From: Bacteroidetes bacterium GWA2_40_15
Lineage (GTDB): Bacteria; Bacteroidota; Bacteroidia; Bacteroidales; VadinHA17
Direction of reading: 5' to 3'
Assembly (NCBI GenBank): GCA_001768195.1
Contig: MENI01000112.1
Span: 80,261 to 144,260, forward strand
DNA length: 64,000 nt
The notes beneath the pieces were generated by a model. The model made no database searches. It saw only the letters and a list, made by a program, of their open reading frames with translations, and was not told the origin of the DNA. The translations under genes and the position numbers were made by a program. This document shows positions 1 to 64,000 of this stretch, piece by piece (within the stretch, counting starts at the first letter, position 1; each line of letters starts with the position of its first letter).

Positions 1-1125
1 GGTAATCAGATATCTTGAGGGTCTTAATCCGTTCCTGTCGAGCATACCTCCTATATACCGGCCGTCAGAGAATATCAGAGAGGCAGGTCCGTCCCATGGT
101 TCCAGGAACGTTGAGTGGTAGAGGTAGAATGATCTCAGTTCATTTGAAATAGGATTTTTGACATTGAATGATTCAGGGATAAGCACCGACATTGCATAAG
201 GTAAAGACTTTCCGCTCATCAGAAGAAATTCGAGCACATTATCGAGGGAAGCCGAGTCACTCTTACCCGGTTCAACAATCGGATATAACCTTGAGAGGTC
301 GCCAAGCTTGTCGGACTTAAGTATTGATTCCCGGGCTTCCATCCAGAAGCGGTTCCCTTTTATAGTATTGATCTCACCATTGTGCCCAAGTACCCTGAAA
401 GGTTGTGCCAGGTCCCAGCTTGGGAAGGTGTTTGTGCTGAACCGTGAGTGTACAAGTGCAATTGCGCTCTGCAACCTTTCATCCCTGAGGTCAAGAAAAT
501 ACTCTCCAAGCTGCATGGATGTCAGCATGCCTTTATATACCAGGACCTTTGTTGATAGTGATGGCAGATAGAAGAAATCTTTCTGTCCGATATCAGAAGC
601 GCGTATTATGTTCTCGGCACGTTTTCGGATAATGTATAACTTTCTTTCCAGGTCATCCTGTTGAATATCAGCTCCTAATAATATCTGCACAATCTCCGGT
701 TCAGCAGCGCGCGCTATTTCTCCGATTGCAGATTTATTGCGGGGTACCTCACGGAATCCTATTACATTTACTCCCTCCTCCTTTATTGTATTAAGCAGGA
801 TTTCGCGGCATTTGTGTGCATCTGTACTATCCTGCGGCAGGAATATCAGTCCTGTTCCAAACTGGCCTGCAGGAGGCAGGGCATAACCCTGTATCAGATA
901 AAAGTCGCGGGGCACCTGGATAAGCATGCCCGCTCCATCGCCGGTTTTTTTGTCGGCCCCTTCCGCTCCCCGGTGGTTCATATTTTCAAGCACCTCAAGC
1001 CCCTGCCTGATGATAGAGTATGATTTTTTACCTTTGATATGTGCTACAAACCCTATCCCACAGTTTTCGTGCTCAAACTCCTGCCTGTATAATCCCTGTT
1101 GTACAGGTCTCTCTTTTCTCTTCAT
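1..1125 (-). CDS. gltB: glutamate synthase large subunit, N-terminal glutamine amidotransferase part (3' end runs off the window)
   Basis: Absent from the ORF track because it is open at the window edge. Hand translation of the minus strand from ATG 1125..1123 gives MKRKERPVQQGLYRQEFEHENCGIGFVAHIKGKKSYSIIRQGLEVLENMNHRGAEGADKKTGDGAGMLIQVP...HSRFSTNTFPSWDLAQPFRVLGHNGEINT. There is no stop down to base 1, and 1125 nt is 375 codons. This is the Ntn-type amidotransferase signature of GltB. Confidence 0.85.
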   Translation of the reverse strand, partial: MKRKERPVQQGLYRQEFEHENCGIGFVAHIKGKKSYSIIRQGLEVLENMNHRGAEGADKKTGDGAGMLIQVPRDFYLIQGYALPPAGQFGTGLIFLPQDSTDAHKCREILLNTIKEEGVNVIGFREVPRNKSAIGEIARAAEPEIVQILLGADIQQDDLERKLYIIRKRAENIIRASDIGQKDFFYLPSLSTKVLVYKGMLTSMQLGEYFLDLRDERLQSAIALVHSRFSTNTFPSWDLAQPFRVLGHNGEINTIKGNRFWMEARESILKSDKLGDLSRLYPIVEPGKSDSASLDNVLEFLLMSGKSLPYAMSVLIPESFNVKNPISNELRSFYLYHSTFLEPWDGPASLIFSDGRYIGGMLDRNGLRPSRYLIT

Positions 1126-1486
1126 AAATCATTTTTTAGATATAAAAAAAACCGTTCTTCGCATTTCCGGAGAACGGTTATCCCTATTTAATAAAACAAA
1201 CCATCCTCATGCATTTCCGGTCACCCTGAAAATAAGAGTCATGATCCCTGGTAAATTAACTGTATTCATTTATTTCTGATTATTGGCAAATATATAACAT
1301 AATCTTTTAAAATGATGCATAAGTCTTCAATAAAATTAATAAAATATTAAAAATATCATAAAAAGTTATCAACTTGTAAATTAACAATTGTTCATGTTTC
1401 AGTGTTTAAAATTGAACATATTTGAACTTTAATCGCTTAATTATTGTTACATTGCCGTTATTAAATGGCACTGACTGAGGAGAAAG

Positions 1487-3010
1487 ATGGAAAATCCCAA
1501 AAATCAGATACTGGTAATTTTCGGAGCTTCAGGGGACCTTGCTTCCCGGAAGCTGATGCCTGCTCTTTTCTCTTTGAGATCCCAGAAACTTCTGCCGGAA
1601 AAATTTGTGGTTATTGGTACCGGCCGGACAAATTTCACTTCGGAAGAGTTCAGGATAAAGATGGGAGAGTCGATCCCGGCTTTTTCAGAGGAAAAGGTTG
1701 ACAGCAGGCAGGTGTCAGGTTTTACCAATGATCTTTACTATCATACAATGGACAACTCCAATCAGGATGACTTTTTGCGTCTCAGGAGCCTGATTGAAGA
1801 GATTGATACGAAATACGGGATAGGCGGAAATTGTATATTCTATATGGCAACCCCGCCTCTTATGTACGAACCAATTGCTGTCAACCTTTCAAAAGCCGGA
1901 CTTACAGTCAAACCGGGGGCCTTCAGGCGTGTGATAATCGAAAAACCTTTCGGATATGATCTTGAATCCGGCCGCAAACTTAACAGGACATTGCACGGGC
2001 TGATAGATGAGGATCAGATTTTCAGAATAGACCACTACCTGGGCAAGGAAACTGTTCAGAACCTGTTGGTTACCAGGTTTGCAAATGGAATGTTTGAACC
2101 TTTGTGGAACAGGAATTACATTGACCGAATAGAAATTACATCAGCTGAAAGCATCGGAGTTGAAGACAGAGGGGGATATTACGATTCATCCGGAGCTTTG
2201 CGCGATATGGTTCAGAATCATCTTCTGCAAATGGTAGGGATGACAGCAATGGAGCCTCCATCATCTCTCGATTCGAATGCCATACGTAACGAAGTGCTTA
2301 AAGTACTGCAGTCGCTTCAGCCTGTTAAGGAGGAGGATGTCCCAAAGCAGGTTATAAGGGGGCAATATACCGGATCGCTGATAAGGGGAGAGTGTGTTAC
2401 CGGTTACAGGTATGAAAAAGGAGTTGACATTCGGTCACGGACAGAAACCTATGTTGCAATAAAATTCTATATAAATAACTGGAGATGGGGAGGAGTGCCA
2501 TTTTATATAAGAACAGGAAAACGGTTACCTACACGTGTTACAGAGATTTTGATACATTTCAAACCTACTCCGCATCACCTTTTCAGGAGAGATATGGGTA
2601 AATTATCGGCAAATCAGCTTATTATACGAATTCAACCCGATGAAGGCATTCTTTTAAAATTTGATATGAAGGAACCGGGAGCGGGTTTTAATGTGAAGAA
2701 TGTAAATATGGATTTTCATTACACCGACCTGGCAGATATCAGGGTTCCATCTGCTTATGAAAGACTGCTGTATGATGTAATGATTGGCGACTCAACTCTT
2801 TTTTCCAGGGATGATGAAGTTGAAACGGCCTGGAAATTTCTTGAACCAATACAGAAAGCATGGGCAAATGACCCTTCGATAAAGATCTTTGGATATCCTG
2901 CAGGTACATGGGGTCCTGAGCATGCAAATGACCTCATTGAGGGGGAGGCGCTTACTTGGAGGTATCCATGCAAGAACCTGGCTGATGATGAGTTATATTG
3001 TGAATTATGA
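1487..3010 (+). CDS. zwf: glucose-6-phosphate dehydrogenase
   Basis: 507 aa. N-terminal NADP site VIFGASGDLASRKLMPALF, active-site motif RIDHYLGKE, full-length family match by eye. Confidence 0.95.
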   Translation: MENPKNQILVIFGASGDLASRKLMPALFSLRSQKLLPEKFVVIGTGRTNFTSEEFRIKMGESIPAFSEEKVDSRQVSGFTNDLYYHTMDNSNQDDFLRLRSLIEEIDTKYGIGGNCIFYMATPPLMYEPIAVNLSKAGLTVKPGAFRRVIIEKPFGYDLESGRKLNRTLHGLIDEDQIFRIDHYLGKETVQNLLVTRFANGMFEPLWNRNYIDRIEITSAESIGVEDRGGYYDSSGALRDMVQNHLLQMVGMTAMEPPSSLDSNAIRNEVLKVLQSLQPVKEEDVPKQVIRGQYTGSLIRGECVTGYRYEKGVDIRSRTETYVAIKFYINNWRWGGVPFYIRTGKRLPTRVTEILIHFKPTPHHLFRRDMGKLSANQLIIRIQPDEGILLKFDMKEPGAGFNVKNVNMDFHYTDLADIRVPSAYERLLYDVMIGDSTLFSRDDEVETAWKFLEPIQKAWANDPSIKIFGYPAGTWGPEHANDLIEGEALTWRYPCKNLADDELYCEL

Positions 3011-3016
3011 AAATCT

Positions 3017-3751
3017 ATGGATCCTTCAGTAAGAATATTCCGGACACCATACGAACTGGCAGAAAAATTTGCAGAGGAAATGGTGCAAATGATAAAAGAT
3101 GCAGCTGATAAGAAGGTACCTGTATCAGTAGCTCTTTCAGGCGGATCAACACCGGAACTGCTCTTCTCGGTTCTCGGTGATCACTTCTCAAAATCGGCAC
3201 CATGGGATTTTGTAAATTTTTTCTGGGGTGATGAGCGCTGTGTGCCTCCTGTTAGTCCGGAAAGTAACTTCGGGATGACATTCCGTTCATTATTTAAAAA
3301 AATAAAGATCCCACAAAGGAATATTCACAGAATTTATGGCGAACATGATCCATCACATGAGGCAATACGATATTCGGATCTTCTATCTCGCAGTATACCT
3401 GTCAGAGACGGATTTCCTGTTTTTGATCTGGTTCTGTTAGGCTTGGGCGAAGATGGGCATACAGCATCAATTTTCCCTGACAGAACAGAATTGTTTCATT
3501 CTGATAAAATATGTGAAGTTTCTTTGCACCCTGTATCGCGTCAGAAAAGAATAACAATAACAGGACGGGTAATTAATAATGCTGAAAGGGTAAGGTTTCT
3601 TGTAACCGGAAGCAACAAGGCTGAGGTAATAAAAAGGATCATTGGAAGAGAGAAGAGTGCCGTGAACCTTCCTGCCTCTCTTGTTGTTTCTTCAGTTGGG
3701 AACCTCGGGTGGCTTCTGGATTCAAATGCAGGGTCCCTTCTTAAAGATTGA
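3017..3751 (+). CDS. pgl: 6-phosphogluconolactonase
   Basis: 244 aa. Motifs LSGGSTP, WGDERCVP and LLGLGEDGHTASIFP. Starts 7 nt after zwf, so likely the same operon. Confidence 0.9.
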   Translation: MDPSVRIFRTPYELAEKFAEEMVQMIKDAADKKVPVSVALSGGSTPELLFSVLGDHFSKSAPWDFVNFFWGDERCVPPVSPESNFGMTFRSLFKKIKIPQRNIHRIYGEHDPSHEAIRYSDLLSRSIPVRDGFPVFDLVLLGLGEDGHTASIFPDRTELFHSDKICEVSLHPVSRQKRITITGRVINNAERVRFLVTGSNKAEVIKRIIGREKSAVNLPASLVVSSVGNLGWLLDSNAGSLLKD

Positions 3752-3829
3752 ACATGTATTAAACTACTGATTTCTTAACTGTTTTTCTTATATTTAATCT
3801 TCATTTTTATTAACTAAAAACCCCAAGCT

Positions 3830-3943
3830 ATGTCACACGAAAAAGCAAAAGAACAGACCAAACACAAAAAAGAGCCGACCAAGAGTCTGAAAGAAAAACG
3901 TGCTGCAAAAAAAGCAAAGAAAGATGAAAAGAGCAGGCTTTAG
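3830..3943 (+). CDS. possible small lysine-rich protein (37 aa, MSHEKAKEQTKHKKEPTKSLKEKRAAKKAKKDEKSRL)
   Basis: ATG-to-TAG ORF below the track's size cutoff. It sits alone in a 277-nt gap and is followed by a strong hairpin terminator. No family recognised. Confidence 0.3.
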   Translation: MSHEKAKEQTKHKKEPTKSLKEKRAAKKAKKDEKSRL

Positions 3944-3980
3944 AGATATATCCTGATTTCTGAATGCCTGTAAGTTCTAT

Positions 3981-4016
3981 AAAAAAAGCCGGTGAGATCA
4001 TCACCGGCTTAATTTT
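3981..4016. terminator. bidirectional rho-independent terminator between the small ORF and csp
   Basis: A7 run, then stem gccggtga (3988-3995), loop gatca, stem tcaccggc (4001-4008) extendable by two A:T pairs, then ttaatttt. On the minus strand it gives a T7 tail right after the csp stop. Confidence 0.65.
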
Positions 4017-4028
4017 GTTATGAATAAA

Positions 4029-4220
4029 CTAAGCTAGTTTTACATTTACTGCATTAATTCCTTTTTTACCTTCTGCCAGTTCGAATGTAACTTCATCGTT
4101 TTCTTTAATCTGATCTTTCAAGCCAGATACATGTACAAAATACTCATTTTCTGAATCTGCATCCTTAATGAATCCGAATCCTTTTGATACATTAAAAAAT
4201 TTAACTGTTCCTTTGTTCAT
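4029..4220 (-). CDS. cold-shock protein (CspA family, single CSD)
   Basis: 63 aa. MNKGTVKFFNVSKGFGFI and YFVHVS carry the RNP1/RNP2 motifs of cold-shock domains. Confidence 0.95.
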   Translation of the reverse strand: MNKGTVKFFNVSKGFGFIKDADSENEYFVHVSGLKDQIKENDEVTFELAEGKKGINAVNVKLA

Positions 4221-4463
4221 TTTATTCTGTTTTTAAAATTAAGGGTCGCAATTTATAAAATAATTTTTAAATATTCTAAATAATTTTTTAGAAGTCTGAT
4301 AATCAGGGCTATTATTCTTTGATGATTCTGTATTTTCCAATAGACATTTGTTTTAAAACTGAACTCTTAATTGATTTTCCAGCTATAATATTATCTTTTG
4401 TGTTGGAATATCCTTTCAAATATTCTCTACATTTATCTGCTGATATTGACATATTGAATTCTT

Positions 4464-5050
4464 ATGGAAGCTAAATTTGTACTAACAGTATTATTACTTT
4501 TTTGTCTGCAAAACACCAAAAGTCAGAAGCTGCTGACAATTGCTGAGAAGTCAGATTATAAATCGACCTCTGAACACAGTGATGTAGTTGAGTTCATAAA
4601 CAGCCTTAAAAAAATCATCTGAATATATCAGGATTGAAAGTGTAGGTTTATCATCAGAAGGACGTGATATTCCGCTTCTGATAATCGGTAATCCATTGCC
4701 CCTGTCGCCTGAGAGCATGAAAAATGATCGATCTGCAGGTTGATCGTTTTGATTTAACCGAACTTAAAGGTTCCCCCAGATTGAATCAGGGGCATTACAT
4801 CAATTCTGTAAAGGGCAATTTCACATCTGAAAAGAAGAATTTTCCGTCCGGAACAGTTGTGGTAAGGATGGATCAGCCATTGGCAAATGTATGTACATAT
4901 CTGCTTGAACCAGAGTCGGGAGAGGGATTACTTGCATGGAATTTTTTTGACAGGTACCTCGTACCTCAGTGGGGGATGTTATATTATCCCTATCCAGTTT
5001 ATAAGCTAATGAATAACAACGGGATAAAATCAGTTCCTTATTGTAATTAA
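4464..5050 (+). pseudogene. remnant of an M14-type secreted peptidase (N-terminal and C-terminal pieces only, three reading frames)
   Basis: Frame a (4464-4622) encodes a signal peptide plus LLTIAEKSDYKSTSEHSDVVEFINSLKK and stops right after an A7 run (4608-4614). Frame b (4615-4743) continues SSEYIRIESVGLSSEGRDIPLLIIGNPLPLSPESMKNDRS. Frame c (ORF 4724-5050) encodes only a C-terminal tail ending LLEPESGEGLLAWNFFDRYLV. The zinc-binding catalytic core expected between these pieces is absent. Confidence 0.55.
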
Positions 5051-5103
5051 AACATTTTTTTCAGACCTTTGCGGCCGGACTAACCAAGGTAAATTATTTC
5101 AAA

Positions 5104-6996
5104 ATGAGAAAGTGGCGGGTAGAAGATTCTGCTGAATTGTATAATGTTAACGGCTGGGGCGTTGATTATTTTTCAATAAATGAAAAGGGAAATGTAATTG
5201 TAACGCCTCAGAAGAATGGCTCTTCTGTTGACCTCAAGGAATTGCTTGATGAACTTACTCTGGCGGATGTTTCGGCTCCGGTGCTGATAAGGTTCCCGGA
5301 TATTCTGGATGACAGGATCATCAGCATTTCAAAGTGTTTTAAATCTGCCTCTGAAGAGTATGGTTATAAAGCACAGAACTTTATCATCTATCCTATCAAG
5401 GTGAACCAGATGAGGCCTGTTGTTGAGGAGATCGTGAGTCACGGAAAGAAATTCAATATCGGACTTGAAGCAGGATCAAAACCCGAATTGCATGCTGTGA
5501 TTGCTATAAATACTGATCCCGAATCGCTTATAATTTGTAATGGATACAAAGATGAGGATTATATTGAACTTGCCCTTCTTGCTCAGAAGATGGGTAAAAG
5601 AATATTTCTTGTGATAGAAAAGCTAAATGAGCTGAAACTAATCGCTTCAATTGCCAAGCGGCTTAAAATTAAACCAAATCTGGGCATAAGGATTAAGCTT
5701 GCAAGCGTAGGAAGCGGAAAATGGGAAGAGTCGGGGGGAGATATAAGTAAATTCGGATTGACATCAAGTGAATTGCTTGAGGCTATGGATTTTCTGGAAA
5801 AGAACAGGATGAGAGAGTGTGTGAAGCTGATTCATTTCCACATAGGTAGTCAGGTTACCAAAATCCGCCGTATCAAAATCGCTTTACGCGAAGCTTCGCA
5901 GTTCTATGTACAGCTCAGGCAGCTTGGCTATAATGTAGAGTTTGTAGATATCGGCGGTGGCCTCGGGGTCGACTATGACGGTACCGGCTCTTCAAACAGT
6001 GAGAGCAGTGTCAACTATACAATCCAGGAGTATGTAAACGACTCAATAAGTACATTTGTTGACGCCAGCAATAAAGCCAGTATCCCACATCCCAATGTAA
6101 TAACTGAATCAGGCAGGTCGCTTACGGCTCATCATTCAGTTCTGATCTTTGAAGTGCTTGAAACGACAACTCTTCCGTCGTGGAATGAAGAGGATATAAT
6201 AAAGGATAATGACCATGAACTGGTTAAGGATATGTACCAGTTATGGAACAATTTCAATCAGTCGAGGATGCTTGAAACATGGCATGATGCCCAGCAGATC
6301 AGGGAAGAAGCTCTCGACCGGTTCAGCTTTGGGCTTATCGACCTCAGGACGAGAGCGCAGATCGAAAGATTGTTCTGGTCAGTTGCCAAAGAGGTTCATC
6401 AGCTGGCAAGTTCAACCAAGCATGTACCTGAAGAGCTCAGACAGATATCGAGGATGCTGTCGGACAAATATTTCTGTAATTTTTCACTTTTTCAGTCATT
6501 GCCTGATTCATGGGCTATCGATCAGATATTCCCCATAATGCCGATCCACAGGCTTAACGAAGAACCACTACGAACAGCTACAATACAGGATATGACATGT
6601 GATTCTGACGGGAAGATAGATAACTTTATATCAACAAGAAATTCGTCACATCATATTCCGGTTCACTCACTTAAAGCGAAAGAACCTTATTATCTGGGTG
6701 TATTTCTTGTAGGAGCTTACCAGGAAATACTGGGCGATCTTCATAACCTTTTCGGCGATACAAATGCTGTTCATGTTTCAGTTGACAGCGACGGCTACAA
6801 AATTGACAAGATAATTGACGGTGAAAGTATTGCAGAGGTGCTGGATTATGTACAGTACAACTCCAAGAAAATGGTAAGAACTGTTGAATCGTGGGTTACA
6901 ACTTCGGTTAAGGCAGGTATTATTACACTTGAGGAGGGTAAAGAGTTTCTTTCCAATTACCGCTCAGGTCTGTATGGTTATACCTACCTTGAATAA
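5104..6996 (+). CDS. speA: biosynthetic arginine decarboxylase
   Basis: 630 aa. N-terminus MRKWRVEDSAELYNVNGWG is typical of SpeA, with an alanine-racemase-like PLP barrel (IYPIKVN, HFHIGSQ). Confidence 0.93.
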   Translation: MRKWRVEDSAELYNVNGWGVDYFSINEKGNVIVTPQKNGSSVDLKELLDELTLADVSAPVLIRFPDILDDRIISISKCFKSASEEYGYKAQNFIIYPIKVNQMRPVVEEIVSHGKKFNIGLEAGSKPELHAVIAINTDPESLIICNGYKDEDYIELALLAQKMGKRIFLVIEKLNELKLIASIAKRLKIKPNLGIRIKLASVGSGKWEESGGDISKFGLTSSELLEAMDFLEKNRMRECVKLIHFHIGSQVTKIRRIKIALREASQFYVQLRQLGYNVEFVDIGGGLGVDYDGTGSSNSESSVNYTIQEYVNDSISTFVDASNKASIPHPNVITESGRSLTAHHSVLIFEVLETTTLPSWNEEDIIKDNDHELVKDMYQLWNNFNQSRMLETWHDAQQIREEALDRFSFGLIDLRTRAQIERLFWSVAKEVHQLASSTKHVPEELRQISRMLSDKYFCNFSLFQSLPDSWAIDQIFPIMPIHRLNEEPLRTATIQDMTCDSDGKIDNFISTRNSSHHIPVHSLKAKEPYYLGVFLVGAYQEILGDLHNLFGDTNAVHVSVDSDGYKIDKIIDGESIAEVLDYVQYNSKKMVRTVESWVTTSVKAGIITLEEGKEFLSNYRSGLYGYTYLE

Positions 6997-7105
6997 TACA
7001 TGAACTTTTTTGACATTTTTTAACGATTTTAATAAAATATTTCTAACTTAGAATCAGATTTTATTCAACCGATCTTTAATAATAACCCACTTAATTATTC
7101 AAACT

Positions 7106-7804
7106 ATGAGCAACGGAACTTCTGATTCTAATCCACAAGCACAGGGCACCGGGTCTTTTGATTTCAATGCATTTATCAATGAGTCCAAAGAAACCCTTCT
7201 GAATCCTAAATCCTATTTTGCCGGACTGAAAACTTCGGGGGGAATGGCTGAACCTCTGATCAAAGCTGTAATATATGGCGCTATAGCAGGTGTATTCGCA
7301 TTCCTGTGGAGCGTTCTTAAAATAGGAGCCATGACCGGAGGAATGTTCGGAGGAGGAGCTGTAGGAGTTATGGTATTCGTATGGTATATAATTGCAGCTG
7401 TTATCGGATTATTTATTGGTGCTGTTATAGTTCTTGTAATTTCTGCAATTTGTAAGGGCAGCACCGACTTTGAATCGAATGTCAGGGTTACTGCATCATT
7501 AATGGTTCTCATGCCAATTAGCGCATTGCTTGCCTTTGCAGGGGGCATAAACCTGTATCTTGGGGCAATAATAACACTCGGTGTTAATATTTTTGGTTTA
7601 TGGTTATTGTATAATGCACTTATTGAGACGCTTAAGGCAAAACCTGAAACAACAAAGATTGTAGGTTATGTTCTGATAGCACTCTTTGTGCTTATGATGT
7701 TAGGTAAAATAGCTACTCTGAGAAAAGCCAATCAGTTTATGGAAGGCTTCAGGAATTCTGACTTTAAAGAGATGATGAAAGAGATGGAAAAGGAAAAAAA
7801 TTAA
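7106..7804 (+). CDS. Yip1-like multi-pass membrane protein
   Basis: 232 aa. Soluble N-terminus followed by about 5 Gly/Ala-rich TM helices, as in Yip1/DUF1282-type proteins. The family assignment is from memory only. Confidence 0.5.
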   Translation: MSNGTSDSNPQAQGTGSFDFNAFINESKETLLNPKSYFAGLKTSGGMAEPLIKAVIYGAIAGVFAFLWSVLKIGAMTGGMFGGGAVGVMVFVWYIIAAVIGLFIGAVIVLVISAICKGSTDFESNVRVTASLMVLMPISALLAFAGGINLYLGAIITLGVNIFGLWLLYNALIETLKAKPETTKIVGYVLIALFVLMMLGKIATLRKANQFMEGFRNSDFKEMMKEMEKEKN

Positions 7805-7827
7805 CTAACCTTTCCCTTTTAATAATA

Positions 7828-7864
7828 CGCCGGATCCGTAATATCGGACCCGGCGTTTTCTTTT
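7828..7864 (+). terminator. rho-independent terminator
   Basis: cgccggatccg / taatat / cggacccggcg imperfect stem followed by ttttctttt, 24 nt after the stop at 7804. Confidence 0.6.
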
Positions 7865-7975
7865 ATGAATTTTCATGTTTGCTACTCTAAAGTAGTTTTT
7901 ATAGTTTTAAAACCTCATTGGCTGATTTTGCCTCCGGAGGTATTATCTGACGAAGTTGATGATTAAAAAAATAGT

Positions 7976-9919
7976 ATGACTAAAAACTGGCTGCTTTCCA
8001 GTAATATCTTTGGTGTTCTGGCTTACCGGATATTGATTGTAATGCTGCTATTTACGTTATGCAGAATTGGATTCTATATTTTTAATCTTCAGATGTTCCC
8101 GGGGGTCACCACCGGCCAGTTTATCAAAATCCTGTGGGGCGGTGTGGTTTTCGATGTTTCGGCCGCTGTATATATTAACAGCCTGTTCCTGGTGCTACAT
8201 ATTGTACCTTTTGATATAAGGTATAATAATGTTTACCAGTCTGTTATGAAGTATATTTACTTTGTGACAAATGGCATTGCCATAGCTATGAACGGCATGG
8301 ATTTCGTCTACTACAGGTTTGTTTACAAACGGGCAACAGCCGATGTTTTCAGCACATTTTCAAATGAATCAAATCTCACAAAATTGTTTTTCAGGTTTCT
8401 GACAGATTACTGGCCAGCTACTTTGTTCACCATTTTTCTTTGGTTCTTAATGGTTTATCTCTATAACAGGATTAAACCGGAAAAACCATCGCCTTCAAAT
8501 AAAATTGCTTATTATTCGATAAATATTCTTATGATACCTGTTGTTATAGCGCTTGTAATAGGCGCTGCCAGGGGAGGGTATAAACATTCTACACGTCCAA
8601 TAACTATCAGTAATGCAGCGCGTTATGTTGAAAATCCTCGTGATGTTGCGATTGTGCTTAATACACCTTTCAGTATTTTCAGGACCTATGGCAAGAAGGT
8701 TCTCACCAGGTATGAGTTCTTTGATGATGTCAGGCTTAAGGAACTTTATAATCCTCATCACATACCGTTATCAAAAGAGCCTTTCAGAAATGATAATGTG
8801 ATAGTGATCATTCTTGAAAGTTATGCGAGAGAGTATATTGGCGGATTGAATCCTGACCTGGAAGGGGGTAATTATGAAGGTTATACCCCATTCATTGATT
8901 CATTGCTTGGCATAAGCCTTACTTTCGATGTTTCTGTGGCAAACGGCAAAAAATCAATAGATGCTATGCCTTCCATCCTTGCTTCGATCCCATCACTTGA
9001 GACCCCGTATATCATTTCACACTATGCCAATAATCAGATAAACGGTTTTCCGGAGCTGCTTAAACGCAAGGGATACTATACTGCATTCTTTCATGGTGCA
9101 CCCAACGGTTCCATGGGATTCGATTCATTTGCAAAAATGATAGGATTTGATGATTATTTTGGTCTCGATCAGTACCAGGATAAAGACGATTTTGACGGCA
9201 TGTGGGGAGTATGGGATGAACCATTTTTCAATTTTTTTGCAGGGAAGCTCAACTCTTTCCGTCAGCCTTTTATGGCATCAATTTTTTCTGTCTCATCACA
9301 TCATCCTTTTGAGGTTCCGGAAAAGTATAAGGGAAAGTTCCGGAAAGGTGCTGCGCCTATTGTCGAAGTTGTGGGGTATACTGATTATGCTCTGAAGATG
9401 TTCTTCAATGAGGTATCTTCATCGCCTTGGTTTGCCAATACTCTTTTCGTGATAACGGCCGATCATACCAACGAATCGATTCACAAGGAGTTTCAGAATG
9501 ATTTCGGATCATACAGCATACCTGTCATATTTTATAAGCCCGGAGGTGATCTCAAAGGTGTTAAGAAGAAAATTGCACAGCAGGTTGACATTATGCCAAC
9601 CGTTCTGAATTATCTTAACTATGATGAAGATTTCATAGCTTTTGGCAATAACCTGCTGGATGATGCAAATGAATCATTCGGTTTCAATACAAACGGAAGT
9701 AATTACCATCTTTACATGAGAGATCATATTCTTGAAATGATCGACAGGAAAGCCATAGGCCTTTTTAATTTTAAAAGTGATATCTTTCTGGAAAAAAACC
9801 TGCTTGGCTCAGATCCGGAATTGCAGAACCTCATGGAAGACAAATTGAAAGCGATTATACAGACCTATAACAGCAGACTTCTTGATAATAATATGACTGT
9901 CAGAAAACCAAACAATTGA
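7976..9919 (+). CDS. LTA-synthase-family sulfatase / phosphoglycerol-transferase-like membrane enzyme
   Basis: 647 aa. About 5 N-terminal TM helices plus an extracytoplasmic alkaline-phosphatase-superfamily domain (VIVIILESYAREY..., SHHPF, ITADH). Confidence 0.8.
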   Translation: MTKNWLLSSNIFGVLAYRILIVMLLFTLCRIGFYIFNLQMFPGVTTGQFIKILWGGVVFDVSAAVYINSLFLVLHIVPFDIRYNNVYQSVMKYIYFVTNGIAIAMNGMDFVYYRFVYKRATADVFSTFSNESNLTKLFFRFLTDYWPATLFTIFLWFLMVYLYNRIKPEKPSPSNKIAYYSINILMIPVVIALVIGAARGGYKHSTRPITISNAARYVENPRDVAIVLNTPFSIFRTYGKKVLTRYEFFDDVRLKELYNPHHIPLSKEPFRNDNVIVIILESYAREYIGGLNPDLEGGNYEGYTPFIDSLLGISLTFDVSVANGKKSIDAMPSILASIPSLETPYIISHYANNQINGFPELLKRKGYYTAFFHGAPNGSMGFDSFAKMIGFDDYFGLDQYQDKDDFDGMWGVWDEPFFNFFAGKLNSFRQPFMASIFSVSSHHPFEVPEKYKGKFRKGAAPIVEVVGYTDYALKMFFNEVSSSPWFANTLFVITADHTNESIHKEFQNDFGSYSIPVIFYKPGGDLKGVKKKIAQQVDIMPTVLNYLNYDEDFIAFGNNLLDDANESFGFNTNGSNYHLYMRDHILEMIDRKAIGLFNFKSDIFLEKNLLGSDPELQNLMEDKLKAIIQTYNSRLLDNNMTVRKPNN

Positions 9920-9937
9920 AAATCAATATAACTCATT

Positions 9938-10777
9938 ATGAAATCACGTCGTCAGTTTTTCAGGTTAGCAGGAACAGGAATTCTTGCTGCAGGTGTATCT
10001 TCTGTTTATGGCTCACCATCCGCATCTTTATTAAAAGAAGAGGCAAAGGATCTTTTCACTCTCGGAATGGCAGGTTATACATTCCGGGAATTTCCAGTTG
10101 AAAAGGCAATTGAAATGATGAACAGGATTGGAATAAGCAACCTTTCTGTTAAAGATTTTCATATGCCTTACGATAGTACACAGGAACAGATAACTTCAGT
10201 AATCTCCAAATTTAAAGCAGGCGGGATTAACGTTTATGCTGTTGGTGTTGTTTACATGAAAACAGAAAAGGAAGTGGACCGGGCATTTGAATATGCAAAA
10301 ATGGCAGGGGTGAAACTTATTGTTGGAGCACCTGAGTACAGCCTGCTTCCATATGTTGAGAAGAAAATAAAAACCTATGATATAAGACTTGCTATTCATA
10401 ATCACGGGCCAGATAATCCACTTTATCCTAACTCAACAGATATATGGAATAATATCTGGGATAAAGATAAAAGACTTGGCATATGTATCGATATAGGTCA
10501 TACGACCAGGGATGGGAAAGATCCGGTTTTTGATATCCTGAGGTATGGTTCCCGTATATTTGATGTACATATCAAGGATGTGGACGGATCGACAAAAGAG
10601 GGCAAAACCCTTGAGATTGGCCGCGGCATTATTGACATACCGGGAGTAATTTCAGCTCTTCGGACAATCAGTTTTACAGGTATGTGCAGCCTTGAGTTTG
10701 AAAAAGATATGAAAGATCCGCTTCCGGGCATCTGTGAATCGATCGGATACTTCAAGGGAGCAATGAAGTGTAAATAA
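9938..10777 (+). CDS. Tat-exported sugar phosphate isomerase/epimerase (xylose-isomerase-like TIM barrel)
   Basis: 279 aa. Tat signal MKSRRQFFRLAGTGILAAG, and TIM-barrel motifs IHNHG and GHT. Confidence 0.8.
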   Translation: MKSRRQFFRLAGTGILAAGVSSVYGSPSASLLKEEAKDLFTLGMAGYTFREFPVEKAIEMMNRIGISNLSVKDFHMPYDSTQEQITSVISKFKAGGINVYAVGVVYMKTEKEVDRAFEYAKMAGVKLIVGAPEYSLLPYVEKKIKTYDIRLAIHNHGPDNPLYPNSTDIWNNIWDKDKRLGICIDIGHTTRDGKDPVFDILRYGSRIFDVHIKDVDGSTKEGKTLEIGRGIIDIPGVISALRTISFTGMCSLEFEKDMKDPLPGICESIGYFKGAMKCK

Positions 10778-10812
10778 GAAAGGCTAAAAGTGTATGGCAA
10801 AAGGCGAAAGGG
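10778..10812. repeat. purine-rich AAAGGC-type short repeat starting 1 nt after a TAA stop
   Basis: gaaaggctaaaagtgtatggcaaaaggcgaaaggg. Same unit family as the longer array at 26819-26882. Confidence 0.7.
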
Positions 10813-10859
10813 AATTAAGCCCCTTCCGCGGTGTAAGTATTATTTCGATTAAAAATAAG

Positions 10860-12125
10860 TTAATCTTCTGAACTCTGCAAGAATAACTTCATATCTGCGG
10901 TTCTGTGCTCTTTTCTCGATAACTCAGCTGCGAAAACGACAGCATGGGTCCTCAGAGCTTCAGCAGCATCCACGGTAACAGTGGTTGATGAGATAATTGA
11001 AGCAATCCATTCATTAACTATATCCTGATCTTCAGGGTGGTATGAGGTTGCTGCCGGTATACTTATGATCTCATTTCTTTCTCCTGAAAACTCCGTTATG
11101 CAAATTGTTCCATTGGCTTCATCGAACAAAAGTTCACCTTTTGTGCCCTGAATCCTCACCCTCCGGCCATTTGTGGAAGAATACCCTGTCAGAGTGCATG
11201 TGGCTGTGGCACCGCCTTCAAATTCCATCATCACAACCTGGTGATCAACAACATCATTGTCTCCTCTCCATACACAAATACCGTAGGGGCCATTTCTGAC
11301 CGCCTCCAGATGCGATTCTTTTGAGTGTATGCTGCAGATGTCTCTCGCCGGCCATTCTTCCAAAGGACCATTTACATATATTTTTAATGCAGAATAGGGA
11401 CATGTTTCAGCAATTCTGCATCCATCAGTGCATCGTTTGGTGCTTCCTTCCGGTGCATTTTCAGCAGTGAAGAATTTAAGCGAGCCGAAGGATGATACCC
11501 TTATGCATGGTTCATTGAATAGCCAGTTGATGAAGTCAATATCGTGGCTGCATTTATGCAGAAGAAGAAATGTATTGAGCTTTTCCTGCGACCACCGGCC
11601 CCTGACATAGTTATGTGTAAACCGCAGGTTGCCGATTGCTTCCATATGTTCGATGTGAATAAGTCCGCCGATTGCCCCGCTTTCGATAATCTGCTTTACC
11701 TTTTTATAGCCTTCCATGAACCTGAGGGTATGACATACTGCCACAACCTTTTTCTTTTCCTTCTGCAAATTCACTATTTTCAGACAATCCTCGAAATTAT
11801 CAGCGAGAGGCTTTTCGATAAGAATATGCCAGCTACGGTTCAGGCAGGCCAGTGCCGGGCCGGTATGCTGGTTATCGAGTGTGGTAATAACAGCAGCATC
11901 ACAATCCGGAGGATCAGCTGTCAGCGTCTCCCAGCCTGTGTAGGCACAATCATCTGAAAGGCCAAATTCTTCAGTGAATTTTCTTCTTTTATCATTATCG
12001 GGTTCAGCAACGGCAACAATCCTTGCCGGCAATCCCGATGTCTTTATTTTGCGGGCAAGGCTGGTACCTCTGACACCGGCACCTATAACAGCAATTTTCA
12101 GGGTATATGGATTCTCATTTATCAT
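10860..12125 (-). CDS. Gfo/Idh/MocA family oxidoreductase
   Basis: 421 aa. Rossmann N-terminus KIAVIGAGVRG, and the EKP motif (LIEKPLA). No signal peptide. Confidence 0.85.
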   Translation of the reverse strand: MINENPYTLKIAVIGAGVRGTSLARKIKTSGLPARIVAVAEPDNDKRRKFTEEFGLSDDCAYTGWETLTADPPDCDAAVITTLDNQHTGPALACLNRSWHILIEKPLADNFEDCLKIVNLQKEKKKVVAVCHTLRFMEGYKKVKQIIESGAIGGLIHIEHMEAIGNLRFTHNYVRGRWSQEKLNTFLLLHKCSHDIDFINWLFNEPCIRVSSFGSLKFFTAENAPEGSTKRCTDGCRIAETCPYSALKIYVNGPLEEWPARDICSIHSKESHLEAVRNGPYGICVWRGDNDVVDHQVVMMEFEGGATATCTLTGYSSTNGRRVRIQGTKGELLFDEANGTICITEFSGERNEIISIPAATSYHPEDQDIVNEWIASIISSTTVTVDAAEALRTHAVVFAAELSRKEHRTADMKLFLQSSED

Positions 12126-12126
12126 T

Positions 12127-12408
12127 TTATTCAGAGAAGATTACAAATATTCCATCATTATTCTTTGTGAAATAGGAGTATGTGCCACTGAAGCCATCAT
12201 CGTTGTTTCCTGTTGTATCCCACGAGGAGACCTGTTCGCAGATCGAATTATCAATATATTCAGGCAGTGAACTGATATTATAGATTGCATTCAGTTCTGA
12301 TGAAAGAGAATGTACCTTCATTATATCAGATTGAACAGAGGATGGGCTATTTTTACTGCAGCCGGCTGCCAGAATAAGTAAATACAGTAAATAGGCTGGT
12401 GTTTTCAT
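12127..12408 (-). CDS. hypothetical lipoprotein
   Basis: 93 aa. Lipobox LILAAGCSKN. Its stop abuts the start of the oxidoreductase gene with a 1-nt gap. Confidence 0.4.
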   Translation of the reverse strand: MKTPAYLLYLLILAAGCSKNSPSSVQSDIMKVHSLSSELNAIYNISSLPEYIDNSICEQVSSWDTTGNNDDGFSGTYSYFTKNNDGIFVIFSE

Positions 12409-12423
12409 AATTGATCTCGGGTT

Positions 12424-12924
12424 CTACATTGAGTTATTCAGGACCCTGCCGAACAGATACCGGAGTTTATTATTCAGTTCATTGCAAATCAGGTTTCGTC
12501 CTGAAAAACTCAGGCATATATTGCTTGCATTCTCTTTCTCCGAGCCACCATCTTCCATTATCATTTCAGCCTGAACACAGCTGACCGGTAGTCCTGAATC
12601 GGATTGTTTGCATACCCAGCATATTGAGTTAGGTGATTCTCTGCAAATATCCTTATTCAGAGATATATCGAGATCAGATATCTTAACTTTATATACCCAT
12701 TTAAATGGCCCGCCAAAACTCATCTCCACATAAAGTTCTTTTTCAGGAGTAATATCAATGGAGTTATAAAAATAAACGTCGTTAAATCCGTCATGGTATG
12801 GATTTGCCTTCAGGATGGCATTTATTGAATCAAGGCTTTCCTTAAAAGCGACGCTCTGTGAATTAAGGTAATTCTGCCCGGCAATCAGGAGAGTGAAAAC
12901 AATCATTATAATTGCTTTTTTCAT
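12424..12924 (-). CDS. hypothetical secreted Cys-rich protein
   Basis: 166 aa with an N-terminal signal peptide and 8 Cys in the mature part. No family recognised. Confidence 0.45.
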   Translation of the reverse strand: MKKAIIMIVFTLLIAGQNYLNSQSVAFKESLDSINAILKANPYHDGFNDVYFYNSIDITPEKELYVEMSFGGPFKWVYKVKISDLDISLNKDICRESPNSICWVCKQSDSGLPVSCVQAEMIMEDGGSEKENASNICLSFSGRNLICNELNNKLRYLFGRVLNNSM

Positions 12925-13120
12925 GGTTATCAGTTTTACAGATAATACCGTATAGGTTTTATGCCGGTATGAATATCCCCAAGATAGTGAAAGAATTCAA
13001 ATCATTGTGAAATTTTTGTTACGAGTTGCTTTTGACTCTCATTTTTAGTAATTTAGACGAGAGATTTGATGTTGATAATTCATGGGTTCGGGTTGGGTGT
13101 TGAATTAATACGGAAGCATT

Positions 13121-13318
13121 ATGGAATACTATATTGCACAAATAATTAAGGATACATGGGGGAACAAACCATGCGATCACCCTCACATCGAAAGGGAATA
13201 TTATTCCGGAGCATTCCTGACTAATTATGTTTGCGTGCTATGCGGGAAAGAGTTCACTATTGCTCAGAAACTGGAAATTGACGAAGAGCGCAAATTGTAT
13301 GTCAGAGAATTGCCTTAA
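13121..13318 (+). CDS. hypothetical small protein with possible zinc-binding C-x-H-x-H ... C-x2-C pattern
   Basis: 65 aa (KPCDHPH ... CVLCGKEF). Ends 12 nt before the next gene. Confidence 0.3.
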   Translation: MEYYIAQIIKDTWGNKPCDHPHIEREYYSGAFLTNYVCVLCGKEFTIAQKLEIDEERKLYVRELP

Positions 13319-13330
13319 GATTTCAAAAAC

Positions 13331-14503
13331 ATGAGAAAATGTATTGTTACAACCCTGGCCGGATTTATTCTGGTTTCGATGAATTCTGTGCTATCACAGG
13401 ATAAGCTGGTTATTAATGACAGGGCTCAGTTTCTTTCAGAATCTGTCGAATCGATGCTCCACGATCGACTGCTTACCGATTCGGTTGAGCTTACTTCGCT
13501 TATTGATAACAGGAAAAGGTGTGACTACTGGTTTGCAGCACTGTTGAGAACCGGCAACGATCTGCAACTTTCGGTACTTGATTGTAATGATAAGCAGGTG
13601 GGAAGCAAAAACCTGGGATCAAAGATACTCACGGCTGATGATTCAGAAAAAGCGCTTCTGCTTCATTTCGCAATTTCCGAGATAGTGAAGAATCCCTATG
13701 GCAATGTTGTTGCGATAACTCCTTCTTCAGTATCTCAGGAAGCCGTTTTGCCTGAAAGTGATCCGGGCCAGCATCGTTCGCGTTATTTATTTGCCCCTTC
13801 ATCACTTAACCTTGAGAAAGGAGAACTCTATTATAATACCCTTTATTTTTTAGTGCATGATGTACAATATGGAATTAGCGACAAGTTCTCTTTGGGAATG
13901 GGTACAACCATTATTGGCTTCCCCTTTTATTTGACTCCCAAATTAACTTTACCTGTGAATGAGAAATCTGCTTTTGCACTTGGTGATATGTTAATAATAG
14001 GTACCTGGGGCGCAAGCTTCACGGGGAATCTTATTTATGCGACATATACCAGGGGAAACACTTTCAATAACTTCACCGTAGGTGGGGGATATCTGGTTGT
14101 CGGAGGTAAGGATATAAGTGACAAAATCAACGCACCTGTATTTAATTTTTCAGCACTTGCCAAGGTATCCAGTCATATATACTTTATTACTGAGACCTAT
14201 GCTTCCTATCTTAAGGTTAATCAGACCGGTTATTACTATGACTATAATACAGGCATGTCAGATGAGCAGGACTTTGATCAGGAGAATTTTTTAATGTACA
14301 GCTTTTTCGGATTCAGGTTTATAAACAAAAACATTGATGTAAAATGCTGGCAGGTAGGTTTGTCTTTTGTTATTGCCGCATTTGGTGATATACCTTCACA
14401 ATATCAAAATTCTGACTACTATTCAACAGATGCAAATACCGTAAGCCGGGTTATTCCGATTCCCATGATAGGATACGCCAGGAAGTTCTCAACAAGGTAT
14501 TAG
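13331..14503 (+). CDS. hypothetical exported protein
   Basis: 390 aa with a signal peptide. The C-terminal half is rich in G/T/Y/F alternating segments and ends in an aromatic residue (RKFSTRY). This is compatible with a beta-barrel but unproven. Confidence 0.45.
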   Translation: MRKCIVTTLAGFILVSMNSVLSQDKLVINDRAQFLSESVESMLHDRLLTDSVELTSLIDNRKRCDYWFAALLRTGNDLQLSVLDCNDKQVGSKNLGSKILTADDSEKALLLHFAISEIVKNPYGNVVAITPSSVSQEAVLPESDPGQHRSRYLFAPSSLNLEKGELYYNTLYFLVHDVQYGISDKFSLGMGTTIIGFPFYLTPKLTLPVNEKSAFALGDMLIIGTWGASFTGNLIYATYTRGNTFNNFTVGGGYLVVGGKDISDKINAPVFNFSALAKVSSHIYFITETYASYLKVNQTGYYYDYNTGMSDEQDFDQENFLMYSFFGFRFINKNIDVKCWQVGLSFVIAAFGDIPSQYQNSDYYSTDANTVSRVIPIPMIGYARKFSTRY

Positions 14504-14518
14504 CAGGATTATTAGGAA

Positions 14519-16537
14519 TTATACTCTTATACCGATCACAAGAATGTCATCTGTCTGATCTTCATCATTGTTCTCCCTCCATTGTTCTATCTCCTGATAA
14601 AGCCTGTCGTTCTGTTCAGGCATTGAAAATTCCTGAATGCTCAGAATAAAGGATTTAAATCTGCTACGTAAATATTTTTTATGAGACAGTCCTCCGAACT
14701 GATCGGTATATCCATCTGAGCATAAGTAAATATTGTCCCCTCGCTTTAGCTGAATCTTTTCTGACAGAAACTGAAAGTCGCCATTTTCAACGCTGTTGGT
14801 TGAGTAATTTTTCGGGTAATATTCTAATACCTTACCGTCCCGTACATGATAAAATGGAATTCGTACTGATGAATAAGCAAGGATATTGGTCCTTAAATCA
14901 AAGTTGCACAGAACTATATCCATATCGTCGGACAGACCTGTTTCTTCTTCATCCCACCTGAGGAATCTGTGAACTCTCGAATAGAGATGTTGAAGGATTT
15001 CCGGAGGATTGGTAATATTCAACTCATTTACAGCCTGGTCGGTTATACCATAGCCTATTGTGCTGAGAAGAGCTCCGGGTATCCCATGACCTGTACAGTC
15101 AGCTGCCGCAAAAACAATCTGATTCCCTTTCTGACTGAAAAAATAAAAATCACCTCCTACTATATCCTTCGGTTTAAAGAGTACAAAACTATCAGGAAAA
15201 CATTCCCTTACAAAAAGATCATCGGGCAGAAATGTTTTCTGTATGTGATGTGCATAATTGTAGCTTCCCTGTACTTCACTGATCGTCTCTTCGATTTTCT
15301 TGTTTATGATCTTTATTTTTTCATCAATAGAAGGAACAGTGGATGCCATTTCTCTGATTTCATTATTTAGCTTTCGGGTTTCATTCAGAAGTTTATGGAT
15401 AGTGCTGTGTGGTTTTATAGAATAGGAGAGATTTCTGATCTGCTCAGGATTAACAGGATAGGCTTCAAATTCTATATCCTGAAGCAGGGCAGGGATTAGA
15501 CTGACGAGCTCTCTGTCCTTCTCTTTCTCTGATTCTGACAGCTCATCGTAGGGAATCAGTCCGGGGTGTATCTTCCTTCCATTGTCCTTGATATTCCCGT
15601 AAATCCAACCGTTAAGTCTTTTATCCCAGCTCCACCTTAGATGTTCAACCCTGGCCATTGTTTCAATTTCATCTGCACTCAGACGAAGTGTCAGAGCCTT
15701 AAATCCTGTCTGAACATGTCTTATCCTGTAACCAATTGATAATAGTTTGGTTGGAATATGGTATGCATTGTCTTTGTTGGAGGTTTTAATATCGTCAGGA
15801 AGGTTTTCAAAATCGGTTAAATATTGATTCCCTTCATCACCGGGATAAATGGATTCAGGAAGATCCTGTTCGTTTTCACCGGCAGGATTGTTTTTCCGGA
15901 TCTCATGCAGGTAGCGTGAATGTATCGCTCTTGCAAGTTTTCTTATTACAACCGGAGTGGTTGCTGAAACCTCTTCATGCCTTATTATCTCAAACCCGAT
16001 TTTCTTAAACTGCGGAGGAATCAGGTAGTTAAGCTCTCTGAAGTACCATTTTCCGGCAATGGGCATATCTTTTAAAGTTACCTGTTTCGGATCGATTTTT
16101 CTTCTTGTTTCGTTCTGATTTAAAAGTCCTGAACCGGTTTCTGCCGATTCCGGAAAGAATTGACCCTGGTCAATTGCTGCCAGTTTTTCAATCTCCTCAT
16201 CCGTTATTATGCATGTCCTGCAAAAGTCATCGAAGGGACGGATACAGAGGTTCAGTGATTTAAGTTTTACAGGTATCCCGGCAGTATATTCATACCACAC
16301 CTTTTGTTCATCGTGAGTTAACTGTCCGAATTTTTTATTTATAGTGAAGGGAGCTGTTATAAGAGAACTTGAGCGACGTATATCCTCATAAAGGGATTCA
16401 GCAATCGGATCAATGAAGTTTCTTCTGATTTTATCAGAGTCAGAGAACATTTCCAGAACTGTTTTACTGTCTCTGTCCTGGTGATAGATAATCTCCATCC
16501 ATAGGGCAATTTCTTTATCCTTGATTCGATTCTTCAT
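14519..16537 (-). CDS. RyR-domain-containing PP2C (SpoIIE-family) protein phosphatase, SiaA-like
   Basis: 672 aa. The central segment ARVEHLRWSWDKRLNGWIYGNIKDNGRKIHPGLIPYDELSESEKEKDRELV matches the RyR repeat consensus. The C-terminal 240 aa carry SpoIIE/PP2C motifs GGDFYFF, AADCTGHGIPGALLS, SDGYTDQFGG and DDILVIGIRV. Confidence 0.8.
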   Translation of the reverse strand: MKNRIKDKEIALWMEIIYHQDRDSKTVLEMFSDSDKIRRNFIDPIAESLYEDIRRSSSLITAPFTINKKFGQLTHDEQKVWYEYTAGIPVKLKSLNLCIRPFDDFCRTCIITDEEIEKLAAIDQGQFFPESAETGSGLLNQNETRRKIDPKQVTLKDMPIAGKWYFRELNYLIPPQFKKIGFEIIRHEEVSATTPVVIRKLARAIHSRYLHEIRKNNPAGENEQDLPESIYPGDEGNQYLTDFENLPDDIKTSNKDNAYHIPTKLLSIGYRIRHVQTGFKALTLRLSADEIETMARVEHLRWSWDKRLNGWIYGNIKDNGRKIHPGLIPYDELSESEKEKDRELVSLIPALLQDIEFEAYPVNPEQIRNLSYSIKPHSTIHKLLNETRKLNNEIREMASTVPSIDEKIKIINKKIEETISEVQGSYNYAHHIQKTFLPDDLFVRECFPDSFVLFKPKDIVGGDFYFFSQKGNQIVFAAADCTGHGIPGALLSTIGYGITDQAVNELNITNPPEILQHLYSRVHRFLRWDEEETGLSDDMDIVLCNFDLRTNILAYSSVRIPFYHVRDGKVLEYYPKNYSTNSVENGDFQFLSEKIQLKRGDNIYLCSDGYTDQFGGLSHKKYLRSRFKSFILSIQEFSMPEQNDRLYQEIEQWRENNDEDQTDDILVIGIRV

Positions 16538-16569
16538 TTGGGCAGGAATGTCAGATTTACCTCCGGGAC

Positions 16570-17481
16570 CTATTTGACATTCTTGGAGATGAACTGAAAG
16601 GGAATTTTCGACATCCTCGACATCTCCCTTCCAACCTCCAGCATATCCATGTCATCATCGTCATAATGCCATTTTATATGGATATCTTTACCCTTCGACC
16701 TTGCATCTCCGATCTGCTTGCAGAAATCGAGAATGTATTTTGCAGATGAGGAGTTAAAATACTCGAAATCGAGATTAAAAGTAACAGGTTCCCCTGTTTC
16801 CTGTGATTTACCGAGATGATGAGAATAGTCGTCCATCCAGCTGATTATCTCTTCATAGAAGGAAGCGACATCAGCAGGCCTGGATTCACCTGATATTTCA
16901 AACCTTTTCCTGTCAGGATCAAGAATTACCCTTGGTGAACTTACTGTCGGATCAATAATTAACTTTCTCATGATATACTTATTTACTTTAATCTGAATCT
17001 CAAAGAAAAGCTGTTTGCATTTTGTTCTGGTAAAGCCGTATTCAATTGGATTTCCCGACTTGAATTTCATCAGCATAAAACCCAGTCCGGCCCCGTTTCC
17101 ATTCTTTTCAGTGACCCTGTTTATCTTATCATCATACAGATGATTGAGTTCCTGGTCATCAACATTGTTTATCTGATCAAGTTTGCTACTCACAGAGATC
17201 TCCTTATCATCATTTACAGGATTTCCTGTTTTGATCACGATCTTCCCCATTGTTTTGAGAACTAAAATATAGGGAGGACAGATTTTACTTTCCGGAAGTA
17301 CTTTTTCAGAGTGCTTGAAAATATTCTCCAGACATTCCACAAGAATAGCATAAACCCTTTTAGCAGTAGTTCTGTCGAGAGAGAGGTATGCATCTGACTT
17401 CCTCAGTTTTTTCAGAAGCTTATCGATCACTTTCTGATCAACAGGTCCATTGTAATCCAATAGTTTAACTGAATCGGCCAT
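16570..17481 (-). CDS. fusion of a SiaB-like (DUF6272, GHKL-type) kinase domain and a SiaC-like (DUF1987) phospho-acceptor domain
   Basis: 303 aa. The N-terminal half (VYAILVECLENIFKHSE ... NGNGAGLGFMLMK ... IEYGF) resembles anti-sigma-kinase-like SiaB. The C-terminal half (SSPRVILDPDRKRFEISGESRPADVASFYEEIISWMDDY ... LDFEYFNSSSAKYILDF ... IKWHYDDDDMDMLEVG) is the DUF1987/SiaC pattern. Confidence 0.7.
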   Translation of the reverse strand: MADSVKLLDYNGPVDQKVIDKLLKKLRKSDAYLSLDRTTAKRVYAILVECLENIFKHSEKVLPESKICPPYILVLKTMGKIVIKTGNPVNDDKEISVSSKLDQINNVDDQELNHLYDDKINRVTEKNGNGAGLGFMLMKFKSGNPIEYGFTRTKCKQLFFEIQIKVNKYIMRKLIIDPTVSSPRVILDPDRKRFEISGESRPADVASFYEEIISWMDDYSHHLGKSQETGEPVTFNLDFEYFNSSSAKYILDFCKQIGDARSKGKDIHIKWHYDDDDMDMLEVGREMSRMSKIPFQFISKNVK

Positions 17482-17611
17482 CTGGAAAAATTTATTTTCC
17501 CGAATGCAATAATTTTACTAACTTGAATAACTTTAAACAAAGATAGGCTATAAGATATTCAAAATATGCACCGTGTATAATATTTTTTCTGAATCTTATT
17601 GCAACTAAATT

Positions 17612-20600
17612 ATGAGCGAGCCCATTCTCAGAGCTTTAATGCAACTCTTTGCATTAATAGGTGATATTCACGATGATACAATTATTACAGCAAGGGAAAA
17701 GGATATTGTCAGATTATTCCTTTCGCGGCATCTAAACAATGAACTGGTCTCAAAGTACATGAGCATGTTTGAAGAGTACCTTACTAAGTTTAATTCAGAA
17801 AGTATAATCAAGGGAAGCATTCAGGACCGTAAACGCACTTCCCTTAATGCCGTGCGAATACTGGCAATCTGTGAACAGATAAATAAGGAATTGAGGCAGA
17901 AGCAAAAGATTTATGTTCTTGTACAGCTTACCGACTTTATTTCATTAGGAGCTGAGATATCAGAAAATGAACTTGATTTTCTCTTTACTGTCGCTAAGGC
18001 CTTTAATATTCATGAGGATGAATATCTTGATATTAAAAGCTTTATAATGAATCCTCTGAATGAGTTTCATAATATCAGCAGGATTCTTATAATTGACAAC
18101 AGGAAACTGCCTGTCGATGAGGAGATAAAGCATGTATGGGATCCTAACCTTAAAGGCATGATACTCTTCCTTTTTATCAAGAGTACAAATACTTATATCA
18201 TGCGGTATTCCGGCAGTGAGGATCTATACCTGAACGGCCAGAACATAACCGCAGGTCAGACTTATATTTTCGATACCGGTTCATCCATCCGGGGTGCTGG
18301 TATCAATACTGTATACTTTACTGAAATTGCAGGAATCATATCTGAAGAATGGTACGATAGCAAGGTATTGCTTGATGCAATTAATGTAACCTATGAATTC
18401 AGGAATAGCGACAAAGGCATTCATAATCTTGATGTTCATGAAGAATCGGGTAAGCTTGTCGGAATTATTGGAGGCAGTGGTGTGGGTAAATCTACAACTC
18501 TGAGCGTTCTTAGCGGGAGTCAGAAACCTGATAAGGGAGAGGTCAGAATAAATGGCTATGATCTGTATGATGAAAATGACAAAGAGAATCTCAGTGGTGT
18601 TATAGGTTTTGTTCCACAGGATGACCTTCTGATCGAGGAACTGACTGTTTACCAGAATCTTTATTACAACGCAAGGCTTTGCCTTAACGATCTCCCTGAT
18701 GATAAGCTGAGATCTGTTGTGGATAGAAGTGCTGCAGATCTTGACCTTGAAGAGACACGTGATCTCAAAGTTGGAAATCCCCTGAATAAAGTTATCAGCG
18801 GAGGACAGAGAAAAAGGGTGAATATTGCACTCGAACTTATCAGGGAACCTACAATCCTTTTTGTAGATGAACCAACCTCCGGTCTCTCATCGGTTGATTC
18901 AGAAATTGTGATGAATCTCCTTAAGGAACTAACCTACAAGGGCAAGCTGGTAATAGTCAACATACATCAGCCGGGCTCTGATATCTATAAGATGTTTGAT
19001 ACGATAATTATAATAGATAAGGGAGGATACCAGATTTTCTGCGGTAATCCCACAGAAGCTATTATATATTTCAAGACTCTGAGTAATCATGCAAATCCTC
19101 TTGAAGATCAGTGTATTACATGTGGTAACGTAAATGCTGATCAGATACTTCAGATAGTTGAGGCTAAAATCATTGATGAACATGGCAGGCCTACTGCAAT
19201 AAGAAAAGTGACGCCTGAGGAGTGGGCTAAGAAGTACAGGAAGGGAGTCATTGGAACTGCACTGAGAATACCTGACGGAAAACAGAAGCTTCCTGCTAAC
19301 AAATACAACATTCCCGGATTACTGAACCAATCCGTTATATTCTTTATCCGCGATTTTTTATCAAAAATTGCAGACAAGCAATATATCCTTATAACCCTCA
19401 TGGGTTCACCTGTACTGGCTTTTCTTCTTGCATGGTTTACCAAATACGATGATGGACAGGAATATAAATTCAGTACAAATGCAAACATACCTGCATATAT
19501 TTTTATGTGCGTCATTACCTCATTGTTCTTCGGACTGATGGTGGCATCTGAGGAGATCGTTAAAGACAGGAAAATTCTGAAGAGGGAATCTTTCCTCAAT
19601 CTGAGCTGGTTCAGTTATCTTAACTCAAAGATCATGATGATGTTTCTGATTTCTGCAATTCAGACCATTTCCTTTATTCTTATAGGAAACTTTATTCTTG
19701 AGATCAGGGGTATGACACTGATTTACTGGCTTGTGCTCTTTACCACATCCTGTTCTGCTAATATGCTTGGACTGAATATATCTTCGGCATTTAATTCAGT
19801 GATAACGATTTACATTATTATCCCATTCATAATTATACCACAGTTACTTTTCAGCGGAGTTATGGTGAAGTTTGATCAGCTGCATAAAGGCAGATATGCC
19901 TCTCACGAGTATGTACCGGTGATCGGCGATTTTATGACTGCCAGGTGGGCGTTTGAAGCCATAGCTGTAAAACAGTTTAAAGACAATGAATTCGAGAAGC
20001 ACTTTTACAGGAGCCATGTTATTAAAAGTCAGAATATGTATAATGCCATACTTATAGATGAACTTTCAAAAGAATTATGGAGGATCAGCCATTTATTTGA
20101 CGCCACAGGCATATTGATTGATGACAAATTCAAGAAAGAGATACTTGAAGAAAAGTTACAGAAACTGAATTATCATATTGATGAATTGACGACTCGTTCA
20201 GGTATTCCTCCCGGTCCATGGTTATCGCTGATGAATGAGAAGCAATTTAATAATGAAATAAGCAGAGATGCACTTATATTTCTTGATTCACTTAAGAGGT
20301 ATTTTCTGAACCTTTGGAGCGATGGCAACTTGATTGAAAAAACCGTGACCGATTCAATACAGAGAGCAATAGGGCCTGAGGAATTCTCCCGACTCAGGGA
20401 TAAATACCAGAATGAACGTCTTGAATTTCTGGCCCTGGATCAGGATAATCTTCGGAAAACTGTTCACACAGAGAATAAAATTGTACAGAAAATGGATCCT
20501 GGCTTCATGAAAACCACATCAAGAGCAGGTCGGTCGCATTTTTATGCACCATCTAAAATAATCTTTAATAAAGAGATAGATACTTACATTTTTAACCTCT

Positions 20601-20716
20601 CGGCCATCTGGCTGGTTACATTTTTGCTTTACGGGGCTCTGTATTTTAAATTGTTGCAGAAGTTTATTACTATATTTGGGAATATACGGATGAGGCGATC
20701 TGAACAGAACAGTTGA
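17612..20716 (+). CDS. ABCG-type (NBD-then-ABC-2 TMD) transporter with an N-terminal TerB-like domain and a beta-rich linker
   Basis: 1034 aa. Walker A GGSGVGKST, signature ISGGQRKRV, Walker B ILFVDEPTSGLS, then about 6 TM helices, a long coiled-coil tail and a final TM helix. The first 150 aa or so look like two TerB-like helical repeats. Confidence 0.85.
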   Translation: MSEPILRALMQLFALIGDIHDDTIITAREKDIVRLFLSRHLNNELVSKYMSMFEEYLTKFNSESIIKGSIQDRKRTSLNAVRILAICEQINKELRQKQKIYVLVQLTDFISLGAEISENELDFLFTVAKAFNIHEDEYLDIKSFIMNPLNEFHNISRILIIDNRKLPVDEEIKHVWDPNLKGMILFLFIKSTNTYIMRYSGSEDLYLNGQNITAGQTYIFDTGSSIRGAGINTVYFTEIAGIISEEWYDSKVLLDAINVTYEFRNSDKGIHNLDVHEESGKLVGIIGGSGVGKSTTLSVLSGSQKPDKGEVRINGYDLYDENDKENLSGVIGFVPQDDLLIEELTVYQNLYYNARLCLNDLPDDKLRSVVDRSAADLDLEETRDLKVGNPLNKVISGGQRKRVNIALELIREPTILFVDEPTSGLSSVDSEIVMNLLKELTYKGKLVIVNIHQPGSDIYKMFDTIIIIDKGGYQIFCGNPTEAIIYFKTLSNHANPLEDQCITCGNVNADQILQIVEAKIIDEHGRPTAIRKVTPEEWAKKYRKGVIGTALRIPDGKQKLPANKYNIPGLLNQSVIFFIRDFLSKIADKQYILITLMGSPVLAFLLAWFTKYDDGQEYKFSTNANIPAYIFMCVITSLFFGLMVASEEIVKDRKILKRESFLNLSWFSYLNSKIMMMFLISAIQTISFILIGNFILEIRGMTLIYWLVLFTTSCSANMLGLNISSAFNSVITIYIIIPFIIIPQLLFSGVMVKFDQLHKGRYASHEYVPVIGDFMTARWAFEAIAVKQFKDNEFEKHFYRSHVIKSQNMYNAILIDELSKELWRISHLFDATGILIDDKFKKEILEEKLQKLNYHIDELTTRSGIPPGPWLSLMNEKQFNNEISRDALIFLDSLKRYFLNLWSDGNLIEKTVTDSIQRAIGPEEFSRLRDKYQNERLEFLALDQDNLRKTVHTENKIVQKMDPGFMKTTSRAGRSHFYAPSKIIFNKEIDTYIFNLSAIWLVTFLLYGALYFKLLQKFITIFGNIRMRRSEQNS

Positions 20717-20792
20717 TAATCAGTTCTGTGTTCCTTTCCCGAGATCCTGATAACTTCCGGGATCATGAGATATGTAATTAAAAAGAGAAATT

Positions 20793-21911
20793 ATGATTGG
20801 ATTTATGGTTTATATCTTCATTCTGGCAGAGATACTTTTTGCATACCCGGTTGAAAGCTTTTCAGACCGGTCCCCACTAAAAGATTCCGGGACGATTGAG
20901 ATTCGCGGGATCTATGGCAGTCCCGATCCATTCTGGAACAGGAATATCAGTCTAAATCAGCTCAATGTTAATGCAATATTCCTGAACTGGCATTATATTA
21001 ATCCAGAACTTATGGAAAGGGTAAAGGAGGAGGGAGTGAAAGTCTTTGCCGAATTTCCGGTGCTCAACGGTAAAGGGTATGTTGATAAGCACCCGGAAGC
21101 CTGGGCAATTGATCGCTACGGGAAGAAAGTGGAACCGGCATCTTGGTTCATGGGAGTTTGCCCTACAGAACCCGGATTCAGACAATACAGGATGACCGAG
21201 CTGATTGAACTGCTAAAGAGATTTGATCTCAGTGGCATCTTCATGGATTATATGCACTGGCATGCCCAGTTCGAAGAGCCTGAACCGATACTTCCCGAAA
21301 CATGTTTCTGCCGGAATTGTATAAGCACTTTTGAGTCTTATGCAGGTTTAAGTGTACCGGACAACAGCACTGTGGAGCAGGCAGCCTGGATCCTGTCAAA
21401 GCACGATAAAATATGGAGAGAATGGCGATGTTCTGTAATAGCAGGCTGGGTGAAAGATACCAGGACCATCCTTAAGAAGGAGAATCCTGAAGCTCTTCTG
21501 GGGATATATCACTGTCCATGGAATGATGAGGAGTTTTACGGAGCCAGGTACAGGATACTTGGACTCGATTATGATATGCTTAAAGGATTAACAGATGTAT
21601 TCTCACCAATGGTCTATCATGGACGGATGGGGAGAGAGCCTGAATGGGTAAAACAAAACATAGAATGGTTTTCAGGTAAGCTGGGAATAAAGCCTGGTTC
21701 GTATCCCAAAATATGGACGATTGTTCAGGCTTACGACGAACCCCGAAAGATCGGGGCGGAAGAGTTTGAGAAAGTTATGCGTTATGGGGCAGCCGGCGGG
21801 TCCACAGGAGTGATGATGTTTACCACGAATGCTGTGGCCGAAAGTCCTGATAAGACTGAGACCCTGAAGCGAATCTATTCTGAGTGGCTAAAAGATAATA
21901 ACACATATTAA
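20793..21911 (+). CDS. exported glycoside-hydrolase-like TIM-barrel protein (GHL-type), function unknown
   Basis: 372 aa. N-terminal hydrophobic signal/anchor and an (alpha/beta)8-like pattern with GIFMDYMHW. The family call is tentative. Confidence 0.45.
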   Translation: MIGFMVYIFILAEILFAYPVESFSDRSPLKDSGTIEIRGIYGSPDPFWNRNISLNQLNVNAIFLNWHYINPELMERVKEEGVKVFAEFPVLNGKGYVDKHPEAWAIDRYGKKVEPASWFMGVCPTEPGFRQYRMTELIELLKRFDLSGIFMDYMHWHAQFEEPEPILPETCFCRNCISTFESYAGLSVPDNSTVEQAAWILSKHDKIWREWRCSVIAGWVKDTRTILKKENPEALLGIYHCPWNDEEFYGARYRILGLDYDMLKGLTDVFSPMVYHGRMGREPEWVKQNIEWFSGKLGIKPGSYPKIWTIVQAYDEPRKIGAEEFEKVMRYGAAGGSTGVMMFTTNAVAESPDKTETLKRIYSEWLKDNNTY

Positions 21912-21969
21912 GCTGAACCATATGAATATTCAAATTCACCTCAGTCATTTACTTTAAAAATACATTTCC

Positions 21970-23124
21970 ATGAAGGACAATCGCCGTAACTTTATTAAAA
22001 AAAGTGCTGCCATGGCAGCAGCAGTTTCAGTAACAGGTTTAAGCGCCTGCACAGGATCGGGAAACAAAGGTCCGAAAGATAAAACAACTGAAGCGTCAGC
22101 AGACAGCCCATCCTCAAAGGTTCAGTGGCCTGTTGTATTCGGACCTGACAAACCAAAGATCTGTGTTGGTATTGGTACAGGAGATACCAAAATGATGAGG
22201 CAATACAAACAGGTTGGAGTGGATTATGTGCTCATGGGAGGTCCTAAAGTACCATGGACAGAACAAAGCCTTCGTGAAATAATGGATCCATTTAAGGCTG
22301 AAGGCCTGACGGTTATAAATATGATGATAGGTGGCAATCAGAATATAATATACGGACGCGAAGGACGCGATCAGGAGCTCAGAAACATTCAGGATTCAGT
22401 TGTGGCTGCAGGTAAAGCCGGACTTCCTGTAGTTGAATACAATTTCTATGCGCACCGGTTTATGGCAGGATACTACGAAGTCCTGGCCCGTGGCGGATCA
22501 GGGACAACTGCATTTGACTATGAGCGTGGTAAAAACCTTCCTTCGGATGAAGGAACATTAATGACCGCAGAAGCCCTGTGGAATAATATTACCTGGTTCC
22601 TTAAAGCTGTCGTCCCTGTTGCAGAGAAAGCAGGTGTGCGACTTGCTCTGCACCCGAATGATCCTCCTGTACCTGTTTCATACGGACATGCACAGATCAT
22701 GGCTACATTCAATGACTGGAAAAGACTGATTGAAATTGTCGACAGCCCGTCAAACGGAATGACATACGATTGTGGTGTTTCCAAGGAGATGGGAGAAGAC
22801 CCTCTGGAAGTGCTTCGCTATTTAGGTTCACGCGACCGTATCAACCATATGCACTATCGCAATGTCACTGTGCAGCAGCCTTATTTAAAGTATGAAGAGG
22901 TATTCTTTGACGAAGGTGAAGTAAATATGTTTGCTGTAATGAAGGAGGTCTTCAGTATCGGCTATAAGCTTGGAATTTATCCTGAACATGCAAGAGCTAT
23001 TGATTATGACAAGGAACATCCCGGGGGCATTCGTAACCAGTATCCGGGAGGTGGAGGTTATGCAGGCCAGGTATATAATGTCGCCTATACCAAAGCCATG
23101 ATGCAGGCAGTAGCATCGATGTAG
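21970..23124 (+). CDS. Tat-exported mannonate-dehydratase (UxuA)-family protein
   Basis: 384 aa. Tat signal NRRNFIKKSAAMAAAVSVTGLSAC. UxuA-like motifs LALHPNDPPVP, INHMHYRNV, FDEGEVNMFAVMKEV and YPEHA. Confidence 0.7.
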   Translation: MKDNRRNFIKKSAAMAAAVSVTGLSACTGSGNKGPKDKTTEASADSPSSKVQWPVVFGPDKPKICVGIGTGDTKMMRQYKQVGVDYVLMGGPKVPWTEQSLREIMDPFKAEGLTVINMMIGGNQNIIYGREGRDQELRNIQDSVVAAGKAGLPVVEYNFYAHRFMAGYYEVLARGGSGTTAFDYERGKNLPSDEGTLMTAEALWNNITWFLKAVVPVAEKAGVRLALHPNDPPVPVSYGHAQIMATFNDWKRLIEIVDSPSNGMTYDCGVSKEMGEDPLEVLRYLGSRDRINHMHYRNVTVQQPYLKYEEVFFDEGEVNMFAVMKEVFSIGYKLGIYPEHARAIDYDKEHPGGIRNQYPGGGGYAGQVYNVAYTKAMMQAVASM

Positions 23125-23158
23125 ACTAACCACGGACTCCAGTCCGGGGACTGCTCCC

Positions 23159-24247
23159 ATGATGAATCTAAGTAACCTCACCAGGAACTTCCTCCAGTTC
23201 ATGAAACTTGCCTGGAAGATGTACCATGCCAATAACACCTTTGGCAGTTACCACAGGTATGTAAAGCGGGTGGCAGGGGATACAATCCGTCAATCGCTGA
23301 TGCTTAATGATGAAAGTATACCAGAGAGGATATACAAAAAAATCCAGTGGTATATGGTTGAAGCAGTTTTTATAGGTGAGATGCTTGCCCGAATGGCAGA
23401 TAATTCAATAAGCAAAAGGGATAAAGAAAGCCTGATATATCTTGGTGCCATAATGGCTTTGTTTGATGTTATCGTTGATGATATCAGGTTGAAGCGGGAT
23501 ATTGTAAATGAGATACTTGAACATACTTTTTCAACTACCGGAAGTAAACCTCCTGCCGGAGACAGCGCTATCGTAAGAGTATACTTCCTTTATGTCGATA
23601 AGCTTATAGCTACAATTGATAAGGAACAGTGGCGGGAGATATCAGGACATCTCAATATTATCAGGCTTCAGATGAAGAGCGATGAGCAACTCATGAATAG
23701 CATAACAGAGGAGAGTGTTAATTCAATTACACTGGGAAAGGGAGGAGTAGCCACGCTGATCTGTTCTGTTTTCCTTCAGCAGAAAAGTGAATCTTTCAGG
23801 GAAGCAGTATTTGAACTCGGAGGTTTTATCCAGATGATGAATGACTGTCAGGATCTGCACAAGGATACTGTTGCCGGTATTAAAACGTTTGTGCATTTCA
23901 GCAAAGATTTCAGTGAGATATTTAATAAACTGGATGAAAAGCGCATGAAAACCTTTCATCTGATACAATCGCTTGATTACTCGTATAAAGGACGCAAAGA
24001 GACTTTATTTGATCTGAATGCAATGTTTATTGTTATTTCATATAAGTTGCAGAGGTATGCTGAGAATAGTAATTATAGTCTTGATTTTAAGTTCATTGCC
24101 GATATGAACAAAGAAGATTTCAGGATTAATCCTTTTTCACCTGCAGCTGTTTCAGCCTGCCTCGGAAAAATACTGAGATTTAATTTTGAAAATTGTGAAC
24201 TGACACCTGATTTTAAATTTGAACAGGCAGACCGCAGTAAAAGATAA
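23159..24247 (+). CDS. hypothetical protein with class-I isoprenoid-synthase-like Asp-rich motifs
   Basis: 362 aa, all-helical by composition and no signal peptide. FDVIVDDIRLKRD and GGFIQMMNDCQDLHKDTVAGIKTF resemble the first and second Asp-rich motifs of polyprenyl synthases. Confidence 0.4.
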   Translation: MMNLSNLTRNFLQFMKLAWKMYHANNTFGSYHRYVKRVAGDTIRQSLMLNDESIPERIYKKIQWYMVEAVFIGEMLARMADNSISKRDKESLIYLGAIMALFDVIVDDIRLKRDIVNEILEHTFSTTGSKPPAGDSAIVRVYFLYVDKLIATIDKEQWREISGHLNIIRLQMKSDEQLMNSITEESVNSITLGKGGVATLICSVFLQQKSESFREAVFELGGFIQMMNDCQDLHKDTVAGIKTFVHFSKDFSEIFNKLDEKRMKTFHLIQSLDYSYKGRKETLFDLNAMFIVISYKLQRYAENSNYSLDFKFIADMNKEDFRINPFSPAAVSACLGKILRFNFENCELTPDFKFEQADRSKR

Positions 24248-24288
24248 TATTGCTTAACTTGAGGTTGGATAACCTTAAAATCTATATT

Positions 24289-25782
24289 ATGAAAAACAAA
24301 CTAAAACTATTAAAAGGTGCTGTTTCAGGAGACAATCGTCGTGAATTCCTCAAGAAAGCCGGAGTCCTTTTTGGAGGAATCTCGGTGGCTTCTTATATGA
24401 CATCTCCTGTTGAAGAGCTTATAGCTGAAACGACATCCGGGGTCAAACGATCGTCAAATCCATCTGATCTGAAGATTACCGATATGCGTTATTGCGTGCT
24501 GCAGCTGGCAGAAGATGGTTCGCGCAACACAATAATACGAATCGATACCAACCAGGGAATTTATGGTCTTGGCGAGGTAAGGGATGCAGCAGATGTACGC
24601 TATGCCCTTTTTCTGAAGAGTCGTATTCTCGGTGAAAATCCATGTAATGTTGAAATGCTTTTCAAGACCATCAAACAGTTTGGTTTTCATGGACGTCAGG
24701 GTGGCGGAGTGAGCGCAGTTGAAATGGCTCTCTGGGATCTGGCCGGAAAGGCATTCGGTGTTCCTTGCTGGATGCTGCTTGGCGGAAGATACAGGAACAA
24801 AGTGAGGCTGTATTCCTATATCCCTGTTCATAACTGGGCGAATATGGATGAAGCAAAATTCAGGGAGGATGTAAATCAGCGCATTAACCTGCAGGGGTAT
24901 ACATGGCTCAAGTTTTATCCCAGCCTGGAGACAATCGGGCATATTCCCGGGATTACCGTAAACTCAAAATACTGGGCCGAACCAAAATTTACGGAAATCA
25001 CTTCCTACAATAAGACAAAGCAGCCTTTTACACAACTTCAGATTACGGATAAAGGACTTGATGAACTGGCAAGATATGTAGATTTTATAAGAAGTGTTGT
25101 GGGGTATGAGGTGCCTCTTTCTGCCGATGGATTTGGAAATTATGATATTAACAATTGTATAAGCGTGGGTCGTAAGCTGTTCCCTTACCGTCTTGCCTGG
25201 CTCGAGGATATGCTTTCATGGGAAATGACCGACCAGATGAAAGTTCTTACAGAAGCCCTCGAAACTCCGGTTCTCACCGGTGAAGATATTTACCTTAAGG
25301 AAGAATTCATTAAGCTCTGCGACAACCATGTTGTTGATATTATTCATCCCGATCTGCATACCTCAGGAGGTATCCTCGAGACTAAGAAAATAGGCGATTA
25401 TGCAGAGGAAAAGGGTATAGCCATGGCTATGCACTGTTCAAGTACTCCCGTCGGATTCATGGCCAGCGCCCATTGCGCGGCAGCAACACAAAACTTTCTT
25501 GCTCTTGAGATGACAACACAGGCAGTGGATAATGCATGGTGGCATAATCTTGTTAAGACCACCGATGGCAGAAAGCTTGTAGAGTCGGGGTATGCAAATG
25601 TCTCCGATACTGCTCCCGGACTGGGAATTGAGCTGAATGAAGATGAAATCAAGAAACATCTGTTTCCCGGCGATAATAGCTATTTTGCTCCTACTTCTGA
25701 ATGGAATGAAAGACGATCAGAGGATCACCTGTGGAGCGGGCGGTTTACTATTGGACAACCAACAGGAATTGTACCAAAATGA
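24289..25782 (+). CDS. Tat-exported enolase-superfamily enzyme (mandelate racemase / sugar-acid dehydratase type)
   Basis: I place the start at ATG 24289, because the track's 24250 start is a TTG overlapping the upstream stop region. Tat signal NRREFLKKAGVLFGG. Motifs IIRIDTNQGIYGLGEV and AVEMALWDLAGKAFGVPCWMLLGG. Confidence 0.85.
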   Translation: MKNKLKLLKGAVSGDNRREFLKKAGVLFGGISVASYMTSPVEELIAETTSGVKRSSNPSDLKITDMRYCVLQLAEDGSRNTIIRIDTNQGIYGLGEVRDAADVRYALFLKSRILGENPCNVEMLFKTIKQFGFHGRQGGGVSAVEMALWDLAGKAFGVPCWMLLGGRYRNKVRLYSYIPVHNWANMDEAKFREDVNQRINLQGYTWLKFYPSLETIGHIPGITVNSKYWAEPKFTEITSYNKTKQPFTQLQITDKGLDELARYVDFIRSVVGYEVPLSADGFGNYDINNCISVGRKLFPYRLAWLEDMLSWEMTDQMKVLTEALETPVLTGEDIYLKEEFIKLCDNHVVDIIHPDLHTSGGILETKKIGDYAEEKGIAMAMHCSSTPVGFMASAHCAAATQNFLALEMTTQAVDNAWWHNLVKTTDGRKLVESGYANVSDTAPGLGIELNEDEIKKHLFPGDNSYFAPTSEWNERRSEDHLWSGRFTIGQPTGIVPK

Positions 25783-25816
25783 ACTATCTTTATTAAAACC
25801 AAATAATATCTGTATC

Positions 25817-26818
25817 ATGAAACGTAAAGAATTTCTTCAAAAGGGCCTGGCCACTGGAACAATAATAGGCTCTTCCTCATGGGTAGCAGGTTCAGACGAT
25901 AGTTTGCAAAAAACTCAGGATAAAAGAGTACCGAGAGGATATGATGTAGATTATGAGGAGGTTAAGATTGAAAGGCCGGTTCCGGGGAAACCTCATAAAG
26001 GAAAGGTCCTCCTGGCCATACAGCCTCATTCAGATGATATCCCTCTTTCGGCAGGCGGTTTGGTGGCAAAACTAATTGACGAAGGTTATACGGGGTACCT
26101 GTGCTCGGTAACTGATGATGCAAGGGGCGAGGGAAAATATGAGCAGAACAGGATCGACAACCAGAAGATAGCTGATTTCTATGGCATGAAAGGATCGTTT
26201 GAATTGCTTATGCCGCATCACCAGCTCGACAGCATAGGAATACAGGATCTTAAGCAAAGGTTCATTTTCCTCATAAGAGCCCTTAAAGTAGATACTATTG
26301 TTTGCATGGATCCATGGGGTCATTATGAAGAAAACCCCGATCATTATGTAACCGGTCTGGCTGTGGAAGCTGCCAGGTGGATTGCAGGGGCAAATGATTA
26401 TCCGGAACATTTTGCTTTCGGAATAGGCCCATATACTCCTAAAGAAAGGTACTATTATTCAAGGGCGGGAGAGACTAACAATCTGATCGTTGATATCAGC
26501 AAATATATTGACAGGAAGATCGAGGTGAACCTTTTAAATATTGCAAAAGGCCCTGCCGGTAACAATGGAGTCAAACTCAGAGAGAGGTTGGCAAAAGATG
26601 GAAAGAAGCTTACAATACTCGAAGGGGATGACTATACAGCCAACTTCAACTATGCAAAAACTTTTGTATTCACTGACAACAAGAGGCTGGGTGAAAAGTA
26701 TGGTCTGGAATGGGCTGAGGGATACCATTATATGACAGAGATCCCTTTTGATAATCATGTGCCAGATCCAAATTCTCCTGTTGAGGAATATATCAGGAAA
26801 AATGCAGTGCCTAAGTAA
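25817..26818 (+). CDS. PIG-L/LmbE-family deacetylase with a Tat-like signal
   Basis: Start moved to ATG 25817, because the track ORF starts inside the previous gene. N-terminus MKRKEFLQKGLATGTIIGSSSWVAGS. Family motif LAIQPHSDDIPLSAGG. Confidence 0.75.
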   Translation: MKRKEFLQKGLATGTIIGSSSWVAGSDDSLQKTQDKRVPRGYDVDYEEVKIERPVPGKPHKGKVLLAIQPHSDDIPLSAGGLVAKLIDEGYTGYLCSVTDDARGEGKYEQNRIDNQKIADFYGMKGSFELLMPHHQLDSIGIQDLKQRFIFLIRALKVDTIVCMDPWGHYEENPDHYVTGLAVEAARWIAGANDYPEHFAFGIGPYTPKERYYYSRAGETNNLIVDISKYIDRKIEVNLLNIAKGPAGNNGVKLRERLAKDGKKLTILEGDDYTANFNYAKTFVFTDNKRLGEKYGLEWAEGYHYMTEIPFDNHVPDPNSPVEEYIRKNAVPK

Positions 26819-26882
26819 GAAGGTAAAAGGCAAAAGGTAAAAGGCAAAAGGCAAAAGGCAAAAGGCAAAAAGGGAAGGCAAG
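26819..26882. repeat. heptanucleotide tandem repeat (YAAAAGG), six clean units plus degenerate ends
   Basis: gaagg taaaagg caaaagg taaaagg caaaagg caaaagg caaaagg caaaaaggg aaggcaag. It starts 1 nt after the TAA stop at 26816-26818 and ends 37 nt before the next ATG. Confidence 0.9.
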
Positions 26883-26919
26883 TTGATAGATTATAAAGTA
26901 ACTGGTAGTTAAAATCAGA

Positions 26920-27315
26920 ATGAAGAAATTATTGTTTTTAGCATTGATCGGCTTGAATATTTCCTGCAGTCTATTCAGGCGTTTATCTGAATCTGAGGCA
27001 GAGGGCAGTCTTGTTACTACACGGAAATTTGCCGGTGTTTTTATTGAATACCGTTACACAGTTACAGAAGATTTACCGAAAGTTGATGTTGTTTGGATCA
27101 AAACGACTCTGGAGAACAGGTATGGCAAGATATGTGCTCTCAGCAAGAGTTGTGAATTCAATCCGGGTGACAGGTTGTATCTTACAAGGAAATTTTACAG
27201 CCCTGGCATGACAGGTGGTAAATGGGAGTATTTTATTGAGAATGACTCTTCAATAATTTATAAATTAACTGAATATCAGAGTGATCGTAAAGTATTTACA
27301 GAAACCTGGTATTGA
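26920..27315 (+). CDS. hypothetical lipoprotein
   Basis: 131 aa. Lipobox LNISCS. No family recognised. Confidence 0.5.
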   Translation: MKKLLFLALIGLNISCSLFRRLSESEAEGSLVTTRKFAGVFIEYRYTVTEDLPKVDVVWIKTTLENRYGKICALSKSCEFNPGDRLYLTRKFYSPGMTGGKWEYFIENDSSIIYKLTEYQSDRKVFTETWY

Positions 27316-27475
27316 AAAACGAGGAAAGCCCAGGTCTTTTGTATGAACCAAAGGCTTTCACTCTACTAATTTTGGATTGACTAGATCCGCGCCAAATATA
27401 AAAATTATTGTTATTCAAATAACAATATGGAAATAAATAGCATCTTTTTTTAACAAAAAAGCACTTCCGGATTCA

Positions 27476-30400
27476 TTACCACCTGAAAAACCGATACGGA
27501 TCATCCCATTCTTCCGGTTCATCCAGGTATAAACCGCTTAGCCAGCGTTTTTCATTTTTATCTTTATCAACAGGACTATTGAGCCGGGAGAGAAAATCAG
27601 TGGATGAGTGTATGCCCAGGTTTCCCAGTAAGCGGTTAACCAGAAATGAAGAACGGCGAAAGGTCTGTTTTACATTGTGCTGCTGATTACTATAATCAAA
27701 ATGCCATGGAACAAGCTGGCAAAAAACAGCATTCGCCTCTTCTGCTTTTGCAAGTACTCCGTTTCCGATTATTGAGGCGCCTGATGAAACAAGAGATATT
27801 TCCCTGGGTGAACGGTTATGCACATCAGCCGGGCCGATTCCGGCAAAGGGAGACTTTGTGTCAAATGGTCCGAAGGAAGCAGCAATATGTTCTTCTTTTT
27901 TCATAACAATTCCCGGAAACAATAAACTTATTTCCGGCTGGTCAATACCAATGGTCATCAAACGGCCCCCTGCTTTGATAAACTTGCCGATAGACTTATT
28001 ATTTTCAGTCAGTTGCTGCGTGCTGCCTGGTCCAACGATCAGTACCTGATCAGGCAATATTTTTCCTCCTTTGAATTCAGTTATTTTTATGGAAGCTTTT
28101 TCAAGATAAGCTTTACCGGTCTGCTCGCCGGTATAAAGTGCCTTCAAGTTTGGTGAGGGACTCCATGCTGATATATATGATATAATATTCCAGGTCAGCC
28201 GATCAGCAGCCGGATCTGTTTCGGTACGGCCTGTTACATCCATCTGACAGAATATTACAAGGCCTTTACCTTCACGATACTCCATCAACGGACTGTACTG
28301 AAGGCTGTAACCTCCGTCAATTAAGGGAAGAAAATTACTGCAGGCCGGTTTTTCGACCAGTACGCTGGCTACATTTCCACGATTACCGCATCGCCATGCT
28401 CTGGTAACCGGAATATCGCACCACTTGAATTCAGGAGCTCCGGAGAGCCTTCCGGGCAGAATTGTTGCCTCTCCATGCCAGTCATGCAGCTGGTCCTCAG
28501 TGAGGCCCTCAAGAGCCGGATGGTCGGAAATGCGTCTGAATACCTGGCGCAATCCATATTCCTGTACTCGAAAACCGAAGCGTTGTTCAAGCACTTCAGA
28601 AGTCTGTTCAAACACTATTACCTTCAATCCATTGCGAACAGCAGTACCATCAAATCCGGGGCCATCTGCTTTTAACGCTCCCTTTCCTATAATTAATATC
28701 TCAGTATCACTCAGACCAGTCAGGTTTTCAACCGATTTATACCCGATTCCAAATCTGTTCAGAAGTAGAGATGTGTCGCCTATTGGATCGAACAAGGCTA
28801 TTCCGGAGGTGATTTTAATCTGACTTCTTTCAGGCAGAACATTTATTTCAAAGCTATCGGTGAGTGATTTACTTTTACCTGCCAGAAAGACAGCTTTTAT
28901 CTCATACTTACCAGGATTAAGGTTTTTGGGAAGATCAAAATTAAGCAGAATACGTTCCTGCATTCCTGTGGAAAGATTAATAGTCAGTCTTCCTGTTATT
29001 GGCTGAGACAGGTTTAGAACCCAGTTGCAATCACATTGAATTTTTTCGCGGGAATTGTTAATTATTATCAGTTGTTTTTCAAATGACTGGCCCTGAAGGA
29101 AGTTATGAGACTTGTCAGTAAAAGCTTCCGCTTTGCCTCCGATATATGCCGTAAGAGGACCATGGTTATCAGTTATGGCTTTAGCAGCTACAGTTGCTTC
29201 CCAGTCTGACATTTCATATCCCATATCCATTCGTTCCCGCTGCTGGTTTACAATGTCAGGGCTTAATCCCGGTCTCTGCAGGTTTTCCCAGTCGGTTTTG
29301 AAAGATTTTGGTCCTTTTTTCACATTCTTCAGCAACCTCCAGTATATTGTATAGTGCCACATGGCATTAACTGCCGATACTCCCCATGTTCGAAATGCGC
29401 GCCAGTTCGATGCAAAGTGTTTCGCAAATACCTGGTTACGTTCATCGAGGAGAACAGAGTCGAAAGAGAAGGGATATTCTGATCGTCCCCATATTTCTCC
29501 TGCTCTGAATTTTTCAGCTTCCCACCGGAGATTGGCTTTTTCATATTCACTTATCTTATAGACATAATCTCCGATAAATTGCGCATTCCATTCAGCGAGA
29601 CAGAATTCCCATGGTACTTTTGCACTGCCAAAATCCCTTACCCCTTTATACCAGCCTCGGTATACTCCGTAATCCCATGTAAAAGGTGTTGAAAATTCTA
29701 CTAGCATGGCAGGTTTTTCACCCTTTGTGGCCCAGTGTCCGAACCATTCATTCATCTCCTGTATTGGTACCCAGTTAGCATAAAAATTGCATACATACAT
29801 TGAGCCCAGGTTCCCGGAATGGTGATGATATACAATCCGGAACGGATCAAGATTCCGGATGATAGCTTCAGCGCGCAGAGCCTTTGCAACATTATTGAGC
29901 GACCATTGGGAATCATCCCTGGTGTGTCCGTCTATCAGGTCCGGATTCATGTCCTGGCTATATCCCGTAGCATTATGGCTGGTGGAATAAAACACCACCG
30001 AGGGGTGATTCCGGGCCACATTAGTGTAGAAAGCAGCATGGTGGGCATAACCGTTGTTCACATCTGCATCGGGTTTATCCCATTCATACTGTGAAAAATG
30101 GGGTTGTGACAATGCGATCAGCATCCCTGTATCATCAGCAGCTCTCAGAATTTCGGCAAAACTGACGTGAGTTCCCGGTTCACAGCCATAATTGTGAGTG
30201 TAAACAAAGTTAATGCCGGAGTTCTTAAGCCGTTTAAGACTCTCTCTGGCACCGTCATAGTTTGCGAAAGCAGCCCCATATTGTGCATTATCCAGGGGAA
30301 TGCAGGATAACCAGATCCGACTTCCATTCAGATAAAAATCGCGGCCGTCGATCCGGAACTCACGGTATCCGAACCGGACCGGAATTGCAACATCCAGCTC

Positions 30401-31465
30401 TTTCCCGGCTGTATTAAGAAGAGTGATATGAGCCAGGTACATATTTTGTGGTGTATGGATATCCCATAATTTATCAGGTATCCATTTTTCAGTAAAGGTA
30501 AAACTACCGGCTTTAAGGTCATTTTCATTAAAGGTTTTCCCGGTGAATTCTGCAATTTTAATTCCATTATCAGTGATTGTGATCCGAAGGTTATATCTCG
30601 TGCCGGTAACAAGGTTTAATAATCCGGTTTTAAACGTGATTTCCTGCCTGGTGACTGAAGTGTCAATTGTCATAGTATCAATAATCGGTCCTGCCGGAAT
30701 ACCGCTGAGATACACATCACCGCAGAGGCCTCGTCGTTCAACAGTTGCCTCAATCTGACGGGCCATGTTACTGTCATTGTATGCCGTTATAACGTCTTTC
30801 AGGGGAAGGGCTTTTACTTTGATACTCAGCCTGTACTTAAGGCCTGGTTTGCAGAAAGATGTCAGATCAAGCTCCCCGCCGGGAAACCATAATTCACCGG
30901 CTTTATGACCATCGATATATATTATTGCATTTGAATTCAGATACTCCATCGCCAGTATAACACGCCGGCCGCCCCAGGTATCCGGGATACTTATGTCACG
31001 CTGGTACCAGGCAACTGTAATATTTTCGGGCAGGTTTTTATTCCATTCAGGGTGCACAAACAGTGTCTGATTTTCATTCCTGCTGCCAATCCTGTTGTGC
31101 CATTGCCCCGGTACCTTGAAATAGCCCCATCCAGAACCTGGTATATCATCAGAACTCAGGTCTCCGGGCTGCCATTGCCAGAGACCATTTATAGATATAC
31201 GCTCCCTGGTTGGTGTCTTCTCGCGGAATGCCTTATTAATGTCCCATATGGCTTTTACCGGGTCCGGCAAACTGATTGAATCCTGAATTCTCTCCTCAGT
31301 TGATGCCGTCAGATCAAATGTATTATCCTCTGCAATTATTCCCTTATTACCGATAAAAAGTAAAGGTTTGTACATGCCGATGCCTGTTATGGCCATTCCC
31401 ACGGACTTAAGAAAAGTCCTCCTGGTTTTGAATGTATTCCGGATTTTTGTTTTGTTGATCTTCAT
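27476..31465 (-). CDS. Tat-exported glycoside hydrolase family 2-like protein with a large uncharacterised C-terminal half
   Basis: 1329 aa. Tat signal TRRTFLKSVGMAITG. GH2 sugar-binding N-domain pattern (INGLWQWQPG, VAWYQRDISIPDTWGGRRVIL, IYIDGHKAGE). Confidence 0.7.
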   Translation of the reverse strand: MKINKTKIRNTFKTRRTFLKSVGMAITGIGMYKPLLFIGNKGIIAEDNTFDLTASTEERIQDSISLPDPVKAIWDINKAFREKTPTRERISINGLWQWQPGDLSSDDIPGSGWGYFKVPGQWHNRIGSRNENQTLFVHPEWNKNLPENITVAWYQRDISIPDTWGGRRVILAMEYLNSNAIIYIDGHKAGELWFPGGELDLTSFCKPGLKYRLSIKVKALPLKDVITAYNDSNMARQIEATVERRGLCGDVYLSGIPAGPIIDTMTIDTSVTRQEITFKTGLLNLVTGTRYNLRITITDNGIKIAEFTGKTFNENDLKAGSFTFTEKWIPDKLWDIHTPQNMYLAHITLLNTAGKELDVAIPVRFGYREFRIDGRDFYLNGSRIWLSCIPLDNAQYGAAFANYDGARESLKRLKNSGINFVYTHNYGCEPGTHVSFAEILRAADDTGMLIALSQPHFSQYEWDKPDADVNNGYAHHAAFYTNVARNHPSVVFYSTSHNATGYSQDMNPDLIDGHTRDDSQWSLNNVAKALRAEAIIRNLDPFRIVYHHHSGNLGSMYVCNFYANWVPIQEMNEWFGHWATKGEKPAMLVEFSTPFTWDYGVYRGWYKGVRDFGSAKVPWEFCLAEWNAQFIGDYVYKISEYEKANLRWEAEKFRAGEIWGRSEYPFSFDSVLLDERNQVFAKHFASNWRAFRTWGVSAVNAMWHYTIYWRLLKNVKKGPKSFKTDWENLQRPGLSPDIVNQQRERMDMGYEMSDWEATVAAKAITDNHGPLTAYIGGKAEAFTDKSHNFLQGQSFEKQLIIINNSREKIQCDCNWVLNLSQPITGRLTINLSTGMQERILLNFDLPKNLNPGKYEIKAVFLAGKSKSLTDSFEINVLPERSQIKITSGIALFDPIGDTSLLLNRFGIGYKSVENLTGLSDTEILIIGKGALKADGPGFDGTAVRNGLKVIVFEQTSEVLEQRFGFRVQEYGLRQVFRRISDHPALEGLTEDQLHDWHGEATILPGRLSGAPEFKWCDIPVTRAWRCGNRGNVASVLVEKPACSNFLPLIDGGYSLQYSPLMEYREGKGLVIFCQMDVTGRTETDPAADRLTWNIISYISAWSPSPNLKALYTGEQTGKAYLEKASIKITEFKGGKILPDQVLIVGPGSTQQLTENNKSIGKFIKAGGRLMTIGIDQPEISLLFPGIVMKKEEHIAASFGPFDTKSPFAGIGPADVHNRSPREISLVSSGASIIGNGVLAKAEEANAVFCQLVPWHFDYSNQQHNVKQTFRRSSFLVNRLLGNLGIHSSTDFLSRLNSPVDKDKNEKRWLSGLYLDEPEEWDDPYRFFRW

Positions 31466-31648
31466 GGATATATTTCTTTGGTCGAAGTATTCCAGACAGT
31501 AACCGGTATTTACAGTGAGAGTATAATTATGTTTACCGTTTGTCGGTTACATAATTTAAAGGTACTAATTATATCAATCTGTTTAAACAGCAGGTACAGG
31601 TCTTGACATGCCGCCTGAGGTAAAACGGTGATTCCTGCAAGTCCTGTT

Positions 31649-32473
31649 TCATAATCCTATAATTCTTTTTGCATTTCCCGATCTGAGGAGTTCCTTCGTC
31701 GGTTCATCCGCTTCAGAATCGTTCATTGACTCTATCCGTAAGTGTCCCGACAGATAATCAAGTACAGGCGAATGTGAGCCATGAGCAAACTTTTCTTTAC
31801 CATATATTTTAATAAGTTCCGGCATATCAGACATCGACCGGCCTGAGGTATCAAATACAAGATCTGCCTTTTTGATCAAAGAAAGTTCCTCATCACTGAC
31901 TCTGAATCCATTTGCTACATTCACTATTATGTATTTTGCATCGGGTACCTCTTTTATCAGAGGTATGATATTCTTCATCTGCCATTCCAGAGTTATGATA
32001 TCATATTTAACTTCCCCGGGTTCAAATTTCGGTATGTCAAGCCATGACTTCTGCCTGCTGTCGACCATGCGGATATCTATTGCAACCGGTAATCCCCGGC
32101 CGCGGGCCATCTTTACAAGCTCAATAAATGCCGGGTCATTTATTTCATAATCGTGATACTGAGGATACACTCTGAGCCCCTTCATTCCCATATTCTCAGT
32201 ACATGTTTTAAAATCATCTTTCCAACCGGCATAGACCGGGTTTATTACTGCAAAGGGAATGAACCGGTCGCTGAACCGAGTGTCTGATTTCAGCTCAGCA
32301 TAGAGTTCCTCATTTGCCGACTGGGTATTCTTATAGAAGACCCCATTAAGGTTACTTATCACTGAGACATCCACGCCAAACCTGTTCATCCTTTCGAGAA
32401 GTTTTGAACAGGTATTGTACTGGAGCTTCTTAAATGGCCAGTGGCCAACATAGGCATTGATATCAAGCAACAT
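31649..32473 (-). CDS. amidohydrolase-2-type metal-dependent TIM-barrel hydrolase (no signal peptide)
   Basis: 274 aa beginning MLLDINAYVGHWPF. Overlaps the upstream paralog by 11 nt. Confidence 0.65.
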   Translation of the reverse strand: MLLDINAYVGHWPFKKLQYNTCSKLLERMNRFGVDVSVISNLNGVFYKNTQSANEELYAELKSDTRFSDRFIPFAVINPVYAGWKDDFKTCTENMGMKGLRVYPQYHDYEINDPAFIELVKMARGRGLPVAIDIRMVDSRQKSWLDIPKFEPGEVKYDIITLEWQMKNIIPLIKEVPDAKYIIVNVANGFRVSDEELSLIKKADLVFDTSGRSMSDMPELIKIYGKEKFAHGSHSPVLDYLSGHLRIESMNDSEADEPTKELLRSGNAKRIIGL

Positions 32474-33395
32474 GGTGGCCCCCTTTCTTTAATACATTAT
32501 TATAATTGTCAAAAAAGATCTTTTTCTTCTGTTCCTCAGTTGCATTTGACGCCAGTACCCTCCCTACACCATGGTGATAAGCTCCGTCGGTACCAAAGAA
32601 TATCCTCTCATCACCGAGATGTCTTATGGCGAAATCTACTATGTTTTCTTCATTGTTGCTTCCTCCGGTATCGACATAAATATTGGGACACTCCTTTAGT
32701 ATTTTACATTCATATTCCCAATCGGCTCCGCCTCCGATATGAGCAAAATGGAATATTGCCTCAGGGTACCTTTTTGCAGCATCAACCATATCTTCGGGAA
32801 GAGTAGTATTTGCAAACCTTCCGACATCATACTTCATCCGGTAGCCGCCCATTCCCAGCTGGCAGAATGTGTGCATATAAACTATCATCTTATAATCAAT
32901 TAGCTTTTCGATTATCGGATAATAGACGGGGTCATTGAGCTTTGCCTGGGTATAACCCTTGAATCCTGCCATGCCCATATCAGCACACCTTTTTATTTCC
33001 TCCATCGATTCCCTATTAAACAGCGGGTTCAGAGTAAAAAAGCCGATGAACCTGTCAGGATATTTCTTTACGGCATTTAAAACGATATTGTTATTCTTTA
33101 CAGCCTCTTCAGGTCCCTCAGGTTCATTTCCTGAGAAATTAGTTATCGGCTTGGATATCTGTAACTTCTCTATCCCAAGCCTGTCTGCAATTTCAAGCTG
33201 TTTCTCAAGATCAACATCAGGGTGTGCATGGGAATCGATCTTGCGATATTTCATCACATCCTTCATAATGTCATATGAGGAAACTACCTGCTCTTTTCCT
33301 GAGGAACAGCCGGCCATATTACTACCAAGGATAATTCCTGTAGCAGTAAGTGAAGTATTTGCGAGGAATTTTCTCCGGTTGATCTTAATTGACAT
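32463..33395 (-). CDS. Tat-lipoprotein amidohydrolase-family TIM-barrel hydrolase
   Basis: 310 aa. INRRKFLANTSLTATGIILGSNMAGCSSG is a Tat motif plus lipobox. Metal-ligand-like IDSHAHP and FAHIGG. Confidence 0.7.
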   Translation of the reverse strand: MSIKINRRKFLANTSLTATGIILGSNMAGCSSGKEQVVSSYDIMKDVMKYRKIDSHAHPDVDLEKQLEIADRLGIEKLQISKPITNFSGNEPEGPEEAVKNNNIVLNAVKKYPDRFIGFFTLNPLFNRESMEEIKRCADMGMAGFKGYTQAKLNDPVYYPIIEKLIDYKMIVYMHTFCQLGMGGYRMKYDVGRFANTTLPEDMVDAAKRYPEAIFHFAHIGGGADWEYECKILKECPNIYVDTGGSNNEENIVDFAIRHLGDERIFFGTDGAYHHGVGRVLASNATEEQKKKIFFDNYNNVLKKGGHHVA

Positions 33396-33517
33396 GGCAT
33401 TAATATTTTGGAGTTATGAGAATAAATATATAACTTTTATTTCTGTTTCTTAGCTATTCTGGAGTTTCAACAAAATTTAATCAATCCGGGAATAATGAAC
33501 CCCCAATAAGAGAGTTA

Positions 33518-34522
33518 TTATAGCGCAGGCAGCAAATTTTCTCTTAAAACAGGGTGTCTTTCGGCTGCCATCAATACAATCCGTTTTGCCATCTGGCCGT
33601 ATGAATAATTAGTCATTTCTGTTGCCAGGGAAAAGCTGGTATCAATGCTTATATCGTTATTGGGATTGATATCGAGGAGGTAGAGCTCATCATCGCGCAG
33701 GCGGAAATCGAATCGGGCATAGTCGAGGCATCCGATTCCTTTCCACGTTGTAAGGACTTTCTTTTCCAGATCATTAAGCAGTTTTTTATCAATCGGAGCA
33801 GGTATAAGGGTTTCGATTTTTTCGTAATGTTCCGAGCCGGGGACAAACTTTGAGTCGTACGTACATATTCTTTTCCTGGCTTCGCAGAAAGCTGAAAAAT
33901 CCATTTCTACCGGAGGCAACATTTCGGGTGGTTCATTGTTCCATACCGACACATGGAATTCGCGGCCGTCAATAAAATCTTCGACCATTGCAGGTTGATT
34001 TAATTCATTTTTCACCAGCAGAATCTGTTCCTGAAGGGAAAATGTATCGAAAACCACAGAATTTTCGGTGATTGTAAGACTGCAGTGTTCACGTGAAGGT
34101 TTTACAATAGCAGGAAAAAGGTTCCAGCCAGCTGCCTCTTCCGGAGTAAGCACTGCTCCGTAAGGAACTCTGATGCCCAGCGAACCAAGTACTTCTTTTA
34201 CCTTCTGTTTATCGTAGCTCAGTTCTATCACCTCAGGTGTGTTTCCGGTATAAGTGAATCCTTTATTTTCTATGATTTCCAGAACTCTTCTTTCGCTGTA
34301 CCGGATACCAGGAAGGGTTTCACAGAGGTTGAAAATAATGGTATTATCAGGGTTGTATTTATCGAGTATTGTTTTCAGATCCGGATCGCTCAGTTCTTCA
34401 AGATATGTTTCAATTCCTTCGTCTTTAAGCGATTTAAAGAGCATCTTAGTGGAGTTCCGGGCATCGCTGATTTCATTTCTATCCCAGGCAGGATCAAGAT
34501 CGTATAGAATAAGAACCTTCAT
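33518..34522 (-). CDS. ATP-grasp enzyme, D-alanine--D-alanine-ligase-like
   Basis: 334 aa. Typical Ddl-like layout: N-terminal Rossmann-like half, then KVKEVLGSLGIRVPYG, AIVKPSREHCS and a YLLDINPN C-terminal motif. Confidence 0.75.
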   Translation of the reverse strand: MKVLILYDLDPAWDRNEISDARNSTKMLFKSLKDEGIETYLEELSDPDLKTILDKYNPDNTIIFNLCETLPGIRYSERRVLEIIENKGFTYTGNTPEVIELSYDKQKVKEVLGSLGIRVPYGAVLTPEEAAGWNLFPAIVKPSREHCSLTITENSVVFDTFSLQEQILLVKNELNQPAMVEDFIDGREFHVSVWNNEPPEMLPPVEMDFSAFCEARKRICTYDSKFVPGSEHYEKIETLIPAPIDKKLLNDLEKKVLTTWKGIGCLDYARFDFRLRDDELYLLDINPNNDISIDTSFSLATEMTNYSYGQMAKRIVLMAAERHPVLRENLLPAL

Positions 34523-35024
34523 AAAAAATGTTTTTTGCTAAGCTAATGTAATTGGTTGAAAAAGTAAGGTATGAAGGGAAAATTGCAAAACTTAATTTGG
34601 GTTTATGGATAAAGAAGATAACCCATGCATCGCTGACGCATGCAGATTTCTTCTGTTACGGAATCATGTTAACAGAGTAGTGAGGCTACGGAGTTAAGAA
34701 TTCGGGGTTTCTATGCCAACGCTTGACGTCTATAAGAGGTTGTCCCGAATATTTAACATTTTCGGGACATTTTGAGTAACCATTTAATTTGATCCCCTAA
34801 TTCGGGTATTACTGCAAACATTTGCCACTAAATCCAGTTTACTGGCATTTGTTTGAAAATAGTAACAATGGCTATTTAGTGTTATTTTCACCAAATTATC
34901 ATATAATGTACAAAAGCCGGACAGAGTAGAAATATCCACAAAAGTTGCTGAAAAAATATTCCGGAAAAGAAATTTTGATAGCTAAAATGTCTTTCTGAAA
35001 TTTTTTTATAAGAAATTATAATAA

Positions 35025-36008
35025 TTATGAAAGTGACTCTTTAACCTGATTGTTAAGGAACCGTTCGAATAAATGTTTTGAAACACCGTTAGTCAAGGTT
35101 ATTGTTTTGCAATTACTTGGATAAGTAATTCGAAATTCTATATGAAAGTTTAAAATTTCGGATGTCTTATTTTTATAAAAACCCGAGCACTCTATATCCC
35201 CGAATGGAGAGTAGCGTGTAACTTTCAATAAATTTGCCTGAAAATGGAGATCAAACCATGATCCTGTCCCTTCGCCACTAAGCCATTGGGCATTTTCAGG
35301 TATTAGTGTGTTTCTTGAGGGTTGAGGGGAGGTCGATAATAATAGATCTTTATCAAGTTTGCAGAATGGGGAAAAGGGTTCGTTATTAAGTAATTTGGGC
35401 AAAATAATCTTATGTTTAAGTGAATTGACATTATTCATAGGTGTGGGAGTGAGAGGAACAAAATATTCAAGTTTGATTTTTTGCCATATCGGAGGATTTC
35501 CGGCCAAAATTGCTGTATTGACAAAGCGTGAACAATTACTCCCTTTATAACGAAACGGTCCGTAGGGCCAGTGATGTGCTTCCTGCATCTGAATTGCCTT
35601 ATTATAAGCTGCTTTGAAATCAATTGAGCAATAGGATGCGTAAATATTTCCTTCTCCATGACAGGCAGGATTGAGTTGCAATTCATTCAAAATATCCTCA
35701 TAATTTTCGATTGTACTACCATCTGCTGATATCACAGGATTTGTCTTCATTTCAAGATCGTGGTCGGTTATGGCACCTCTTACTCTGCCATGATCAAAAG
35801 GCGAGTGGTAACGTCCAAAATCAAAATAATTACATTTTGTATTTGAGATATCTATCAGTACAAGCGCTGCATGACCAGCCTTGTAATAGTTATTCTTGTT
35901 AATTCCAAGTAACTGAGTGATTGGTTCATACCAGCCCCCTGATTGCTTGCAATAGGTCTCAGGCCAGGCTATAGCTATCGCAAATCCTGATTTTCTGTTT
36001 TCGCTCAT
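35025..36008 (-). CDS. hypothetical protein with a possible permuted NlpC/P60-LRAT-like thiol-enzyme core
   Basis: 327 aa. Its start overlaps the decarboxylase stop by 4 nt (ATGA). KAGHAALVLID (His) followed about 110 aa later by GSNCSRFVN, which resembles the NCEHFV Cys motif of LRAT/H-rev107 enzymes. The fold call is weak. Confidence 0.45.
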   Translation of the reverse strand: MSENRKSGFAIAIAWPETYCKQSGGWYEPITQLLGINKNNYYKAGHAALVLIDISNTKCNYFDFGRYHSPFDHGRVRGAITDHDLEMKTNPVISADGSTIENYEDILNELQLNPACHGEGNIYASYCSIDFKAAYNKAIQMQEAHHWPYGPFRYKGSNCSRFVNTAILAGNPPIWQKIKLEYFVPLTPTPMNNVNSLKHKIILPKLLNNEPFSPFCKLDKDLLLSTSPQPSRNTLIPENAQWLSGEGTGSWFDLHFQANLLKVTRYSPFGDIECSGFYKNKTSEILNFHIEFRITYPSNCKTITLTNGVSKHLFERFLNNQVKESLS

Positions 36009-37420
36009 AAAACCTGCTTATTATTTATCATGCTTGTGGCAGTTTCCGCCAATTGATTAAAAAACAAATCAATGTCATCTTCCTGCACATCAGAATTTGC
36101 GATAACGAGCCTTAATGCAAGTGTGTTCCCAATATACCCGTAGTTTACAATAGACTTGCCGCTCTTACGTAAATTTTCACGTAGTTCCAGATTAAATGCA
36201 TTCAGGTCAAAATCCCCTGATGGCACAAACCTGAAGCAAACAGTAAATGATTGACGAGGGATAAGCAATTCGAGGTTTGGATGGGTTTTTACTATATCTT
36301 CAGCATACTTTGCCATTGCAACTGAATTATCTAAACGATCCCTGTATCCTTTTTTGCCATAATATTTCCAGGCGAACCATAACTTTACTGCATCCACACG
36401 TCGTCCGCACTGGATTGATTTTTTACCAAGATCCTCCACAGCATCAATATCATGAAATATATAGTCAGTATTAATATCTGTAATATTCTGATAAAGAGTA
36501 GATTTTCTATTAACCAGTAGAGCAGAGCATATCAGAGGTATATTCATTAGTTTATGAGGGTTCCAGGCAAATGAATCGGTCTTTTCGATTCCCTTCATCA
36601 GATGCCGGTGCTTTTCACTGAGAATAAGAGAACCACCAAACGACCCATCAGCATGAAGCCATACATTATACTTCTTACAGATTTCTGCCATTTCATCAAT
36701 CGGGTCGTATGCTCCTGATAAAGTGGTAGCACACGTTGCTGCTACGAAAAAAGGAAGTTCACCCCTTGATACAGATTCACTCAATTTCTTTTCGAGTTCT
36801 TCAGGTATTAATCTGCCATTTTTATCTGCCTTGACTTTAATAACATTTTTAGATCCGATTCCCAGAACATTTGCAGCTGTTTCAAATGAATAATGAGCCT
36901 GTTCATTTATAAATGCTTTTAATTTCAGATTATGATCATATCCTTCGAAACGTCCTTCAGGGAATACTCTGTTTCGTGCAGAAAGCATTGCCACAAGATT
37001 GGCATTACTTCCACCGGTAACAAATATCCCGTCACCTGACTTATAACCGGCATAGCTGTTCATCAGGTTGATCATCTCTTTCTCAATCATGGTCGCAACC
37101 GGGGCAACCTCATATGTATACATTGAAGTATTGGCTACAACTGTAAAAACCTCCCCAAGAAAGGCCGGGAAATTAAAGCCGGAATATAACTGGTTCAGAA
37201 ACTGCTTATTTCCTGTTCTGACGGAATAATCAAGATATTTCTCAATGTATTCTGTAAACTTAGTTTGTGAAGCACTTTCTTCATCAACCGGTAAACTAAA
37301 TATCTCTGATAATTCACCGGGTGTTTTGAATTTCACGACAGGAGACGTATTGTCGTCATTTGAGTTAATATATTTTTCTACCCTTTCAAAGGAATACCGT
37401 AAAAGATCTTTGTTATTCAT
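36005..37420 (-). CDS. group II PLP-dependent decarboxylase, GAD/CSAD-like (candidate cysteine sulfinate decarboxylase)
   Basis: 471 aa. FLNQLYSGFNFPAFLGEVFTVVANTSMYTYEVAPV aligns by eye with animal CSAD/GAD. PLP lysine in NPHKLMN, plus WLHADGSFGG. Confidence 0.85.
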   Translation of the reverse strand: MNNKDLLRYSFERVEKYINSNDDNTSPVVKFKTPGELSEIFSLPVDEESASQTKFTEYIEKYLDYSVRTGNKQFLNQLYSGFNFPAFLGEVFTVVANTSMYTYEVAPVATMIEKEMINLMNSYAGYKSGDGIFVTGGSNANLVAMLSARNRVFPEGRFEGYDHNLKLKAFINEQAHYSFETAANVLGIGSKNVIKVKADKNGRLIPEELEKKLSESVSRGELPFFVAATCATTLSGAYDPIDEMAEICKKYNVWLHADGSFGGSLILSEKHRHLMKGIEKTDSFAWNPHKLMNIPLICSALLVNRKSTLYQNITDINTDYIFHDIDAVEDLGKKSIQCGRRVDAVKLWFAWKYYGKKGYRDRLDNSVAMAKYAEDIVKTHPNLELLIPRQSFTVCFRFVPSGDFDLNAFNLELRENLRKSGKSIVNYGYIGNTLALRLVIANSDVQEDDIDLFFNQLAETATSMINNKQVL

Positions 37421-37432
37421 TTGTTGTAATGA

Positions 37433-38143
37433 TTATCTGTAATATGCATTAATGTCTTTTTCAAACGTGCTTATGGTCTTTAACACGTCGTACCTGTTAT
37501 TTCTTAAATAATAAGGTTTGATAAGTTCAAAATAGTCAATGAGGGTTTCATCCGTATAGGTATCATAAAACTCTTCTTCCGTTTTAAGTGTTTCAGCCAT
37601 ATTCAAAAATGCAGGGCCATTAGTAGTTGCAAGCACTTTATGTTCCGGCAGAAAAACTTTTTCTCTATTGAGACTATCGTTTAAGTTTTTGTTGGAACCA
37701 TAGATATGAAGCGTCATAAAACCGGTTTTGCCTGAGTTGCCCATCATGTGAGTCAGGTCACCACAAACTGCAGCAGTCTGACCTTTTTCAAAAATATCTT
37801 TTCGTGATAATTTCAAATTGCCATACTCTGTTTCATATAATCTATGGGTAGCATTTCCAAAGAAATATACACCGCCCCATTCAGTTTCACCGTGGTTATG
37901 TATTGCGGTGAAGTCGCCAGGATCCCATGTCATTAACAGTATTCTGAATTTTTCACTTTCATAAAGTAATCTCCGGCCATAGCTTTCTGCACCCGTATGA
38001 TTGAATATGTTATAGGGGAATAGGGCATCTTCTGAAAGACCTGCTCTTACCATAACTTCAGATACAATTTCGTTAGTTACGTCTGTTACACTGTTAAGTT
38101 CGCTGGCTAAATTGACTATGCAATCTGGTAATTGATAATTCAT
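37433..38143 (-). CDS. cysteine dioxygenase type I-like cupin (Arg-type)
   Basis: 236 aa. SYGRRLLYESEKFRILLMTWDPGDFTAIHNHG ... LTHMMGN ... LHIYG gives the 3-His iron site (HxH...H), the Y-x-R substrate-carboxylate motif and the conserved Tyr of CDO. Confidence 0.7.
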   Translation of the reverse strand: MNYQLPDCIVNLASELNSVTDVTNEIVSEVMVRAGLSEDALFPYNIFNHTGAESYGRRLLYESEKFRILLMTWDPGDFTAIHNHGETEWGGVYFFGNATHRLYETEYGNLKLSRKDIFEKGQTAAVCGDLTHMMGNSGKTGFMTLHIYGSNKNLNDSLNREKVFLPEHKVLATTNGPAFLNMAETLKTEEEFYDTYTDETLIDYFELIKPYYLRNNRYDVLKTISTFEKDINAYYR

Positions 38144-38311
38144 TGCAATTGGTTTTAAATTATTTCATCCTAACAAAATTATTTTTTAATGGCCGGATGG
38201 AGCTCACATGTTGATTTTGTTCATGCAAGTTTGTGTTTTTCGTAAAACATGCTCGGTTCATCTTTATAAGAATTGTCGGAATAATTATAAAACCTGACAA
38301 AATAGTATATA

Positions 38312-38503
38312 TTAAATTTGTTTTGAAGGACATTTTTCTGTTCCATAAGAGCAATAAACACAACAGTCTCCCTCTTTGGGTTTAATAACAGTCTTGCAAT
38401 TTTCACACTCATAAAAATACTGACATGCATCTTCCGGCATTTTTTCTTGTTTCTTATGACCACAGACTGGACAGGTTATTACAGAATATGTTTTTAAGTT
38501 CAT
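38312..38503 (-). CDS. GDCCVxC-domain small metal/thiol protein
   Basis: 63 aa. CPVCGH ... ECENC ... EGDCCVYCSYG, the eponymous motif of the GDCCVxC (seleno)protein family. All positions here are Cys, with no TGA. Confidence 0.75.
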   Translation of the reverse strand: MNLKTYSVITCPVCGHKKQEKMPEDACQYFYECENCKTVIKPKEGDCCVYCSYGTEKCPSKQI

Positions 38504-38564
38504 GGCAAATATTTTATAATGTCCTTTACAACTTAGCTTTACATTAATGTCAAGATCAAATATT

Positions 38565-39752
38565 CTACTTCAATCGTTGCAAGTGTTCAAATGAAAAATC
38601 ACCTGTTTCAATCATTTTAAGAGTTTGTTCTATTGTCGGCCTGTCACCCCAGAATGTTCCCCTGTAGCTGAACCGCACAATACCTTCTTTGTCAATAATA
38701 ACTGTTGTCGGTCTATTTATGTATTCTGAATGAACAGCAAAGGCGAGGGGATCAGCTCCGTACATTGCTCCAATAGCTCCTGCACGGTCGAGGAGGTGAG
38801 GCCACCATATTTTCTCAGTATATGCTTTGTGAAAAGACTTTTTTGCAAACCAGTAGGAGGGATCAAGCTCTTTTCCAATCATTACTCTGCCCCGGTACCT
38901 GTCGTGTGCTTCAACTGTAAAAACCTGTACGCCCTCTTTTTCAAATTCACTCTGTATCTCCATCAGATCCTGAAATTCACCATGGCAAACAGGACACCAG
39001 TCGGCGAAAACCCAGATCAGAACTACCCACTTTTCATTTCGGAACTGACCTAATTTCCATTCTTTTCCTTCCGTATCTTCCAACTGAAAATCGGGAGCTA
39101 TGTTTCCTGTATGAACAGAATTAAAAGTCGATTCATCCAGAGAGAGAAAGGCAGAAAGCTGTTTATCCGTTGTTCCCATTTTTTTCTCAATCTGATAAAT
39201 TGCCAGCTCACACTGGTGACGTACATCTCGTGAAGGATCACTCGTTTGTTTGTTGCGAAGCAATCCGAGCGAACTCTTCGATTCAATTTGTCCGAGTGCA
39301 ATGACAGCCTGGCTGCGCACCATAGTATTTTCATCCTGCCGGACAATCTGTTCCAGACTGTTGATTGCATCGTTAGATTTTAGAATTCCAAGAGCCATGG
39401 CACAAACCTGCCTGACATACACTGAATTGTCAGCAAGGCCAATCACTATTTCCTTCATATTTTTATTTCCTGCACGCACCAAATCCCTGACAGCCAATAA
39501 GCGAACCTGCCAGTCGTCATTGTCCATATCGGCAATACCAGCCACATTTAAAGAGCGGTCTAATGTCATTGAGTTGTCTTCATTCAGGGGATTAAAATCG
39601 TGTGTTTTTACTCTTTCAAGCACATTTGGAACACTTGTATTATAAATTCTATTTTCTGTGTTGTTCTGACTAATTATGAGTGAAATCATACTGAAAAGTA
39701 TTAAAAGTACAAGCAATATTCTGAATGATCCTGAATTGGTTGATTTAATCAT
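38565..39752 (-). CDS. exported HEAT-repeat protein fused to an AhpC/TSA-type redoxin domain
   Basis: 395 aa with a signal/anchor. Four HEAT-like repeats (DWQVRLLAVRDL, SVYVRQVCAMALG, NTMVRSQAVIALG, SRDVRHQCELAI), then a thioredoxin fold with WCPVCHGEF. Confidence 0.75.
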   Translation of the reverse strand: MIKSTNSGSFRILLVLLILFSMISLIISQNNTENRIYNTSVPNVLERVKTHDFNPLNEDNSMTLDRSLNVAGIADMDNDDWQVRLLAVRDLVRAGNKNMKEIVIGLADNSVYVRQVCAMALGILKSNDAINSLEQIVRQDENTMVRSQAVIALGQIESKSSLGLLRNKQTSDPSRDVRHQCELAIYQIEKKMGTTDKQLSAFLSLDESTFNSVHTGNIAPDFQLEDTEGKEWKLGQFRNEKWVVLIWVFADWCPVCHGEFQDLMEIQSEFEKEGVQVFTVEAHDRYRGRVMIGKELDPSYWFAKKSFHKAYTEKIWWPHLLDRAGAIGAMYGADPLAFAVHSEYINRPTTVIIDKEGIVRFSYRGTFWGDRPTIEQTLKMIETGDFSFEHLQRLK

Positions 39753-39820
39753 TAGATGTGATATTAAGTTAAAAATGTAGAATATTATTCAAACCGGCAA
39801 CAAGCACCCTGCACCCGTCG

Positions 39821-40402
39821 TTACTTCAACAGTTTACTTAGTTTGGTATCTAATGCTGAACCGCGCAGGTTCTTTGCCAAAATTATTCCATTACCATCAA
39901 TAAGGAAGTTTGATGGAATGGCTTCAACTTCATAAAGTCTTGCGGCATCAGATCTCCAACCTTTAAGATCGCTTACATGACTTTCCCAGGATAGCTTATC
40001 TGATTTAATGGCACCAATCCAGCCATTTTTATCCTGGTCGAGCGAAACACTGTAAACCGTAAATCCTTTTCCACTCTTAAATGCAGCATCCTTAAAATGC
40101 TCGTATGATTTTACAAGGTTTGGATTCTCCATACGGCAGGGGGGGCACCATGACGCCCAGAAGTCAATTAACACAATCTTCCCCTTTAAGGATGAAAGCT
40201 TAACTGTCTTTCCTTCAGGAGTGTTGTATTCCATCTCAGGTGCTTTGTTGCCAATATTCAGCCCCACTGACACTTCGGTGTTAACAGGAGAAGTCTCTTC
40301 TATTATTCCCGATTCATTTCGGGGAGCGCTGTTTGCAGCGTAGAATACAGCAAAGGAGAATAATGCCGCAACACTTATTAAAGATAATTTTTTAAAATTC
40401 AT
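39821..40402 (-). CDS. TlpA/ResA-family thiol:disulfide oxidoreductase
   Basis: 193 aa with a signal peptide. FWASWCPPCRMENP. Confidence 0.85.
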   Translation of the reverse strand: MNFKKLSLISVAALFSFAVFYAANSAPRNESGIIEETSPVNTEVSVGLNIGNKAPEMEYNTPEGKTVKLSSLKGKIVLIDFWASWCPPCRMENPNLVKSYEHFKDAAFKSGKGFTVYSVSLDQDKNGWIGAIKSDKLSWESHVSDLKGWRSDAARLYEVEAIPSNFLIDGNGIILAKNLRGSALDTKLSKLLK

Positions 40403-40423
40403 GACTTTTCAATATTATATGAT

Positions 40424-40885
40424 TTAATTATAACTTTTATAATCATCAGCATAGAGAAATCTATACATATATGGATAGATTTCGCAGGCTACGCAGAATC
40501 CGAATGCACCTTCAAGGAATGAAAACAGCCCAAGTATTCCGGCAATAACTAATGAAACTGAGCTGAATGGTATCATAATCGATAATATTATCAAACCGGA
40601 AAGGATCAATCCTATTCGTGCTGCAAGGACCTTGGGAGCGGCATTAATAAAATGATCTTTTACGTGTAACCACTTAACCATGTTCTGTGATGATATTGCA
40701 ATCAGACTGTATTTTGAAAATCCGACTGACCTTAAAAAAAAGTCAATAACCAGAAATACAATTGCATAAATATTGTGAGTGACAATAAAACCAAGCAAGA
40801 GCAACACTGTTATAATTGCATTTACACGGGCAACATGTTCATTTACTTTTTTGTCAGATATGGGACATAATGCATACGTTTTCAT
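40424..40885 (-). CDS. DUF4395-like small membrane protein
   Basis: 153 aa. N-terminal CPISDKKVNEHVARVNA followed by about 4 TM helices and a C-terminal CVACE. The family name is from memory. Confidence 0.5.
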   Translation of the reverse strand: MKTYALCPISDKKVNEHVARVNAIITVLLLLGFIVTHNIYAIVFLVIDFFLRSVGFSKYSLIAISSQNMVKWLHVKDHFINAAPKVLAARIGLILSGLIILSIMIPFSSVSLVIAGILGLFSFLEGAFGFCVACEIYPYMYRFLYADDYKSYN

Positions 40886-40946
40886 AGGGCATAAGTTTTT
40901 ATCTTATAGTCGCTACTCCTTAATAATCCTGACAATTTTTTATAGA

Positions 40947-41546
40947 TTATTTAAGATTCTCAAGCACTGCCAGAAGTAATTTTGCACTTATCCTTACTTT
41001 ATAGTCGGGGTTTATATATTCAAAAGCAATAACACCATCAGGATTCACCACAAACACAGAAGGTACCGGAAGAAATCCTGTGTTTTGTCCGGCAGAATAC
41101 TCGGAAAGCATCCCGAGAGACCTTTCAGAAGCTTTGAATGCAATTCCCATTGCCTGCGCCACTGCACCGTTTCCATCAGAGTAGAGGCCATACTTAAGTT
41201 TGTTTTTCTCGCCGGAGGCAATAAGTTTTGGAGGAGCATCAGGACTGATTGCGATTAACTGGTATCCCAACTCGAGTATCTTATCCTGAATAGTCTCAAT
41301 TTCAGCTAAATGCTTGTTGCAGAATGGACACCATCCGCCACGGTAAAACAGGAGAATTGAAGGTTTACCGCCGGTAATAGTTGCAAGGGTTTCCTGTTTA
41401 CCTGCTGTTGATAAAAGTGTAATATCGGGAATTTTTTCTCCGATCAGAAGAGGCGATATATCTTCCGCCTTATCAGCGATCTGTGCGAATGAATTTAATC
41501 CGCTGATAATTGTAAAAATCCATGCTAATAATGATAATTTTTTCAT
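40947..41546 (-). CDS. exported peroxiredoxin-like redoxin (AhpC/TSA family)
   Basis: 199 aa with a signal peptide. LFYRGGWCPFCNKHL. Confidence 0.8.
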   Translation of the reverse strand: MKKLSLLAWIFTIISGLNSFAQIADKAEDISPLLIGEKIPDITLLSTAGKQETLATITGGKPSILLFYRGGWCPFCNKHLAEIETIQDKILELGYQLIAISPDAPPKLIASGEKNKLKYGLYSDGNGAVAQAMGIAFKASERSLGMLSEYSAGQNTGFLPVPSVFVVNPDGVIAFEYINPDYKVRISAKLLLAVLENLK

Positions 41547-41582
41547 CCTGATTAATTTTTAAATTTATACTATATTATAACA

Positions 41583-41594
41583 AAGCATATGCTT
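41583..41594. promoter_or_regulatory. perfect 12-bp palindrome AAGCATATGCTT, candidate TetR operator upstream of the peroxiredoxin-like gene
   Basis: Self-complementary by inspection. It lies 37-48 nt upstream of the start at 41546 and has a sibling palindrome at 42215-42226. Confidence 0.4.
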
Positions 41595-41612
41595 AGATAT
41601 ATTGCAAAAAAA

Positions 41613-42191
41613 TTATTTAAAAACTGATAATGAAACCTTAATAATGTCACGGATCTGATTACCAGGAAGTACTTTTGCACCCACTGATAATCCTTGCATA
41701 ACACCAAGAAGAAAGTTAGAGTACACATCAATATCAGTATCAGCTGAAATATCACCGGCTTCAATAGAATTCGACAATACTGTTTTAAGCATCCCTTTAA
41801 TAAACATATAATAGTTATTCAGTTCAACTGAAACTACATCATCTGCCGGATTGATTTCACCGGTACTGTTTACAACCAGGCACCCCTTGTATTTTTTACC
41901 TGTTTTCTTATGCTCCGTGAACCGGTTCAGAAAAAGTTCAAGATCCTTAAGCCTGGCTCCGGGTTTTAAAAGATCTGCATAAACATTTTTATTTACATAC
42001 TCTCTGTACTTTTTTAATGATTCAATGAAAAGATTGTGTTTATTTGAAAAACTTGAGTAAATCGAAAACTGGTTTATCCCCATCTCCTTTTCCAACATCC
42101 GAACAGACGTATTCTCATAACCATTATTCCAGAACACATGCATTGCTTTCTCAAGAACTTCATCACTATTATATAATTTATGACGGGACAT
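41613..42191 (-). CDS. TetR/AcrR-family transcriptional regulator
   Basis: 192 aa. N-terminal HTH region VLEKAMHVFWNNGYENTSVRMLEKEMGINQFSIYSSF. Confidence 0.85.
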   Translation of the reverse strand: MSRHKLYNSDEVLEKAMHVFWNNGYENTSVRMLEKEMGINQFSIYSSFSNKHNLFIESLKKYREYVNKNVYADLLKPGARLKDLELFLNRFTEHKKTGKKYKGCLVVNSTGEINPADDVVSVELNNYYMFIKGMLKTVLSNSIEAGDISADTDIDVYSNFLLGVMQGLSVGAKVLPGNQIRDIIKVSLSVFK

Positions 42192-42214
42192 ATAATTAAT
42201 TTTACTACAAAACT

Positions 42215-42226
42215 AAGCAATTGCTT
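42215..42226. promoter_or_regulatory. perfect 12-bp palindrome AAGCAATTGCTT, candidate autoregulatory TetR operator
   Basis: Self-complementary. It lies 24-35 nt upstream of the tetR start at 42191 and shares the AAGCA/TGCTT half-sites with 41583-41594. Confidence 0.45.
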
Positions 42227-42280
42227 TGATATTTCCAAAGAATTCTGAAATCAATAAGGTAATCCAACTTTTCGCTGGGT

Positions 42281-42817
42281 TTAAGGATTAATAGTTTCCA
42301 TTGCTAAATTCCCTGTACCAGGTTCTTTGCCATGAAGTTCCACTCTTGAAACGGTGGGAAGCCAGAAACTTCCGCCATTTATCTCTATAAATATCCTTGA
42401 GACCTCAACCTCTTTTTCACCTGAGATAGTAAACACCTTATAGCAATTTTCCACATTTTTCTTAAGGATAAAAGTGCGTTTATCGTATGAAACAAACTGA
42501 AAGTATATTTCATCTTCCTTTTTGAGCTCATTAAGGAATTTTATTCCATATGCATATTTCTTCTGTATCCAGGTTAAAGGTTCAACCTTGTTATTATTGG
42601 TCCTTTTTATCCAGTGAATCTCAATGGGATCTGATTTGTCAGGGTGCCCTGGCTGGTCAAAGTTGATGGAATAAATGATCTCATTGGCATCCCGGCTTCG
42701 TCCAATTTTAAATAAATCGTATTCCCAGTTATTGTATGAATTCTCCGAATTTATAAATCCGTATGAAACTGGTGCTGTAAATATCAACAGCATTATTCTG
42801 ATTAAAAATGGTTTCAT
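42281..42817 (-). CDS. hypothetical exported protein (DUF4833-like by recollection)
   Basis: 178 aa with a signal peptide. LFKIGRSRDANEIIYSIN ... IHWIKRT. Confidence 0.4.
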   Translation of the reverse strand: MKPFLIRIMLLIFTAPVSYGFINSENSYNNWEYDLFKIGRSRDANEIIYSINFDQPGHPDKSDPIEIHWIKRTNNNKVEPLTWIQKKYAYGIKFLNELKKEDEIYFQFVSYDKRTFILKKNVENCYKVFTISGEKEVEVSRIFIEINGGSFWLPTVSRVELHGKEPGTGNLAMETINP

Positions 42818-42880
42818 TTTAGTGACTTCTTACTTGAATACTGGAAACATTATCTAAAAAGGGAATATATCTAAAGCTGA

Positions 42881-43447
42881 TTATTCAGGCTTATATTCAG
42901 CAATCATAGTAATTTCGACAGTTTTTGCAATATTGGTTGAAGGTTTTCCTTTGACAAATGTGATTCCATAATCGGCCAGAGCAACGTTGAACTTACTTTG
43001 AACCTCTACTACACTACCTTTTACCTCAACAGTACCATTTTCCTTAACTGGCTTAGTTAATTCCTTAATAGTCAACTCACCCTCGAATGTGGCATTATAT
43101 GTACCATCTTTTGAAAAATCGATCTTATCAAGGTTTGTAATTTTCCCTTTTAACTTAGCTTTTGGGAACGTCTGTGTATTAAGGAAATCCTCTCCGTTAA
43201 AGTGTTTTTGCATTAATGCTTTTTCAAATTCAAAACCCTGCATAGGTACTGAAAATACCACTTCTCCGGTTTCTTTGTTGATAGTGCTTACAGAGGTGGT
43301 ATTGGTTGCCTGAATATCTTCAGCGGGAGTTGATGAGAAAAACTTAATCTGTGTTTTAGAACTTACAAGCTTTCCCGATGTTTGAGCATTTACTGTAATT
43401 GCTGCAACCGCTAATATGATTGCTGTTAAAAATGATAACTTCTTCAT
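42881..43447 (-). CDS. YceI-family periplasmic protein
   Basis: 188 aa. Signal peptide and YceI-like beta-barrel pattern (SKTQIKFFSSTPAEDIQATN ... GELTIKELTKPV). Confidence 0.7.
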   Translation of the reverse strand: MKKLSFLTAIILAVAAITVNAQTSGKLVSSKTQIKFFSSTPAEDIQATNTTSVSTINKETGEVVFSVPMQGFEFEKALMQKHFNGEDFLNTQTFPKAKLKGKITNLDKIDFSKDGTYNATFEGELTIKELTKPVKENGTVEVKGSVVEVQSKFNVALADYGITFVKGKPSTNIAKTVEITMIAEYKPE

Positions 43448-43512
43448 GATTTCAATTTTTAAATTATAATTATTTGTTTTTACTTATTTTCTATTATTTC
43501 CATTTTTTTCTT

Positions 43513-43540
43513 CGGTCTTCTGACTTCGGTCTTCTGACTT
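43513..43540. repeat. 2 x 14-nt (4 x 7-nt) tandem repeat cggtctt ctgactt, ending exactly at a stop codon
   Basis: cggtcttctgactt cggtcttctgactt. The next base (43541) is the first base of the TTA that is the stop complement of the OB-fold gene. Confidence 0.85.
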
Positions 43541-44017
43541 TTACTTTTTAACTACATCGCACTTTTCGAGTATTACATTTTCGTAAAGCTCCAGGTCACT
43601 GTCAAAAGATGCCCCTGATCGTATTACTCCTTTAATTGAAACAGTACTTCCTATTTGAAGATCATCTGCATTGTGACTGGTCTCTTTGGTGAATGCTGCA
43701 CTGACACCGGCTTTGGCATCGGATTCTTTAAGCAGGATAACTTTTTGTCCATTGAAATCATCCGATATTTTGCTGATAACGCCAGTTATTATAAGGATCT
43801 TAGAGTTGCCATCACCTGAAAGGTATTTTTTATTGGCAGCATCTTTTCCAGTCAGATATTCGGCTACAATCTGGGACCCTGTTAAAGTATAATCAACTTT
43901 TGCAGTCTGTACATTCCTGTGAGGTATATTGAACATATATATTCCGATACTTCCTCCGATAACTACACCTGCAATAATCAATATTGCTGCAATCTTTAAA
44001 ATCTTTTTCTTTTTCAT
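43541..44017 (-). CDS. membrane-anchored OB-fold (tRNA_anti-like) protein
   Basis: 158 aa. One N-terminal TM helix, then ILIITGVISKISDDFNGQKVILL, typical of this Bacteroidota family. Recollection only. Confidence 0.5.
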   Translation of the reverse strand: MKKKKILKIAAILIIAGVVIGGSIGIYMFNIPHRNVQTAKVDYTLTGSQIVAEYLTGKDAANKKYLSGDGNSKILIITGVISKISDDFNGQKVILLKESDAKAGVSAAFTKETSHNADDLQIGSTVSIKGVIRSGASFDSDLELYENVILEKCDVVKK

Positions 44018-44086
44018 AATTTGTTGGATAAATTTCTCTTATAGTCGTGAATTTTGTATAACCTGACATTGATTTTGTCTTTATTA

Positions 44087-46027
44087 TCAAATTTTTCTGA
44101 AATTCGAAATGCCTCCATTTAGAAAATTTACGTAATCTTCTATGCTTGAATCGTAACCTTTTGGAGTTGTAAGCAATTTGCCGTCATGATCTGTCAGCAC
44201 ATAGTATGGCTGTGAATTTGTTTTAAAATGTGTAGTCTGAAAATCGCTCCATTTATTCCCAATTGTTTTTATTTTCTTTCCGGTAGTTTCAGATACATAT
44301 TGTTCACTTTCTGGCAAAGGTGTTTTGTCATCAACATATAGTGAGATCAGCACATAATTATTGTTCAGAAGTCCTAAAACGGTCTTATCGCTCCAAACAT
44401 TATCTTCCATTTTCCGGCAATTAACACAACTCCAGCCTGTAAAGTCCAGAATTACCGGTTTATTCTCTTTCCTGGCGAAAGCAATTCCTTCATCATAATT
44501 GTGAAAACAATTTAAATTATGAGGACAATGGGATTCATTATCAGATATTATTGAAGCAGAATTGCTATTTGCGTTTTCTGGTCGACTTTGCAGGTTCCAA
44601 CCTTCAGTATAAAAAGCAGGAGGAGGGAAACCGCTTATCATTTTTAAAGGAGCGCCCCACATACCAGGGATAAGATATACTACAAAGCCGAACACCAGAA
44701 TGCTTGAAAGCAATCCGGAAATGGATGTGTGTTTCTGTTCGCTGTCGTGTGGTAGTCTCAATTTTCCAAGCAAATAAAACCCAAGTAAGCTGAAAATGAC
44801 TATCCACAGGGCAATAAACACTTCCCTTGTAAGGATACCCCAATGATATGCAAGGTCAACAGATGATAAGAATTTTAATGCAAGGGCAAGTTCAACAAAA
44901 CCCAAAACAACTTTTACTGAATTTAACCAGCCACCCGATTTTGGAAGTGAATTCAACCAACCCGGGAATGCTGCAAAGAGTGCAAAGGGCAATGCAAGCG
45001 CAAGAGCAAATCCAAACATGCCAATAGCCGGCCCGGTTACATCACCGTTTACAGCTGCCTGCACTAGCAGGCTCCCTATTATAGGTCCTGTACATGAAAA
45101 GGAGACTAAAGAAAGGGTAAAAGCCATAAAGAAAATTCCAATTAATCCACCCCGGTCCGATGCACGGTCGGGGGCATTTAGCCACTTACCTGGAAGGGTA
45201 ATTTCAAAAGCGCCGAAAAAGGAAACTGCAAATACCACAAAAATGAAGAAAAATGCCAGGTTCATAATTCCATTGCTGGCCAGTGCATTTAAAGCATCAG
45301 GACCAAGAGTAAGTGTAATCACTAAACCAAGAGCGACATAGATAACAATTATAGAAATGGCATAGATCAATGCATTACGGATGCCTATTGCCTTGGTTTT
45401 ACTTTGTTTGGTAAAATAGCTTACAGTTAAAGGTAACATTGGAAAGACACAAGGAGTGAGTAATGCCAGCAAACCTCCGATGAAACCTGCTAAGAATATT
45501 GCCCATCCTGTCAGAATATTTCCGGAAGGGATAAAATCCTGTTTCAGGGAACCAATCTTCTCTTTCCCCGAAGCAGCCATTACATCAACGCTGAATTCTT
45601 TTGTTTCCGGAGGCAGACACATTTCTTCACTGCAAGCCATATAAGTAATCTCAAAATTCAATTTGAATTTTTCATTTCCGCGAATTGCTATTTTTTGCCT
45701 GAACGAAGCGTTTTTTTCGAAATATGAAACGATCATATTGTCGTATGCCGCTTCTCTCTTCTGTATAGGTTGTTCTTCCTTTACAGACCCGGCAATTTCG
45801 AATGAATTGTTTGGGAGGAATTTAAATGAAGTGGCTTTCGGCCCGTTTTTGATATTTTGAGTCTGACTGTATATATGCCAGTTTTCTTCGATACTTGCTC
45901 TTATAGTGATTAGGGCATTATCGGGTGAAAGTGCGGTTACTGTAGTATTCCATTTCACCGGGTCGTGAACCTGGGAGAAGGTGTAAACAGAAACCAGCAA
46001 AGCGATTGATGTGATGAGAGCTTTCAT
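44087..46027 (-). CDS. dsbD: DsbD-family protein-disulfide reductase (N-domain + CcdA-like TMD + C-terminal thioredoxin)
   Basis: 646 aa. LLALLTPCVFPMLPLTV and a second Cys-containing helix SFSCTGPIIG. C-terminal thioredoxin domain with DFTGWSCVNCRKME. Confidence 0.85.
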   Translation of the reverse strand: MKALITSIALLVSVYTFSQVHDPVKWNTTVTALSPDNALITIRASIEENWHIYSQTQNIKNGPKATSFKFLPNNSFEIAGSVKEEQPIQKREAAYDNMIVSYFEKNASFRQKIAIRGNEKFKLNFEITYMACSEEMCLPPETKEFSVDVMAASGKEKIGSLKQDFIPSGNILTGWAIFLAGFIGGLLALLTPCVFPMLPLTVSYFTKQSKTKAIGIRNALIYAISIIVIYVALGLVITLTLGPDALNALASNGIMNLAFFFIFVVFAVSFFGAFEITLPGKWLNAPDRASDRGGLIGIFFMAFTLSLVSFSCTGPIIGSLLVQAAVNGDVTGPAIGMFGFALALALPFALFAAFPGWLNSLPKSGGWLNSVKVVLGFVELALALKFLSSVDLAYHWGILTREVFIALWIVIFSLLGFYLLGKLRLPHDSEQKHTSISGLLSSILVFGFVVYLIPGMWGAPLKMISGFPPPAFYTEGWNLQSRPENANSNSASIISDNESHCPHNLNCFHNYDEGIAFARKENKPVILDFTGWSCVNCRKMEDNVWSDKTVLGLLNNNYVLISLYVDDKTPLPESEQYVSETTGKKIKTIGNKWSDFQTTHFKTNSQPYYVLTDHDGKLLTTPKGYDSSIEDYVNFLNGGISNFRKI

Positions 46028-46051
46028 TGTAAAGTGTATTCCTGATGTTGT

Positions 46052-46369
46052 TTAAATTATATTATTCAGTCTGTTTGTAAACTCCTTTTTTGGAGCAGCA
46101 CCTTTCAGCTTGTCTACTACAACCCCGTCTTTGAAGAAAAGGATAGTGGGGATATTCATAATTCCAAATTGTGCAGCAAGAGCCTGATTGGAGTCAACAT
46201 CGACTTTGCCTACCAAAACCTTACCTGCATACTCGTTTGATAACTCTTCTACGATTGGACCAATCACTTTGCAAGGTCCGCACCATTGGGCCCAAAAATC
46301 AACTAATACAGGTTGTTTTGATTCAAGGACAACTTCCTTGAAGTTATCCACTGTTATTTCTTTTGCCAT
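46052..46369 (-). CDS. trxA: thioredoxin
   Basis: 105 aa. VLVDFWAQWCGPCK. Confidence 0.95.
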   Translation of the reverse strand: MAKEITVDNFKEVVLESKQPVLVDFWAQWCGPCKVIGPIVEELSNEYAGKVLVGKVDVDSNQALAAQFGIMNIPTILFFKDGVVVDKLKGAAPKKEFTNRLNNII

Positions 46370-46386
46370 AATTTTTTTGATTTTAA

Positions 46387-46414
46387 AAAGGCGAAACTTT
46401 TTGGTTTCGCCTTT
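46387..46414 (-). terminator. hairpin, probable terminator inside the redox island
   Basis: aaaggcgaaac (46387-46397) / loop tttttg / gtttcgccttt (46404-46414). On the minus strand the stem runs into a short U tract. It lies between the Trx-like gene and trxA. Confidence 0.45.
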
Positions 46415-46426
46415 CTGGTTAAGCTT

Positions 46427-46834
46427 TTATTTTATTTCTTTCTTTGCCGTCAGCATTGCTGCAACAAGTTCAGCATCACTACTGGCTACACTTATCTGAT
46501 TTAGTAAAGTTTTGGTCTTTGGATTGTAGAAAGATACAAGACCAGTACCCTGAACTTTTCCGGCAGCCTGCTCCAGACCAACAGATTTAAGCTCCTCGGC
46601 TGATTTATCTCTCGTCTCAGTACTGGTTAAATCATTGGCTACAAACTTAATGGCACCGTCTTTATTGTTATTCATGAAGGCGGCCATTGCTCTTTCACCA
46701 TTTGCTTGACAAACCGGGCACCAGTCTGCCTTATTAACTACTGCAACTACTTTGGGCTCTGACTGAGCCATTACTGAGGCTGATACCATTAAAGCAAGTA
46801 TCATGCTTGTGAAAATTGATTTTACTGTTTTCAT
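46427..46834 (-). CDS. exported thioredoxin-like protein
   Basis: 135 aa with a signal peptide. ADWCPVCQANG. Confidence 0.55.
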   Translation of the reverse strand: MKTVKSIFTSMILALMVSASVMAQSEPKVVAVVNKADWCPVCQANGERAMAAFMNNNKDGAIKFVANDLTSTETRDKSAEELKSVGLEQAAGKVQGTGLVSFYNPKTKTLLNQISVASSDAELVAAMLTAKKEIK

Positions 46835-46984
46835 AATTTTTGTTTTTAATATTTATAATTTTTGATAACAACCAAATTGTCGCAGAACCTGGGAAACCTG
46901 ACAAATAATTTAGAATAAATTTAAATAGCACATTTCAGCATGTTGAAATGTGCTATTAATCAGCTAAATATAAATTATATGTTA

Positions 46985-47713
46985 TTATAAATTTATATTT
47001 GATTCCAATATTTCAACAAGCTTTTCTCTGGTCAGGAGTCCACTGTGGCTGTAAATTATTTCGCCGTTTTTATACAATACAAAATATGGCACCCCTGAAA
47101 TTTTCTGCTCTTTTACAAGTTTGCTGCTGGCATCGGCATTTACTTTTATTATATTAATCTTGTTTTTATACTCAGTTTGAAGTAATTCAATAACAGGCAT
47201 CATCTGGCGACAGGGGCCACACCAGGGTGCATAATAGTCAACAAATGTGAGCGAATGGGTATGAATGAAAGCAAAAAATTCATCCGGTTCCATTTTGTTT
47301 TCGGTGTCTGGCCGGGCATTAGGTTCAACAACGACCGGTAGAGAATTAAGATTCCAGGCCATTATACCATGTTCCAGATTATACACCTCCTTGTATCCGT
47401 TCTGAGCAAGAATCTCTGCAGCTCTCTGACTGCGATAACCTGTATTGCAGTATAAATATACCGGTTGGTTTTTTGGCAGCATGAGCAATCGCTTCTTAAA
47501 ATCAGATGCGTAATAGTTTAACTGACCGGCATTTTCAATATGTCCGTTTGTAAATTCTGAGGGAGTTCTCACGTCGAGTAAACTTCCTTTGTCTCTGAGT
47601 ACAATATCACGGAACTCTGAAGGATCAAGTTGTTTAATGTAAGGTGATTGTGCCTGGCTGAATATTAAAAACATAGCTAACATTGTAAATAGAGGTAATC
47701 TGTTCATAATCAT
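46985..47713 (-). CDS. exported rhodanese-thioredoxin fusion protein
   Basis: 242 aa. Rhodanese active-site loop YCNTGYRSQRAAE, then YYAPWCGPCRQM. Confidence 0.8.
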   Translation of the reverse strand: MIMNRLPLFTMLAMFLIFSQAQSPYIKQLDPSEFRDIVLRDKGSLLDVRTPSEFTNGHIENAGQLNYYASDFKKRLLMLPKNQPVYLYCNTGYRSQRAAEILAQNGYKEVYNLEHGIMAWNLNSLPVVVEPNARPDTENKMEPDEFFAFIHTHSLTFVDYYAPWCGPCRQMMPVIELLQTEYKNKINIIKVNADASSKLVKEQKISGVPYFVLYKNGEIIYSHSGLLTREKLVEILESNINL

Positions 47714-47814
47714 ACTTTTTCATATTATGAACAAATAGTCGGGCAAAACTAAAAAACCTGACAGATCTCAGGAGTCTTATTTCTGATAAGAAATCAGGAG
47801 GTGGCGATTTTCAA

Positions 47815-49161
47815 TCAAAATTTATACCCTTGCCTTTCGACATCATTTGTTTCTACACCCAAGGCAAGGACAACCCTGTTTACAAAATTGAAATAAGAAA
47901 CAACGAGAGTGGCATCTAAAATGGCGCTATCGTTTAAACCTTTTTCTTTCAATTTATTTACTGATGAATCGTTATTAAATTGTCCAGGTGAACAGGTAAG
48001 TTTTTTGGCGAAATCGCAGAGAAGTTTTTCTCTTTCATTCAAAGCTGCATTTCCGAAATCAGAGACAAAGAGTTCAATTCTATCATGGTCTTTCCAATAG
48101 TGATTTAATGCTTCAGAATGGTGCAGAATGCAATACTCACAACCATTATTTACTGACACGACAACAGCCATCAATTCACGTTCAGATCTTGAAAGTTCCG
48201 ATTTTGAGAACATGATCTCAAGGTAAAGATCCATGTGTTTAATAATACTCTCCGGACGCAGACTCTGTATTTTATGTACATCAGCAAGCTTGCCTCTTTT
48301 TTCGATTATATCGTCGTATATTTCTTTTAATCTCCCAGATGCTTCTTCAGGAAGCATTGCAACTTGTATCCTACTGGCATAAACTATACTATCGCTTATA
48401 TTTTTGGCCTGTTCCTTTATTTTATGCTCGGCCATCACGATCTGTGTGATTTCATTGCCATAAACATTCATAGTACTTATTGAGGCTACTCCTTTGAGTG
48501 TTAAATCGAAAATCCGATCTTTTACAATGACTGTTATGTTTTTTTTCTCGCGTTTACTGATAAGTTCAAATATATCGATGTCAGAAAGTTCAGGGAAAAG
48601 TATTTTAATATTATCACCGCTTAATGATTCCTTCTCAAAAAGTATCTCCGATGCCGGATTGGCACCGGTTATTATTCCCTTTTCATCAACTCTGAACAAT
48701 GGTTCCGGATTGTGACGGGCAAAAAGCGCAAGACTCTTCATCATATCATTATCCCGTTTGGTAAATGAAGACAACGTTAAAATCTTCCAGCTGGTTTTCT
48801 TTTTGCAGTTGGGGCACTCTTCAATCTCTTCGCCAATCGATGCTTTAAAGTCCACCATCTTGCAGTTATTGCATTGAAGCATACCATCGATATTCGAAAT
48901 TTTTCCTGTTTTCAAACTGCTATTTGCAGCTACAGAAGAGAATGTTGAAACCAGGTAGGGAACCATGAAAGTCAGTAAAACCATAAACAGGTTTATGTTA
49001 TTAAATGACAGTGTAATAAAGGCCTGCGTATGATTGATGAAATTGAGAATTAATCCTACGATTATTGCGGTTCTGAACGCCCTTTTTGCCGTATTCTTTT
49101 CAAATGCAAGTTGGAGGTAATAATTTGATACAGAATGTGAATGATCCATAAATATCGGCAC
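47815..49161 (-). CDS. composite membrane protein: NrtS-like 2-TM N-terminus, CxxC...CxxC zinc ribbon, PAS-like domain, first strand of a SpoIIE domain, then an AhpD-like (carboxymuconolactone decarboxylase / peroxidase-related) domain
   Basis: 448 aa. CNNCKM...CPNCKK. The linker ...SIVYASRIQVAMLPEE normally precedes a PP2C domain, but here it runs directly into ASGRLKEIYDDIIEKRGKLADV...VSVNNGCEYCILHH, the AhpD-like CxxC. Confidence 0.6.
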   Translation of the reverse strand: MPIFMDHSHSVSNYYLQLAFEKNTAKRAFRTAIIVGLILNFINHTQAFITLSFNNINLFMVLLTFMVPYLVSTFSSVAANSSLKTGKISNIDGMLQCNNCKMVDFKASIGEEIEECPNCKKKTSWKILTLSSFTKRDNDMMKSLALFARHNPEPLFRVDEKGIITGANPASEILFEKESLSGDNIKILFPELSDIDIFELISKREKKNITVIVKDRIFDLTLKGVASISTMNVYGNEITQIVMAEHKIKEQAKNISDSIVYASRIQVAMLPEEASGRLKEIYDDIIEKRGKLADVHKIQSLRPESIIKHMDLYLEIMFSKSELSRSERELMAVVVSVNNGCEYCILHHSEALNHYWKDHDRIELFVSDFGNAALNEREKLLCDFAKKLTCSPGQFNNDSSVNKLKEKGLNDSAILDATLVVSYFNFVNRVVLALGVETNDVERQGYKF

Positions 49162-49164
49162 ATT

Positions 49165-49428
49165 TTATTTTGATTTTTCTATTTTCGCCATAATTTCCTT
49201 CTTGAAATCATTTAAATCAAAAGCAATTTCATCTTGAGGTACTGAACTTCCCAATGCTTTATCGAGAACGATACTTTGCTTTTCATACATCGTGCATGCA
49301 TCACACATTGCTTTATGTACTTTTAGCTGTATCTTTTCTGTAAGGGTCAATTTAAAATGATGTCTTTTTTCAATCAGCTCAGTTGCCTTAAGACACGATA
49401 AAAACATTTTATTCATGAACTTTTTCAT
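49165..49428 (-). CDS. soluble zinc-binding (ZAS-type) anti-sigma factor
   Basis: 87 aa with no TM segment. Contains C12 ... H38-x3-C42-x2-C45 (VHKAMCDAC). Its start overlaps the sigma gene stop by 4 nt. Confidence 0.65.
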   Translation of the reverse strand: MKKFMNKMFLSCLKATELIEKRHHFKLTLTEKIQLKVHKAMCDACTMYEKQSIVLDKALGSSVPQDEIAFDLNDFKKEIMAKIEKSK

Positions 49429-49991
49429 CTTACATTTATTTTTTTAAACCAATTATTCTCAACACATTCCCTGAGCGCAACTTTTGCCCTGTGAATTATC
49501 TGCCATAAATTAGTAGGAGCAATGTTCAATTCCTGACAAATTTCTTCGCCGCTTTTTTCACTAAGGTATTTTAGCTTTACACATATGTTCCAGTTTTCTG
49601 GCAAGTCATCAAGGCATTTATTAAGAATTTCCTGAAAGTCATTATCGTCAAGCAGGTTTTTTTCTTCTTCATGCCAGTCTTTTGGCTTTTTATCAGATAT
49701 CCAGGAGCCATCCTCATCAAAAAATGCTGATAGTGATTGATTGTCAATGCTTGCAGGTTGATTTATCTTTCGACGGTAGTGATCAATAATTTTATGGTTC
49801 AGGATAGAAAACAGCCATGTTTTTGGTGCGCTGTCACCTTTGAAACCATCTATTTTCTCGGCTGCAGCAAGGAATGTATCCTGAACCAGGTCTTTAGCCA
49901 GTTCTGAATCCGATACCTTATGGAATGCCCATGAGTATAGTTCTGAGGTATAGGATTCGACCCATTGTGATAATCTTGTTTCTCCAGTCAT
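49425..49991 (-). CDS. ECF (group IV) RNA polymerase sigma-70 factor
   Basis: 188 aa. Region 2 (DLVQDTFLAAAEKIDGF) and region 4 HTH (SGEEICQELNIAPTNLWQIIHRAKVALRE). Confidence 0.9.
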   Translation of the reverse strand: MTGETRLSQWVESYTSELYSWAFHKVSDSELAKDLVQDTFLAAAEKIDGFKGDSAPKTWLFSILNHKIIDHYRRKINQPASIDNQSLSAFFDEDGSWISDKKPKDWHEEEKNLLDDNDFQEILNKCLDDLPENWNICVKLKYLSEKSGEEICQELNIAPTNLWQIIHRAKVALRECVENNWFKKINVR

Positions 49992-50344
49992 AATAAGTAA
50001 AAAGCTAAAAATAGTAATTACTCATCGATAATTGTCCAACATACTGAGTTTATTAAGCTTTATGTAAACAAGAAACAATATATATGCATAAAACTATTGT
50101 AAGTTTATAGAATATAGGTATTAAGTGGTAGATGAAGAATATGTTATAAACTAAAACGAAAATAAATATGATCTTTTTTAAATTCATATATTATAGAAAA
50201 AATTTGTGGCAGATTTTGCGAATTTTGTGGCATAATGCACAAAACCTAATGATAATCAAGAGGTTACAGATGTCTAAGAGCGATGCGGACGGGATTGGCT
50301 TTGCCGGACCCTTTCATCCTGAGGTTACCCGGGCGAATGAAAAC

Positions 50345-50370
50345 AAAAAATGCTGCAAGGCAGCATTTTT
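50345..50370 (-). terminator. rho-independent terminator downstream of tRNA-Asp (symmetric, could act on both strands)
   Basis: aaaaaa tgctgc aag gcagca ttttt. The A-run gives the U-tail on the minus strand. Confidence 0.65.
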
Positions 50371-50381
50371 GTTTTCGTTTG

Positions 50382-50455
50382 CGGTGCGGACGGGACTCGA
50401 ACCCGCGACCCACGGCGTGACAGGCCGTTATTCTAACCAACTGAACTACCGCACC
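50382..50455 (-). tRNA. tRNA-Asp (anticodon GTC), no encoded CCA
   Basis: Reverse complement reads GGTGCGG TAGTTCAGTTGGTTAGAATA ACGGC CTGTCAC GCCGT GGGTC GCGGG TTCGAGT CCCGT CCGCACC G. This folds as a cloverleaf with a 7-bp acceptor stem, anticodon loop CT-GTC-AC and a T-loop TTCGAGT. Confidence 0.9.
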
Positions 50456-50563
50456 ATTTATTGAGCTGCAAAATTAATCTAATTTTTAATTATGCAAAAT
50501 ATATCTTGCTAAAAAATTAGTCAATAAAGTCGATAAAGTCTTTTAACATTTTAATTTTAATTT

Positions 50564-50593
50564 CCGACTTCCGACTTCCGACTTCTTACTTCC
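50564..50593. repeat. heptanucleotide tandem repeat (ccgactt) x3 plus a degenerate unit
   Basis: ccgactt ccgactt ccgactt cttactt cc, in the gap between tRNA-Asp and the CotH gene. Confidence 0.85.
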
Positions 50594-50702
50594 AATTAAT
50601 TATAGTATTTTTATCCTCTATTCATTTGACATTCAACATGAAATCAGACCGGTACTGTCTTAAAATCACTATTTTAAATTCAGCTTTTGATCTTTACTAA
50701 TA

Positions 50703-53306
50703 ATGAGGTGGGTATCATCGTTAATAATGGTTCTTTTTTTTGCTTCGTGGCAACTGGCTAAGAGCCAGTCTGTTAATCATTGGGCGACTGCTGTATTCAA
50801 CAATGACACATTGCGATATTTTGTTGGATCTTCTGATCCTGCAGCAACCTGGAGATCTTCAGCGTTTAATGATGGAAGCTGGGCTCAGGGAATGGGAGGG
50901 GTTGGATATGGAGATAATGACGATAATACTGTCATTCCGCAATGCACTTCTGTTTTCCTCCGAATAAAATTTAATATGCCTGATACTGCATTGATAGTCA
51001 GAGCTTTACTGAGTATGGATTATGATGATGCTTTTGTAGCTTATCTTAATGATGTTGAGATTGCCCGTGCAGGAATAACAGGTGTACATCCGACTTTCGA
51101 CCAGACCGGCATAGACCATGAAGCTAAAATGTATAGGGGAGGAGTACCGGAATCATTTTATATTGAGAAAAACTTTTTAAAAACCTGTCTTCTTCCGGGT
51201 GAAAATATTCTGGCAATTCAGGTTCATAATAGCTCACCTGCTTCTTCTGATCTCTCCTCTAATGCCTTTCTATCGTTCGGAATAGTGAATTCCACAACTA
51301 TTTTCCGTAACGTCCCCCATTGGTTTCCGGCTTCATCCGACTTTTCTTCATCCAACCACCCGATTGTTATCATTAATACCGACGGAGGTGTAGCTATTCC
51401 TGACAACCCGAGGGTACTGGCAAATATGAAAATTATTTACAGGGGAGCAGGCTTTAGGAATTACCTTGCTGATCTGAATACACCGGAATACCTGAATTAC
51501 AATGGCAGGATAAATATTGAAATAAGGGGATCAAGCTCACAGTCTACGCCAAAAAAGCAATATGGCTTCTCCACTAAAAAAGCAGACGGAATAACAAATA
51601 ATAATGTGAATCTGCTCGGGCTGCCTGATGAAAACGACTGGATACTGAACGGTTTGGTATTCGATCCATCACTTATCCGCAATTACCTGAGCTTTAATCT
51701 TTCACGGAATATCGGGGAGTATGCAAGCAGAACAGTCTTTTGTGAGGTAGTGTTAAATGGATCATATCTTGGACTTTATCTTCTCCTCGAAAAAATAAAA
51801 CCGGATGCAGAGAGGGTTGATATTGTTGAAATAGACAAAAATGATATCACTTTACCTGATATCACCGGCGGATATATTACCAAAGCAGATAAAACTACAG
51901 GAGGCGATCCGGTTGCCTGGTCAATGTCAAGCTACCTTGGGACCAATGATGTCCCATTTATCCATGAATGGCCTGAACCTGAAAATGTAACTTCGGTTCA
52001 GACGACGTATATTAAAACTGAATTTGATAAACTCAGCATTTCAGCTTCAGGCGGGGATATTTCTCCCATAAGCGGATACCCTTCCGTTATCGACATCCCA
52101 TCTTTCATTGATTATATGATAATAAATGAAATATCTGCAAATGCCGATGCATATCAGTTCAGTACTTTTTATCATAAGGACAGGAATGGGAAACTGAGAG
52201 CAGGACCAATATGGGATCTCGATTTAACATTCGGTAACGACCTGTTTTTCTGGGGATTTAACAGAAGCAAGCCTGATAAATGGCAATTTAACAACGGTGA
52301 CAACGAGGGTCCGAAATACTGGAGAGATCTGTACAATAACTCTCTATTCCGATGTTACCTTTCAAAAAGATGGAACCAGCTGATCCAGACTGGCCAGCCT
52401 TTAAATTATACGAGTATAGAAACATTTATTGATCAGACTGCTTCATTGATCAGCGAAGCTGCAGTGAGAGAAAATTACAAATGGGGTACAAGTTCAAATC
52501 ATGATAATGATGTAACTGCCATTAAGACGTTTTTACAGCAGCGAATCCCATGGATGACAATTACTTTAGGTTCATATTCAGATTGCAGTAATGTTGAGAC
52601 TCCACCCCTTGTAATTACAAAAATTATGTACGAACCCGATTCTACTGTCAGCTATCCCGACAGCAAGGATCAGGAATTCATCGAACTGGTAAATACAGGA
52701 GATAAGTCAGTCAACTTAACAGGTGTCTATTTCAGCGGAACAGGATTTGTCTACCAGTTTCCGGTGAATAGTAGTATTGAACCGGGTGCAAGAAAAATTC
52801 TTGCTTCAAATACAGCTGTGTTCATGGATAAATACAGAGTAGTTCCTTCGGGAAAATTCACGAGGAACTTATCAAATACTGGTGAGAATCTTGTTCTGAC
52901 CGATGCATTTGGTAATGTTATAGACAGTGTCAGTTATTCCAATCTGCCTCCATGGCCTGATGTCAGCTCCAATGGATTTTACCTCGAACTGCCCGATCCC
53001 CTGTCGGATAACAGCAAAGCAACAAACTGGATTGCTTCAAACACTAAAATAGTATCGGTTGAAGATCAGGAAATTGATCTGGCAATTAAATTATATCCTT
53101 CACCTGTAAGGGATAAACTTATGTTAGAATTTCCAGGAGGTAGATATAAATTGCAACTTTATGATTTTCAGGGAAGTTTATTGAAAACCGTAACTGTTAA
53201 CTCAGACTTATACAGCCTTGATCTGACATCTTATAATACAGGTATTTATCTGGTCAGAATAATTACACCGACCGGAAGCTTTGTCAGGAAAATTATTAAA
53301 GAATAA
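50703..53306 (+). CDS. secreted CotH-kinase-family protein with a lamin-tail (LTD) domain and a T9SS C-terminal sorting domain
   Basis: 867 aa with a signal peptide. CotH-like core (KKQYGFS..., NYLSFNLSR, LGLYLLLEKIK, WDLDLTFGN). LTD segment (LVITKIMYEP...EFIELVNTGDKSVNLTG). C-terminal KLYPSPVRDKLMLEF...GIYLVRIIT. Confidence 0.85.
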   Translation: MRWVSSLIMVLFFASWQLAKSQSVNHWATAVFNNDTLRYFVGSSDPAATWRSSAFNDGSWAQGMGGVGYGDNDDNTVIPQCTSVFLRIKFNMPDTALIVRALLSMDYDDAFVAYLNDVEIARAGITGVHPTFDQTGIDHEAKMYRGGVPESFYIEKNFLKTCLLPGENILAIQVHNSSPASSDLSSNAFLSFGIVNSTTIFRNVPHWFPASSDFSSSNHPIVIINTDGGVAIPDNPRVLANMKIIYRGAGFRNYLADLNTPEYLNYNGRINIEIRGSSSQSTPKKQYGFSTKKADGITNNNVNLLGLPDENDWILNGLVFDPSLIRNYLSFNLSRNIGEYASRTVFCEVVLNGSYLGLYLLLEKIKPDAERVDIVEIDKNDITLPDITGGYITKADKTTGGDPVAWSMSSYLGTNDVPFIHEWPEPENVTSVQTTYIKTEFDKLSISASGGDISPISGYPSVIDIPSFIDYMIINEISANADAYQFSTFYHKDRNGKLRAGPIWDLDLTFGNDLFFWGFNRSKPDKWQFNNGDNEGPKYWRDLYNNSLFRCYLSKRWNQLIQTGQPLNYTSIETFIDQTASLISEAAVRENYKWGTSSNHDNDVTAIKTFLQQRIPWMTITLGSYSDCSNVETPPLVITKIMYEPDSTVSYPDSKDQEFIELVNTGDKSVNLTGVYFSGTGFVYQFPVNSSIEPGARKILASNTAVFMDKYRVVPSGKFTRNLSNTGENLVLTDAFGNVIDSVSYSNLPPWPDVSSNGFYLELPDPLSDNSKATNWIASNTKIVSVEDQEIDLAIKLYPSPVRDKLMLEFPGGRYKLQLYDFQGSLLKTVTVNSDLYSLDLTSYNTGIYLVRIITPTGSFVRKIIKE

Positions 53307-53326
53307 ATTCAATATTATATTATCTT

Positions 53327-53869
53327 TCAAGCAGACAAGGGTTTGAAAAAACTGAAATTCACCCCGCCGTAATTCCGGTGCTCAAAGAATAATATATGAT
53401 CCTTGAAACTCAATCCCCTCGGATGTTCAAGTACAAAAAATCCATCTTCTTTAATAACTCCGGCTTCACTAACAAGATCCGGCAGTTCCTTAAGCCACTT
53501 TAGATCATAGGGAGGATCAGCAAAAACTATGTCATATTTAACTGAACATGTTTTAAGATAAGCCTTTACATCAATATGTATAGGTTTAATATTCTCAAAT
53601 CCGATCTCATTTATTATCCGCCTGATACCTGATATATGCAGTTTGTCCTTTTCAACCAGATGAACTTCAGCTGCTCCACGCGATGCAAATTCATAACTTA
53701 TGCTGCCTGTGCCGGAAAAGAGATCAAGAACAATAACAGACTCAAAATCAATCCTGTTGTTCAGTATGTTAAAAAGCCCTTCCCGGGCAAAGTCAGTGGT
53801 TGGTCTTGCTTTGAAATTGCCCGGAGGTACTATCCTTCTACCTTTATATTTTCCTCCTATTATTCGCAA
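53327..53869 (-). CDS. rsmD: 16S rRNA (guanine966-N2)-methyltransferase
   Basis: 180 aa. MRIIGGKYKGRRI, PTTDFAREGLFNIL, DLFSGTGSISYEFASRGA, FADPPY. Confidence 0.9.
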   Translation of the reverse strand: MRIIGGKYKGRRIVPPGNFKARPTTDFAREGLFNILNNRIDFESVIVLDLFSGTGSISYEFASRGAAEVHLVEKDKLHISGIRRIINEIGFENIKPIHIDVKAYLKTCSVKYDIVFADPPYDLKWLKELPDLVSEAGVIKEDGFFVLEHPRGLSFKDHILFFEHRNYGGVNFSFFKPLSA

Positions 53870-54702
53870 TTTATGGCAGTGAACAGGTTCAGAAAACGAT
53901 GCAATACTGTATCATTAAATACATAGCTGAATGTGAAATTGCCTGAAGGTTCGCTGTACTTAAGGGTTCTTACATAAATTAAGAATGCAGAGGAAAGATC
54001 ATCATATTTTTCTGTGTGACCGCTAAAATGAATAGTCTCCTCCTGTTTTATCTCAAGATTTTTAAATGTGTTTAGAACATAATACATTATGTCATTATAG
54101 TTTCTGTAAATAAATGAATTACAGAATTTTAAGATATCATTTGAAAATATTACCAGATTAAAGAACTCCTTTTCAACATGTATGTGAATATAGTTTCCAT
54201 CCACCCCGTTTTTGCCATGTGTTACATGCGACATCAAAGGTTTGGTATGGTGTAAAGGGAGTACTCCCGGAAACCTGCCGGTAATAACTTCGTAAAGAGA
54301 CCTGATTACCGAAAATAGAATATATGCATCAGGGTCAGATATTTTATTGGATAAAACAAGTTCACCATCATCCGGAACATGATTAAACGAGAAGTATTCT
54401 TCCTTTTTACCCGGGTCAAAAAGTTGTGCAGGGACAAGAGTAAACTTCCTTGAGGGCATTACAATATTGATTTTTTTATATTTTTTTAAGAGGAAATCGT
54501 CCTTTGAAATAAGTTCATCCAGCTTTGATGCGTTTAAGTATTTATTATCGTCAGCGTCATACGACCGGAGCAGGACATATTTGTCGCGTATTGTATCAAG
54601 AATACAGAATGACAGATTCTCAGGGCTTACCTGAACAGATAACTCATAGTTTTCATTCGAGTTTATGTCAAGAGTTTCATCAAAAAGTTCCAGAAAAGGC
54701 AT
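53860..54702 (-). CDS. DUF3822-like protein
   Basis: 280 aa. Overlaps rsmD by 10 nt. This gene pair is what I recall as conserved in Bacteroidota. Confidence 0.5.
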   Translation of the reverse strand: MPFLELFDETLDINSNENYELSVQVSPENLSFCILDTIRDKYVLLRSYDADDNKYLNASKLDELISKDDFLLKKYKKINIVMPSRKFTLVPAQLFDPGKKEEYFSFNHVPDDGELVLSNKISDPDAYILFSVIRSLYEVITGRFPGVLPLHHTKPLMSHVTHGKNGVDGNYIHIHVEKEFFNLVIFSNDILKFCNSFIYRNYNDIMYYVLNTFKNLEIKQEETIHFSGHTEKYDDLSSAFLIYVRTLKYSEPSGNFTFSYVFNDTVLHRFLNLFTAINCE

Positions 54703-54738
54703 TCCTAATGTATTTGTTACAAAAATAGAAAACTAACA

Positions 54739-54834
54739 GCAAAGGTTGCAAAGTTTTAGCAAAGATCGCAAAGATTAATGTTGTTAAATTTTAATCCTTT
54801 GTGTATTTTGCACTTCCTCTGCGTACTTTGCGAT
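54739..54834. promoter_or_regulatory. mirrored array of 4 GCAAAG words and 4 complementary (C/T)T(T/C)TG(C/T) words with 9-11-9 nt spacing
   Basis: GCAAAG at 54739, 54748, 54759 and 54768. ctttgt 54797, ttttgc 54806, ctctgc 54817, ctttgc 54826. atcgcaaag (54765-73) is the exact complement of ctttgcgat (54826-34). The array lies in the divergent gap between DUF3822 and the helicase ATG (54841). Confidence 0.5.
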
Positions 54835-54840
54835 TATAAT

Positions 54841-56262
54841 ATGCGTGATACTATTATATACAATAACCTGGTAAAGAACCTGGGGAATATTCCTACTGAG
54901 GATCAGTCATCTGCATTAAAGAAACTTACATCGTATATAGTTGGCAATAGTAATGATGTTATCTTTCTGATGACCGGTTATGCAGGAACCGGAAAGACAA
55001 GTGTAATAAGTTCTGTGGTAAAAACCCTTGATCTTCTGAGGATGAGATCAGTCCTTCTGGCACCCACGGGAAGAGCTGCAAAAGTGCTTTCATCATATTC
55101 AGGCAGACCTGCTTTTACAATCCATAAAAAGATCTACAGGCAGAAATCTTCCAAAGATGGTATCGGTAGCTTCAAACTCGACAGAAACCTTTCGAAGGAT
55201 ACCTTCTTTATTGTTGATGAAGCATCAATGGTTTCAAACAGTTCAAATGATTCATCACTCTTTGGCAGCGGAAAGGTGCTCGATGATCTGATTGAATATG
55301 TTTATTCAGGTACCGAATGTAAGCTCATTCTTGCAGGAGATACAGCTCAGTTGCCACCTGTCGGTTCTGTTGTCAGCCCTGCTCTTGATCCTGTTGCACT
55401 TGGAGGATACGGTTTTGGACTGATCACGAGTGAACTCCGGCAGGTTGTACGACAGAGTGAGTCATCAGGTGTCCTGATGAATGCTACCCGGGTCAGGCTG
55501 CAGGTTGCAGAGCAGGACCTGGGCCATCCGACAATAGACTGTTTGAATTACAATGATATAGCCAGGATCACAGGCGAGGAGCTTATAGATGAGATCTCCT
55601 CTGCTTATGGCTCCTGTGGGATGGAAGGAACAATAATAGTTGTAAACTCAAACAAGCAGGCTAACAGATATAACCAGGGAATACGTAACCGCATCTTTTT
55701 CAGGGAGGAGGAGATCAGTCCGGGCGACATGGTAATGGTGGTCAAGAATAACTATTTTATCCTTGAAGAGGAGGAAGACGGGGCAGGATTTATTGCCAAC
55801 GGGGATATCGCTGAAGTAAGAAAAATCAGGAAGTACGAGGAAAGGTACGGATTCCGGTTTGCTGAGATGGTACTGAAGTTTCCCGATTACAATCTTGAGG
55901 TTGAATCGAAGGTGATGCTCGATGTCCTGAGCCTTGACACTCCTGCTTTGCCTTCAGATAAGAACAAGGAGTTGTATCAGAATATACTTGCCGATTACCT
56001 TCATATCAAAGCACGGAGAAAGCAGTATGATGCCGTAAGGAACGATCCCTATTTCAATGCTTTGCAGATCAAGTTTGCCTATGCTGTTACCTGCCATAAG
56101 GCCCAGGGAGGCCAGTGGGAGAGGGTGTTTATTGACCAGGGCATGTTCAACAGGAATGAGATAACTATAGATTACCTGCGTTGGTTCTATACAGCACTTA
56201 CCCGGTCAACTGACAGGGTTTACCTTGTGAATTTCAATGAAGATTTTTTTGTTTCCCGCTGA
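54841..56262 (+). CDS. RecD-like superfamily-1 DNA helicase
   Basis: Start moved to ATG 54841, because the track start at 54778 translates the word array. Walker A GYAGTGKTS, Walker B FIVDEASM, TAQLPPV, and C-terminal AVTCHKAQGGQWERVFI. Confidence 0.85.
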   Translation: MRDTIIYNNLVKNLGNIPTEDQSSALKKLTSYIVGNSNDVIFLMTGYAGTGKTSVISSVVKTLDLLRMRSVLLAPTGRAAKVLSSYSGRPAFTIHKKIYRQKSSKDGIGSFKLDRNLSKDTFFIVDEASMVSNSSNDSSLFGSGKVLDDLIEYVYSGTECKLILAGDTAQLPPVGSVVSPALDPVALGGYGFGLITSELRQVVRQSESSGVLMNATRVRLQVAEQDLGHPTIDCLNYNDIARITGEELIDEISSAYGSCGMEGTIIVVNSNKQANRYNQGIRNRIFFREEEISPGDMVMVVKNNYFILEEEEDGAGFIANGDIAEVRKIRKYEERYGFRFAEMVLKFPDYNLEVESKVMLDVLSLDTPALPSDKNKELYQNILADYLHIKARRKQYDAVRNDPYFNALQIKFAYAVTCHKAQGGQWERVFIDQGMFNRNEITIDYLRWFYTALTRSTDRVYLVNFNEDFFVSR

Positions 56263-56264
56263 TA

Positions 56265-56321
56265 TCGCAGATGTGCGCTGATCTTAATCTCAGTAATCTG
56301 CGAAAATCAGCGTGATCTGCG
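56265..56321 (+). repeat. nested / interleaved inverted repeats immediately 3' of the helicase stop
   Basis: cgcagat (56266-72) pairs with atctgcg at 56296-302 or 56315-321. cgctgat (56276-82) pairs with atcagcg (56306-12). No T tract follows. Confidence 0.5.
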
Positions 56322-56396
56322 GGATGAATGAGTGAATGCAGAAGTATTGAAATTATTCCTTTAACTTTCCGGTAATAAAATAATATAAACACTCAA

Positions 56397-56531
56397 TGAT
56401 GAAATCATACCGTAAAGAACTCTGGTTTGAGGCTCCAACAAGGCGAGCATTCATAAATATTACCGGAAAGGTTCAGAAATATCTGACTGAATCAGGTGTT
56501 AAAGAAGGACTTATACTAGTGTTATGTTAGT
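56397..56531 (+). pseudogene. 5' fragment (about 40 codons) of a yjbQ-type gene
   Basis: [44 protein letters not shown] versus the intact gene's [45 protein letters not shown]... on the opposite strand 90 nt away. I count about 95/120 nt identical in a hand alignment. Confidence 0.6.
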
Positions 56532-56621
56532 CTAAAAAAGGTTTTACAGGCAACCAGTCTGAGGATGAATAAGCCTGAATTCATAACGATTCAGCCCTGA
56601 TGTTCTTTGACATACTGTAAA

Positions 56622-57038
56622 CTATTCCCCTATTATTTTGACGAGTACACGCTTACGACGTTTGCCGTCAAATTCACCATAGAAGATTTGCTCCCAGGGG
56701 CCGAAGTCAAGTTGTCCGTTTGTTACTGCAACGACAACCTCTCGTCCCATTAGTGTTCTTTTTATATGAGCATCGGCATTGTCCTCAAAACCATTATGCT
56801 GATATTGACTATAAGGCTTCTCGGGAGCAAGTTTTTCTAACCATACTTCAAAGTCGTGATGCAATCCGGATTCATCGTCGTTAATGAAAATGCTACTTGT
56901 TATATGCATAGCATTACAAAGTAGCAATCCTTCTTTAATGCCTGATTCATTTAGGCATTTTTGAATCTGTCCTGTGATATTGATAAATGCTCTTCTTGTA
57001 GTTGTTTCAAACCAGAGTTCTTTACGATATGATTTCAT
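56622..57038 (-). CDS. yjbQ: YjbQ/UPF0047-family protein (secondary thiamine-phosphate synthase type)
   Basis: 138 aa. [22 protein letters not shown]...[18 protein letters not shown]...[16 protein letters not shown]. Confidence 0.85.
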
Positions 57039-57544
57039 TGTAGTTTTTTTTGGAAAGGTAAAATCTTTTTCTGAAATTTGGTATCAGCAACATTTCCTTC
57101 GTTTATTTAGGGGCTTCCCTGAATTGCAGCGAGACACGCTTCCTTTGTCAGCACGAGGAGTATTCAATTAGGAAATGCCGCTTATTTTAAATCTAAAATT
57201 ATCTGTATTGCCTTTTTTATCTATTGGGAAAGCCTACCTGACTGAGCACCTGATTTTAACACAACTTTGCATATTGAGCTTCTATAAGTATAATGAGTAT
57301 GAACATTTTTCAATCATTACTATTTCTAATAAGAATGATATACTAAAATGTGAAGGTACAAATCAGGTTTTAAAAACACTAATAACTGTAATTATATTTT
57401 GTAGAGGTACATAACAAGATGGTTTTAATAGATCCCTTGAAATATAACTTAGTTAACGCAACCTATTCTTCATTAAAAGTATCATTCTTTTTGGGAGACC
57501 TGTTTTTGAGACAATTAGTCACATAATTAATAAATTATCAACGC

Positions 57545-58627
57545 ATGTCATCGAAGGTCACTTGTTACATTATTATTTTAGTAGCCTTATCAGGTTTTAT
57601 TTCAGGTGGTTGTGAGAAAAGGAATAGTGGCATTGAGACCCCTGTTGAGAAGATTCCTCTTTTTGCAATAAATAATTTTTATATGTTCCATATGCAGCAG
57701 ACACAGGTAGGCTGCTCCGCATATATTACTTCCAATGGAGTTTATGAAGTACTGGAAAAGGGTATGTGTTGGAGTAAATTTATACGTCCGACCGTATTTA
57801 ATAACAAAACCATAGACGGATCAGGAGTAGGAAGTTTTAAAACTTTGATTACTGGTTTATCTGCCAATTCAACTTATTATGCAAGACCATATGCTATAAG
57901 TAATCGGGACACTATTTATGGGGAGGAAAAAAGTTTCACAACACTTATTGAAGAAGATATGAACGGGGTTTTTACTGACAGCCGTGATTCAAATGAATAT
58001 AGATGGGTTAGAATTGGAACTCAGATATGGATGGCCGAAAATTTGGCCTATTTACCCTCCGTTAGCCCACCAAATGAGGGTTCTGTATCTAGTCCTTTTT
58101 ACTATGTTTATAATTATTATGGAACAGATGTTTTCGCAGCTAAGGATACTTATTATTATGCATTATATGGTACTTATTATAACTGGGAGGCAGCTTTGCA
58201 GGGTGAACCCGGCTCTGGAAAAGACCCCAGCGGGACAAGAGGAGTCTGTCCAACCGGCTGGCATCTGCCGAGTAATGCTGAGTGGGAAAAACTTAATGAT
58301 TATGTTAAGAATGATGGATATTTGGGACAAGTAGGATTGGTATTGAAATCAAAAAGTGGCTGGTTTATTGATAGCGGTAACGGTACCGATGAGTATGGTT
58401 TTTCTGCCCTTCCCAATGGTGGTCGTGCCGATGAGATGGGTGGCAAGTTTGGCAGTGGCGGTTTAAATTCTCATTGGTGGTCATGTACGGATGATGCCAC
58501 TCCAAATGGGTGGATGTGGGATATAACCCACGATGATTTGTGGAGCATGTCCTTTATCCATTACGATGAGAGCGATAAGAGTTTTGCGTTTGGAGTCCGT
58601 TGTGTAGGGGATAAGACGGCAAATTAG
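57545..58627 (+). CDS. FISUMP-domain lipoprotein (Fibrobacter succinogenes major paralogous domain)
   Basis: 360 aa. Lipobox FISGGC. DSRDSNEYRWVRIGTQIWMAENL, YNWEAAL, CPTGWHLPSNAEWEKL, GFSALPNGGR, WWS, VRCV. Confidence 0.8.
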   Translation: MSSKVTCYIIILVALSGFISGGCEKRNSGIETPVEKIPLFAINNFYMFHMQQTQVGCSAYITSNGVYEVLEKGMCWSKFIRPTVFNNKTIDGSGVGSFKTLITGLSANSTYYARPYAISNRDTIYGEEKSFTTLIEEDMNGVFTDSRDSNEYRWVRIGTQIWMAENLAYLPSVSPPNEGSVSSPFYYVYNYYGTDVFAAKDTYYYALYGTYYNWEAALQGEPGSGKDPSGTRGVCPTGWHLPSNAEWEKLNDYVKNDGYLGQVGLVLKSKSGWFIDSGNGTDEYGFSALPNGGRADEMGGKFGSGGLNSHWWSCTDDATPNGWMWDITHDDLWSMSFIHYDESDKSFAFGVRCVGDKTAN

Positions 58628-58708
58628 TGAAAGTCATTTAGCCTTGTTTAAATATTCCATTTTCGCTCTATAGGAAGAATGTATCTCCCCACTTAACAAA
58701 AAGAATGT

Positions 58709-58739
58709 CTGTCATTCCGAGCGCCAGCGAGAAATCTCC
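58709..58739. repeat. 31-nt intergenic repeat, copy 1 (ctgtcattccgagcgccagcgagaaatctcc)
   Basis: A direct repeat of it lies 60 nt downstream. Confidence 0.7.
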
Positions 58740-58768
58740 AATATGTTATAAATCAATATTATACAGCA

Positions 58769-58798
58769 CTGTCATTCAGAGTGTTAGTGAGGAATCTT
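58769..58798. repeat. 31-nt intergenic repeat, copy 2 (ctgtcattcagagtgttagtgaggaatctt)
   Basis: About 23/31 identical to copy 1. Most differences are C-to-T. Confidence 0.7.
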
Positions 58799-58862
58799 AT
58801 GCGTATTTCTCTAACTTACTTTGAAGTAATCTCTATAAATCTTTTTAAATTATTAAGGATCA

Positions 58863-60596
58863 CTACACCAGTCTCATATCCTTAATGATCCCATCAATTC
58901 TGTCATTAAGGAACTTCTCGGTAGCTTCGAATTTGTCAGCTGATTCAAGCTTTGTATTCACACTGAAATAAAACTTTATTTTCGGTTCAGTCCCTGAAGG
59001 CCTTACAGATATTTTCGATCCATCCTCAAGAAAGAATTGAAGCACATCGGATTTTATCAGATCGATCATTGTTTTTGTCCCCTGAACAATATCATGGGAG
59101 ATCTGTTTCTCATAATCGTTTATCTTTATTACTCTGCTATCATTAATCTTTTCAGGTGGATTATTCCTGTAATCTGCCATCATAGCCTTTATCTCATCAG
59201 CACCTTCCTTGCCTTTTCTGACTATATTAACAAGCTTCTCTTTATAGAAGCCGTACTTAACATATATCTCAAGCAGCTGCTCATAGAGTGATTTGCCTCT
59301 GCTCTTCGACCATGCTGTAGCCTCTGCTATCAGGGCACAGGAAGCTACAGCATCTTTATCCCTTACATATTCTCCGGGTAAAAATCCATAACTCTCTTCA
59401 CCTCCTCCGATGTATATCTTTTTCCCTTCATTCTCCCTTATCAGTTCTGCAAAGAATTTAAATCCGGTAAGTACATTGTAGTACTCAACTTTGTAATCCT
59501 CTGCAATTCTTTCAATAAGGTCGGTTGTGACTATCGTTTTTATAATATACTCTTTCCCGGTGTATTTATTCCTCTCTTTGTATTGTGAAAGGATATACCA
59601 GATCAGTAATAAACAGGTCTGATTACCGTTCAGAAGGATAAATTCCCCTTTCTTATCCTTAACAGCAATTCCGAGTCTGTCACCATCCGGGTCAGTAGCC
59701 ATCAGAAGTTCAGCACCTGTTTCAACTGCTTTGGCAATAGCCATCTTAAGCGCTCCTGGTTCTTCGGGATTGGGTGATTTAACTGTCGGGAAATTTCCAT
59801 CAACAACATCCTGTTCCGGGACACTTATAATATTATTGAATCCGAACATCCTGAGAGCGTCCGGAACCAATCTGACTCCTGTTCCGTGTATTGGGGTATA
59901 AACGATACCCATATTGCTGAATTTATTTATGACATAGGGATTGAGGCTCATTTTATGAACCTCTTTAAGGAAGAGATCATCTGTCTCTTTGCCGATAATT
60001 CTGATCTTGTCTTTTTTCCCGTCAAACCTTATCTGGCTTACGCTGTTAATCTTCCTTACTTCATCAATTATCCCCTCATCATGAGGAGCAACAACCTGGC
60101 CGCCATCGTTCCAGTAGGCTTTATAGCCGTTATATTCCGAAGGATTATGAGATGCAGTGATCACCACACCGCTCTGGCATTTATATTGACGAATTGCAAA
60201 TGATAGTACCGGTGTGGGCCGGAGAGAATCAAAAAGAAAAACTTCGAACCCGTTTGCTGAGAAGATATCAGCAGCAGTTTCCGCAAAAAGGCGGCTGTTA
60301 TTACGGCAGTCGTAAGCTATAGCAACCCTGATACCTGAATTACCGCACTTTTTTATTATATAGTTCGAAAGACCCTGAGTTGCCATACCCAGTGTGTAGA
60401 TGTTCATCCTGTTGGTGCCTGCACCCATGATCCCTCTGAGTCCGCCTGTTCCAAATTCCAGGTCCTGGTAAAACGCATCAATAAGCTTTTTTTCATCATT
60501 TTCCAGCATATCACGGACCTCGTTGCGGATCTGTTCATTGAATTCTTTACCAAGCCATGTACCGGCTTTTTCTCTGATCTTCTCAACCGATTGCAT
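58863..60596 (-). CDS. phosphoglucomutase/phosphomannomutase-family phospho-sugar mutase
   Basis: 577 aa. Catalytic-Ser loop ITASHNPSEYNGYK, metal loop ATDPDGDRLG, GGEESYG. Confidence 0.9.
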   Translation of the reverse strand: MQSVEKIREKAGTWLGKEFNEQIRNEVRDMLENDEKKLIDAFYQDLEFGTGGLRGIMGAGTNRMNIYTLGMATQGLSNYIIKKCGNSGIRVAIAYDCRNNSRLFAETAADIFSANGFEVFLFDSLRPTPVLSFAIRQYKCQSGVVITASHNPSEYNGYKAYWNDGGQVVAPHDEGIIDEVRKINSVSQIRFDGKKDKIRIIGKETDDLFLKEVHKMSLNPYVINKFSNMGIVYTPIHGTGVRLVPDALRMFGFNNIISVPEQDVVDGNFPTVKSPNPEEPGALKMAIAKAVETGAELLMATDPDGDRLGIAVKDKKGEFILLNGNQTCLLLIWYILSQYKERNKYTGKEYIIKTIVTTDLIERIAEDYKVEYYNVLTGFKFFAELIRENEGKKIYIGGGEESYGFLPGEYVRDKDAVASCALIAEATAWSKSRGKSLYEQLLEIYVKYGFYKEKLVNIVRKGKEGADEIKAMMADYRNNPPEKINDSRVIKINDYEKQISHDIVQGTKTMIDLIKSDVLQFFLEDGSKISVRPSGTEPKIKFYFSVNTKLESADKFEATEKFLNDRIDGIIKDMRLV

Positions 60597-60607
60597 ATTA
60601 TTAGGTT

Positions 60608-61474
60608 TTATTTAATGACTTTAAGACATTTAAGGAGACTTGTTCTCCAGTGAGGTATGTTGATATTATAGTTCTCTTTTATTTTGTTTTTATCCATTAC
60701 TGAATAGGATGGTCGCTTAGCAGCCTGCTGATAATCCTTTGAAAGAACAGGATTAACCTGACAGGTTAATCCGGCTTCTTTTATTATTTCAACAGCAAAA
60801 TCATACCAGGAACAAACACCTTCATTGGAATAGTTGTAAACACCTGCCTTGAAAGCAAAGTGATTCCTGATGACACCTGAAATTATGCTCATGATTGCTC
60901 CAGCCAGATCAGCGGCATAGGTTGGTGTGCCGGTCTGGTCAAATACTACCCTTAAAGAATCTCTCTCAGCACCATATCTGAGCATGGTCTTTACAAAGTT
61001 ATTTCCGTAAGAGGAGTAGAGCCATGCTGTTCTGATGATCATTGATCCGGGGTGAAGCAGTGCATATTTTTCGCCTGCAAGTTTTGATCTGCCGTATGCT
61101 GACTGTGGATTGGCAATTACATTCTCGTCATAAGGTAAATTCGAGTTGCCATCGTAAACATAATCAGTTGATACATGAATGAGCCTGCATTCAGTTCCTG
61201 ATATTGCTTCTGTTATATTTTTAACAGCAGAGCCATTTATGAGCATGGCGGTTTCAGGTTCGGTTTCAGCTTTATCAACAAGGTTATATGCTGCGCAATT
61301 GACCATCCAGTCGGGCCTGAGATTTCTGATGAATTCAGAAGTGGATCCGGGATTTGTAATATCGAGTGAATCAACATCTGTAAAGGTGAAATCATATCCA
61401 TAAAACTGCTTCGAGAGATCTCTCAGTTCATTACCCAGCTGACCATTTGCTCCTGTAATTAAGATACTTGCCAT
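60608..61474 (-). CDS. rfbD: dTDP-4-dehydrorhamnose reductase
   Basis: 288 aa. ILITGANGQLG, STDYVYDG, YGRSK. Confidence 0.9.
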   Translation of the reverse strand: MASILITGANGQLGNELRDLSKQFYGYDFTFTDVDSLDITNPGSTSEFIRNLRPDWMVNCAAYNLVDKAETEPETAMLINGSAVKNITEAISGTECRLIHVSTDYVYDGNSNLPYDENVIANPQSAYGRSKLAGEKYALLHPGSMIIRTAWLYSSYGNNFVKTMLRYGAERDSLRVVFDQTGTPTYAADLAGAIMSIISGVIRNHFAFKAGVYNYSNEGVCSWYDFAVEIIKEAGLTCQVNPVLSKDYQQAAKRPSYSVMDKNKIKENYNINIPHWRTSLLKCLKVIK

Positions 61475-61492
61475 AACCTTTTAATTGCCTCT

Positions 61493-62041
61493 TCAGAAGT
61501 TCTTTTCCGCTTCCCTGAAATTCGGATTTTTCAGATCCTTCGCGCTGATAATGGGTTCTGAATCACCTGTTTTCCAGTCAATGTTTAATACCGGATCATT
61601 CAGGTTAATTCCTCTTTCAAATGCCGGATTATACACATTATCGCATTTGTACTGGATAACGGCAATGTCGCTGAGAACTGAGAAACCATGAGCAAATCCT
61701 CCGGGAATAAGTAGCTGTTTCTTTTTTTCAGAGTCAAGTTCCACCCCAAACCACTTTCCAAATGTCGGAGATTCCCTTCTGAGATCGAGTGCCACATCGA
61801 ATATTTTTCCCTCTACCACCCGGATGAGTTTTGCCTGGGCATGTGGATTCAACTGGTAATGAAGTCCCCTTATTACTCCTCTTGATGACCTTGATTCATT
61901 GTCCTGCACAGGAATGAATGTAATGCCTGACTTCTGAAAACTGTTCTGATTGAAGCTTTCGAAGAAATATCCTCTGCTGTCAGTGAAAATATCCGGTTGA
62001 ATTATCAGCAGTCCCTGTAGCCCTGTTTCCTTGAAATTCAT
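61493..62041 (-). CDS. rfbC: dTDP-4-dehydrorhamnose 3,5-epimerase
   Basis: 182 aa. DSRGYFFE, RGLHYQ, QAKLIRVVEGKIFDVALDLR, GFAHGF. Confidence 0.95.
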   Translation of the reverse strand: MNFKETGLQGLLIIQPDIFTDSRGYFFESFNQNSFQKSGITFIPVQDNESRSSRGVIRGLHYQLNPHAQAKLIRVVEGKIFDVALDLRRESPTFGKWFGVELDSEKKKQLLIPGGFAHGFSVLSDIAVIQYKCDNVYNPAFERGINLNDPVLNIDWKTGDSEPIISAKDLKNPNFREAEKNF

Positions 62042-62054
62042 AGATCAGAACATT

Positions 62055-62948
62055 TTATTTAATTCCTTCATAAACATTTATCTCATCGTTGGCAATTCTT
62101 AAAAGGTATTTTCCGTACTGGCTGTTTTTGATTGGTTCAGCGAGTGCCAGAAGTTGCTTTTTGTCGATAAATCCCCTTTTGTAAGCTATCTCCTCAATGC
62201 ATGATGCTTTCAATCCCTGTCTCTGTTCCAGAGTGGCAATGAAATTAGCTGCCTGAAGAAGACTTTCATATGTTCCTGTATCGAGCCATGCCATTCCCCT
62301 TCCCATAAGTTTTATCTCAAGGGAGCCTTCATTAAGGAAAACCCTGTTGAGATCAGTTATCTCAAGTTCACCCCTCGCAGATGGTTTAAGAGCTTTCGCT
62401 TTGCTTGCCACACTGTTATCATAAAAATAAAGTCCGGTAACTGCATAGTTCGATTTAGGATTTGCCGGCTTCTCTTCAATGCTTATCACCTTTCTGTTCC
62501 TGTCGAATTCAACCACTCCATATCGCTCAGGATCAGTTACATAATATCCGAATACACAAGCTCCTTTCTTAAGTTCTGCTGTCTTCAGAAGGGCTTCTCC
62601 AAAGCCGTGTCCATAAAATATATTATCGCCAAGAATCATACAAACAGAATCATTACCGATAAACTCTTCCCCAAGGATAAATGCCTGTGCCAGACCATCG
62701 GGTGAAGGCTGTTCCCTGTAACTGAAGCTTAGTCCGATTGATTTTCCGTCCCCCAGAAGGTTATGGAAACCAGGCAGATCACGGGGTGTTGAAATTATCA
62801 GGATCTCCCTTATACCGGCAAGCATAAGAACCGACAGGGGGTAATAAATCATTGGTTTATCATAAACAGGGAGCATCTGTTTGGAAATAGAACTTGTAAT
62901 CGGATAAAGCCTTGTTCCTGAGCCTCCTGCTAATATTATTCCTTTCAT
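62055..62948 (-). CDS. rfbA: glucose-1-phosphate thymidylyltransferase
   Basis: 297 aa. [45 protein letters not shown]. Confidence 0.95.
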
Positions 62949-63054
62949 TGGTCTTTGTTTTATTCAGAGTTCCGGGTTACGTGCTTCTGGGTACTGGTTT
63001 CTGCCTTCAAGTTAGTTGTTTGCAAAGATAACAATACAAGTCAAATATGAAAAT

Positions 63055-63084
63055 GGCTTAAGGCTTAAGGCTGAAGGCGGAAGG
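63055..63084. repeat. heptanucleotide tandem repeat ggcttaa ggcttaa ggctgaa ggcggaa gg
   Basis: Four 7-nt units, purine-rich on the plus strand, in the rfbA/rpsA divergent gap. Confidence 0.85.
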
Positions 63085-63113
63085 ATGTTATACCCTATGG
63101 TACCATGGATCTT

Positions 63114-63143
63114 GAGCCCTGCGCCCTGAGCCCTGCGCCCTGC
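63114..63143. repeat. heptanucleotide tandem repeat gagccct gcgccct gagccct gcgccct gc
   Basis: Four 7-nt units (2 x 14 nt), pyrimidine-rich on the plus strand. It is separated from the first block by a spacer holding the 10-bp palindrome atggtaccat (63097-63106). Confidence 0.85.
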
Positions 63144-63265
63144 ATAATCCCATGAAAATCTACATTATAATTGTGATGATATTAAAAATTGTCATATCTT
63201 TGGAGCCAATTTTTTTCAATAAATAATGTCTAACTTATTAATTATTAGTTTTTTAATTTAAAATT

Positions 63266-64000
63266 ATGACTGAAAGTAAAAAGAAGACAACCAGGAAAGA
63301 GGTTGTTGAACGGGTTGACGGCGAAGTAATACAGCCAAAGAAAGCAAAAGCAAAAACCGTTAAAAAAGTTAAGGAAACTGATGATCTGGCTGCTGTTGAA
63401 GCGGAGATAACAGAAGTTCCTGAGAAGGCAACAGTAGCTGATTATGGTTTAGAATCTGAAGTTAAAAAGGCAAAGAGAACCAAAAGGACCAATGCAGTTT
63501 CCGATGAAGAAAATGAGGTCCACATCAAAGTAAGAACTGAATCAGGAAGTACAGCACAGGCTGAAGAGTTTGACTGGGATCGTTTCGAGGATGAAGAGCT
63601 TAGAAATTCACCCAAATACAAAGAATATGAATCCCTTTATGATGAAACACTCTCAACTGTAGCGGTTGATGAAGTGGTTATCGGTACGGTTATTCAGATG
63701 ACTTCGCGTGAAGTCGTCATTAATATAGGTTATAAGTCGGAAGGTGTTGTAAGTTTAAATGAATTCCGTTATAATCCGAATCTTAAGATGGGAGACAAGG
63801 TTGAAGTTTATGTAGAGAGCCAGGAAGATAAAAAAGGTCAGCTTCTGCTTTCACATAAGAAAGCCCGCGCAATTAATTCATGGGACAGGGTTAATGCATC
63901 GCTTGAGAAGGATGAAATTATTACAGGTTACATTAAGTGCCGCACAAAAGGTGGAATGATTGTGGATGTATTTGGTATTGAGGCATTTCTTCCCGGATCG
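63266..64000 (+). CDS. rpsA: 30S ribosomal protein S1 (5' part, runs off the window) with a roughly 100-aa Lys/Glu-rich N-terminal extension
   Basis: Absent from the track because it is open at the edge. Translation from ATG 63266 is stop-free for 245 codons. From residue 100 or so it reads EEFDWDRFE...VVIGTVIQMTSREVVINIGYKSEGVVSLNEFRYNPNLKMGDKVEVYVESQEDKKGQLLLSHKKARA...GYIKCRTKGGMIVDVFGIEAFLPGS, the canonical Bacteroidota S1 N-terminus. Confidence 0.9.
   Translation, partial: MTESKKKTTRKEVVERVDGEVIQPKKAKAKTVKKVKETDDLAAVEAEITEVPEKATVADYGLESEVKKAKRTKRTNAVSDEENEVHIKVRTESGSTAQAEEFDWDRFEDEELRNSPKYKEYESLYDETLSTVAVDEVVIGTVIQMTSREVVINIGYKSEGVVSLNEFRYNPNLKMGDKVEVYVESQEDKKGQLLLSHKKARAINSWDRVNASLEKDEIITGYIKCRTKGGMIVDVFGIEAFLPGS

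Follow-up and report, generated by a model that had tools for sequence, protein, structure and literature searches.

Three adjoining genes in the 64-kb stretch of DNA analysed here (the window) form a real signalling unit that is widespread in uncultured Bacteroidales, comprising a cytoplasmic PP2C phosphatase with ryanodine-receptor (RyR) repeats, a single-chain fusion of a SiaB-type kinase with a SiaC-type phosphoprotein, and an ABCG-type half-transporter (Table 1); all loci recovered come from metagenome-assembled genomes. The locus is read as a variant of the SiaABC partner switch. With a confidence that falls somewhat short of even, we further consider that this switch has been rewired at both ends, with an RyR-sensed phosphatase as its input, the fused SiaB-SiaC protein at its centre and a transporter as its output. 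A literature search found no paper on a SiaB-SiaC fusion, on an RyR-PP2C phosphatase or on any connection between a partner switch and an ABC transporter, and databases already label the fusion proteins automatically with both domains.

Organization and Conservation of the Locus

The phosphatase and fusion reading frames lie exactly where the original prediction had placed them, on the same strand and 32 bp apart, and the strings ARVEHLRWSWDKRLNGWIYG...HPGLIPYDELSESEKEKDRELV and YFNSSSAKY quoted in it were both located in these two ORFs. The ABC gene diverges from the fusion gene across a spacer of 130 bp; among 119 homologous intergenic regions, TATCTTTG occurs in 96 and TCAAGTTA in 59. The genes flanking the trio belong to ordinary carbohydrate metabolism. 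Counterparts of the flanking ORFs of 390 aa and 372 aa are absent from 80 genome loci, placing these ORFs outside the module, and the 166-aa ORF of the window is common to its closest relative only in the same 80 loci. The predicted lack of a diguanylate cyclase was borne out, in that the GG[DE]EF motif is absent from all window ORFs of 60 aa or longer and an operon-encoded cyclase of the SiaD kind was found neither among these ORFs nor among the annotated neighbours. A GGDEF/EAL output for the locus was dropped on the basis of this empty motif scan.

Table 1. Features of the three-gene locus and its control region, in window coordinates
Feature	Position	Strand	Basis or remark
RyR-repeat PP2C phosphatase, 672 aa, cytoplasmic	14519..16537	-	SiaA-like catalytic domain, sensor differs
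PP2C catalytic domain, residues 433-672	14522..15241	-	GGDFY, DCTGHG, SDGYTDQFGG, DDILVIG motifs
Long helical linker, sensor to catalytic domain, residues 379-432	15242..15403	-	AF2 model
Canonical RyR repeat C, residues 279-365	15443..15703	-	Invariant His299, Trp302, His324, Asp341
RyR-like repeat B, residues 191-278, degenerate	15704..15967	-	hhalign B vs A2, probability 96.1
RyR-like repeat A2, residues 106-190	15968..16222	-	hhalign C vs A2, probability 98.2, E 2.8e-14
RyR-like repeat A, residues 28-105, degenerate	16223..16456	-	AF2 secondary structure; hhalign B vs A, probability 84.8
Single-chain SiaB-kinase/SiaC-phosphoprotein fusion, 303 aa	16570..17481	-	
SiaC/DUF1987 domain, residues 171-299	16585..16971	-	Begins at retained Met171
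Ser244 codon, predicted phospho-acceptor	16750..16752	-	Equivalent of SiaC Thr68
Fusion junction, Tyr169 codon TAT	16975..16977	-	Split relatives have TAA
SiaB-type kinase domain (GHKL-fold, DUF6272), residues 7-166	16984..17463	-	
Divergent control region, 130 bp	17482..17611	.	Between fusion operon and ABC gene
Conserved TTCAAGTTAG	17518-17527		Within control region
Bacteroidetes -7 box TAnnTTTG (CAAAGATA on + text)	17538-17545		Faces fusion operon
ABCG-type half-transporter, 1034 aa, N- and C-terminal extensions	17612..20716	+	Pfam ABC_tran + ABC2_membrane
TerB-like helical domain, residues 1-146	17612..18049	+	AF2 model, Foldseek
FHA-like beta-sandwich, residues 158-228, degenerate	18083..18295	+	Foldseek
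Nucleotide-binding domain, residues 271-423	18422..18880	+	PF00005
ABC-2 type membrane domain, residues 575-763	19334..19900	+	PF01061, hydrophobic windows
C-terminal extension, ~235 aa, one hydrophobic helix at end (about 992-1015)	20009..20716	+	

The ABC transporter had been named as the only partner in the locus, and its standing as a conserved partner of SiaC is strongly reinforced by gene neighbourhoods read in both directions. With a close alignment of the whole ABC N-terminal module as query, 70 loci were recovered, of which 67 have a SiaC gene beside the ABC gene (51 fused, 7 split and 9 with SiaC only) and 3 are without SiaC, and in the fusion-anchored search the ABC gene is the divergent neighbour in 46 of the 51 fused loci with upstream room. 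The nine SiaC-only loci retain the RyR-PP2C gene and carry no SiaC-adjacent SiaB domain, hence SiaC, not the kinase, is the constant neighbour. RyR-PP2C is the phosphatase in most loci (33/41 and 55/59 informative loci); elsewhere its place is taken by REC-PP2C together with a histidine kinase, or by TPR-PP2C, and the phosphatase sensor is thus swappable against a constant background of SiaC and the ABC gene. Four loci with both the fusion and the ABC gene have no PP2C inside the locus.

The Single-Chain SiaB-SiaC Protein

Profile searches with the RyR, SpoIIE, SiaB/DUF6272 and DUF1987 models supported all of the predicted assignments far beyond chance. In the 303-aa protein, the Pfam models DUF6272 (E 1e-25) and SiaC/DUF1987 (PF09345; E 4.7e-31, 107 bits, cut-off 24.5) both match, and PDB sequences give SiaB 6KKO_A at E 1.3e-14 and SiaC 6K4F at E 1.3e-10, with 6KKO_C also matched, so that the claim of kinase and substrate on one chain holds. 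None of the three NCBIfam Sia equivalog models comes near its cut-off. The fusion kinase passes the subfamily model SiaB_fam_kinase NF038262 (99 bits against 85) and fails the SiaB equivalog NF038264 (52 bits against 225), and is therefore a SiaB family member and not an orthologue. Its kinase motifs are intact: Glu49/Asn53 and the Gly-box Ala131-Gly134 are invariant, and Glu49 aligns to SiaB Glu61, a predicted catalytic residue. In the SiaC domain, Ser244 occupies the Thr68 position (LYLNTSSIK aligned with EYFNSSSAK) and the acceptor Ser is kept in 149/149 SiaC matches examined; it is the predicted phospho-acceptor.

The origin of the fusion can be read at its junction, where no linker separates the kinase and SiaC domains. 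The window has ...AAT AAG TAT ATC ATG AGA... and a split relative (L050) has ...AAT AAA TAA ATC ATG AGA..., meaning that the fused and split forms differ at one codon by a single nucleotide, Tyr169 against a stop. This closeness might suggest that two genes were merged by an error at one sequenced base, TAT being called for TAA, a probability that is practically nil given that Tyr169 is nearly invariant among 20 aligned homologues and that independent assemblies supply over 100 protein clusters with the continuous ORF. Met171 is invariant in the same alignment, all of the best 120 of 660 fusion homologues carry both domains in about 303 aa, and the same uninterrupted ORF is seen in dozens of independent assemblies. 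The fusion spans hundreds of protein clusters, and its relatives, fused or as adjacent siaB and siaC, occur in about 347 species-level genomes. Hence the switch that had been described as rebuilt does have a real fused architecture, yet it is no one-off and represents a common, conserved Bacteroidales family.

The RyR Sensor of the Phosphatase

The prediction of a cytoplasmic, RyR-containing PP2C was likewise upheld. Pfam RyR (PF02026) matches residues 291-346 with E 2.4e-15 (57 bits against a cut-off of 27.4), RyR1/2/3 chains are matched among PDB sequences at E about 1e-16, and the SpoIIE/PP2C profile gives E 2.3e-16; neither the phosphatase nor the fusion protein has a hydrophobic segment. 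Both RyR and SpoIIE are found in all of the best 120 of 638 phosphatase homologues. The SiaA-PP2C structure 6K4E is matched at E 1.6e-29, and the NCBIfam SiaA model NF038263 covers residues 388-672 only (170 bits against 700), which makes the catalytic part alone SiaA-like and not the full-length, membrane-anchored, HAMP-type protein. The PP2C motifs are invariant or nearly so in 31 sequences. The linker is modelled by AF2 as two helices (379-398 and 402-432) at modest confidence.

Although the RyR domain is as clear as originally claimed, it is not single. The region comprises four repeats, which form two Repeat12-like modules with a tandem pseudo-symmetric fold. An hhalign comparison of BC with A+A2 gave a probability of 98.6 (E 6.6e-16), and repeat B has His206/Tyr209 where the canonical repeat has His/Trp. 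Moreover, a Foldseek search with the AF2 model of the region (pLDDT 76.7) returned 25 matches at E <= 1e-3, all of them Repeat12 domains and several of them structures solved with ATP/ADP; the alignment to tandem Repeat12 domains extends over about 200 columns, with a best E of 4.5e-5. Trp302 of repeat C aligns with RyR2 Trp893, the nucleotide-stacking Trp, and His299/Trp302/His324/Asp341 are spaced like H75/W78/H100/D117 of the phage protein RyDEP, a correspondence mapped by spacing and not by an alignment to RyDEP. Repeat12 of the animal ryanodine receptors and RyDEP thus share with the phosphatase the fold, the tandem pseudo-symmetric pairs and the His/Trp/His/Asp set of the canonical repeat, whereas the present repeats make up a protein-phosphatase sensor and number four, three of them degenerate. 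The statement that the bacterial function of this domain is essentially unknown is partly outdated, since ATP/ADP binding has been described for Repeat12 modules (PMC12627627) and 2'/3' cyclic ADP-ribose signals are bound or cleaved by RyR-domain proteins of phages (PMC13232231), and the corresponding residues are invariant here. Judged from these residues, the RyR repeats of the phosphatase may sense a nucleotide.

The ABC Transporter and Its N-Terminal Module

Residues 278-758 of the ABC protein align end-to-end with ABCG1/ABCG2. In an exhaustive search (633 representative clusters), the N-terminal module that precedes this core always headed a protein of about 1000-1050 aa; an earlier protein search with it had returned mostly truncated gene calls. 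Pfam families gave no match in residues 1-250, and matches of an N-terminal profile to the PDB were driven by the few nucleotide-binding-domain residues in the alignment. The AF2 model of the TerB-like domain has seven helices with pLDDT mostly above 85 and a Foldseek match to 2H5N (PG1108), and the PF05099 TerB profile is present in some ABC homologues. For the FHA-like region, FHA domains fill the first 26 places among the Foldseek PDB matches (probability up to 1.0, E about 0.02), and a profile of the beta-sandwich against PDB sequences gave a best E of 0.3, to unrelated proteins. The Gly-Arg and Ser-x-x-His residues that usually bind phosphate could not be recognised in it, and no Arg is conserved behind Gly182 in the consensus. 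Phospho-Ser is not a ligand of canonical FHA domains. Because the acceptor is always Ser and the binding residues are not evident, the FHA-like domain, if involved, would not be a classical phosphothreonine reader. The C-terminal extension matched no Pfam family and is kept in relatives at lower identity, with a hydrophobic window at 992-997.

A close parallel in layout is Rv1747 of M. tuberculosis, an ABC exporter with an FHA domain that is under the control of the Ser/Thr kinase PknF (PMC3138270). Both have an ABCG-like exporter core (ABC_tran and ABC2_membrane here) with the nucleotide-binding domain first and a cytoplasmic N-terminal FHA or FHA-like module, and both are encoded beside a Ser/Thr phosphorylation system. 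In contrast to Rv1747, the FHA-like domain here is short, without a profile match or obvious phosphate-binding residues, and is preceded by a TerB-like domain; and in place of a Hanks kinase acting on the transporter there is a GHKL-kinase/PP2C switch on a separate STAS-like protein, the GHKL-type SiaB domain being the sole kinase of the locus.

Proposed Mechanism and Alternatives

In the SiaABCD system of P. aeruginosa, the mechanism of which is established with Thr68 as the SiaC phosphosite, SiaA is anchored in the membrane by two spans and carries a HAMP domain (10.1101/674879). The present locus resembles it in its clustered genes, in its homologous PP2C, SiaB-family kinase and SiaC domains, in the location of the acceptor, which opens the corresponding helix in both, and in the opposition of phosphatase and kinase on one residue, so that the logic is presumably shared. 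It differs in having kinase and substrate as one polypeptide, a Ser acceptor instead of Thr, cytoplasmic RyR repeats as sensor, and an ABC transporter instead of a GGDEF protein as its neighbour. By default, the GHKL-type SiaB domain would phosphorylate Ser244 of the SiaC domain, the phosphorylated protein being off; this default state is proposed because the two domains are tethered without a linker. The PP2C phosphatase would be the only regulated step, its two RyR pairs closing on a ligand that contains adenine (ATP/ADP, ADP-ribose or a cyclic ADP-ribose-type molecule) and the closure being relayed through the helical linker to the catalytic domain. Dephosphorylated SiaC would then bind the cytoplasmic TerB-like/FHA-like module and alter transport activity, in parallel with Pseudomonas, in which unphosphorylated SiaC binds and activates SiaD (10.1101/674879, PMC8457831); DUF1987 proteins have been proposed as general modulators of adjacent proteins (PMC8457831). 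The target of the switch is most likely the ABC transporter and not a cyclic-di-GMP enzyme. We infer the SiaC-transporter contact from gene neighbourhood and analogy, and the ligand, the direction of regulation and the transported substrate are likewise putative. The fullest version, in which the RyR sensor would read an adenine-nucleotide-derived signal (energy charge, ADP-ribose or cyclic ADP-ribose-type) and the one-protein switch would gate an ABC exporter through SiaC-TerB/FHA-like binding, is one that we regard as rather doubtful as a whole.

Neighbourhood conservation carries no direction, and the transporter might conversely be the input, its TerB/FHA-like module reporting flux or substrate load to SiaB-SiaC and the true output being encoded elsewhere. 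Such a reading can point to the precedent of flux-sensing transporters that signal to kinases and to the fact that no further output gene is conserved in the locus, but it is improbable: the phosphatase already has a dedicated, swappable sensor in the usual input position of partner switches, SiaC acts on an adjacent protein in the sole characterised system (PMC8457831), and two inputs with no local output would be less economical.

We judge it similarly improbable that the kinase domain is an anti-sigma-like, effector-binding part, whose target (the transporter N-terminus, a sigma factor or another protein) would be freed when dephosphorylated SiaC folds back in cis. SiaB shares the GHKL fold with RsbW/SpoIIAB, its domain here has a weak Pfam HATPase_c match, and the linkerless junction would favour an intramolecular interaction. 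The 9 of 70 ABC-anchored loci that keep SiaC without an adjacent SiaB argue otherwise, since the transporter link there follows SiaC, and no sigma-factor family is found among the genes flanking the module (7976-24247). RsbU/RsbV/RsbW and SpoIIE/SpoIIAA/SpoIIAB do resemble the present unit in their SpoIIE/RsbU-family PP2C with an N-terminal sensor and helical linker, in the GHKL kinase with a STAS-like phospho-Ser protein, and in the REC-PP2C variants, which recall RsbY; unlike in those systems, kinase and antagonist are fused here, no sigma factor lies among the flanking genes and the output is apparently not transcriptional.

Less probable again is nucleotide-based conflict or defence signalling, with the RyR repeats reading a cyclic ADP-ribose-type alarm of the kind handled by phage RyR-domain proteins (PMC13232231) and the transporter moving a toxic or protective compound. 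On related SiaB-SiaC proteins, an N-terminal TIR-like (L039) or weak DUF4145-like (L046, L048) domain replaces the ABC neighbour, which would fit such a role; the TIR match, however, is below the Pfam threshold (22.6 against 28 bits) and belongs to a variant paired with REC-PP2C instead of RyR-PP2C, and the flanks are metabolic. PADLOC returned generic ABC ATPase similarity and nothing beyond, and an anti-phage defence system was rejected on that ground.

Implications

DUF1987 proteins are widespread and, to our knowledge, only one output has been characterised, a diguanylate cyclase. The SiaC-ABC family points to a second and very different SiaC target, with hundreds of natural sequence pairs through which the link can be probed, and the fused and split forms, being one nucleotide apart, offer a clean natural experiment on the tethering of kinase and substrate. 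We know of no ligand on record for any cellular bacterial RyR-domain protein. Here the repeats have a defined place that can be assayed, the sensor region of a phosphatase whose predicted substrate lies on the neighbouring protein, and bacterial RyR sensing thereby becomes addressable by a dephosphorylation read-out. Should an RyR-sensed switch indeed gate an exporter, a bacterial RyR domain would for the first time have a cellular function, and a partner switch would for the first time have a transporter as its output.

Locus organization

Both reading frames of the original prediction were recovered at exactly the coordinates it had assigned to them, and the peptide strings it quoted were found in the window proteins. 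The phosphatase and fusion genes lie on the same strand, separated by 32 bp, and the gene for the ABCG-type half-transporter diverges from the fusion gene across a 130-bp spacer. The spacer has a -7 promoter box of the Bacteroidetes type, TATCTTTG, directed at the fusion operon and shared by 96 of 119 homologous spacers, and in 59 of the 119 a second conserved element, TTCAAGTTAG, follows the box as a possible operator or leader element. The other neighbors in the window are unrelated metabolic genes that are not kept alongside the module. A 390-aa ORF with a signal-peptide-like N-terminus lies directly downstream of the phosphatase gene in convergent orientation; it has no match in Pfam, NCBIfam or PADLOC and is not conserved beside the module among 80 genome loci. 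The database protein P0210, 100% identical to the phosphatase and found on 12 contigs of up to 154.8 kb, has an annotated length of 659 aa and begins at Met14 instead of Met1, leaving the true start uncertain by 13 residues.

Coordinates of the locus, of its sub-features, and of variant loci from the genome and metagenome scans
Feature	Source	Position	Strand	Product or size
RyR-PP2C phosphatase gene	window	14519-16537	-	672 aa
SiaB-SiaC fusion gene	window	16570-17481	-	303 aa
Intergenic spacer	window	17482-17611		130 bp
-7 box and second conserved element	window	17518-17545		
ABC transporter gene	window	17612-20716	+	1034 aa
ABC C-terminal extension	window	20009-20716		~235 aa
Convergent ORF	window	13331-14503	+	390 aa
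TIR-like-SiaB-SiaC gene	L039	7344-8912	+	522 aa
Extended SiaB-SiaC genes	L046; L048	7518-8891; 7518-8897	+	457-459 aa
Paralogous ABC transporters	L050	4707-7805; 8919-12008	-	
SiaC-only loci with same ABC gene and RyR-PP2C	L113, L116, L129, L131, L134, L135, L147, L149, L159			

The SiaB-SiaC fusion and its origin

The assignment of the 303-aa protein to SiaB/DUF6272 and DUF1987 holds, with a SiaB-family kinase domain at residues 7-166 (99 bits with NF038262, whose cut-off is 85) and a SiaC domain at residues 176-299 (E 4.7e-31). A profile built from 20 homologues likewise matched the N-terminal half to SiaB (6KKO_A, E 1.3e-14) and the C-terminal half to SiaC (6K4F, E 1.3e-10). The SiaC phosphosite has been mapped by experiment to Thr68 (10.1101/674879), which in this alignment corresponds to Ser244 within EYFNSSSAK, while the predicted catalytic Glu61 of SiaB corresponds to Glu49. 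No variation among the aligned homologues is seen at Glu49 and Asn53, in the Gly-rich box Ala131-Gly134 or anywhere in the FEYFNSSSAK stretch.

The fusion has 660 homologues in a large protein collection, the best 120 of which are all two-domain proteins of ~303 aa, and several already carry NCBI or JGI labels as SiaB-family kinase or SiaC/DUF6272. Relatives occur in 347 genomes (one genome per species scanned), nearly all of them uncultured Bacteroidales or other Bacteroidota. More distant matches, up to ~44% identity, proved on ORF-level inspection to be neighboring separate siaB (~168 aa) and siaC (~130 aa) genes. Where the two halves meet, split relatives have ...INK*IMRKLII... and the window protein ...VNKYIMRKLII..., a difference of TAA versus TAT in the DNA that shows the fusion to have originated through loss of a stop codon; the former SiaC start, Met171, is kept and invariant in fused forms, with practically no linker. 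Fused forms hardly ever differ at Tyr169, which makes a sequencing error in the window very unlikely; the fused architecture is not an artefact.

Other extensions of SiaB-SiaC were also seen. In L039, from a Bacteroidales MAG (JBEKDR010000033), a TIR-like domain at the N-terminus (Pfam TIR_2, E 1.5e-4, 22.6 bits, under the 28-bit threshold; motif FEYDIFISYRQKD) is joined to SiaB-SiaC, next to a convergent REC-PP2C and with no adjoining ABC gene. The proteins of L046 and L048 carry an additional N-terminal ~185 aa that match DUF4145 only weakly (E 0.12), and no ABC gene adjoins them; in L048 a TPR-PP2C lies upstream.

A PP2C phosphatase with a RyR sensor

The catalytic half of the 672-aa protein is a SpoIIE/PP2C domain (Pfam, E 2.3e-16) whose closest solved relative is the PP2C domain of SiaA (6K4E, E 1.6e-29), and its signature motifs vary little or not at all among 31 relatives. 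The NCBI SiaA model covers residues 388-672 only and reaches 170 bits against a cut-off of 700, so only the catalytic part is SiaA-like. No membrane segment was detected in the phosphatase or the fusion.

The RyR repeat that had been predicted in the sensor region scores well above the Pfam cut-off (residues 291-346, E 2.4e-15, 57 versus 27.4 bits). AlphaFold models residues 1-433 (pLDDT 76.7) as four repeats of one helix-helix-strand pattern followed by a long helical linker. Every one of the 25 Foldseek matches at E <= 1e-3 is a tandem-repeat domain of the RyR Repeat12 type, aligned across ~200 columns; human RyR3 848-1055 is among them, both with ATP and with dantrolene plus ADP. Profile-profile comparison of residues 279-365 with 106-190 (probability 98.2, E 2.8e-14) and of 191-365 with 28-190 (probability 98.6, E 6.6e-16) confirms, at the level of sequence profiles, the predicted internal repeats. 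Trp302 is aligned to RyR2 Trp893, which we take, by our own isoform numbering, to be the RyR1 Trp881 nucleotide site. In Repeat12, a site lined by Trp binds ATP/ADP with clamshell-like closure (PMC12627627). RyR-domain proteins of phages were shown in a 2026 preprint to bind 2'/3' cyclic ADP-ribose or to cleave it via His75, Trp78, His100 and Asp117, residues stated to be conserved across PF02026 (PMC13232231). In the phosphatase, His299, Trp302, His324 and Asp341 are invariant and identically spaced, and the remaining three RyR-like repeats are degenerate at these positions.

The ABC transporter

Residues 278-758 of the ABC protein align end to end with ABCG1/ABCG2 half-transporters, and residues 1-250 have no profile match. 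The AlphaFold model of the N-terminal region (31 sequences, pLDDT 83.8) comprises a seven-helix domain (1-146) and a small beta-sandwich (158-228). Foldseek matched the helical domain to the TerB-like protein PG1108 (2H5N), and Pfam TerB is present in some homologues. Top matches to the sandwich were FHA domains only, with probability up to 1.0, yet E about 0.02. Because sequence profiles give no support for FHA and no conserved Arg comes after the conserved Gly182, we term the sandwich FHA-like and degenerate; a classical phosphothreonine-FHA interaction is unlikely, as the acceptor position in the SiaC homologues examined is always Ser. An exhaustive search found the module in 633 representative clusters, always at residues 1-240 and in full-length members of ~1000-1050 aa. 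A conserved C-terminal extension without family match ends in a single hydrophobic helix.

Gene neighborhood

The ABC transporter, originally named as the partner in the locus, is the divergent neighbor in 46 of 51 fusion-anchored genome loci with room upstream. Co-occurrence of the fusion with RyR-PP2C, also raised in the original prediction, extends to 33 of the 41 fused loci with ABC gene and room downstream, where RyR-PP2C follows directly; three carry instead a convergent response-regulator-PP2C and histidine kinase (Pfam), one a different PP2C at another place in the locus, and four no PP2C within it. This first set is biased, the FNSSSAK motif having served as search pattern. An independent metagenome scan, free of that bias, was anchored on the ABC N-terminal 245 aa alone, and in the 70 loci that extend 1.1 kb or more upstream it found fused SiaB-SiaC in 51, split genes in seven, a SiaC-only gene in nine and neither gene upstream in three. 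RyR-PP2C comes next in each SiaC-only locus, and the ~200-bp gap to the ABC start is too short for SiaB, which means that these loci either rely on a kinase encoded elsewhere or have none.

The constant pair is thus SiaC and this particular ABC transporter; the kinase may be fused, separate or encoded elsewhere, and the phosphatase sensor is exchangeable among RyR, REC and TPR. The TPR type is seen in L050, a Marinilabiliaceae MAG in which two paralogous transporters of this type lie on either side of a split siaB-siaC pair, with TPR-PP2C farther upstream. More distant split systems (Flavobacteriales, Sphingobacteriaceae, Chitinophaga) have TPR-PP2C genes in place of the ABC gene.

A proposed switch and its relation to known systems

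Compared with Pseudomonas SiaABCD, the locus appears to work like SiaABC yet lacks four of the six membership features. Its phosphatase has a different sensor and shares only the catalytic domain with SiaA, kinase and substrate are one protein instead of two, and SiaD is missing; no ORF of the 64-kb window contains a GG[DE]EF motif, in keeping with the predicted absence of a diguanylate cyclase. The three NCBIfam equivalog models all score far under their cut-offs for the window proteins.

What goes beyond domain identity and gene neighborhood we infer as follows. The tethered kinase domain would hold Ser244 phosphorylated, the phosphatase would be the regulated step, governed by ligand-induced closure of its RyR modules, and dephosphorylated SiaC would bind the N-terminal module of the transporter and switch transport. 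It is unlikely that the transporter instead provides the input to the switch, and a kinase domain acting as the effector-binding part appears similarly improbable. A role of the module in nucleotide-based defense signaling is very doubtful. For a switch acting on the transporter, the closest analogy is the phosphorylation-controlled ABC exporter Rv1747 with PknF (PMC3138270), which differs in its kinase class and in having true FHA domains, whereas the window transporter has an FHA-like sandwich.

A literature search found no publication on this architecture, whether on the SiaB-SiaC fusion, on RyR-PP2C or on an ABC-linked partner switch. The architecture is widespread and so far restricted to uncultured Bacteroidota, in which the SiaC-SiaD regulatory logic demonstrated in Pseudomonas (PMC8457831) may have been transferred to a new target, an ABC transporter.

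Follow-up and report, generated by a model that had tools for sequence, protein, structure and literature searches.

The window analysed here, a 64,000-nucleotide stretch from Bacteroidetes bacterium GWA2_40_15, contains three consecutive minus-strand genes for which the first-pass annotation had proposed a pathway from cysteine to hypotaurine followed by a further step. The three open reading frames lie exactly at the positions that were assigned to them:

37433..38143, minus strand: gene 1, 236 aa, a predicted Arg-type thiol (cysteine) dioxygenase-family cupin with a conserved C-terminal extension of ~85 aa
36005..37420, minus strand: gene 2, 471 aa, a predicted group II PLP-dependent acidic-amino-acid decarboxylase of the CSAD/GADL1/GAD type, with the triad Tyr/Ser/Tyr
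35025..36008, minus strand: gene 3, 327 aa, a predicted cytoplasmic protein with a TseH-like permuted NlpC/P60 domain and a DUF6695 C-terminal beta domain

The sequence itself shows a 12-nt spacer between genes 1 and 2 and an overlap of genes 2 and 3 by ATGA, together with the strings that had been quoted for gene 1 (SYGRR, AIHNHGE, LTHMMGN, TLHIYG), gene 2 (NQLYSG, NTSMYTYE) and gene 3 (KAGHAALVL, GSNCSRFV). That the open reading frames are genuine genes rather than products of chance is shown by the number of homologous protein clusters (181 for gene 1 and 1066 for gene 3, along with more than 2000 database matches at E<=1e-30 for gene 2, a count that includes other decarboxylases) and by database entries labelled 'Bacteroidetes bacterium GWE2_41_25' that are 100% identical to gene 2 and to most of gene 1.

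As had been claimed, the three genes adjoin an island of thiol-redox genes. A motif of the pattern TGTCAGG-N13-16-CGAC recurs within this island, which starts with a gene for an ECF sigma factor:

38275..38299, minus strand: ECF-sigma-type promoter motif TGTCAGGTTTTATAATTATTCCGAC (-35 TGTCAGG, 14-nt spacer, -10 CGAC), ~130 nt ahead of the start codon (ATG) of gene 1
40909..40934, minus strand: second copy of the motif, upstream of DUF4395 / Trx-like / HEAT-peroxiredoxin / GDCCVxC genes
44044..44068, minus strand: third copy, upstream of OB-fold / YceI / DUF4833 genes
46879..46903, minus strand: fourth copy, upstream of a 135-aa thioredoxin-like gene and DsbD
47738..47763, minus strand: fifth copy, upstream of a rhodanese-thioredoxin gene
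49425..49991, minus strand: ECF sigma factor gene (Pfam Sigma70_r2 and Sigma70_r4_2), the first gene of a 15-kb redox island on this strand, of which genes 1-3 are the last

The five matches in the window, compared to 0.03 expected, are all intergenic and all on the minus strand, one of them in front of gene 1 and the others in front of four further units of the island. In 1.15 Mb of related loci, there are 120 matches compared to ~2.7 expected, with OB/YceI, DinB-cassette, thioredoxin and peroxiredoxin genes following the motif. In 19 of the 79 related loci, a same-strand ECF sigma cluster is found further upstream, and the Labilibaculum locus reproduces the layout of the window with respect to the ECF sigma gene and the redox island. 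To judge from the motif, the putative promoter of genes 1-3 is most likely stress-responsive and of the ECF type.

The identification of gene 1 as an Arg-type member of the cysteine dioxygenase (CDO) family holds up well. The Bacillus subtilis protein YubC (PDB 3eqe, 4qm8, 4qm9), an 'Arg-type' bacterial CDO, is both its best PDB sequence match (7e-7) and, in the form of the cysteine-bound structure 4qm9, the top Foldseek match of its AlphaFold model (pLDDT 94; TM 0.80, rmsd 1.9 A). Identity between the two proteins is only ~19% but the YGR, HxH, third His and LHxY residues all align, and the cysteine of the Cys-Tyr cross-link is absent from both; in the alignment with the 3-mercaptopropionate dioxygenase of Azotobacter, by contrast, YGR is opposite YQQ. 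Furthermore, S54-Y55-G56-R57, H82, H84, H132, H146 and Y148 are invariant among 93 homologues. Most of the gene 1 orthologues pass the Pfam CDO_I threshold, whereas the gene of the window falls below it (17.9 vs 23 bits). Gene 1 is a predicted Arg-type thiol (cysteine) dioxygenase, albeit one that departs from YubC in having a longer helical N-terminus, an extra C-terminal extension consisting of a strand and three helices, and an invariant tryptophan (Trp89) at the site of Cys93 in rat CDO and Gly82 in the B. subtilis enzyme. Because of this tryptophan and the C-terminal extension, the substrate preference of gene 1 could differ; the other Foldseek matches include ergothioneine, mercaptosuccinate and 3-mercaptopropionate dioxygenases.

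For gene 2, which matches Pfam Pyridoxal_deC (8.7e-87), a CSAD-like selectivity triad had been proposed, and this notion survives in part. The protein does not group elsewhere but joins the animal CSAD/GADL1/GAD group, far above DABA, aromatic and tyrosine decarboxylases; the top solved relative is human CSAD (336 bits), followed by mouse CSAD (334), GADL1 (323), GAD (314-316) and the DABA-type enzymes (<200). The alignment with the mammalian GADL1 and CSAD structures (PDB 6enz, 2jis, 6zek; 323-336 bits) is full-length, with the PLP-binding residues present and the NPHK motif of the PLP lysine aligned, although the bacterial protein lacks the animal N-terminal extension and is about equally distant from CSAD, GADL1 and GAD. 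The triad itself, Tyr/Ser/Tyr, is not that of CSAD but precisely that of GADL1. The first selectivity site is aromatic in both enzymes, Phe in CSAD and Tyr in GADL1, and both favour cysteine sulfinate and refuse glutamate, with GADL1 also decarboxylating aspartate to beta-alanine (bioRxiv 10.1101/2020.09.25.308866). The QLY...NTSMYTYE motif is unchanged in all cupin-linked orthologues of gene 2, and the third-site Tyr, kept in 19 of 19 cupin-linked decarboxylases, is lost in three of the five cupin-less ones with a readable motif. Cysteine sulfinate is our best guess for the substrate predicted from these sequences, with an additional activity on aspartate being plausible.

Taken together, the residues, folds and family placement make it most likely, with good support, that genes 1 and 2 convert cysteine to the antioxidant hypotaurine. 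Given its conserved active site and fold, the Arg-type non-haem-iron cupin would use O2 to oxidise L-cysteine to cysteine sulfinate, from which the CSAD/GADL1-type PLP decarboxylase, if its family and triad are a guide, would release CO2 to yield hypotaurine, a sulfinate antioxidant and osmolyte. By virtue of this chemistry, upon the appearance of oxygen, the pair would use up O2 and free cysteine, which promotes Fenton chemistry, while making a radical scavenger. A bacterial CDO plus CSAD route to taurine and hypotaurine has reportedly been described, in which, as here, a cysteine dioxygenase homologue is encoded beside an animal-type group II decarboxylase with non-GAD selectivity residues and the predicted path is from cysteine via cysteine sulfinate to hypotaurine. 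The locus in the window differs from that route in the GADL1-like Tyr, rather than Phe, at the first selectivity site; in the dioxygenase, which belongs to a divergent Bacteroidota subfamily with Trp89 and the C-terminal extension; in the presence of a third conserved, translationally coupled gene; and in its membership of an ECF-type stress regulon, in what are probably anaerobic bacteria.

Synteny of the three-gene block extends to many species, cultured Labilibaculum among them. Among the 22 cupin orthologues with at least 41% identity, 21 have the decarboxylase as the very next gene downstream, and in the remaining one, a rhodanese-thioredoxin gene is inserted before the contig ends; the genes of the cassettes are ~13 nt apart or overlap. 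This near-obligate adjacency bears on an alternative that appears unlikely, namely, that the pair does not lead to hypotaurine, with the cupin oxidising some other thiol (3-mercaptopropionate, mercaptosuccinate, ergothioneine or a cysteinyl conjugate) and the decarboxylase converting aspartate to beta-alanine or cysteate to taurine. Such a scenario could appeal to the triad shared with GADL1, a beta-alanine maker, to the sub-threshold Pfam score and the peculiarities of gene 1, including the range of thiol dioxygenases among its fold matches, to the loci that combine the decarboxylase and gene 3 without any cupin (L061, L068, L069), to a Lutibacter homologue (70% identity) with neither partner, and to the EgtD and rhodanese genes close to gene 3 in some genomes. 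It would have to be reconciled, however, not only with the adjacency but also with the invariant carboxylate-binding Arg of YGR, which separates the cysteine-specific enzymes from the Gln-type 3-mercaptopropionate dioxygenases, with the cysteine-bound CDO as the best fold match, and with the preference of GADL1 itself for cysteine sulfinate.

Gene 3 had been described as an orphan that matches nothing, which is incorrect: it matches Pfam PF25218 (TseH-like, 1.1e-44) and PF20405 (DUF6695 C-terminal domain, 2e-16) and has relatives in more than 1000 Bacteroidota protein clusters. The suggested likeness to LRAT and NlpC proteins, conversely, is borne out by the Pfam matches, the AlphaFold model (pLDDT 86), the fold match to TseH and published work (PMC12994826), all of which point to an LRAT-like circularly permuted NlpC/P60 domain (residues ~10-170) with the His before the Cys; the beta domain spans residues ~240-315. 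The Cys/His catalytic site is present in the model, and His46, His68 and Cys159 are invariant in the family, as are C20, C274 and C300, with C116 found in at least 90% of the sequences. Gene 3 is thus a predicted, widespread and uncharacterised LRAT/TseH-like cysteine enzyme.

The sole significant PDB fold match (probability 1.0) is TseH of Vibrio cholerae (6v98), a cysteine hydrolase of the permuted NlpC/P60 kind that acts as a type VI effector. It belongs to the same Pfam family and shares the His-before-Cys topology and the GHA...GRY motif, with His46 located opposite that region. The family name and the conflict-type contexts described for the TseH clade (Pfam DUF6695; PMC12994826) might suggest an antibacterial toxin, with neighbours that are unrelated or provide immunity. 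This is hardly credible for gene 3, however: unlike TseH, it is a predicted cytoplasmic, housekeeping protein in which no signal or transmembrane segment was found; it carries the additional beta domain, the second invariant His and the four further conserved Cys; T6SS, immunity-like or secretion genes are absent from the window and the related loci examined, PADLOC returns 0 matches, and in hundreds of species the family, conserved at 55-80% identity, closes a redox operon with housekeeping functions; gene 3 has its promoter motif in common with peroxiredoxin and thioredoxin genes.

The LRAT/PLAAT (HRASLS) acyltransferases, of which the PLAAT enzymes possess a catalytic triad, and the Bacteroides DUF4105 lipoprotein N-acyltransferase clade share the circularly permuted NlpC/P60 architecture with gene 3, although gene 3 has no membrane anchor and none of 88 members of its family directly matches LRAT or related Pfam families. 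These enzymes combine a His...His...NCxxF-type Cys with an acyl-Cys intermediate and can N-acylate amines, and permuted relatives in general are acyltransferases or phospholipases (PMC12994826 for the clade and the relatives). By analogy, we infer N-acyl transfer or hydrolysis for gene 3. In the weakest step of the proposed pathway, suggested by superfamily chemistry and gene context, it would form an acyl intermediate on Cys159, assisted by His46 and His68, and pass the acyl group to a small amine derived from cysteine, hypotaurine for example, or remove it from such an amine by hydrolysis; N-acylation of hypotaurine in particular is compatible with the family chemistry but speculative. Conceivably, gene 3 could instead act before the dioxygenase, as a hydrolase that splits an N-acyl, gamma-glutamyl or low-molecular-weight-thiol conjugate to free cysteine, or an amine resembling it, as the input for oxidation and decarboxylation or for the alternative module described below, given that canonical NlpC/P60 and CHAP enzymes are amidases and that gene order does not fix reaction order. 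We consider this quite improbable, considering that the permuted members characterised to date have acyl esters as substrates or carry out acyl transfer rather than cleave peptide bonds (PMC12994826) and that no conserved conjugate-forming gene is found close by among the related loci.

Across the 79 related loci, the constant element is gene 3. It follows the cupin-decarboxylase pair (module A) in 19 loci and the decarboxylase alone in 6, 3 of which end at a contig edge, whereas in 50 it follows a pair of DinB-like and TANGO2-like genes (module B), and in three loci (L044, L063, L076) neither module is present. Gene 3 is therefore not specific to the cysteine/hypotaurine pathway, and given the different module beside it in 50 of the 79 loci, and the few in which it has no such partners, its chemistry may have nothing to do with hypotaurine. 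In most other genomes it would serve module B, whose TANGO2-like member is a predicted Cys-Ntn amidase (also compatible with an amidase acting before the dioxygenase) with a fold resembling N-acyl-amine amidases and acyltransferases (PMC13044924); if gene 3 serves both modules, the substrate class is probably common to them.

The complete scenario, in which a thiol-redox stress island under ECF sigma control has genes 1-3 at its distal end as a single transcription unit, with genes 1 and 2 producing hypotaurine from cysteine and gene 3 acting as an acyl-Cys enzyme, seems to us about equally likely to hold as a whole or to fail. A somewhat unlikely reading makes gene 3 the autonomous anchor of the locus, a lipid enzyme of the stress island (for instance, a phospholipase or an acyltransferase) engaged in the repair or remodelling of membrane lipids that have been oxidised, with the two modules being interchangeable accessories that share its promoter and have no direct chemical link to it. 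The constancy of gene 3 favours this reading, as does the tree, on which sequences linked to modules A and B are intermixed and two copies within one genome are sisters; TseH has phospholipase activity on liposomes (PMC12994826), and the C-terminal domain has lipocalin/FABP-like fold matches. These matches are weak, however (probability <0.2), and the lack of a membrane anchor also counts against this reading. Moreover, gene 3 is present on 13 of the 13 cupin-bearing contigs with enough downstream sequence, and translational coupling to the preceding gene is retained in both cassettes, through ATGA here and with a median spacing of -4 nt after TANGO2.

The three genes at issue lie on the minus strand and close a long run of redox genes headed by an ECF sigma gene; the relevant features are the following.

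49425-49991, same strand: ECF sigma gene, head of a 15-kb same-strand run
38275-38299, minus strand: copy of an ECF-sigma-type promoter motif, about 130 nt upstream of gene 1
37433-38143, minus strand: gene 1, cysteine dioxygenase-family cupin, 236 aa
36005-37420, minus strand: gene 2, group II PLP decarboxylase, 471 aa
35025-36008, minus strand: gene 3, TseH-like/DUF6695 protein, 327 aa

The coordinates of these three open reading frames in the first-pass annotation are exact, and all the sequence strings that it quoted are present. Gene 1 ends 12 nt before gene 2 starts, and the TGA of gene 2 overlaps the ATG of gene 3 (ATGA). That the genes are real follows from the 100% identical database entries for gene 2 and most of gene 1 ('Bacteroidetes bacterium GWE2_41_25', A2X05_18785 and A2X05_18790) together with the many homologues of all three. 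None of the three products contains a transmembrane or signal-like segment, and the GC content of the genes (0.37-0.38) is nearer to that of the upstream island than to that of the downstream ATP-grasp gene (0.425).

So is gene 1 a cysteine dioxygenase (CDO) proper? Its AlphaFold model (pLDDT 94.3) is superimposable on solved CDOs, in agreement with the cupin fold initially assigned to it: the best Foldseek match is the Cys-bound Bacillus subtilis enzyme (BsCDO, 4qm9; TM 0.80, rmsd 1.9 A), the top pair consists of BsCDO 4qm9 and 3eqe (E 5e-12, TM 0.76-0.81, rmsd ~2 A), and the remaining top matches are all thiol dioxygenases (3-mercaptopropionate, mammalian CDO, ergothioneine, mercaptosuccinate and PCO). 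By sequence, the best solved relative is again the Arg-type BsCDO (7e-7). The ESYGRR stretch of gene 1 is opposite AYGRN of BsCDO, with Y55-G56-R57 corresponding to YGR in BsCDO and to YQQ in the Azotobacter MDO, such that R57, the counterpart of the carboxylate-binding R60 of the rat enzyme, is opposite the diagnostic Gln and the preceding Tyr is kept. The iron ligands and the His/Tyr pair of BsCDO are matched by the segments AIHNHG, LTHMMGN and TLHIYG: the three-His iron site (rat H86, H88 and H140) is H82, H84 and H132 in gene 1, and the Ser-His-Tyr triad (rat S153, H155 and Y157) appears as T144-L-H146-I-Y148, with Thr conservatively replacing Ser. Across 93 homologues, S54, Y55, G56, R57, H82, H84, H132, H146 and Y148 are invariant. 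Accordingly, the Arg-type Y-G-R motif in place of the Gln of 3-mercaptopropionate dioxygenases, and the HNH...H iron ligands with the LHIY tyrosine, all of which had been read from the sequence alone, are borne out by the alignment to BsCDO. The profile evidence is divided, in that the protein from the window scores 17.9 bits against CDO_I (PF05995), below the cut-off of 23, whereas most of its orthologues have a precomputed PF05995 match; NCBI labels these orthologues 'cysteine dioxygenase family protein'. Gene 1 differs from known CDOs in a conserved strand-plus-helix C-terminal extension and in the lack of the Cys-Tyr cross-link partner, its place (Cys93 in rat, Gly in BsCDO) being taken by the invariant Trp89. 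The partner is confined to eukaryotic CDOs and is not needed for the bacterial ones.

Gene 2 is a full-length group II PLP decarboxylase (PF00282, Pyridoxal_deC, 8.7e-87) in which the PLP lysine motif NPHK and the stacking His ('HYS') are aligned with human CSAD. Among solved relatives, human and mouse CSAD score 336 and 334 bits, GADL1 323 and GAD67/65 314-316, followed by a large drop to at most 196 bits for the DABA-type, aromatic, histidine and MfnA enzymes; by these scores, the gene is nearer to CSAD/GADL1/GAD than to the DABA, aromatic, His or Tyr decarboxylases, as had been supposed from its resemblance to the animal enzymes. Given this drop and a score of 210 bits against a cut-off of 900, the top NCBIfam label, 'L-2,4-diaminobutyrate decarboxylase', is not meaningful and was rejected. 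The source labels of the orthologues disagree among themselves (glutamate decarboxylase, sulfinoalanine decarboxylase, DABA decarboxylase). The selectivity positions fall in QLY...NTSMYTYE in gene 2, in QLF...NTSQYTYE in human CSAD and in QLY...NPSIYTYE in GADL1. We take the full three-residue motif to be Phe/Ser/Tyr in CSAD as opposed to Ser/Asn/Phe in GAD, and this exact Phe/Ser/Tyr pattern occurs in 4 of 120 homologues of gene 2. The CSAD Ser and Tyr noted in the first pass are confirmed, and the aromatic residue noted at the first site is Tyr; since Tyr/Ser/Tyr is the same as in GADL1 at all three positions, the triad is better described as GADL1-like. According to the literature, CSAD has Phe, GADL1 has Tyr and GAD has Ser at the first of these positions; both CSAD and GADL1 favour cysteine sulfinate and reject Glu, and Asp is the better substrate for GADL1 than for CSAD (bioRxiv 10.1101/2020.09.25.308866).

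For genes 1 and 2, the originally proposed route from Cys through cysteine sulfinate to hypotaurine is the most economical explanation, with two refinements, namely that the decarboxylase is GADL1-like and that the unit probably belongs to a stress regulon. Gene 1 would oxidise L-cysteine with O2 to cysteine sulfinate, which gene 2 would then decarboxylate to hypotaurine. The CDO/CSAD route is already known in bacteria and some of these genes have been labelled by automated annotation; to our knowledge, a bacterial CDO plus CSAD route to hypotaurine/taurine has been shown in very few prokaryotes, and a search of the literature on hypotaurine or N-acyl-taurine synthesis in Bacteroidota found nothing relevant. 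Here the pair is part of an operon, probably under stress control, that is conserved among many Bacteroidales of sediments and the sea and also in the cultured Labilibaculum antarcticum, which points to a role in the removal of O2 and cysteine while an antioxidant is made: in a likely anaerobe, the two enzymes would use up O2 and free cysteine and yield a sulfinate antioxidant.

The third gene is the more interesting result; it represents a large housekeeping branch of uncharacterised TseH/LRAT-like enzymes. The description of gene 3 as an orphan that matches nothing has to be abandoned: it matches the Pfam TseH-like profile (PF25218, 1.1e-44; 152.8 bits against a cut-off of 27, residues 10-170 on profile positions 1-161 of 167), as do 88 of the 88 family members, and it carries a C-terminal DUF6695 domain (PF20405, 2e-16). 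Its homologues make up 1066 clusters at 55-81% identity, nearly all from Bacteroidales and Bacteroidota, and the gene is present in 392 species-level genomes. A direct sequence search of gene 3 against the PDB gave nothing and a profile search gave just the His region of TseH, G45-H46-A...G65-R66-Y67 of gene 3 being opposite LGHAG...YGRY of TseH in the family profile. The AlphaFold model (pLDDT 86, pTM 0.83) has a single significant PDB fold match, Vibrio cholerae TseH (6v98; E 1.3e-5, probability 1.0, TM 0.66). His46, His68 and the stretch N158-C159-S160-R161-F162-V163 are invariant in the family, and in the model His46 opens the strand 46-53 and Cys159 opens the helix 159-169. The putative His-before-Cys catalytic pair suggested in the first pass thus lies within a predicted TseH fold, and the modelled topology is the one that a papain-like, circularly permuted NlpC/P60 enzyme should have. 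C20, C274 and C300 are invariant as well, C116 is found in at least 90% of the sequences, and the C-terminal beta domain weakly matches lipocalin/FABP/PH-like folds.

A study from 2026 assigns the TseH clade (Pfam DUF6695) to a permuted group together with LRAT, YiiX, Tox-Act1 and DUF4105, links this group to lipid acyl transfer and describes a phospholipase activity of TseH (PMC12994826). The LRAT likeness noted earlier therefore stands at the superfamily level only, given that a permissive scan (E<=5) of the 88 family members gave no LRAT, YiiX or NlpC_P60 Pfam match. Unlike the LRAT/PLAAT acyltransferases, gene 3 lacks both direct profile membership and a membrane anchor (maximum Kyte-Doolittle value over 19 residues, 0.60); it is a predicted soluble acyl-Cys enzyme of the LRAT/TseH type. 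Could it nevertheless be a toxin? TseH of V. cholerae is a type VI effector, whereas gene 3 has no type VI secretion context: neither the window nor the related loci examined contain VgrG/Hcp/PAAR or an immunity gene. As PADLOC matches, secretion genes and an export signal are lacking as well, a toxin or defence reading is, for practical purposes, excluded, and the DUF6695 family, which was earlier described as conflict-associated, is found here in a housekeeping context.

In 80 loci retrieved with gene 3, each from a different species, this gene is usually the last in a conserved same-strand cassette. Module A, the cupin and the decarboxylase, is directly upstream in 19 loci; module B, which encodes a 168-aa DinB-family protein and a 241-aa TANGO2/NRDE-family protein (a Cys-Ntn hydrolase starting with MCTVSY), precedes gene 3 in 50 of 79; and in L044, L063 and L076 neither module is directly upstream. 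Spacing is tight, with about 13 nt and an overlap in cassette A and overlaps in cassette B. Six more loci contain the decarboxylase and gene 3 without the cupin, and in the three of these with a complete upstream side (L061, L068 and L069) tblastn detected no cupin anywhere; the idea that the gaps ahead of such decarboxylases might conceal a cupin or its degraded remnant was therefore rejected. Tyr/Ser/Tyr is kept in 19 of 19 cupin-linked decarboxylases, whereas three cupin-less ones have NTSMATYE (L061 and L068) or NTSMSTYE (L075), which suggests, in small numbers, that the cupin co-varies with the third-site Tyr. Starting from the cupin side, with 22 metagenomic loci whose orthologues are at least 41% identical to gene 1, the decarboxylase directly follows in 21; the exception, L095, has a rhodanese-thioredoxin gene after the cupin and then the contig end, and resembles L074. 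Gene 3 is found on all 13 sufficiently long cupin contigs, and the three-gene block is conserved in many genomes, that of the cultured L. antarcticum among them, where it lies at about 4.458-4.461 Mb of AP018042.1.

Seven remoter cupins (32-40% identity) occur in other contexts, two of them beside a PatB/MalY-like C-S lyase. A distant subfamily of the extended cupin (L104/L105 6001-7981, L106 and L108; 32-36% identity) keeps all catalytic residues and is accompanied by neither the decarboxylase nor gene 3; in L104 and L105 the PatB/MalY-like PLP C-S lyase directly follows the cupin. In the flavobacterium Lutibacter sp. (L081:6438-9422), a 70%-identical decarboxylase follows a glutamate-synthase-domain (PF01645) protein, with no cupin and no DUF6695 gene nearby. 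In several genomes (L029, L015, L042 and others; clusters c21 and c17), the neighbourhood of gene 3 includes an EgtD equivalog (L-histidine N-alpha-methyltransferase; 366 bits, cut-off 291) and a triple-rhodanese protein, a pair that resembles the anaerobic ergothioneine (EanA/EanB-like) route; alongside these are genes for Rieske-ThDP and Rieske-glutamate-synthase-domain proteins.

The regulatory context ties the two cassettes together. After the sigma gene, the island encodes, in order, a CMD-domain protein, a rhodanese-thioredoxin, a small thioredoxin-like protein, DsbD, an OB-fold protein, YceI, DUF4833, TetR, a peroxiredoxin, DUF4395, a thioredoxin-like protein, a HEAT-peroxiredoxin and a GDCCVxC protein, and genes 1-3 end this 15-kb run, consistent with the initial remark that the operon abuts a thiol-redox island. 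Comparison of the intergenic regions ahead of the cassettes yielded the motif TGT(C/A)AGG-N13-16-CGAC. Its TGTCAGG form is present in the window in five copies against 0.03 expected, all intergenic and on the minus strand, and these would define at least five transcription units in the island (38275-49991, minus strand). Across the 80 genome loci, either form accounts for 120 copies against about 2.7 expected, preceding the OB/YceI operon (26), the DinB-led cassette B (21), thioredoxins (18), the thioredoxin-like family (9), peroxiredoxins (7) and DUF4395 (4). The motif is directly ahead of cassette A in L001; elsewhere this cassette adjoins the preceding same-strand gene (median gap 19.5 nt). 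Occurrence of the motif upstream of both cassettes places them in one conserved regulon with an ECF-type promoter. No copy was found upstream of the sigma gene itself; judging from the gene content, the adjacent sigma factor would recognise the motif and the inducing signal would be oxidative or thiol stress. Two reading frames of the island deserve mention. A 63-aa unannotated ORF (38312-38503, minus strand), located after the HEAT-peroxiredoxin gene and before the promoter of gene 1, has a match at 1.2e-29 to NCBIfam NF041374, 'GDCCVxC domain-containing (seleno)protein'. A 448-aa GTG-start ORF (47815-49161, minus strand) directly follows the sigma gene; its C-terminal ~186 aa correspond to a stand-alone CMD/AhpD-like protein (cluster c15) of other loci, and hydrophobic segments and a CxxC...CxxC stretch are present in the N-terminal part. 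The ORF may encode a redox-sensing anti-sigma factor in fused form, or the ORF call may have joined two separate genes.

What, then, is the role of gene 3, which is coupled either to the CDO/CSAD pathway or to the DinB-like and TANGO2-like pair under the same type of promoter? A neighbour-joining tree interleaves the gene 3 proteins linked to module A with those linked to module B, and the A-linked copy of L059 and the B-linked copy of L079, both from one Draconibacterium MAG, are sisters, which implies that the module has been repeatedly exchanged beside essentially the same gene 3. Such exchange, like the phospholipase activity of TseH, is compatible with the main rival explanation, under which gene 3 would be a lipid enzyme in its own right and no more than an anchor for interchangeable modules. 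The TANGO2 fold, for its part, is common to bile-salt hydrolase, NAAA, acid ceramidase and isopenicillin N acyltransferase, enzymes that cut or make N-acyl-amine bonds (PMC13044924). Taken with the predicted acyl-Cys type of gene 3, this makes a coherent hypothesis, by analogy, of gene 3 transferring an N-acyl group to, or removing one from, a small cysteine-derived amine. A specific form of it, which we consider improbable, would have the DUF6695/TseH-like enzymes operate in an ECF-sigma-controlled stress pathway of anaerobic Bacteroidota, in which the soluble LRAT-like acyl-Cys enzyme N-acylates (or de-acylates) cysteine-derived amines to give N-acyl-hypotaurine/N-acyl-taurine-type protectants, the CDO/CSAD cassette supplying hypotaurine as the amine and the DinB/TANGO2 cassette supplying its own product. 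In that case, gene 3 and the bacterial TANGO2 homologue would share a class of N-acyl-amine substrates, and the disputed function of human TANGO2 would become more tractable. As a single organism can carry both cassettes, they can be compared side by side, and this could reveal the substrate class of DUF6695 proteins and of bacterial TANGO2 homologues. We found no published description of the conserved third gene, the alternation of cassettes A and B, the housekeeping context of DUF6695 or the shared ECF-type promoter.

Module B (for example, L002:1169-3335, L004 and L079), often with an ECF-type promoter of its own, is a conserved bacterial context for TANGO2 homologues; among PDB entries, its two products have only weak relatives, a DinB-like protein and human TANGO2.

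On the other side of gene 3, no clear intrinsic terminator directly follows the stop codon, and a 500-nt AT-rich intergenic region extends over 34523-35024; a structured RNA there was ruled out by an Rfam scan of the window, whose sole match is a tRNA. That tRNA gene (50382-50455, minus strand) is located just upstream of the ECF sigma gene. Beyond the gap lie a Ddl-like ATP-grasp ligase gene (33518-34522) and two Amidohydro_2 genes (31649-34522 in all, minus strand), which are not syntenic with gene 3 in other genomes. These were considered as carnosine-synthase-like pathway steps and rejected on account of the gap and of their GC content (0.425 against 0.37); an ATP-grasp gene is near gene 3 in 1 of 80 loci only, 8 kb away. 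Downstream of the amidohydrolases, a 1329-aa protein (27476-31465, minus strand) shows a weak match to a GH2 sugar-binding domain.

Follow-up and report, generated by a model that had tools for sequence, protein, structure and literature searches.

A shared bipartite promoter motif points to an ECF sigma factor regulon of thiol-redox genes in a Bacteroidota genome

In the genome of an uncultured Bacteroidota bacterium, a run of thiol-redox and sulfur-handling genes next to an ECF sigma/anti-sigma pair is best explained, and quite probably, as the chromosomal core of a genuine co-regulated stress regulon of that sigma factor. In the window (the whole 64-kb stretch of DNA analysed), the bipartite ECF-type motif TGTCAGG-N14/15-CGAC occurs exactly five times, against 0.06 expected, and all five copies are intergenic, on the minus strand and 20–130 nt upstream of start codons. 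A repeated ECF-type motif upstream of the genes was what the preliminary description of this DNA had proposed to look for; the search yielded these five copies and a sixth inside the sigma gene. The motif, shared by at least five operons, is newly recognised.

The cluster and its promoters

All 16 open reading frames described earlier (38312–49991) were confirmed on the minus strand, and the same-strand run extends further than had been said, over 27476–50455; the features below lie on this strand, apart from two palindromic operators. The sigma gene (49425–49991, 188 aa; Pfam Sigma70_r2 and r4_2; TIGR02943 at 148 bits, just under the cut-off) is followed by genes for a soluble anti-sigma factor (49165–49428, 87 aa) and an NrtS-like transmembrane–CMD/AhpD fusion protein (47815–49161, 448 aa; Pfam, NCBIfam). 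P1 (47738–47763, N15 spacer, at the same position in loci L016–L019 and L021 of relatives) would drive a secreted rhodanese–thioredoxin fusion (Rho-Trx, 46985–47713; CNTGYR loop, WCGPC; Pfam), signal peptides here and below being assigned by eye. P2 (46879–46903, N14; like P3 and P4 recovered by motif search and PWM) would serve an operon that begins with secreted TrxL (46427–46834, 135 aa, WCPVC) and, after a hairpin, continues with the cytoplasmic thioredoxin TrxA (46052–46369, WCGPC; Pfam Thioredoxin, 5.6e-33) and DsbD (44087–46027, 646 aa; Pfam DsbD_N and DsbD_TM, C-terminal Trx-like SCVNC). TrxL has no Pfam match; its AF2 model (pLDDT 83, pTM 0.74) and Foldseek thioredoxin matches at probability 1.0 show a predicted, divergent thioredoxin fold.

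The putative P3 operon (promoter 44044–44068, N14) comprises a membrane-anchored tRNA_anti-like OB-fold protein (43541–44017; Pfam PF12869) and two secreted proteins, YceI-like (42881–43447; Pfam) and DUF4833 (42281–42817; Pfam). P4 (40909–40934, N15) would control a DUF4395 membrane protein (40424–40885; Pfam) with a C-terminal CVAC seen in its translation, a secreted TlpA-like thiol:disulfide oxidoreductase (39821–40402, WCPPC; Pfam), a secreted HEAT-repeat protein with an AhpC/TSA redoxin domain (HEAT-redoxin, 38565–39752, WCPVC; Pfam, and weakly the NCBIfam SelL-related redox protein) and a 63-aa GDCCVxC domain protein (38312–38503; NCBIfam NF041374, E=1.2e-29). Finally, P5 (38275–38299, N14; same arrangement in L011) lies 12 nt past the stop codon of the GDCCVxC gene, so that the boundary previously placed at 38312 does not hold: the motif-defined regulon reaches 35025. 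The genes thereby added to it, predicted to form the P5 operon, encode a cupin weakly similar to cysteine dioxygenase (CDO-like, 37433–38143; Pfam CDO_I, E=0.002; best PDB match B. subtilis CDO, E=7e-7), a PLP-dependent decarboxylase (CSAD-like, 36005–37420; Pfam) with cysteine sulfinic acid decarboxylase as its closest relative of known structure (PDB 2jis, E=3.6e-99), and a TseH-like protein with DUF6695 (35025–36008; Pfam). A TseH-like gene also closes the cluster distally in L011, L017, L018, L099, L113 and L122. The thiol motifs quoted earlier are all present in the translations (WCGPC and WCPVC twice each, WCPPC, WCPFC, SCVNC, AhpD CEYC, the rhodanese loop and GDCCVYC); the CVAC of DUF4395 comes in addition.

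Conservation of the motif in related loci

More than 80 related loci show an enrichment of the motif of about 100-fold, and nearly every copy in them lies on the downstream side of homologues of the sigma/anti-sigma pair, in the same orientation. The loci that carry the DsbD cluster (L011–L021) contain 30 matches in 158 kb, all co-oriented, versus 2 in 1.19 Mb for DsbD loci without the cluster (L022–L090). In the 71 loci fetched with sigma as query, 57 of the 58 matches (493 kb) are co-oriented, and in those loci longer than 4 kb all but 3 of the matches lie downstream of the pair. The two halves of the motif are always 14 nt (53 sites) or 15 nt (35 sites) apart, within the extended consensus ttTGTCAGGa/t...CGACTAt. 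Among 95 cases elsewhere, the first gene downstream is most commonly Rho-Trx (17), followed by TrxL and OB (16 each), DsrE (6), a Trx-like protein (5) and a T9SS-tail protein (4), and also includes FMN reductase, gnd/zwf and CDO-like genes; gnd-zwf follows the motif in L021, and zwf-pgl adjoins the sigma gene in L163. Homologues of DsbD with at least 69% identity retain the TrxL-TrxA-DsbD core, mostly with OB-YceI as well, while those with at most 60% identity lie outside such a cluster, a weak TrxL-like neighbour being left in only three. From this co-occurrence we infer that the sigma factor of the pair reads the motif. The control by the pair proposed in the preliminary description is thus supported, the motif tracking homologues of the pair across about 80 loci.

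The sixth-best PWM match in the window, TGTCAGG-N15-CTAC (49513–49538), is a candidate promoter within the codons of sigma region 4.2, about 85–100 nt before the anti-sigma ATG, and carries CTAC in place of CGAC. The codons that it overlaps show synonymous-site constraint: C152 is TGT in 59/59 and Q153 is CAG in 56/56 homologues, as compared with 56–66% TGT in other Cys columns and 53–89% CAG in other Gln columns, and of the 70 conserved degenerate columns no others are free of synonymous variation. Likewise, A or C is never the final base of the codon preceding the -10. In L150, the embedded -35 is lost (TGTAAGG) and a full motif is found upstream of the sigma gene instead. Upstream of the sigma gene the window has no TGTCAGG-CGAC motif, and conservation with close relatives extends no more than about 45 nt ahead of the ATG; a housekeeping-type promoter apparently serves this gene.

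It is very improbable that another sigma factor or DNA-binding protein reads the motif, the ECF/anti-sigma pair being a mere neighbour or member of the regulon. Such a reader would account for the sigma gene without an upstream motif and for motif-bearing clusters (L011, L016 and L018) in which the 10 kb fetched contain no sigma gene. However, the element is strand-specific and bipartite, with a fixed spacing and, at promoter distance, a -10-like CGAC box, which is typical of ECF promoters; co-oriented copies occur just downstream of the pair in nearly every sigma-query locus longer than 4 kb; the -35 embedded in the sigma gene is under selection; and in L150, a more distant homologue, the motif takes the position classically associated with autoregulation.

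Transcription units inside the cluster

The earlier account of several transcription units, a hairpin inside the cluster and a TetR with its own candidate operators is borne out. A terminator-like hairpin with a 14-bp stem follows Rho-Trx (46924–46957). The hairpin and T-tract between trxL and trxA (46387–46414) ends about 17 nt upstream of the trxA ATG and is conserved in position in 11 loci, with compensatory changes at 4 pairs; it is a candidate partial terminator or attenuator. The TetR-family regulator (41613–42191; Pfam) and Prx, a secreted peroxiredoxin-like AhpC/TSA protein (40947–41546, WCPFC; Pfam), are each preceded by a palindrome, the candidate operators O1 (AAGCAATTGCTT, 42215–42226) and O2 (AAGCATATGCTT, 41583–41594); the pattern AAGCA-N2-TGCTT has 2 matches in the window against 0.16 expected. 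The motif and PWM searches of the window gave no sigma motif for TetR-Prx, including upstream of Prx, and no TetR gene lies between DUF4833/YceI and Prx in the related loci examined. The TetR-Prx pair looks like a separately regulated insert.

Origin of the cluster

The cluster had been presented as an island next to tRNA-Asp; the evidence for horizontal acquisition is weak and does not make it a clear case. The tRNA-Asp gene (GTC; 50381–50455; ARAGORN; Rfam tRNA, 70 bits) has the orientation of the cluster, and the sigma gene begins 390 nt downstream of it. A 15-nt copy of its 3' end, TCCCGTCCGCAtCGC (50280–50294; 2 matches versus 0.05 expected), sits 86 nt downstream of it, possibly an old att scar, with no further copy anywhere else in the window. 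The AT-richness noted by eye is real (GC 0.36–0.38 versus 0.42–0.44 at 20–33 kb) but modest and not coextensive with the island.

Integration of the 12-kb block at tRNA-Asp, with later loss of the integrase, is an unlikely history. It would fit the base composition (GC 0.36–0.38 and GC3 about 0.33, versus 0.39–0.44 and about 0.41 elsewhere), the tRNA end copy and the junctions seen in relatives: contig L006, whose DsbD is identical, is also identical to the window inward from the tRNA 5' end and is unrelated upstream; the sigma gene is preceded by a tRNA-Leu gene in L093, by a histidine-kinase gene in L091 and by a tRNA-Ser gene with a truncated integrase in L021; homology to the window sets in no earlier than about 45 nt ahead of the sigma ATG; and the closest DsbD relatives bear diverse family labels. 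Against this, no integrase, transposase or conjugation genes were found within about 10 kb, and the segment is not bounded by any repeat of the tRNA end. The low-GC3 zone also spans the flanking RsmD-like methyltransferase and DUF3822 genes, and the most deviant tetranucleotide stretch, at 28–33 kb, lies outside the block. Moreover, a repeated tRNA at which the assembly was joined could account for the L006 breakpoint, and MAG taxonomy labels are unreliable. As to synteny, close relatives do carry the cluster in different contexts, but the TrxL-TrxA-DsbD-OB-YceI order, with TseH-like genes nearby, is kept across many Bacteroidota at 50–78% identity, which fits vertical descent with local gene turnover.

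Input to the sigma factor

The anti-sigma ATG overlaps the sigma stop codon by 4 nt (ATGA), and the two genes are translationally coupled. The residues C12, H38, C42 and C45 of the anti-sigma factor (a zinc-type motif, C-x25-HxxxCxxC) are invariant in sets of 61 and 56 homologues. NCBIfam antisigmaE matches it below cut-off (E=4e-11), no Pfam family matches, zf-HC2 included, and its AF2 model (pTM 0.40) finds no anti-sigma domain in the PDB; all 427 homologues are annotated 'hypothetical', 0 with a Pfam domain.

The next gene, described as a membrane sensor–AhpD chimera, is a real fused reading frame (444 aa when counted from the ATG at 49149), but a lineage-specific deletion product and not an ancestral design. 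Its N-terminal part combines an NrtS-like transmembrane domain with a Zn ribbon, a PAS-like region and some 20 aa from the start of a PP2C/SpoIIE domain; its C-terminal part is an AhpD-like CMD domain (CEYC). BLASTN of the window against L092 places the junction at an 8-bp microhomology, CCTGAAGA (48344–48351), common to the sensor-PP2C and CMD genes; compared with L092, an in-frame segment of about 729 bp is absent. A deletion has joined the sensor phosphatase gene to the neighbouring AhpD-like gene, and similar fusions arose independently in other lineages. A membrane sensor PP2C follows the anti-sigma gene in L021, L092/93, L101/104 and L113, which suggests an additional or alternative input, lost in the present genome.

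Instead of general thiol oxidation, the same regulon might answer to one specific kind of stress, either on the envelope or from sulfur or metal(loid) compounds (for example sulfide or polysulfide, selenium, tellurium, mercury or copper), the CHCC site being purely structural and the signal entering elsewhere, in relatives via the NrtS-like sensor PP2C adjoining the anti-sigma gene. We regard such a trigger as possible but rather doubtful. The anti-sigma factor lacks RsrA-type redox-determinant residues, the regulon is rich in rhodaneses, with DsrE, double rhodanese and NDH2/SQR-like genes added in relatives, and NCBIfam gives '(seleno)protein' names to the GDCCVxC, SelL-related and AhpD-related families. 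Yet the PP2C is dispensable: this lineage and, independently, others have deleted it, and many loci lack it; the four candidate Zn ligands are invariant; and TrxA and DsbD, plus zwf/gnd in relatives, are classic outputs of thiol-oxidative stress.

Proposed mechanism and comparison with SigR–RsrA

On the preferred reading of a thiol-stress regulon, Zn-bound thiols of the anti-sigma factor would be oxidised or modified by thiol-reactive stress, oxidants, electrophiles and reactive sulfur species being the candidates. Once released, the sigma factor would direct RNA polymerase to TGTCAGG-N14/15-CGAC(T) promoters, and the weaker embedded copy would drive the anti-sigma and downstream fusion genes, providing negative feedback without sigma auto-amplification. 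With more DsbD and cytoplasmic TrxA, electrons would pass through the inner membrane and be spent in the periplasm by secreted thioredoxin-fold, rhodanese and peroxiredoxin-like proteins; a probable hypotaurine branch would be induced as well. The domains, together with the N-terminal signal or anchor sequences, make the envelope-directed, DsbD-fed reducing system of the preliminary description a reasonable, albeit conjectural, interpretation.

Redox sensing is absent from many ZAS proteins, and the ZAS label given to the anti-sigma factor stands at the motif level only. In RsrA, redox sensitivity is conferred by E39, E40, L45 and E46 (PMC3177212); these residues are not conserved in the anti-sigma factor of the cluster, which has A, M, T and M instead. 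SigR–RsrA is nonetheless the system by analogy with which the trigger of the present pair is proposed.

Gene content and extent of the cluster

All 16 open reading frames proposed in the preliminary description to form a thiol-redox island (38312–49991) were found on the minus strand at the coordinates given there, and their annotations agree with Pfam and NCBIfam. Starting from the sigma end, these databases identify (i) an ECF sigma factor, an 87-aa HxxxCxxC protein, a 448-aa membrane protein with a CMD/AhpD domain at its C-terminal end and a rhodanese–thioredoxin (Rho-Trx); (ii) TrxA, a three-domain DsbD, a tRNA_anti-like OB-fold anchor (OB), YceI, DUF4833 and TetR; (iii) an AhpC/TSA peroxiredoxin-like protein (Prx), DUF4395, a TlpA-like protein, a HEAT + AhpC/TSA protein (HEAT-redoxin) and a GDCCVxC protein. 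The remaining product, TrxL (135 aa, WCPVC), belongs to no Pfam family and has a thioredoxin fold according to AlphaFold2 (pLDDT 83, pTM 0.74) and Foldseek. Each cysteine motif quoted earlier is present in the translations, and the DUF4395 membrane protein (40424–40885) adds a C-terminal CVAC (GFCVACEIY), a CxxC beyond the initial count; this protein weakly resembles the TM domain of YgaP. DsbD (Pfam DsbD_N, DsbD_TM and Thioredoxin_7; CSEEMC, LTPCVFP/SFSCTGP and SCVNC in the translation) has the N-terminal DsbD-alpha domain, the TM domain with two Cys and the C-terminal Trx-like CxxC of its class. The uncultured Bacteroidota population from which the window comes recurs in groundwater and sediment metagenomes (e.g. 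GCA_001768485.1 and JGI 3300025010).

The block does lie on a single strand, but the same-strand run is longer than was thought (27476–50455), and the lower boundary at 38312 has to be moved: a copy of the promoter motif described below, P5, adds three regulon genes down to 35025, all on the minus strand. These encode a CDO-like cupin (37433–38143), a PLP decarboxylase (36005–37420) and, third after P5, a TseH-like/DUF6695 protein (35025–36008). The best PDB match of the decarboxylase is human cysteine sulfinic acid decarboxylase (CSAD, E = 3.6e-99), with GAD not far behind at 3e-93. The adjacent CDO-like and CSAD-like genes (36005–38143) would make a hypotaurine/taurine-type branch, the likeness of the cupin to CDO being weak (Pfam E = 0.002; best PDB match E = 7e-7). 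In L011, one of the related loci fetched with the DsbD or the sigma protein as query (L-numbers), these three genes likewise come after a copy of the motif. A gene for a TseH-like + DUF6695 protein also marks the distal end of the cluster in L017 (12827–15005), L018, L099, L113, L122 and L135; in relatives, DinB-family and TANGO2-family genes precede the TseH-like gene.

A promoter motif shared by the cluster genes

Juxtaposing the regions upstream of TrxL, Rho-Trx and OB from ten related loci revealed the bipartite motif TGTCAGG-N14/15-CGAC(T). The 64-kb window contains exactly five copies, compared with 0.06 expected, all intergenic and on the minus strand: P1 (47738–47763) upstream of Rho-Trx, P2 (46879–46903) upstream of TrxL, P3 (44044–44068) upstream of OB, P4 (40909–40934) upstream of DUF4395 and P5 (38275–38299) upstream of the CDO-like gene, 12 nt past the GDCCVxC stop. 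The search for a shared ECF-type motif upstream of the island genes was thus successful, and the objection that these genes share no promoter motif does not hold because P1–P5 have this one in common.

In relatives, too, the motif is confined almost entirely to clusters of this kind. The 11 loci with the closest DsbD homologues contain 30 matches in 158 kb, every one in the orientation of the cluster, versus two in 1.19 Mb for 69 loci around more distant DsbD genes without the cluster. In 71 metagenomic loci retrieved with the sigma protein as query (493 kb), 57 of 58 matches are on the sigma strand, and where these loci exceed 4 kb, all but three copies lie downstream of the sigma/anti-sigma pair. 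Related loci hold 88 further copies besides the five of the window, with a spacer of 14 nt at 53 sites and 15 nt at 35 sites. The commonest first genes after the motif in relatives are Rho-Trx (17), TrxL (16) and OB (16), followed by DsrE (6), another secreted thioredoxin (5) and a protein with a T9SS tail (4); FMN reductase, gnd-zwf and CDO-like genes also occur in this position. The motif has the conserved –35, fixed spacing and CGT/CGA-type –10 of ECF promoters, and at the sequence level the whole pattern is the signature of an ECF regulon. The sigma factor encoded in the cluster would then be the one that reads the TGTCAGG-N14/15-CGAC copies.

Other approaches to promoter detection were less fruitful. 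When the sequences preceding the sigma gene in four loci were globally aligned (MAFFT), they proved too divergent and no motif appeared, and an exhaustive search for an exact bipartite 5-mer/4-mer common to the four found none. A sigma-70 consensus scan, which is uninformative for Bacteroidota, returned 77 matches for 59 expected. A relaxed match, TGTCAGG-N14-CGTC (51381–51405, minus strand), lies antisense within the CotH gene and is directed toward the tRNA-Asp and sigma genes; we rejected it as a promoter, chance being sufficient to account for it (~0.4 expected by a rough estimate, among other TGTCAGG copies). Within the searchable literature, no paper was found that reports the motif, an ECF/thioredoxin context in Bacteroidota or the system as a whole, and the motif appears to be new.

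The relatives also display genes that are absent or arranged differently here. A ~725–745-aa protein whose sole Pfam domain is a C-terminal T9SS sorting domain, missing from the window, is a frequent motif-driven member (L011:3802–5985, L018:2679–4853, L021:12028–14265, L112, L128 and L149). NADPH-supplying pentose-phosphate genes join the regulon, with gnd-zwf after the motif in L021 (14411–16908) and zwf-pgl directly preceding the sigma gene in L163 (6822–9079). In L092 (4193–5150), the closest relative, TrxL is duplicated in tandem, the copies being 53% and 93% identical to the single TrxL of the window. In L012 (4132–8346), L122, L124 and L128, the motif-bearing cluster encodes an EgtD-like histidine methyltransferase (Methyltransf_33) together with a double-rhodanese protein, and in L012 a fused OpuAC-permease/ABC pair, similar to ergothioneine transporters, is present as well; the EgtD-like, double-rhodanese and OpuAC-permease genes hint at a tie to a low-molecular-weight thiol.

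The sigma factor and its candidate anti-sigma factor

The sigma factor (49425–49991, minus strand) consists of regions 2 and 4 only (Pfam Sigma70_r2, 4.6e-16; Sigma70_r4_2, 1.7e-7) and its 188 aa fall within the length of about 180–200 aa typical of ECF (group 4) sigma-70 factors. It scores 91 bits against TIGR02937 (sigma70-ECF, cut-off 42.9), and its nearest NCBIfam model is TIGR02943 (148 bits, below the cut-off of 162). The main text of PMC7826278 mentions no ECF group with a thioredoxin/DsbD context. The sigma stop codon overlaps the ATG of the next gene (49165–49428, minus strand) in an ATGA (49425–49428), and this pairing is kept in all of the ~40 loci with enough sequence.

The product of this second gene had been labelled a ZAS anti-sigma factor. 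Residues C12, H38, C42 and C45 show no variation among the homologues compared (61 derived from loci, 56 from databases), and their spacing is identical to that of the proposed ligands of RsrA, C11/H37/C41/C44 (PMC3177212). Profile and fold searches yielded no Pfam match at E < 0.01, zf-HC2 included; 42.6 bits against NCBIfam antisigmaE, below the cut-off of 50; no match in a PDB sequence search; and no significant Foldseek match for the AlphaFold2 model, which has three helices and is of moderate quality (pTM 0.40). The ZAS label therefore stands at the level of motif and gene context, because the four residues are invariant and the gene is coupled to that of the sigma factor, and is not proven at the level of the fold. 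The homologues number at least 427, all MAG-derived, all annotated as 'hypothetical protein' and none with a Pfam domain, and by sequence they appear to form a distinct, unannotated family.

The redox sensitivity of RsrA is conferred by E39, E40, L45 and E46, a signature defined in actinomycetes only (Jung et al., PMC3177212); the residues here are A40, M41, T46 and M47 (HKAMCDACTM), and the anti-sigma factor is thus not of the RsrA type in this respect. Thiol oxidation as the trigger would be an analogy with RsrA and not a result.

A candidate promoter embedded in the sigma gene

The sixth-best match to the motif matrix in the window lies inside the sigma gene. It comprises TGTCAGG (49532–49538), a 15-nt spacer and CTAC, and falls in the region 4.2 codons for ICQELNIAPTN, about 100 nt before the anti-sigma ATG. 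That TGTCAGG is a coding coincidence is an explanation set aside in view of the codon usage of 61 distinct sigma homologues. Their codon alignment contains 70 columns with a conserved amino acid and degenerate codons, only two of which lack any synonymous variation: C152 (TGT in 59 of 59) and Q153 (CAG in 56 of 56). TGT makes up 56–66% of the other Cys columns and CAG 53–89% of the other Gln columns, while the Leu, Ile and Glu codons beside the embedded –35 vary freely. Likewise, the codon providing the second base of the embedded –10 always has T or G at its third position; at other Pro codons of the gene, the third base is A or C in 49–69% of the sequences. In L150, a distant homologue, the internal –35 is lost (TGTAAGG) and a full motif is found upstream of the sigma gene.

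If the region 4.2 codons carry their own –35, then the sigma factor would transcribe the anti-sigma gene from inside the sigma gene, and we infer that the anti-sigma factor is driven in this way. The sigma gene itself seems to depend on a short conserved housekeeping-type promoter. The embedded promoter would provide a clean case of a selected regulatory element within a coding sequence.

Recurrent fusions of the accessory sensor

The gene following that of the anti-sigma factor (47815–49161, minus strand) does encode the membrane sensor–AhpD chimera of the preliminary description, a 448-aa membrane–CMD protein, with the qualification that its junction reveals a deletion product devoid of the PP2C domain. 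In L092 and L093, whose sigma factor is 85% identical to that of the window, the anti-sigma gene is followed by two separate genes, the first coding for an intact 501-aa protein (NrtS-like membrane domain, Zn ribbon, PAS-like region and PP2C/SpoIIE domain) and the second, 10 nt further on, for a separate 186-aa CMD protein. The window protein corresponds to residues 1–272 of the sensor PP2C joined to residues ~12–186 of the CMD protein. As compared by BLASTN with L092:1275–3351, the junction is an 8-bp microhomology, CCTGAAGA (48344–48351), and ~729 bp are absent, in frame. The N-terminal 272 aa are 47–90% identical to the sensor PP2C phosphatases of relatives, and the C-terminal 176 aa, which keep the CxxC, 65–82% identical to the stand-alone CMD protein.

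The NrtS-TM-ZnR-PAS-CMD architecture is found in the cluster of this species only. Other lineages have different fusions of the same membrane domain with the same CMD protein in the same slot after the anti-sigma gene (L162, L163 and L164), with sizes of 269–279 aa, 301 aa and 302–305 aa, the last with a decayed Zn ribbon; their junctions differ and they are independent of the fusion in the window. Phosphatase loss with in-frame rescue of the AhpD-like gene therefore took place several times. Fusions that arise repeatedly by deletion in this way amount to a natural experiment in domain tethering.

Transcription units

The internal terminator proposed between TrxL and trxA (46387–46414) is well supported: the hairpin has an 11-bp stem followed by TTTTT and occupies the same position in 11 loci, where A:U pairs replace G:C pairs by compensatory change; in L017, another hairpin takes this slot. 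About 17 nt separate its end from the trxA ATG in the window, and therefore either TrxA–DsbD expression needs read-through or the hairpin is part of the leader. The simplest reading is a partial terminator setting the TrxL:TrxA/DsbD ratio.

No sigma motif was found upstream of TetR and Prx. The palindrome AAGCA-N2-TGCTT occurs only twice in the window (0.16 expected), at 42215–42226 and 41583–41594, by the TetR and Prx promoters, consistent with the suggestion that TetR has operators of its own. A TetR gene is absent from this place in every related locus examined, and TetR–Prx looks like an inserted, separately regulated module. An Rfam scan of 34–51.5 kb detected tRNA only.

Genomic setting

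The cluster had been viewed as an island at the tRNA-Asp gene (50381–50455, minus strand). Composition is lower in GC, as had been guessed (0.36–0.38 over 35–50 kb versus 0.39–0.44 elsewhere, about 3–5 points), and GC3 is about 8 points lower (~0.33 versus ~0.41), but the low-GC3 zone (35–54.7 kb) is wider than the block and takes in housekeeping flanks (RsmD-like and DUF3822 genes past the tRNA), and the tetranucleotide deviation of the cluster (z ≤ 2.0) is exceeded by that of an unrelated region at 28–33 kb (2.75). Neither an integrase nor a remnant of one was found in the window flanks, and no repeat of the tRNA-Asp 3' end bounds the block, the sole extra copy in the 64 kb being a 15-mer (50280–50294) 86 nt away. 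Between this 15-mer and its counterpart in the tRNA gene (50381–50395) lies a hairpin with a perfect 11-bp stem (50346–50370); the copy, which does not bound the cluster, may be a relic of an earlier integration or excision.

The surroundings of the sigma gene vary among loci. L006, with an identical DsbD, is 100% identical to the window from the first tRNA-Asp base inward into the sigma gene (L006:1050–1785 versus 49985–50720) and unrelated upstream of the tRNA, with a Metallophos gene in place of CotH; this breakpoint reflects either a genuine rearrangement at the tRNA gene or sequences joined during assembly at a tRNA that is repeated. A tRNA-Leu in L093 and a histidine-kinase gene in L091 stand in front of the sigma gene, and homology of both loci to the window starts only about 45 nt before the sigma ATG. 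Just ahead of its sigma gene, L021 (250–1463) has a tRNA-Ser and, after it, a truncated tyrosine integrase that retains Arm-DNA-bind_5 and SAM_5 but lacks the catalytic domain; no other mobility remnant was seen beside any cluster copy. The upstream neighbours thus differ among the window, L006 (possibly through an assembly join), L091, L093 and L021; gene content between the conserved modules is strongly mosaic, and no empty, cluster-free site was found among the related loci compared. We consider a recent island bounded at 38312–49991 improbable and read the cluster as a long-resident modular regulon, often rearranged and occasionally relocated.

Proposed mechanism and significance

In the mechanism that we propose, a constitutive sigma factor would be held by the Zn-CHCC anti-sigma factor until a thiol-reactive stress, tentatively taken as the signal, frees it. 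Freed sigma would then initiate at P1–P5 and at the embedded site, all of which display the motif. Electrons from TrxA and DsbD would flow to the secreted TrxL, Rho-Trx, TlpA-like, HEAT-redoxin and Prx-like proteins, as judged from their domains and, by eye, from their N-terminal signal or anchor sequences. The OB–YceI–DUF4833 and CDO/CSAD/TseH-like branches might perhaps serve envelope and small-molecule functions, and the induced anti-sigma factor would end the response.

It is conceivable, with a likelihood a little short of even, that the cluster exemplifies a widespread, uncharacterised Bacteroidota ECF family that combines (i) a –35 written in region 4.2 codons and driving the family's own anti-sigma factor, i.e. 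negative feedback with no positive autoregulation; (ii) a new CHCC anti-sigma family without a Pfam model; (iii) a periplasm-directed thiol/sulfur regulon, as a Gram-negative, envelope-facing counterpart of SigR–RsrA; and (iv) repeated remodelling by several independent in-frame deletions, each of which joins an AhpD-like enzyme to the membrane domain of an accessory phosphatase that acts as a sensor. To our knowledge, little is known of oxidative/thiol-stress regulation in Bacteroidota outside gut Bacteroides. The promoter motif, the sigma/anti-sigma family and the core regulon (Rho-Trx, TrxL, TrxA–DsbD and OB–YceI) defined here are directly testable in cultivable relatives (Draconibacterium, Prolixibacteraceae), and DUF4833, DUF4395, the tRNA_anti-like OB anchor, GDCCVxC and TseH-like/DUF6695 proteins gain a functional context in one stress response.

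Comparison with known systems

EcfO–Reo of Bacteroides fragilis, which Ndamukong et al. (2013) reportedly described as an ECF sigma/anti-sigma pair linked to oxidative stress, is likewise a Bacteroidota pair; homologues of the present anti-sigma factor come from environmental MAGs only. The fusion protein resembles RsbU/SpoIIE-type PP2C sensor phosphatases in its N-terminal 272 aa, but its PP2C catalytic domain is deleted, and its C-terminal CMD with the CxxC resembles AhpD/CMD 'peroxidase-related' proteins (TIGR01926).

As in DsbD/CcdA-fed periplasmic reduction (TrxA–DsbD–DsbC/DsbG/CcmG in E. coli; TlpA/ResA), a cytoplasmic thioredoxin gene directly precedes that of a three-domain DsbD, and a number of secreted thioredoxin-fold proteins with a CxxC could plausibly accept the electrons. 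Unlike in these pathways, DsbD appears to be a dedicated second copy type under the control of a stress sigma factor (homologues at ≤60% identity are without the cluster), it is accompanied by unusual partners (TrxL, which has no Pfam family, Rho-Trx, the OB-fold anchor, YceI and DUF4833) and cytochrome c maturation genes are absent.

A close parallel is drawn with SigR–RsrA of Streptomyces coelicolor (and SigH–RshA of mycobacteria), which shares with the present system an ECF sigma factor and a small, soluble, co-transcribed anti-sigma factor, a Cys…HxxxCxxC at nearly the same positions (C12/H38/C42/C45 here, C11/H37/C41/C44 in RsrA; PMC3177212) and a regulon centred on thioredoxin. The differences are the phylum, the promoter motif, the absence here of the residues that determine RsrA redox behaviour and an anti-sigma factor with no detectable sequence similarity to any solved structure. 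In addition, the output here would be mostly periplasmic (DsbD with secreted Trx-fold, rhodanese and Prx-like proteins), and feedback would pass through a candidate promoter inside the sigma gene and not through a sigma-dependent promoter upstream of it. By analogy, the system may work like SigR–RsrA joined to a DsbD pathway, the recurrent deletion of its accessory sensor being a further difference.
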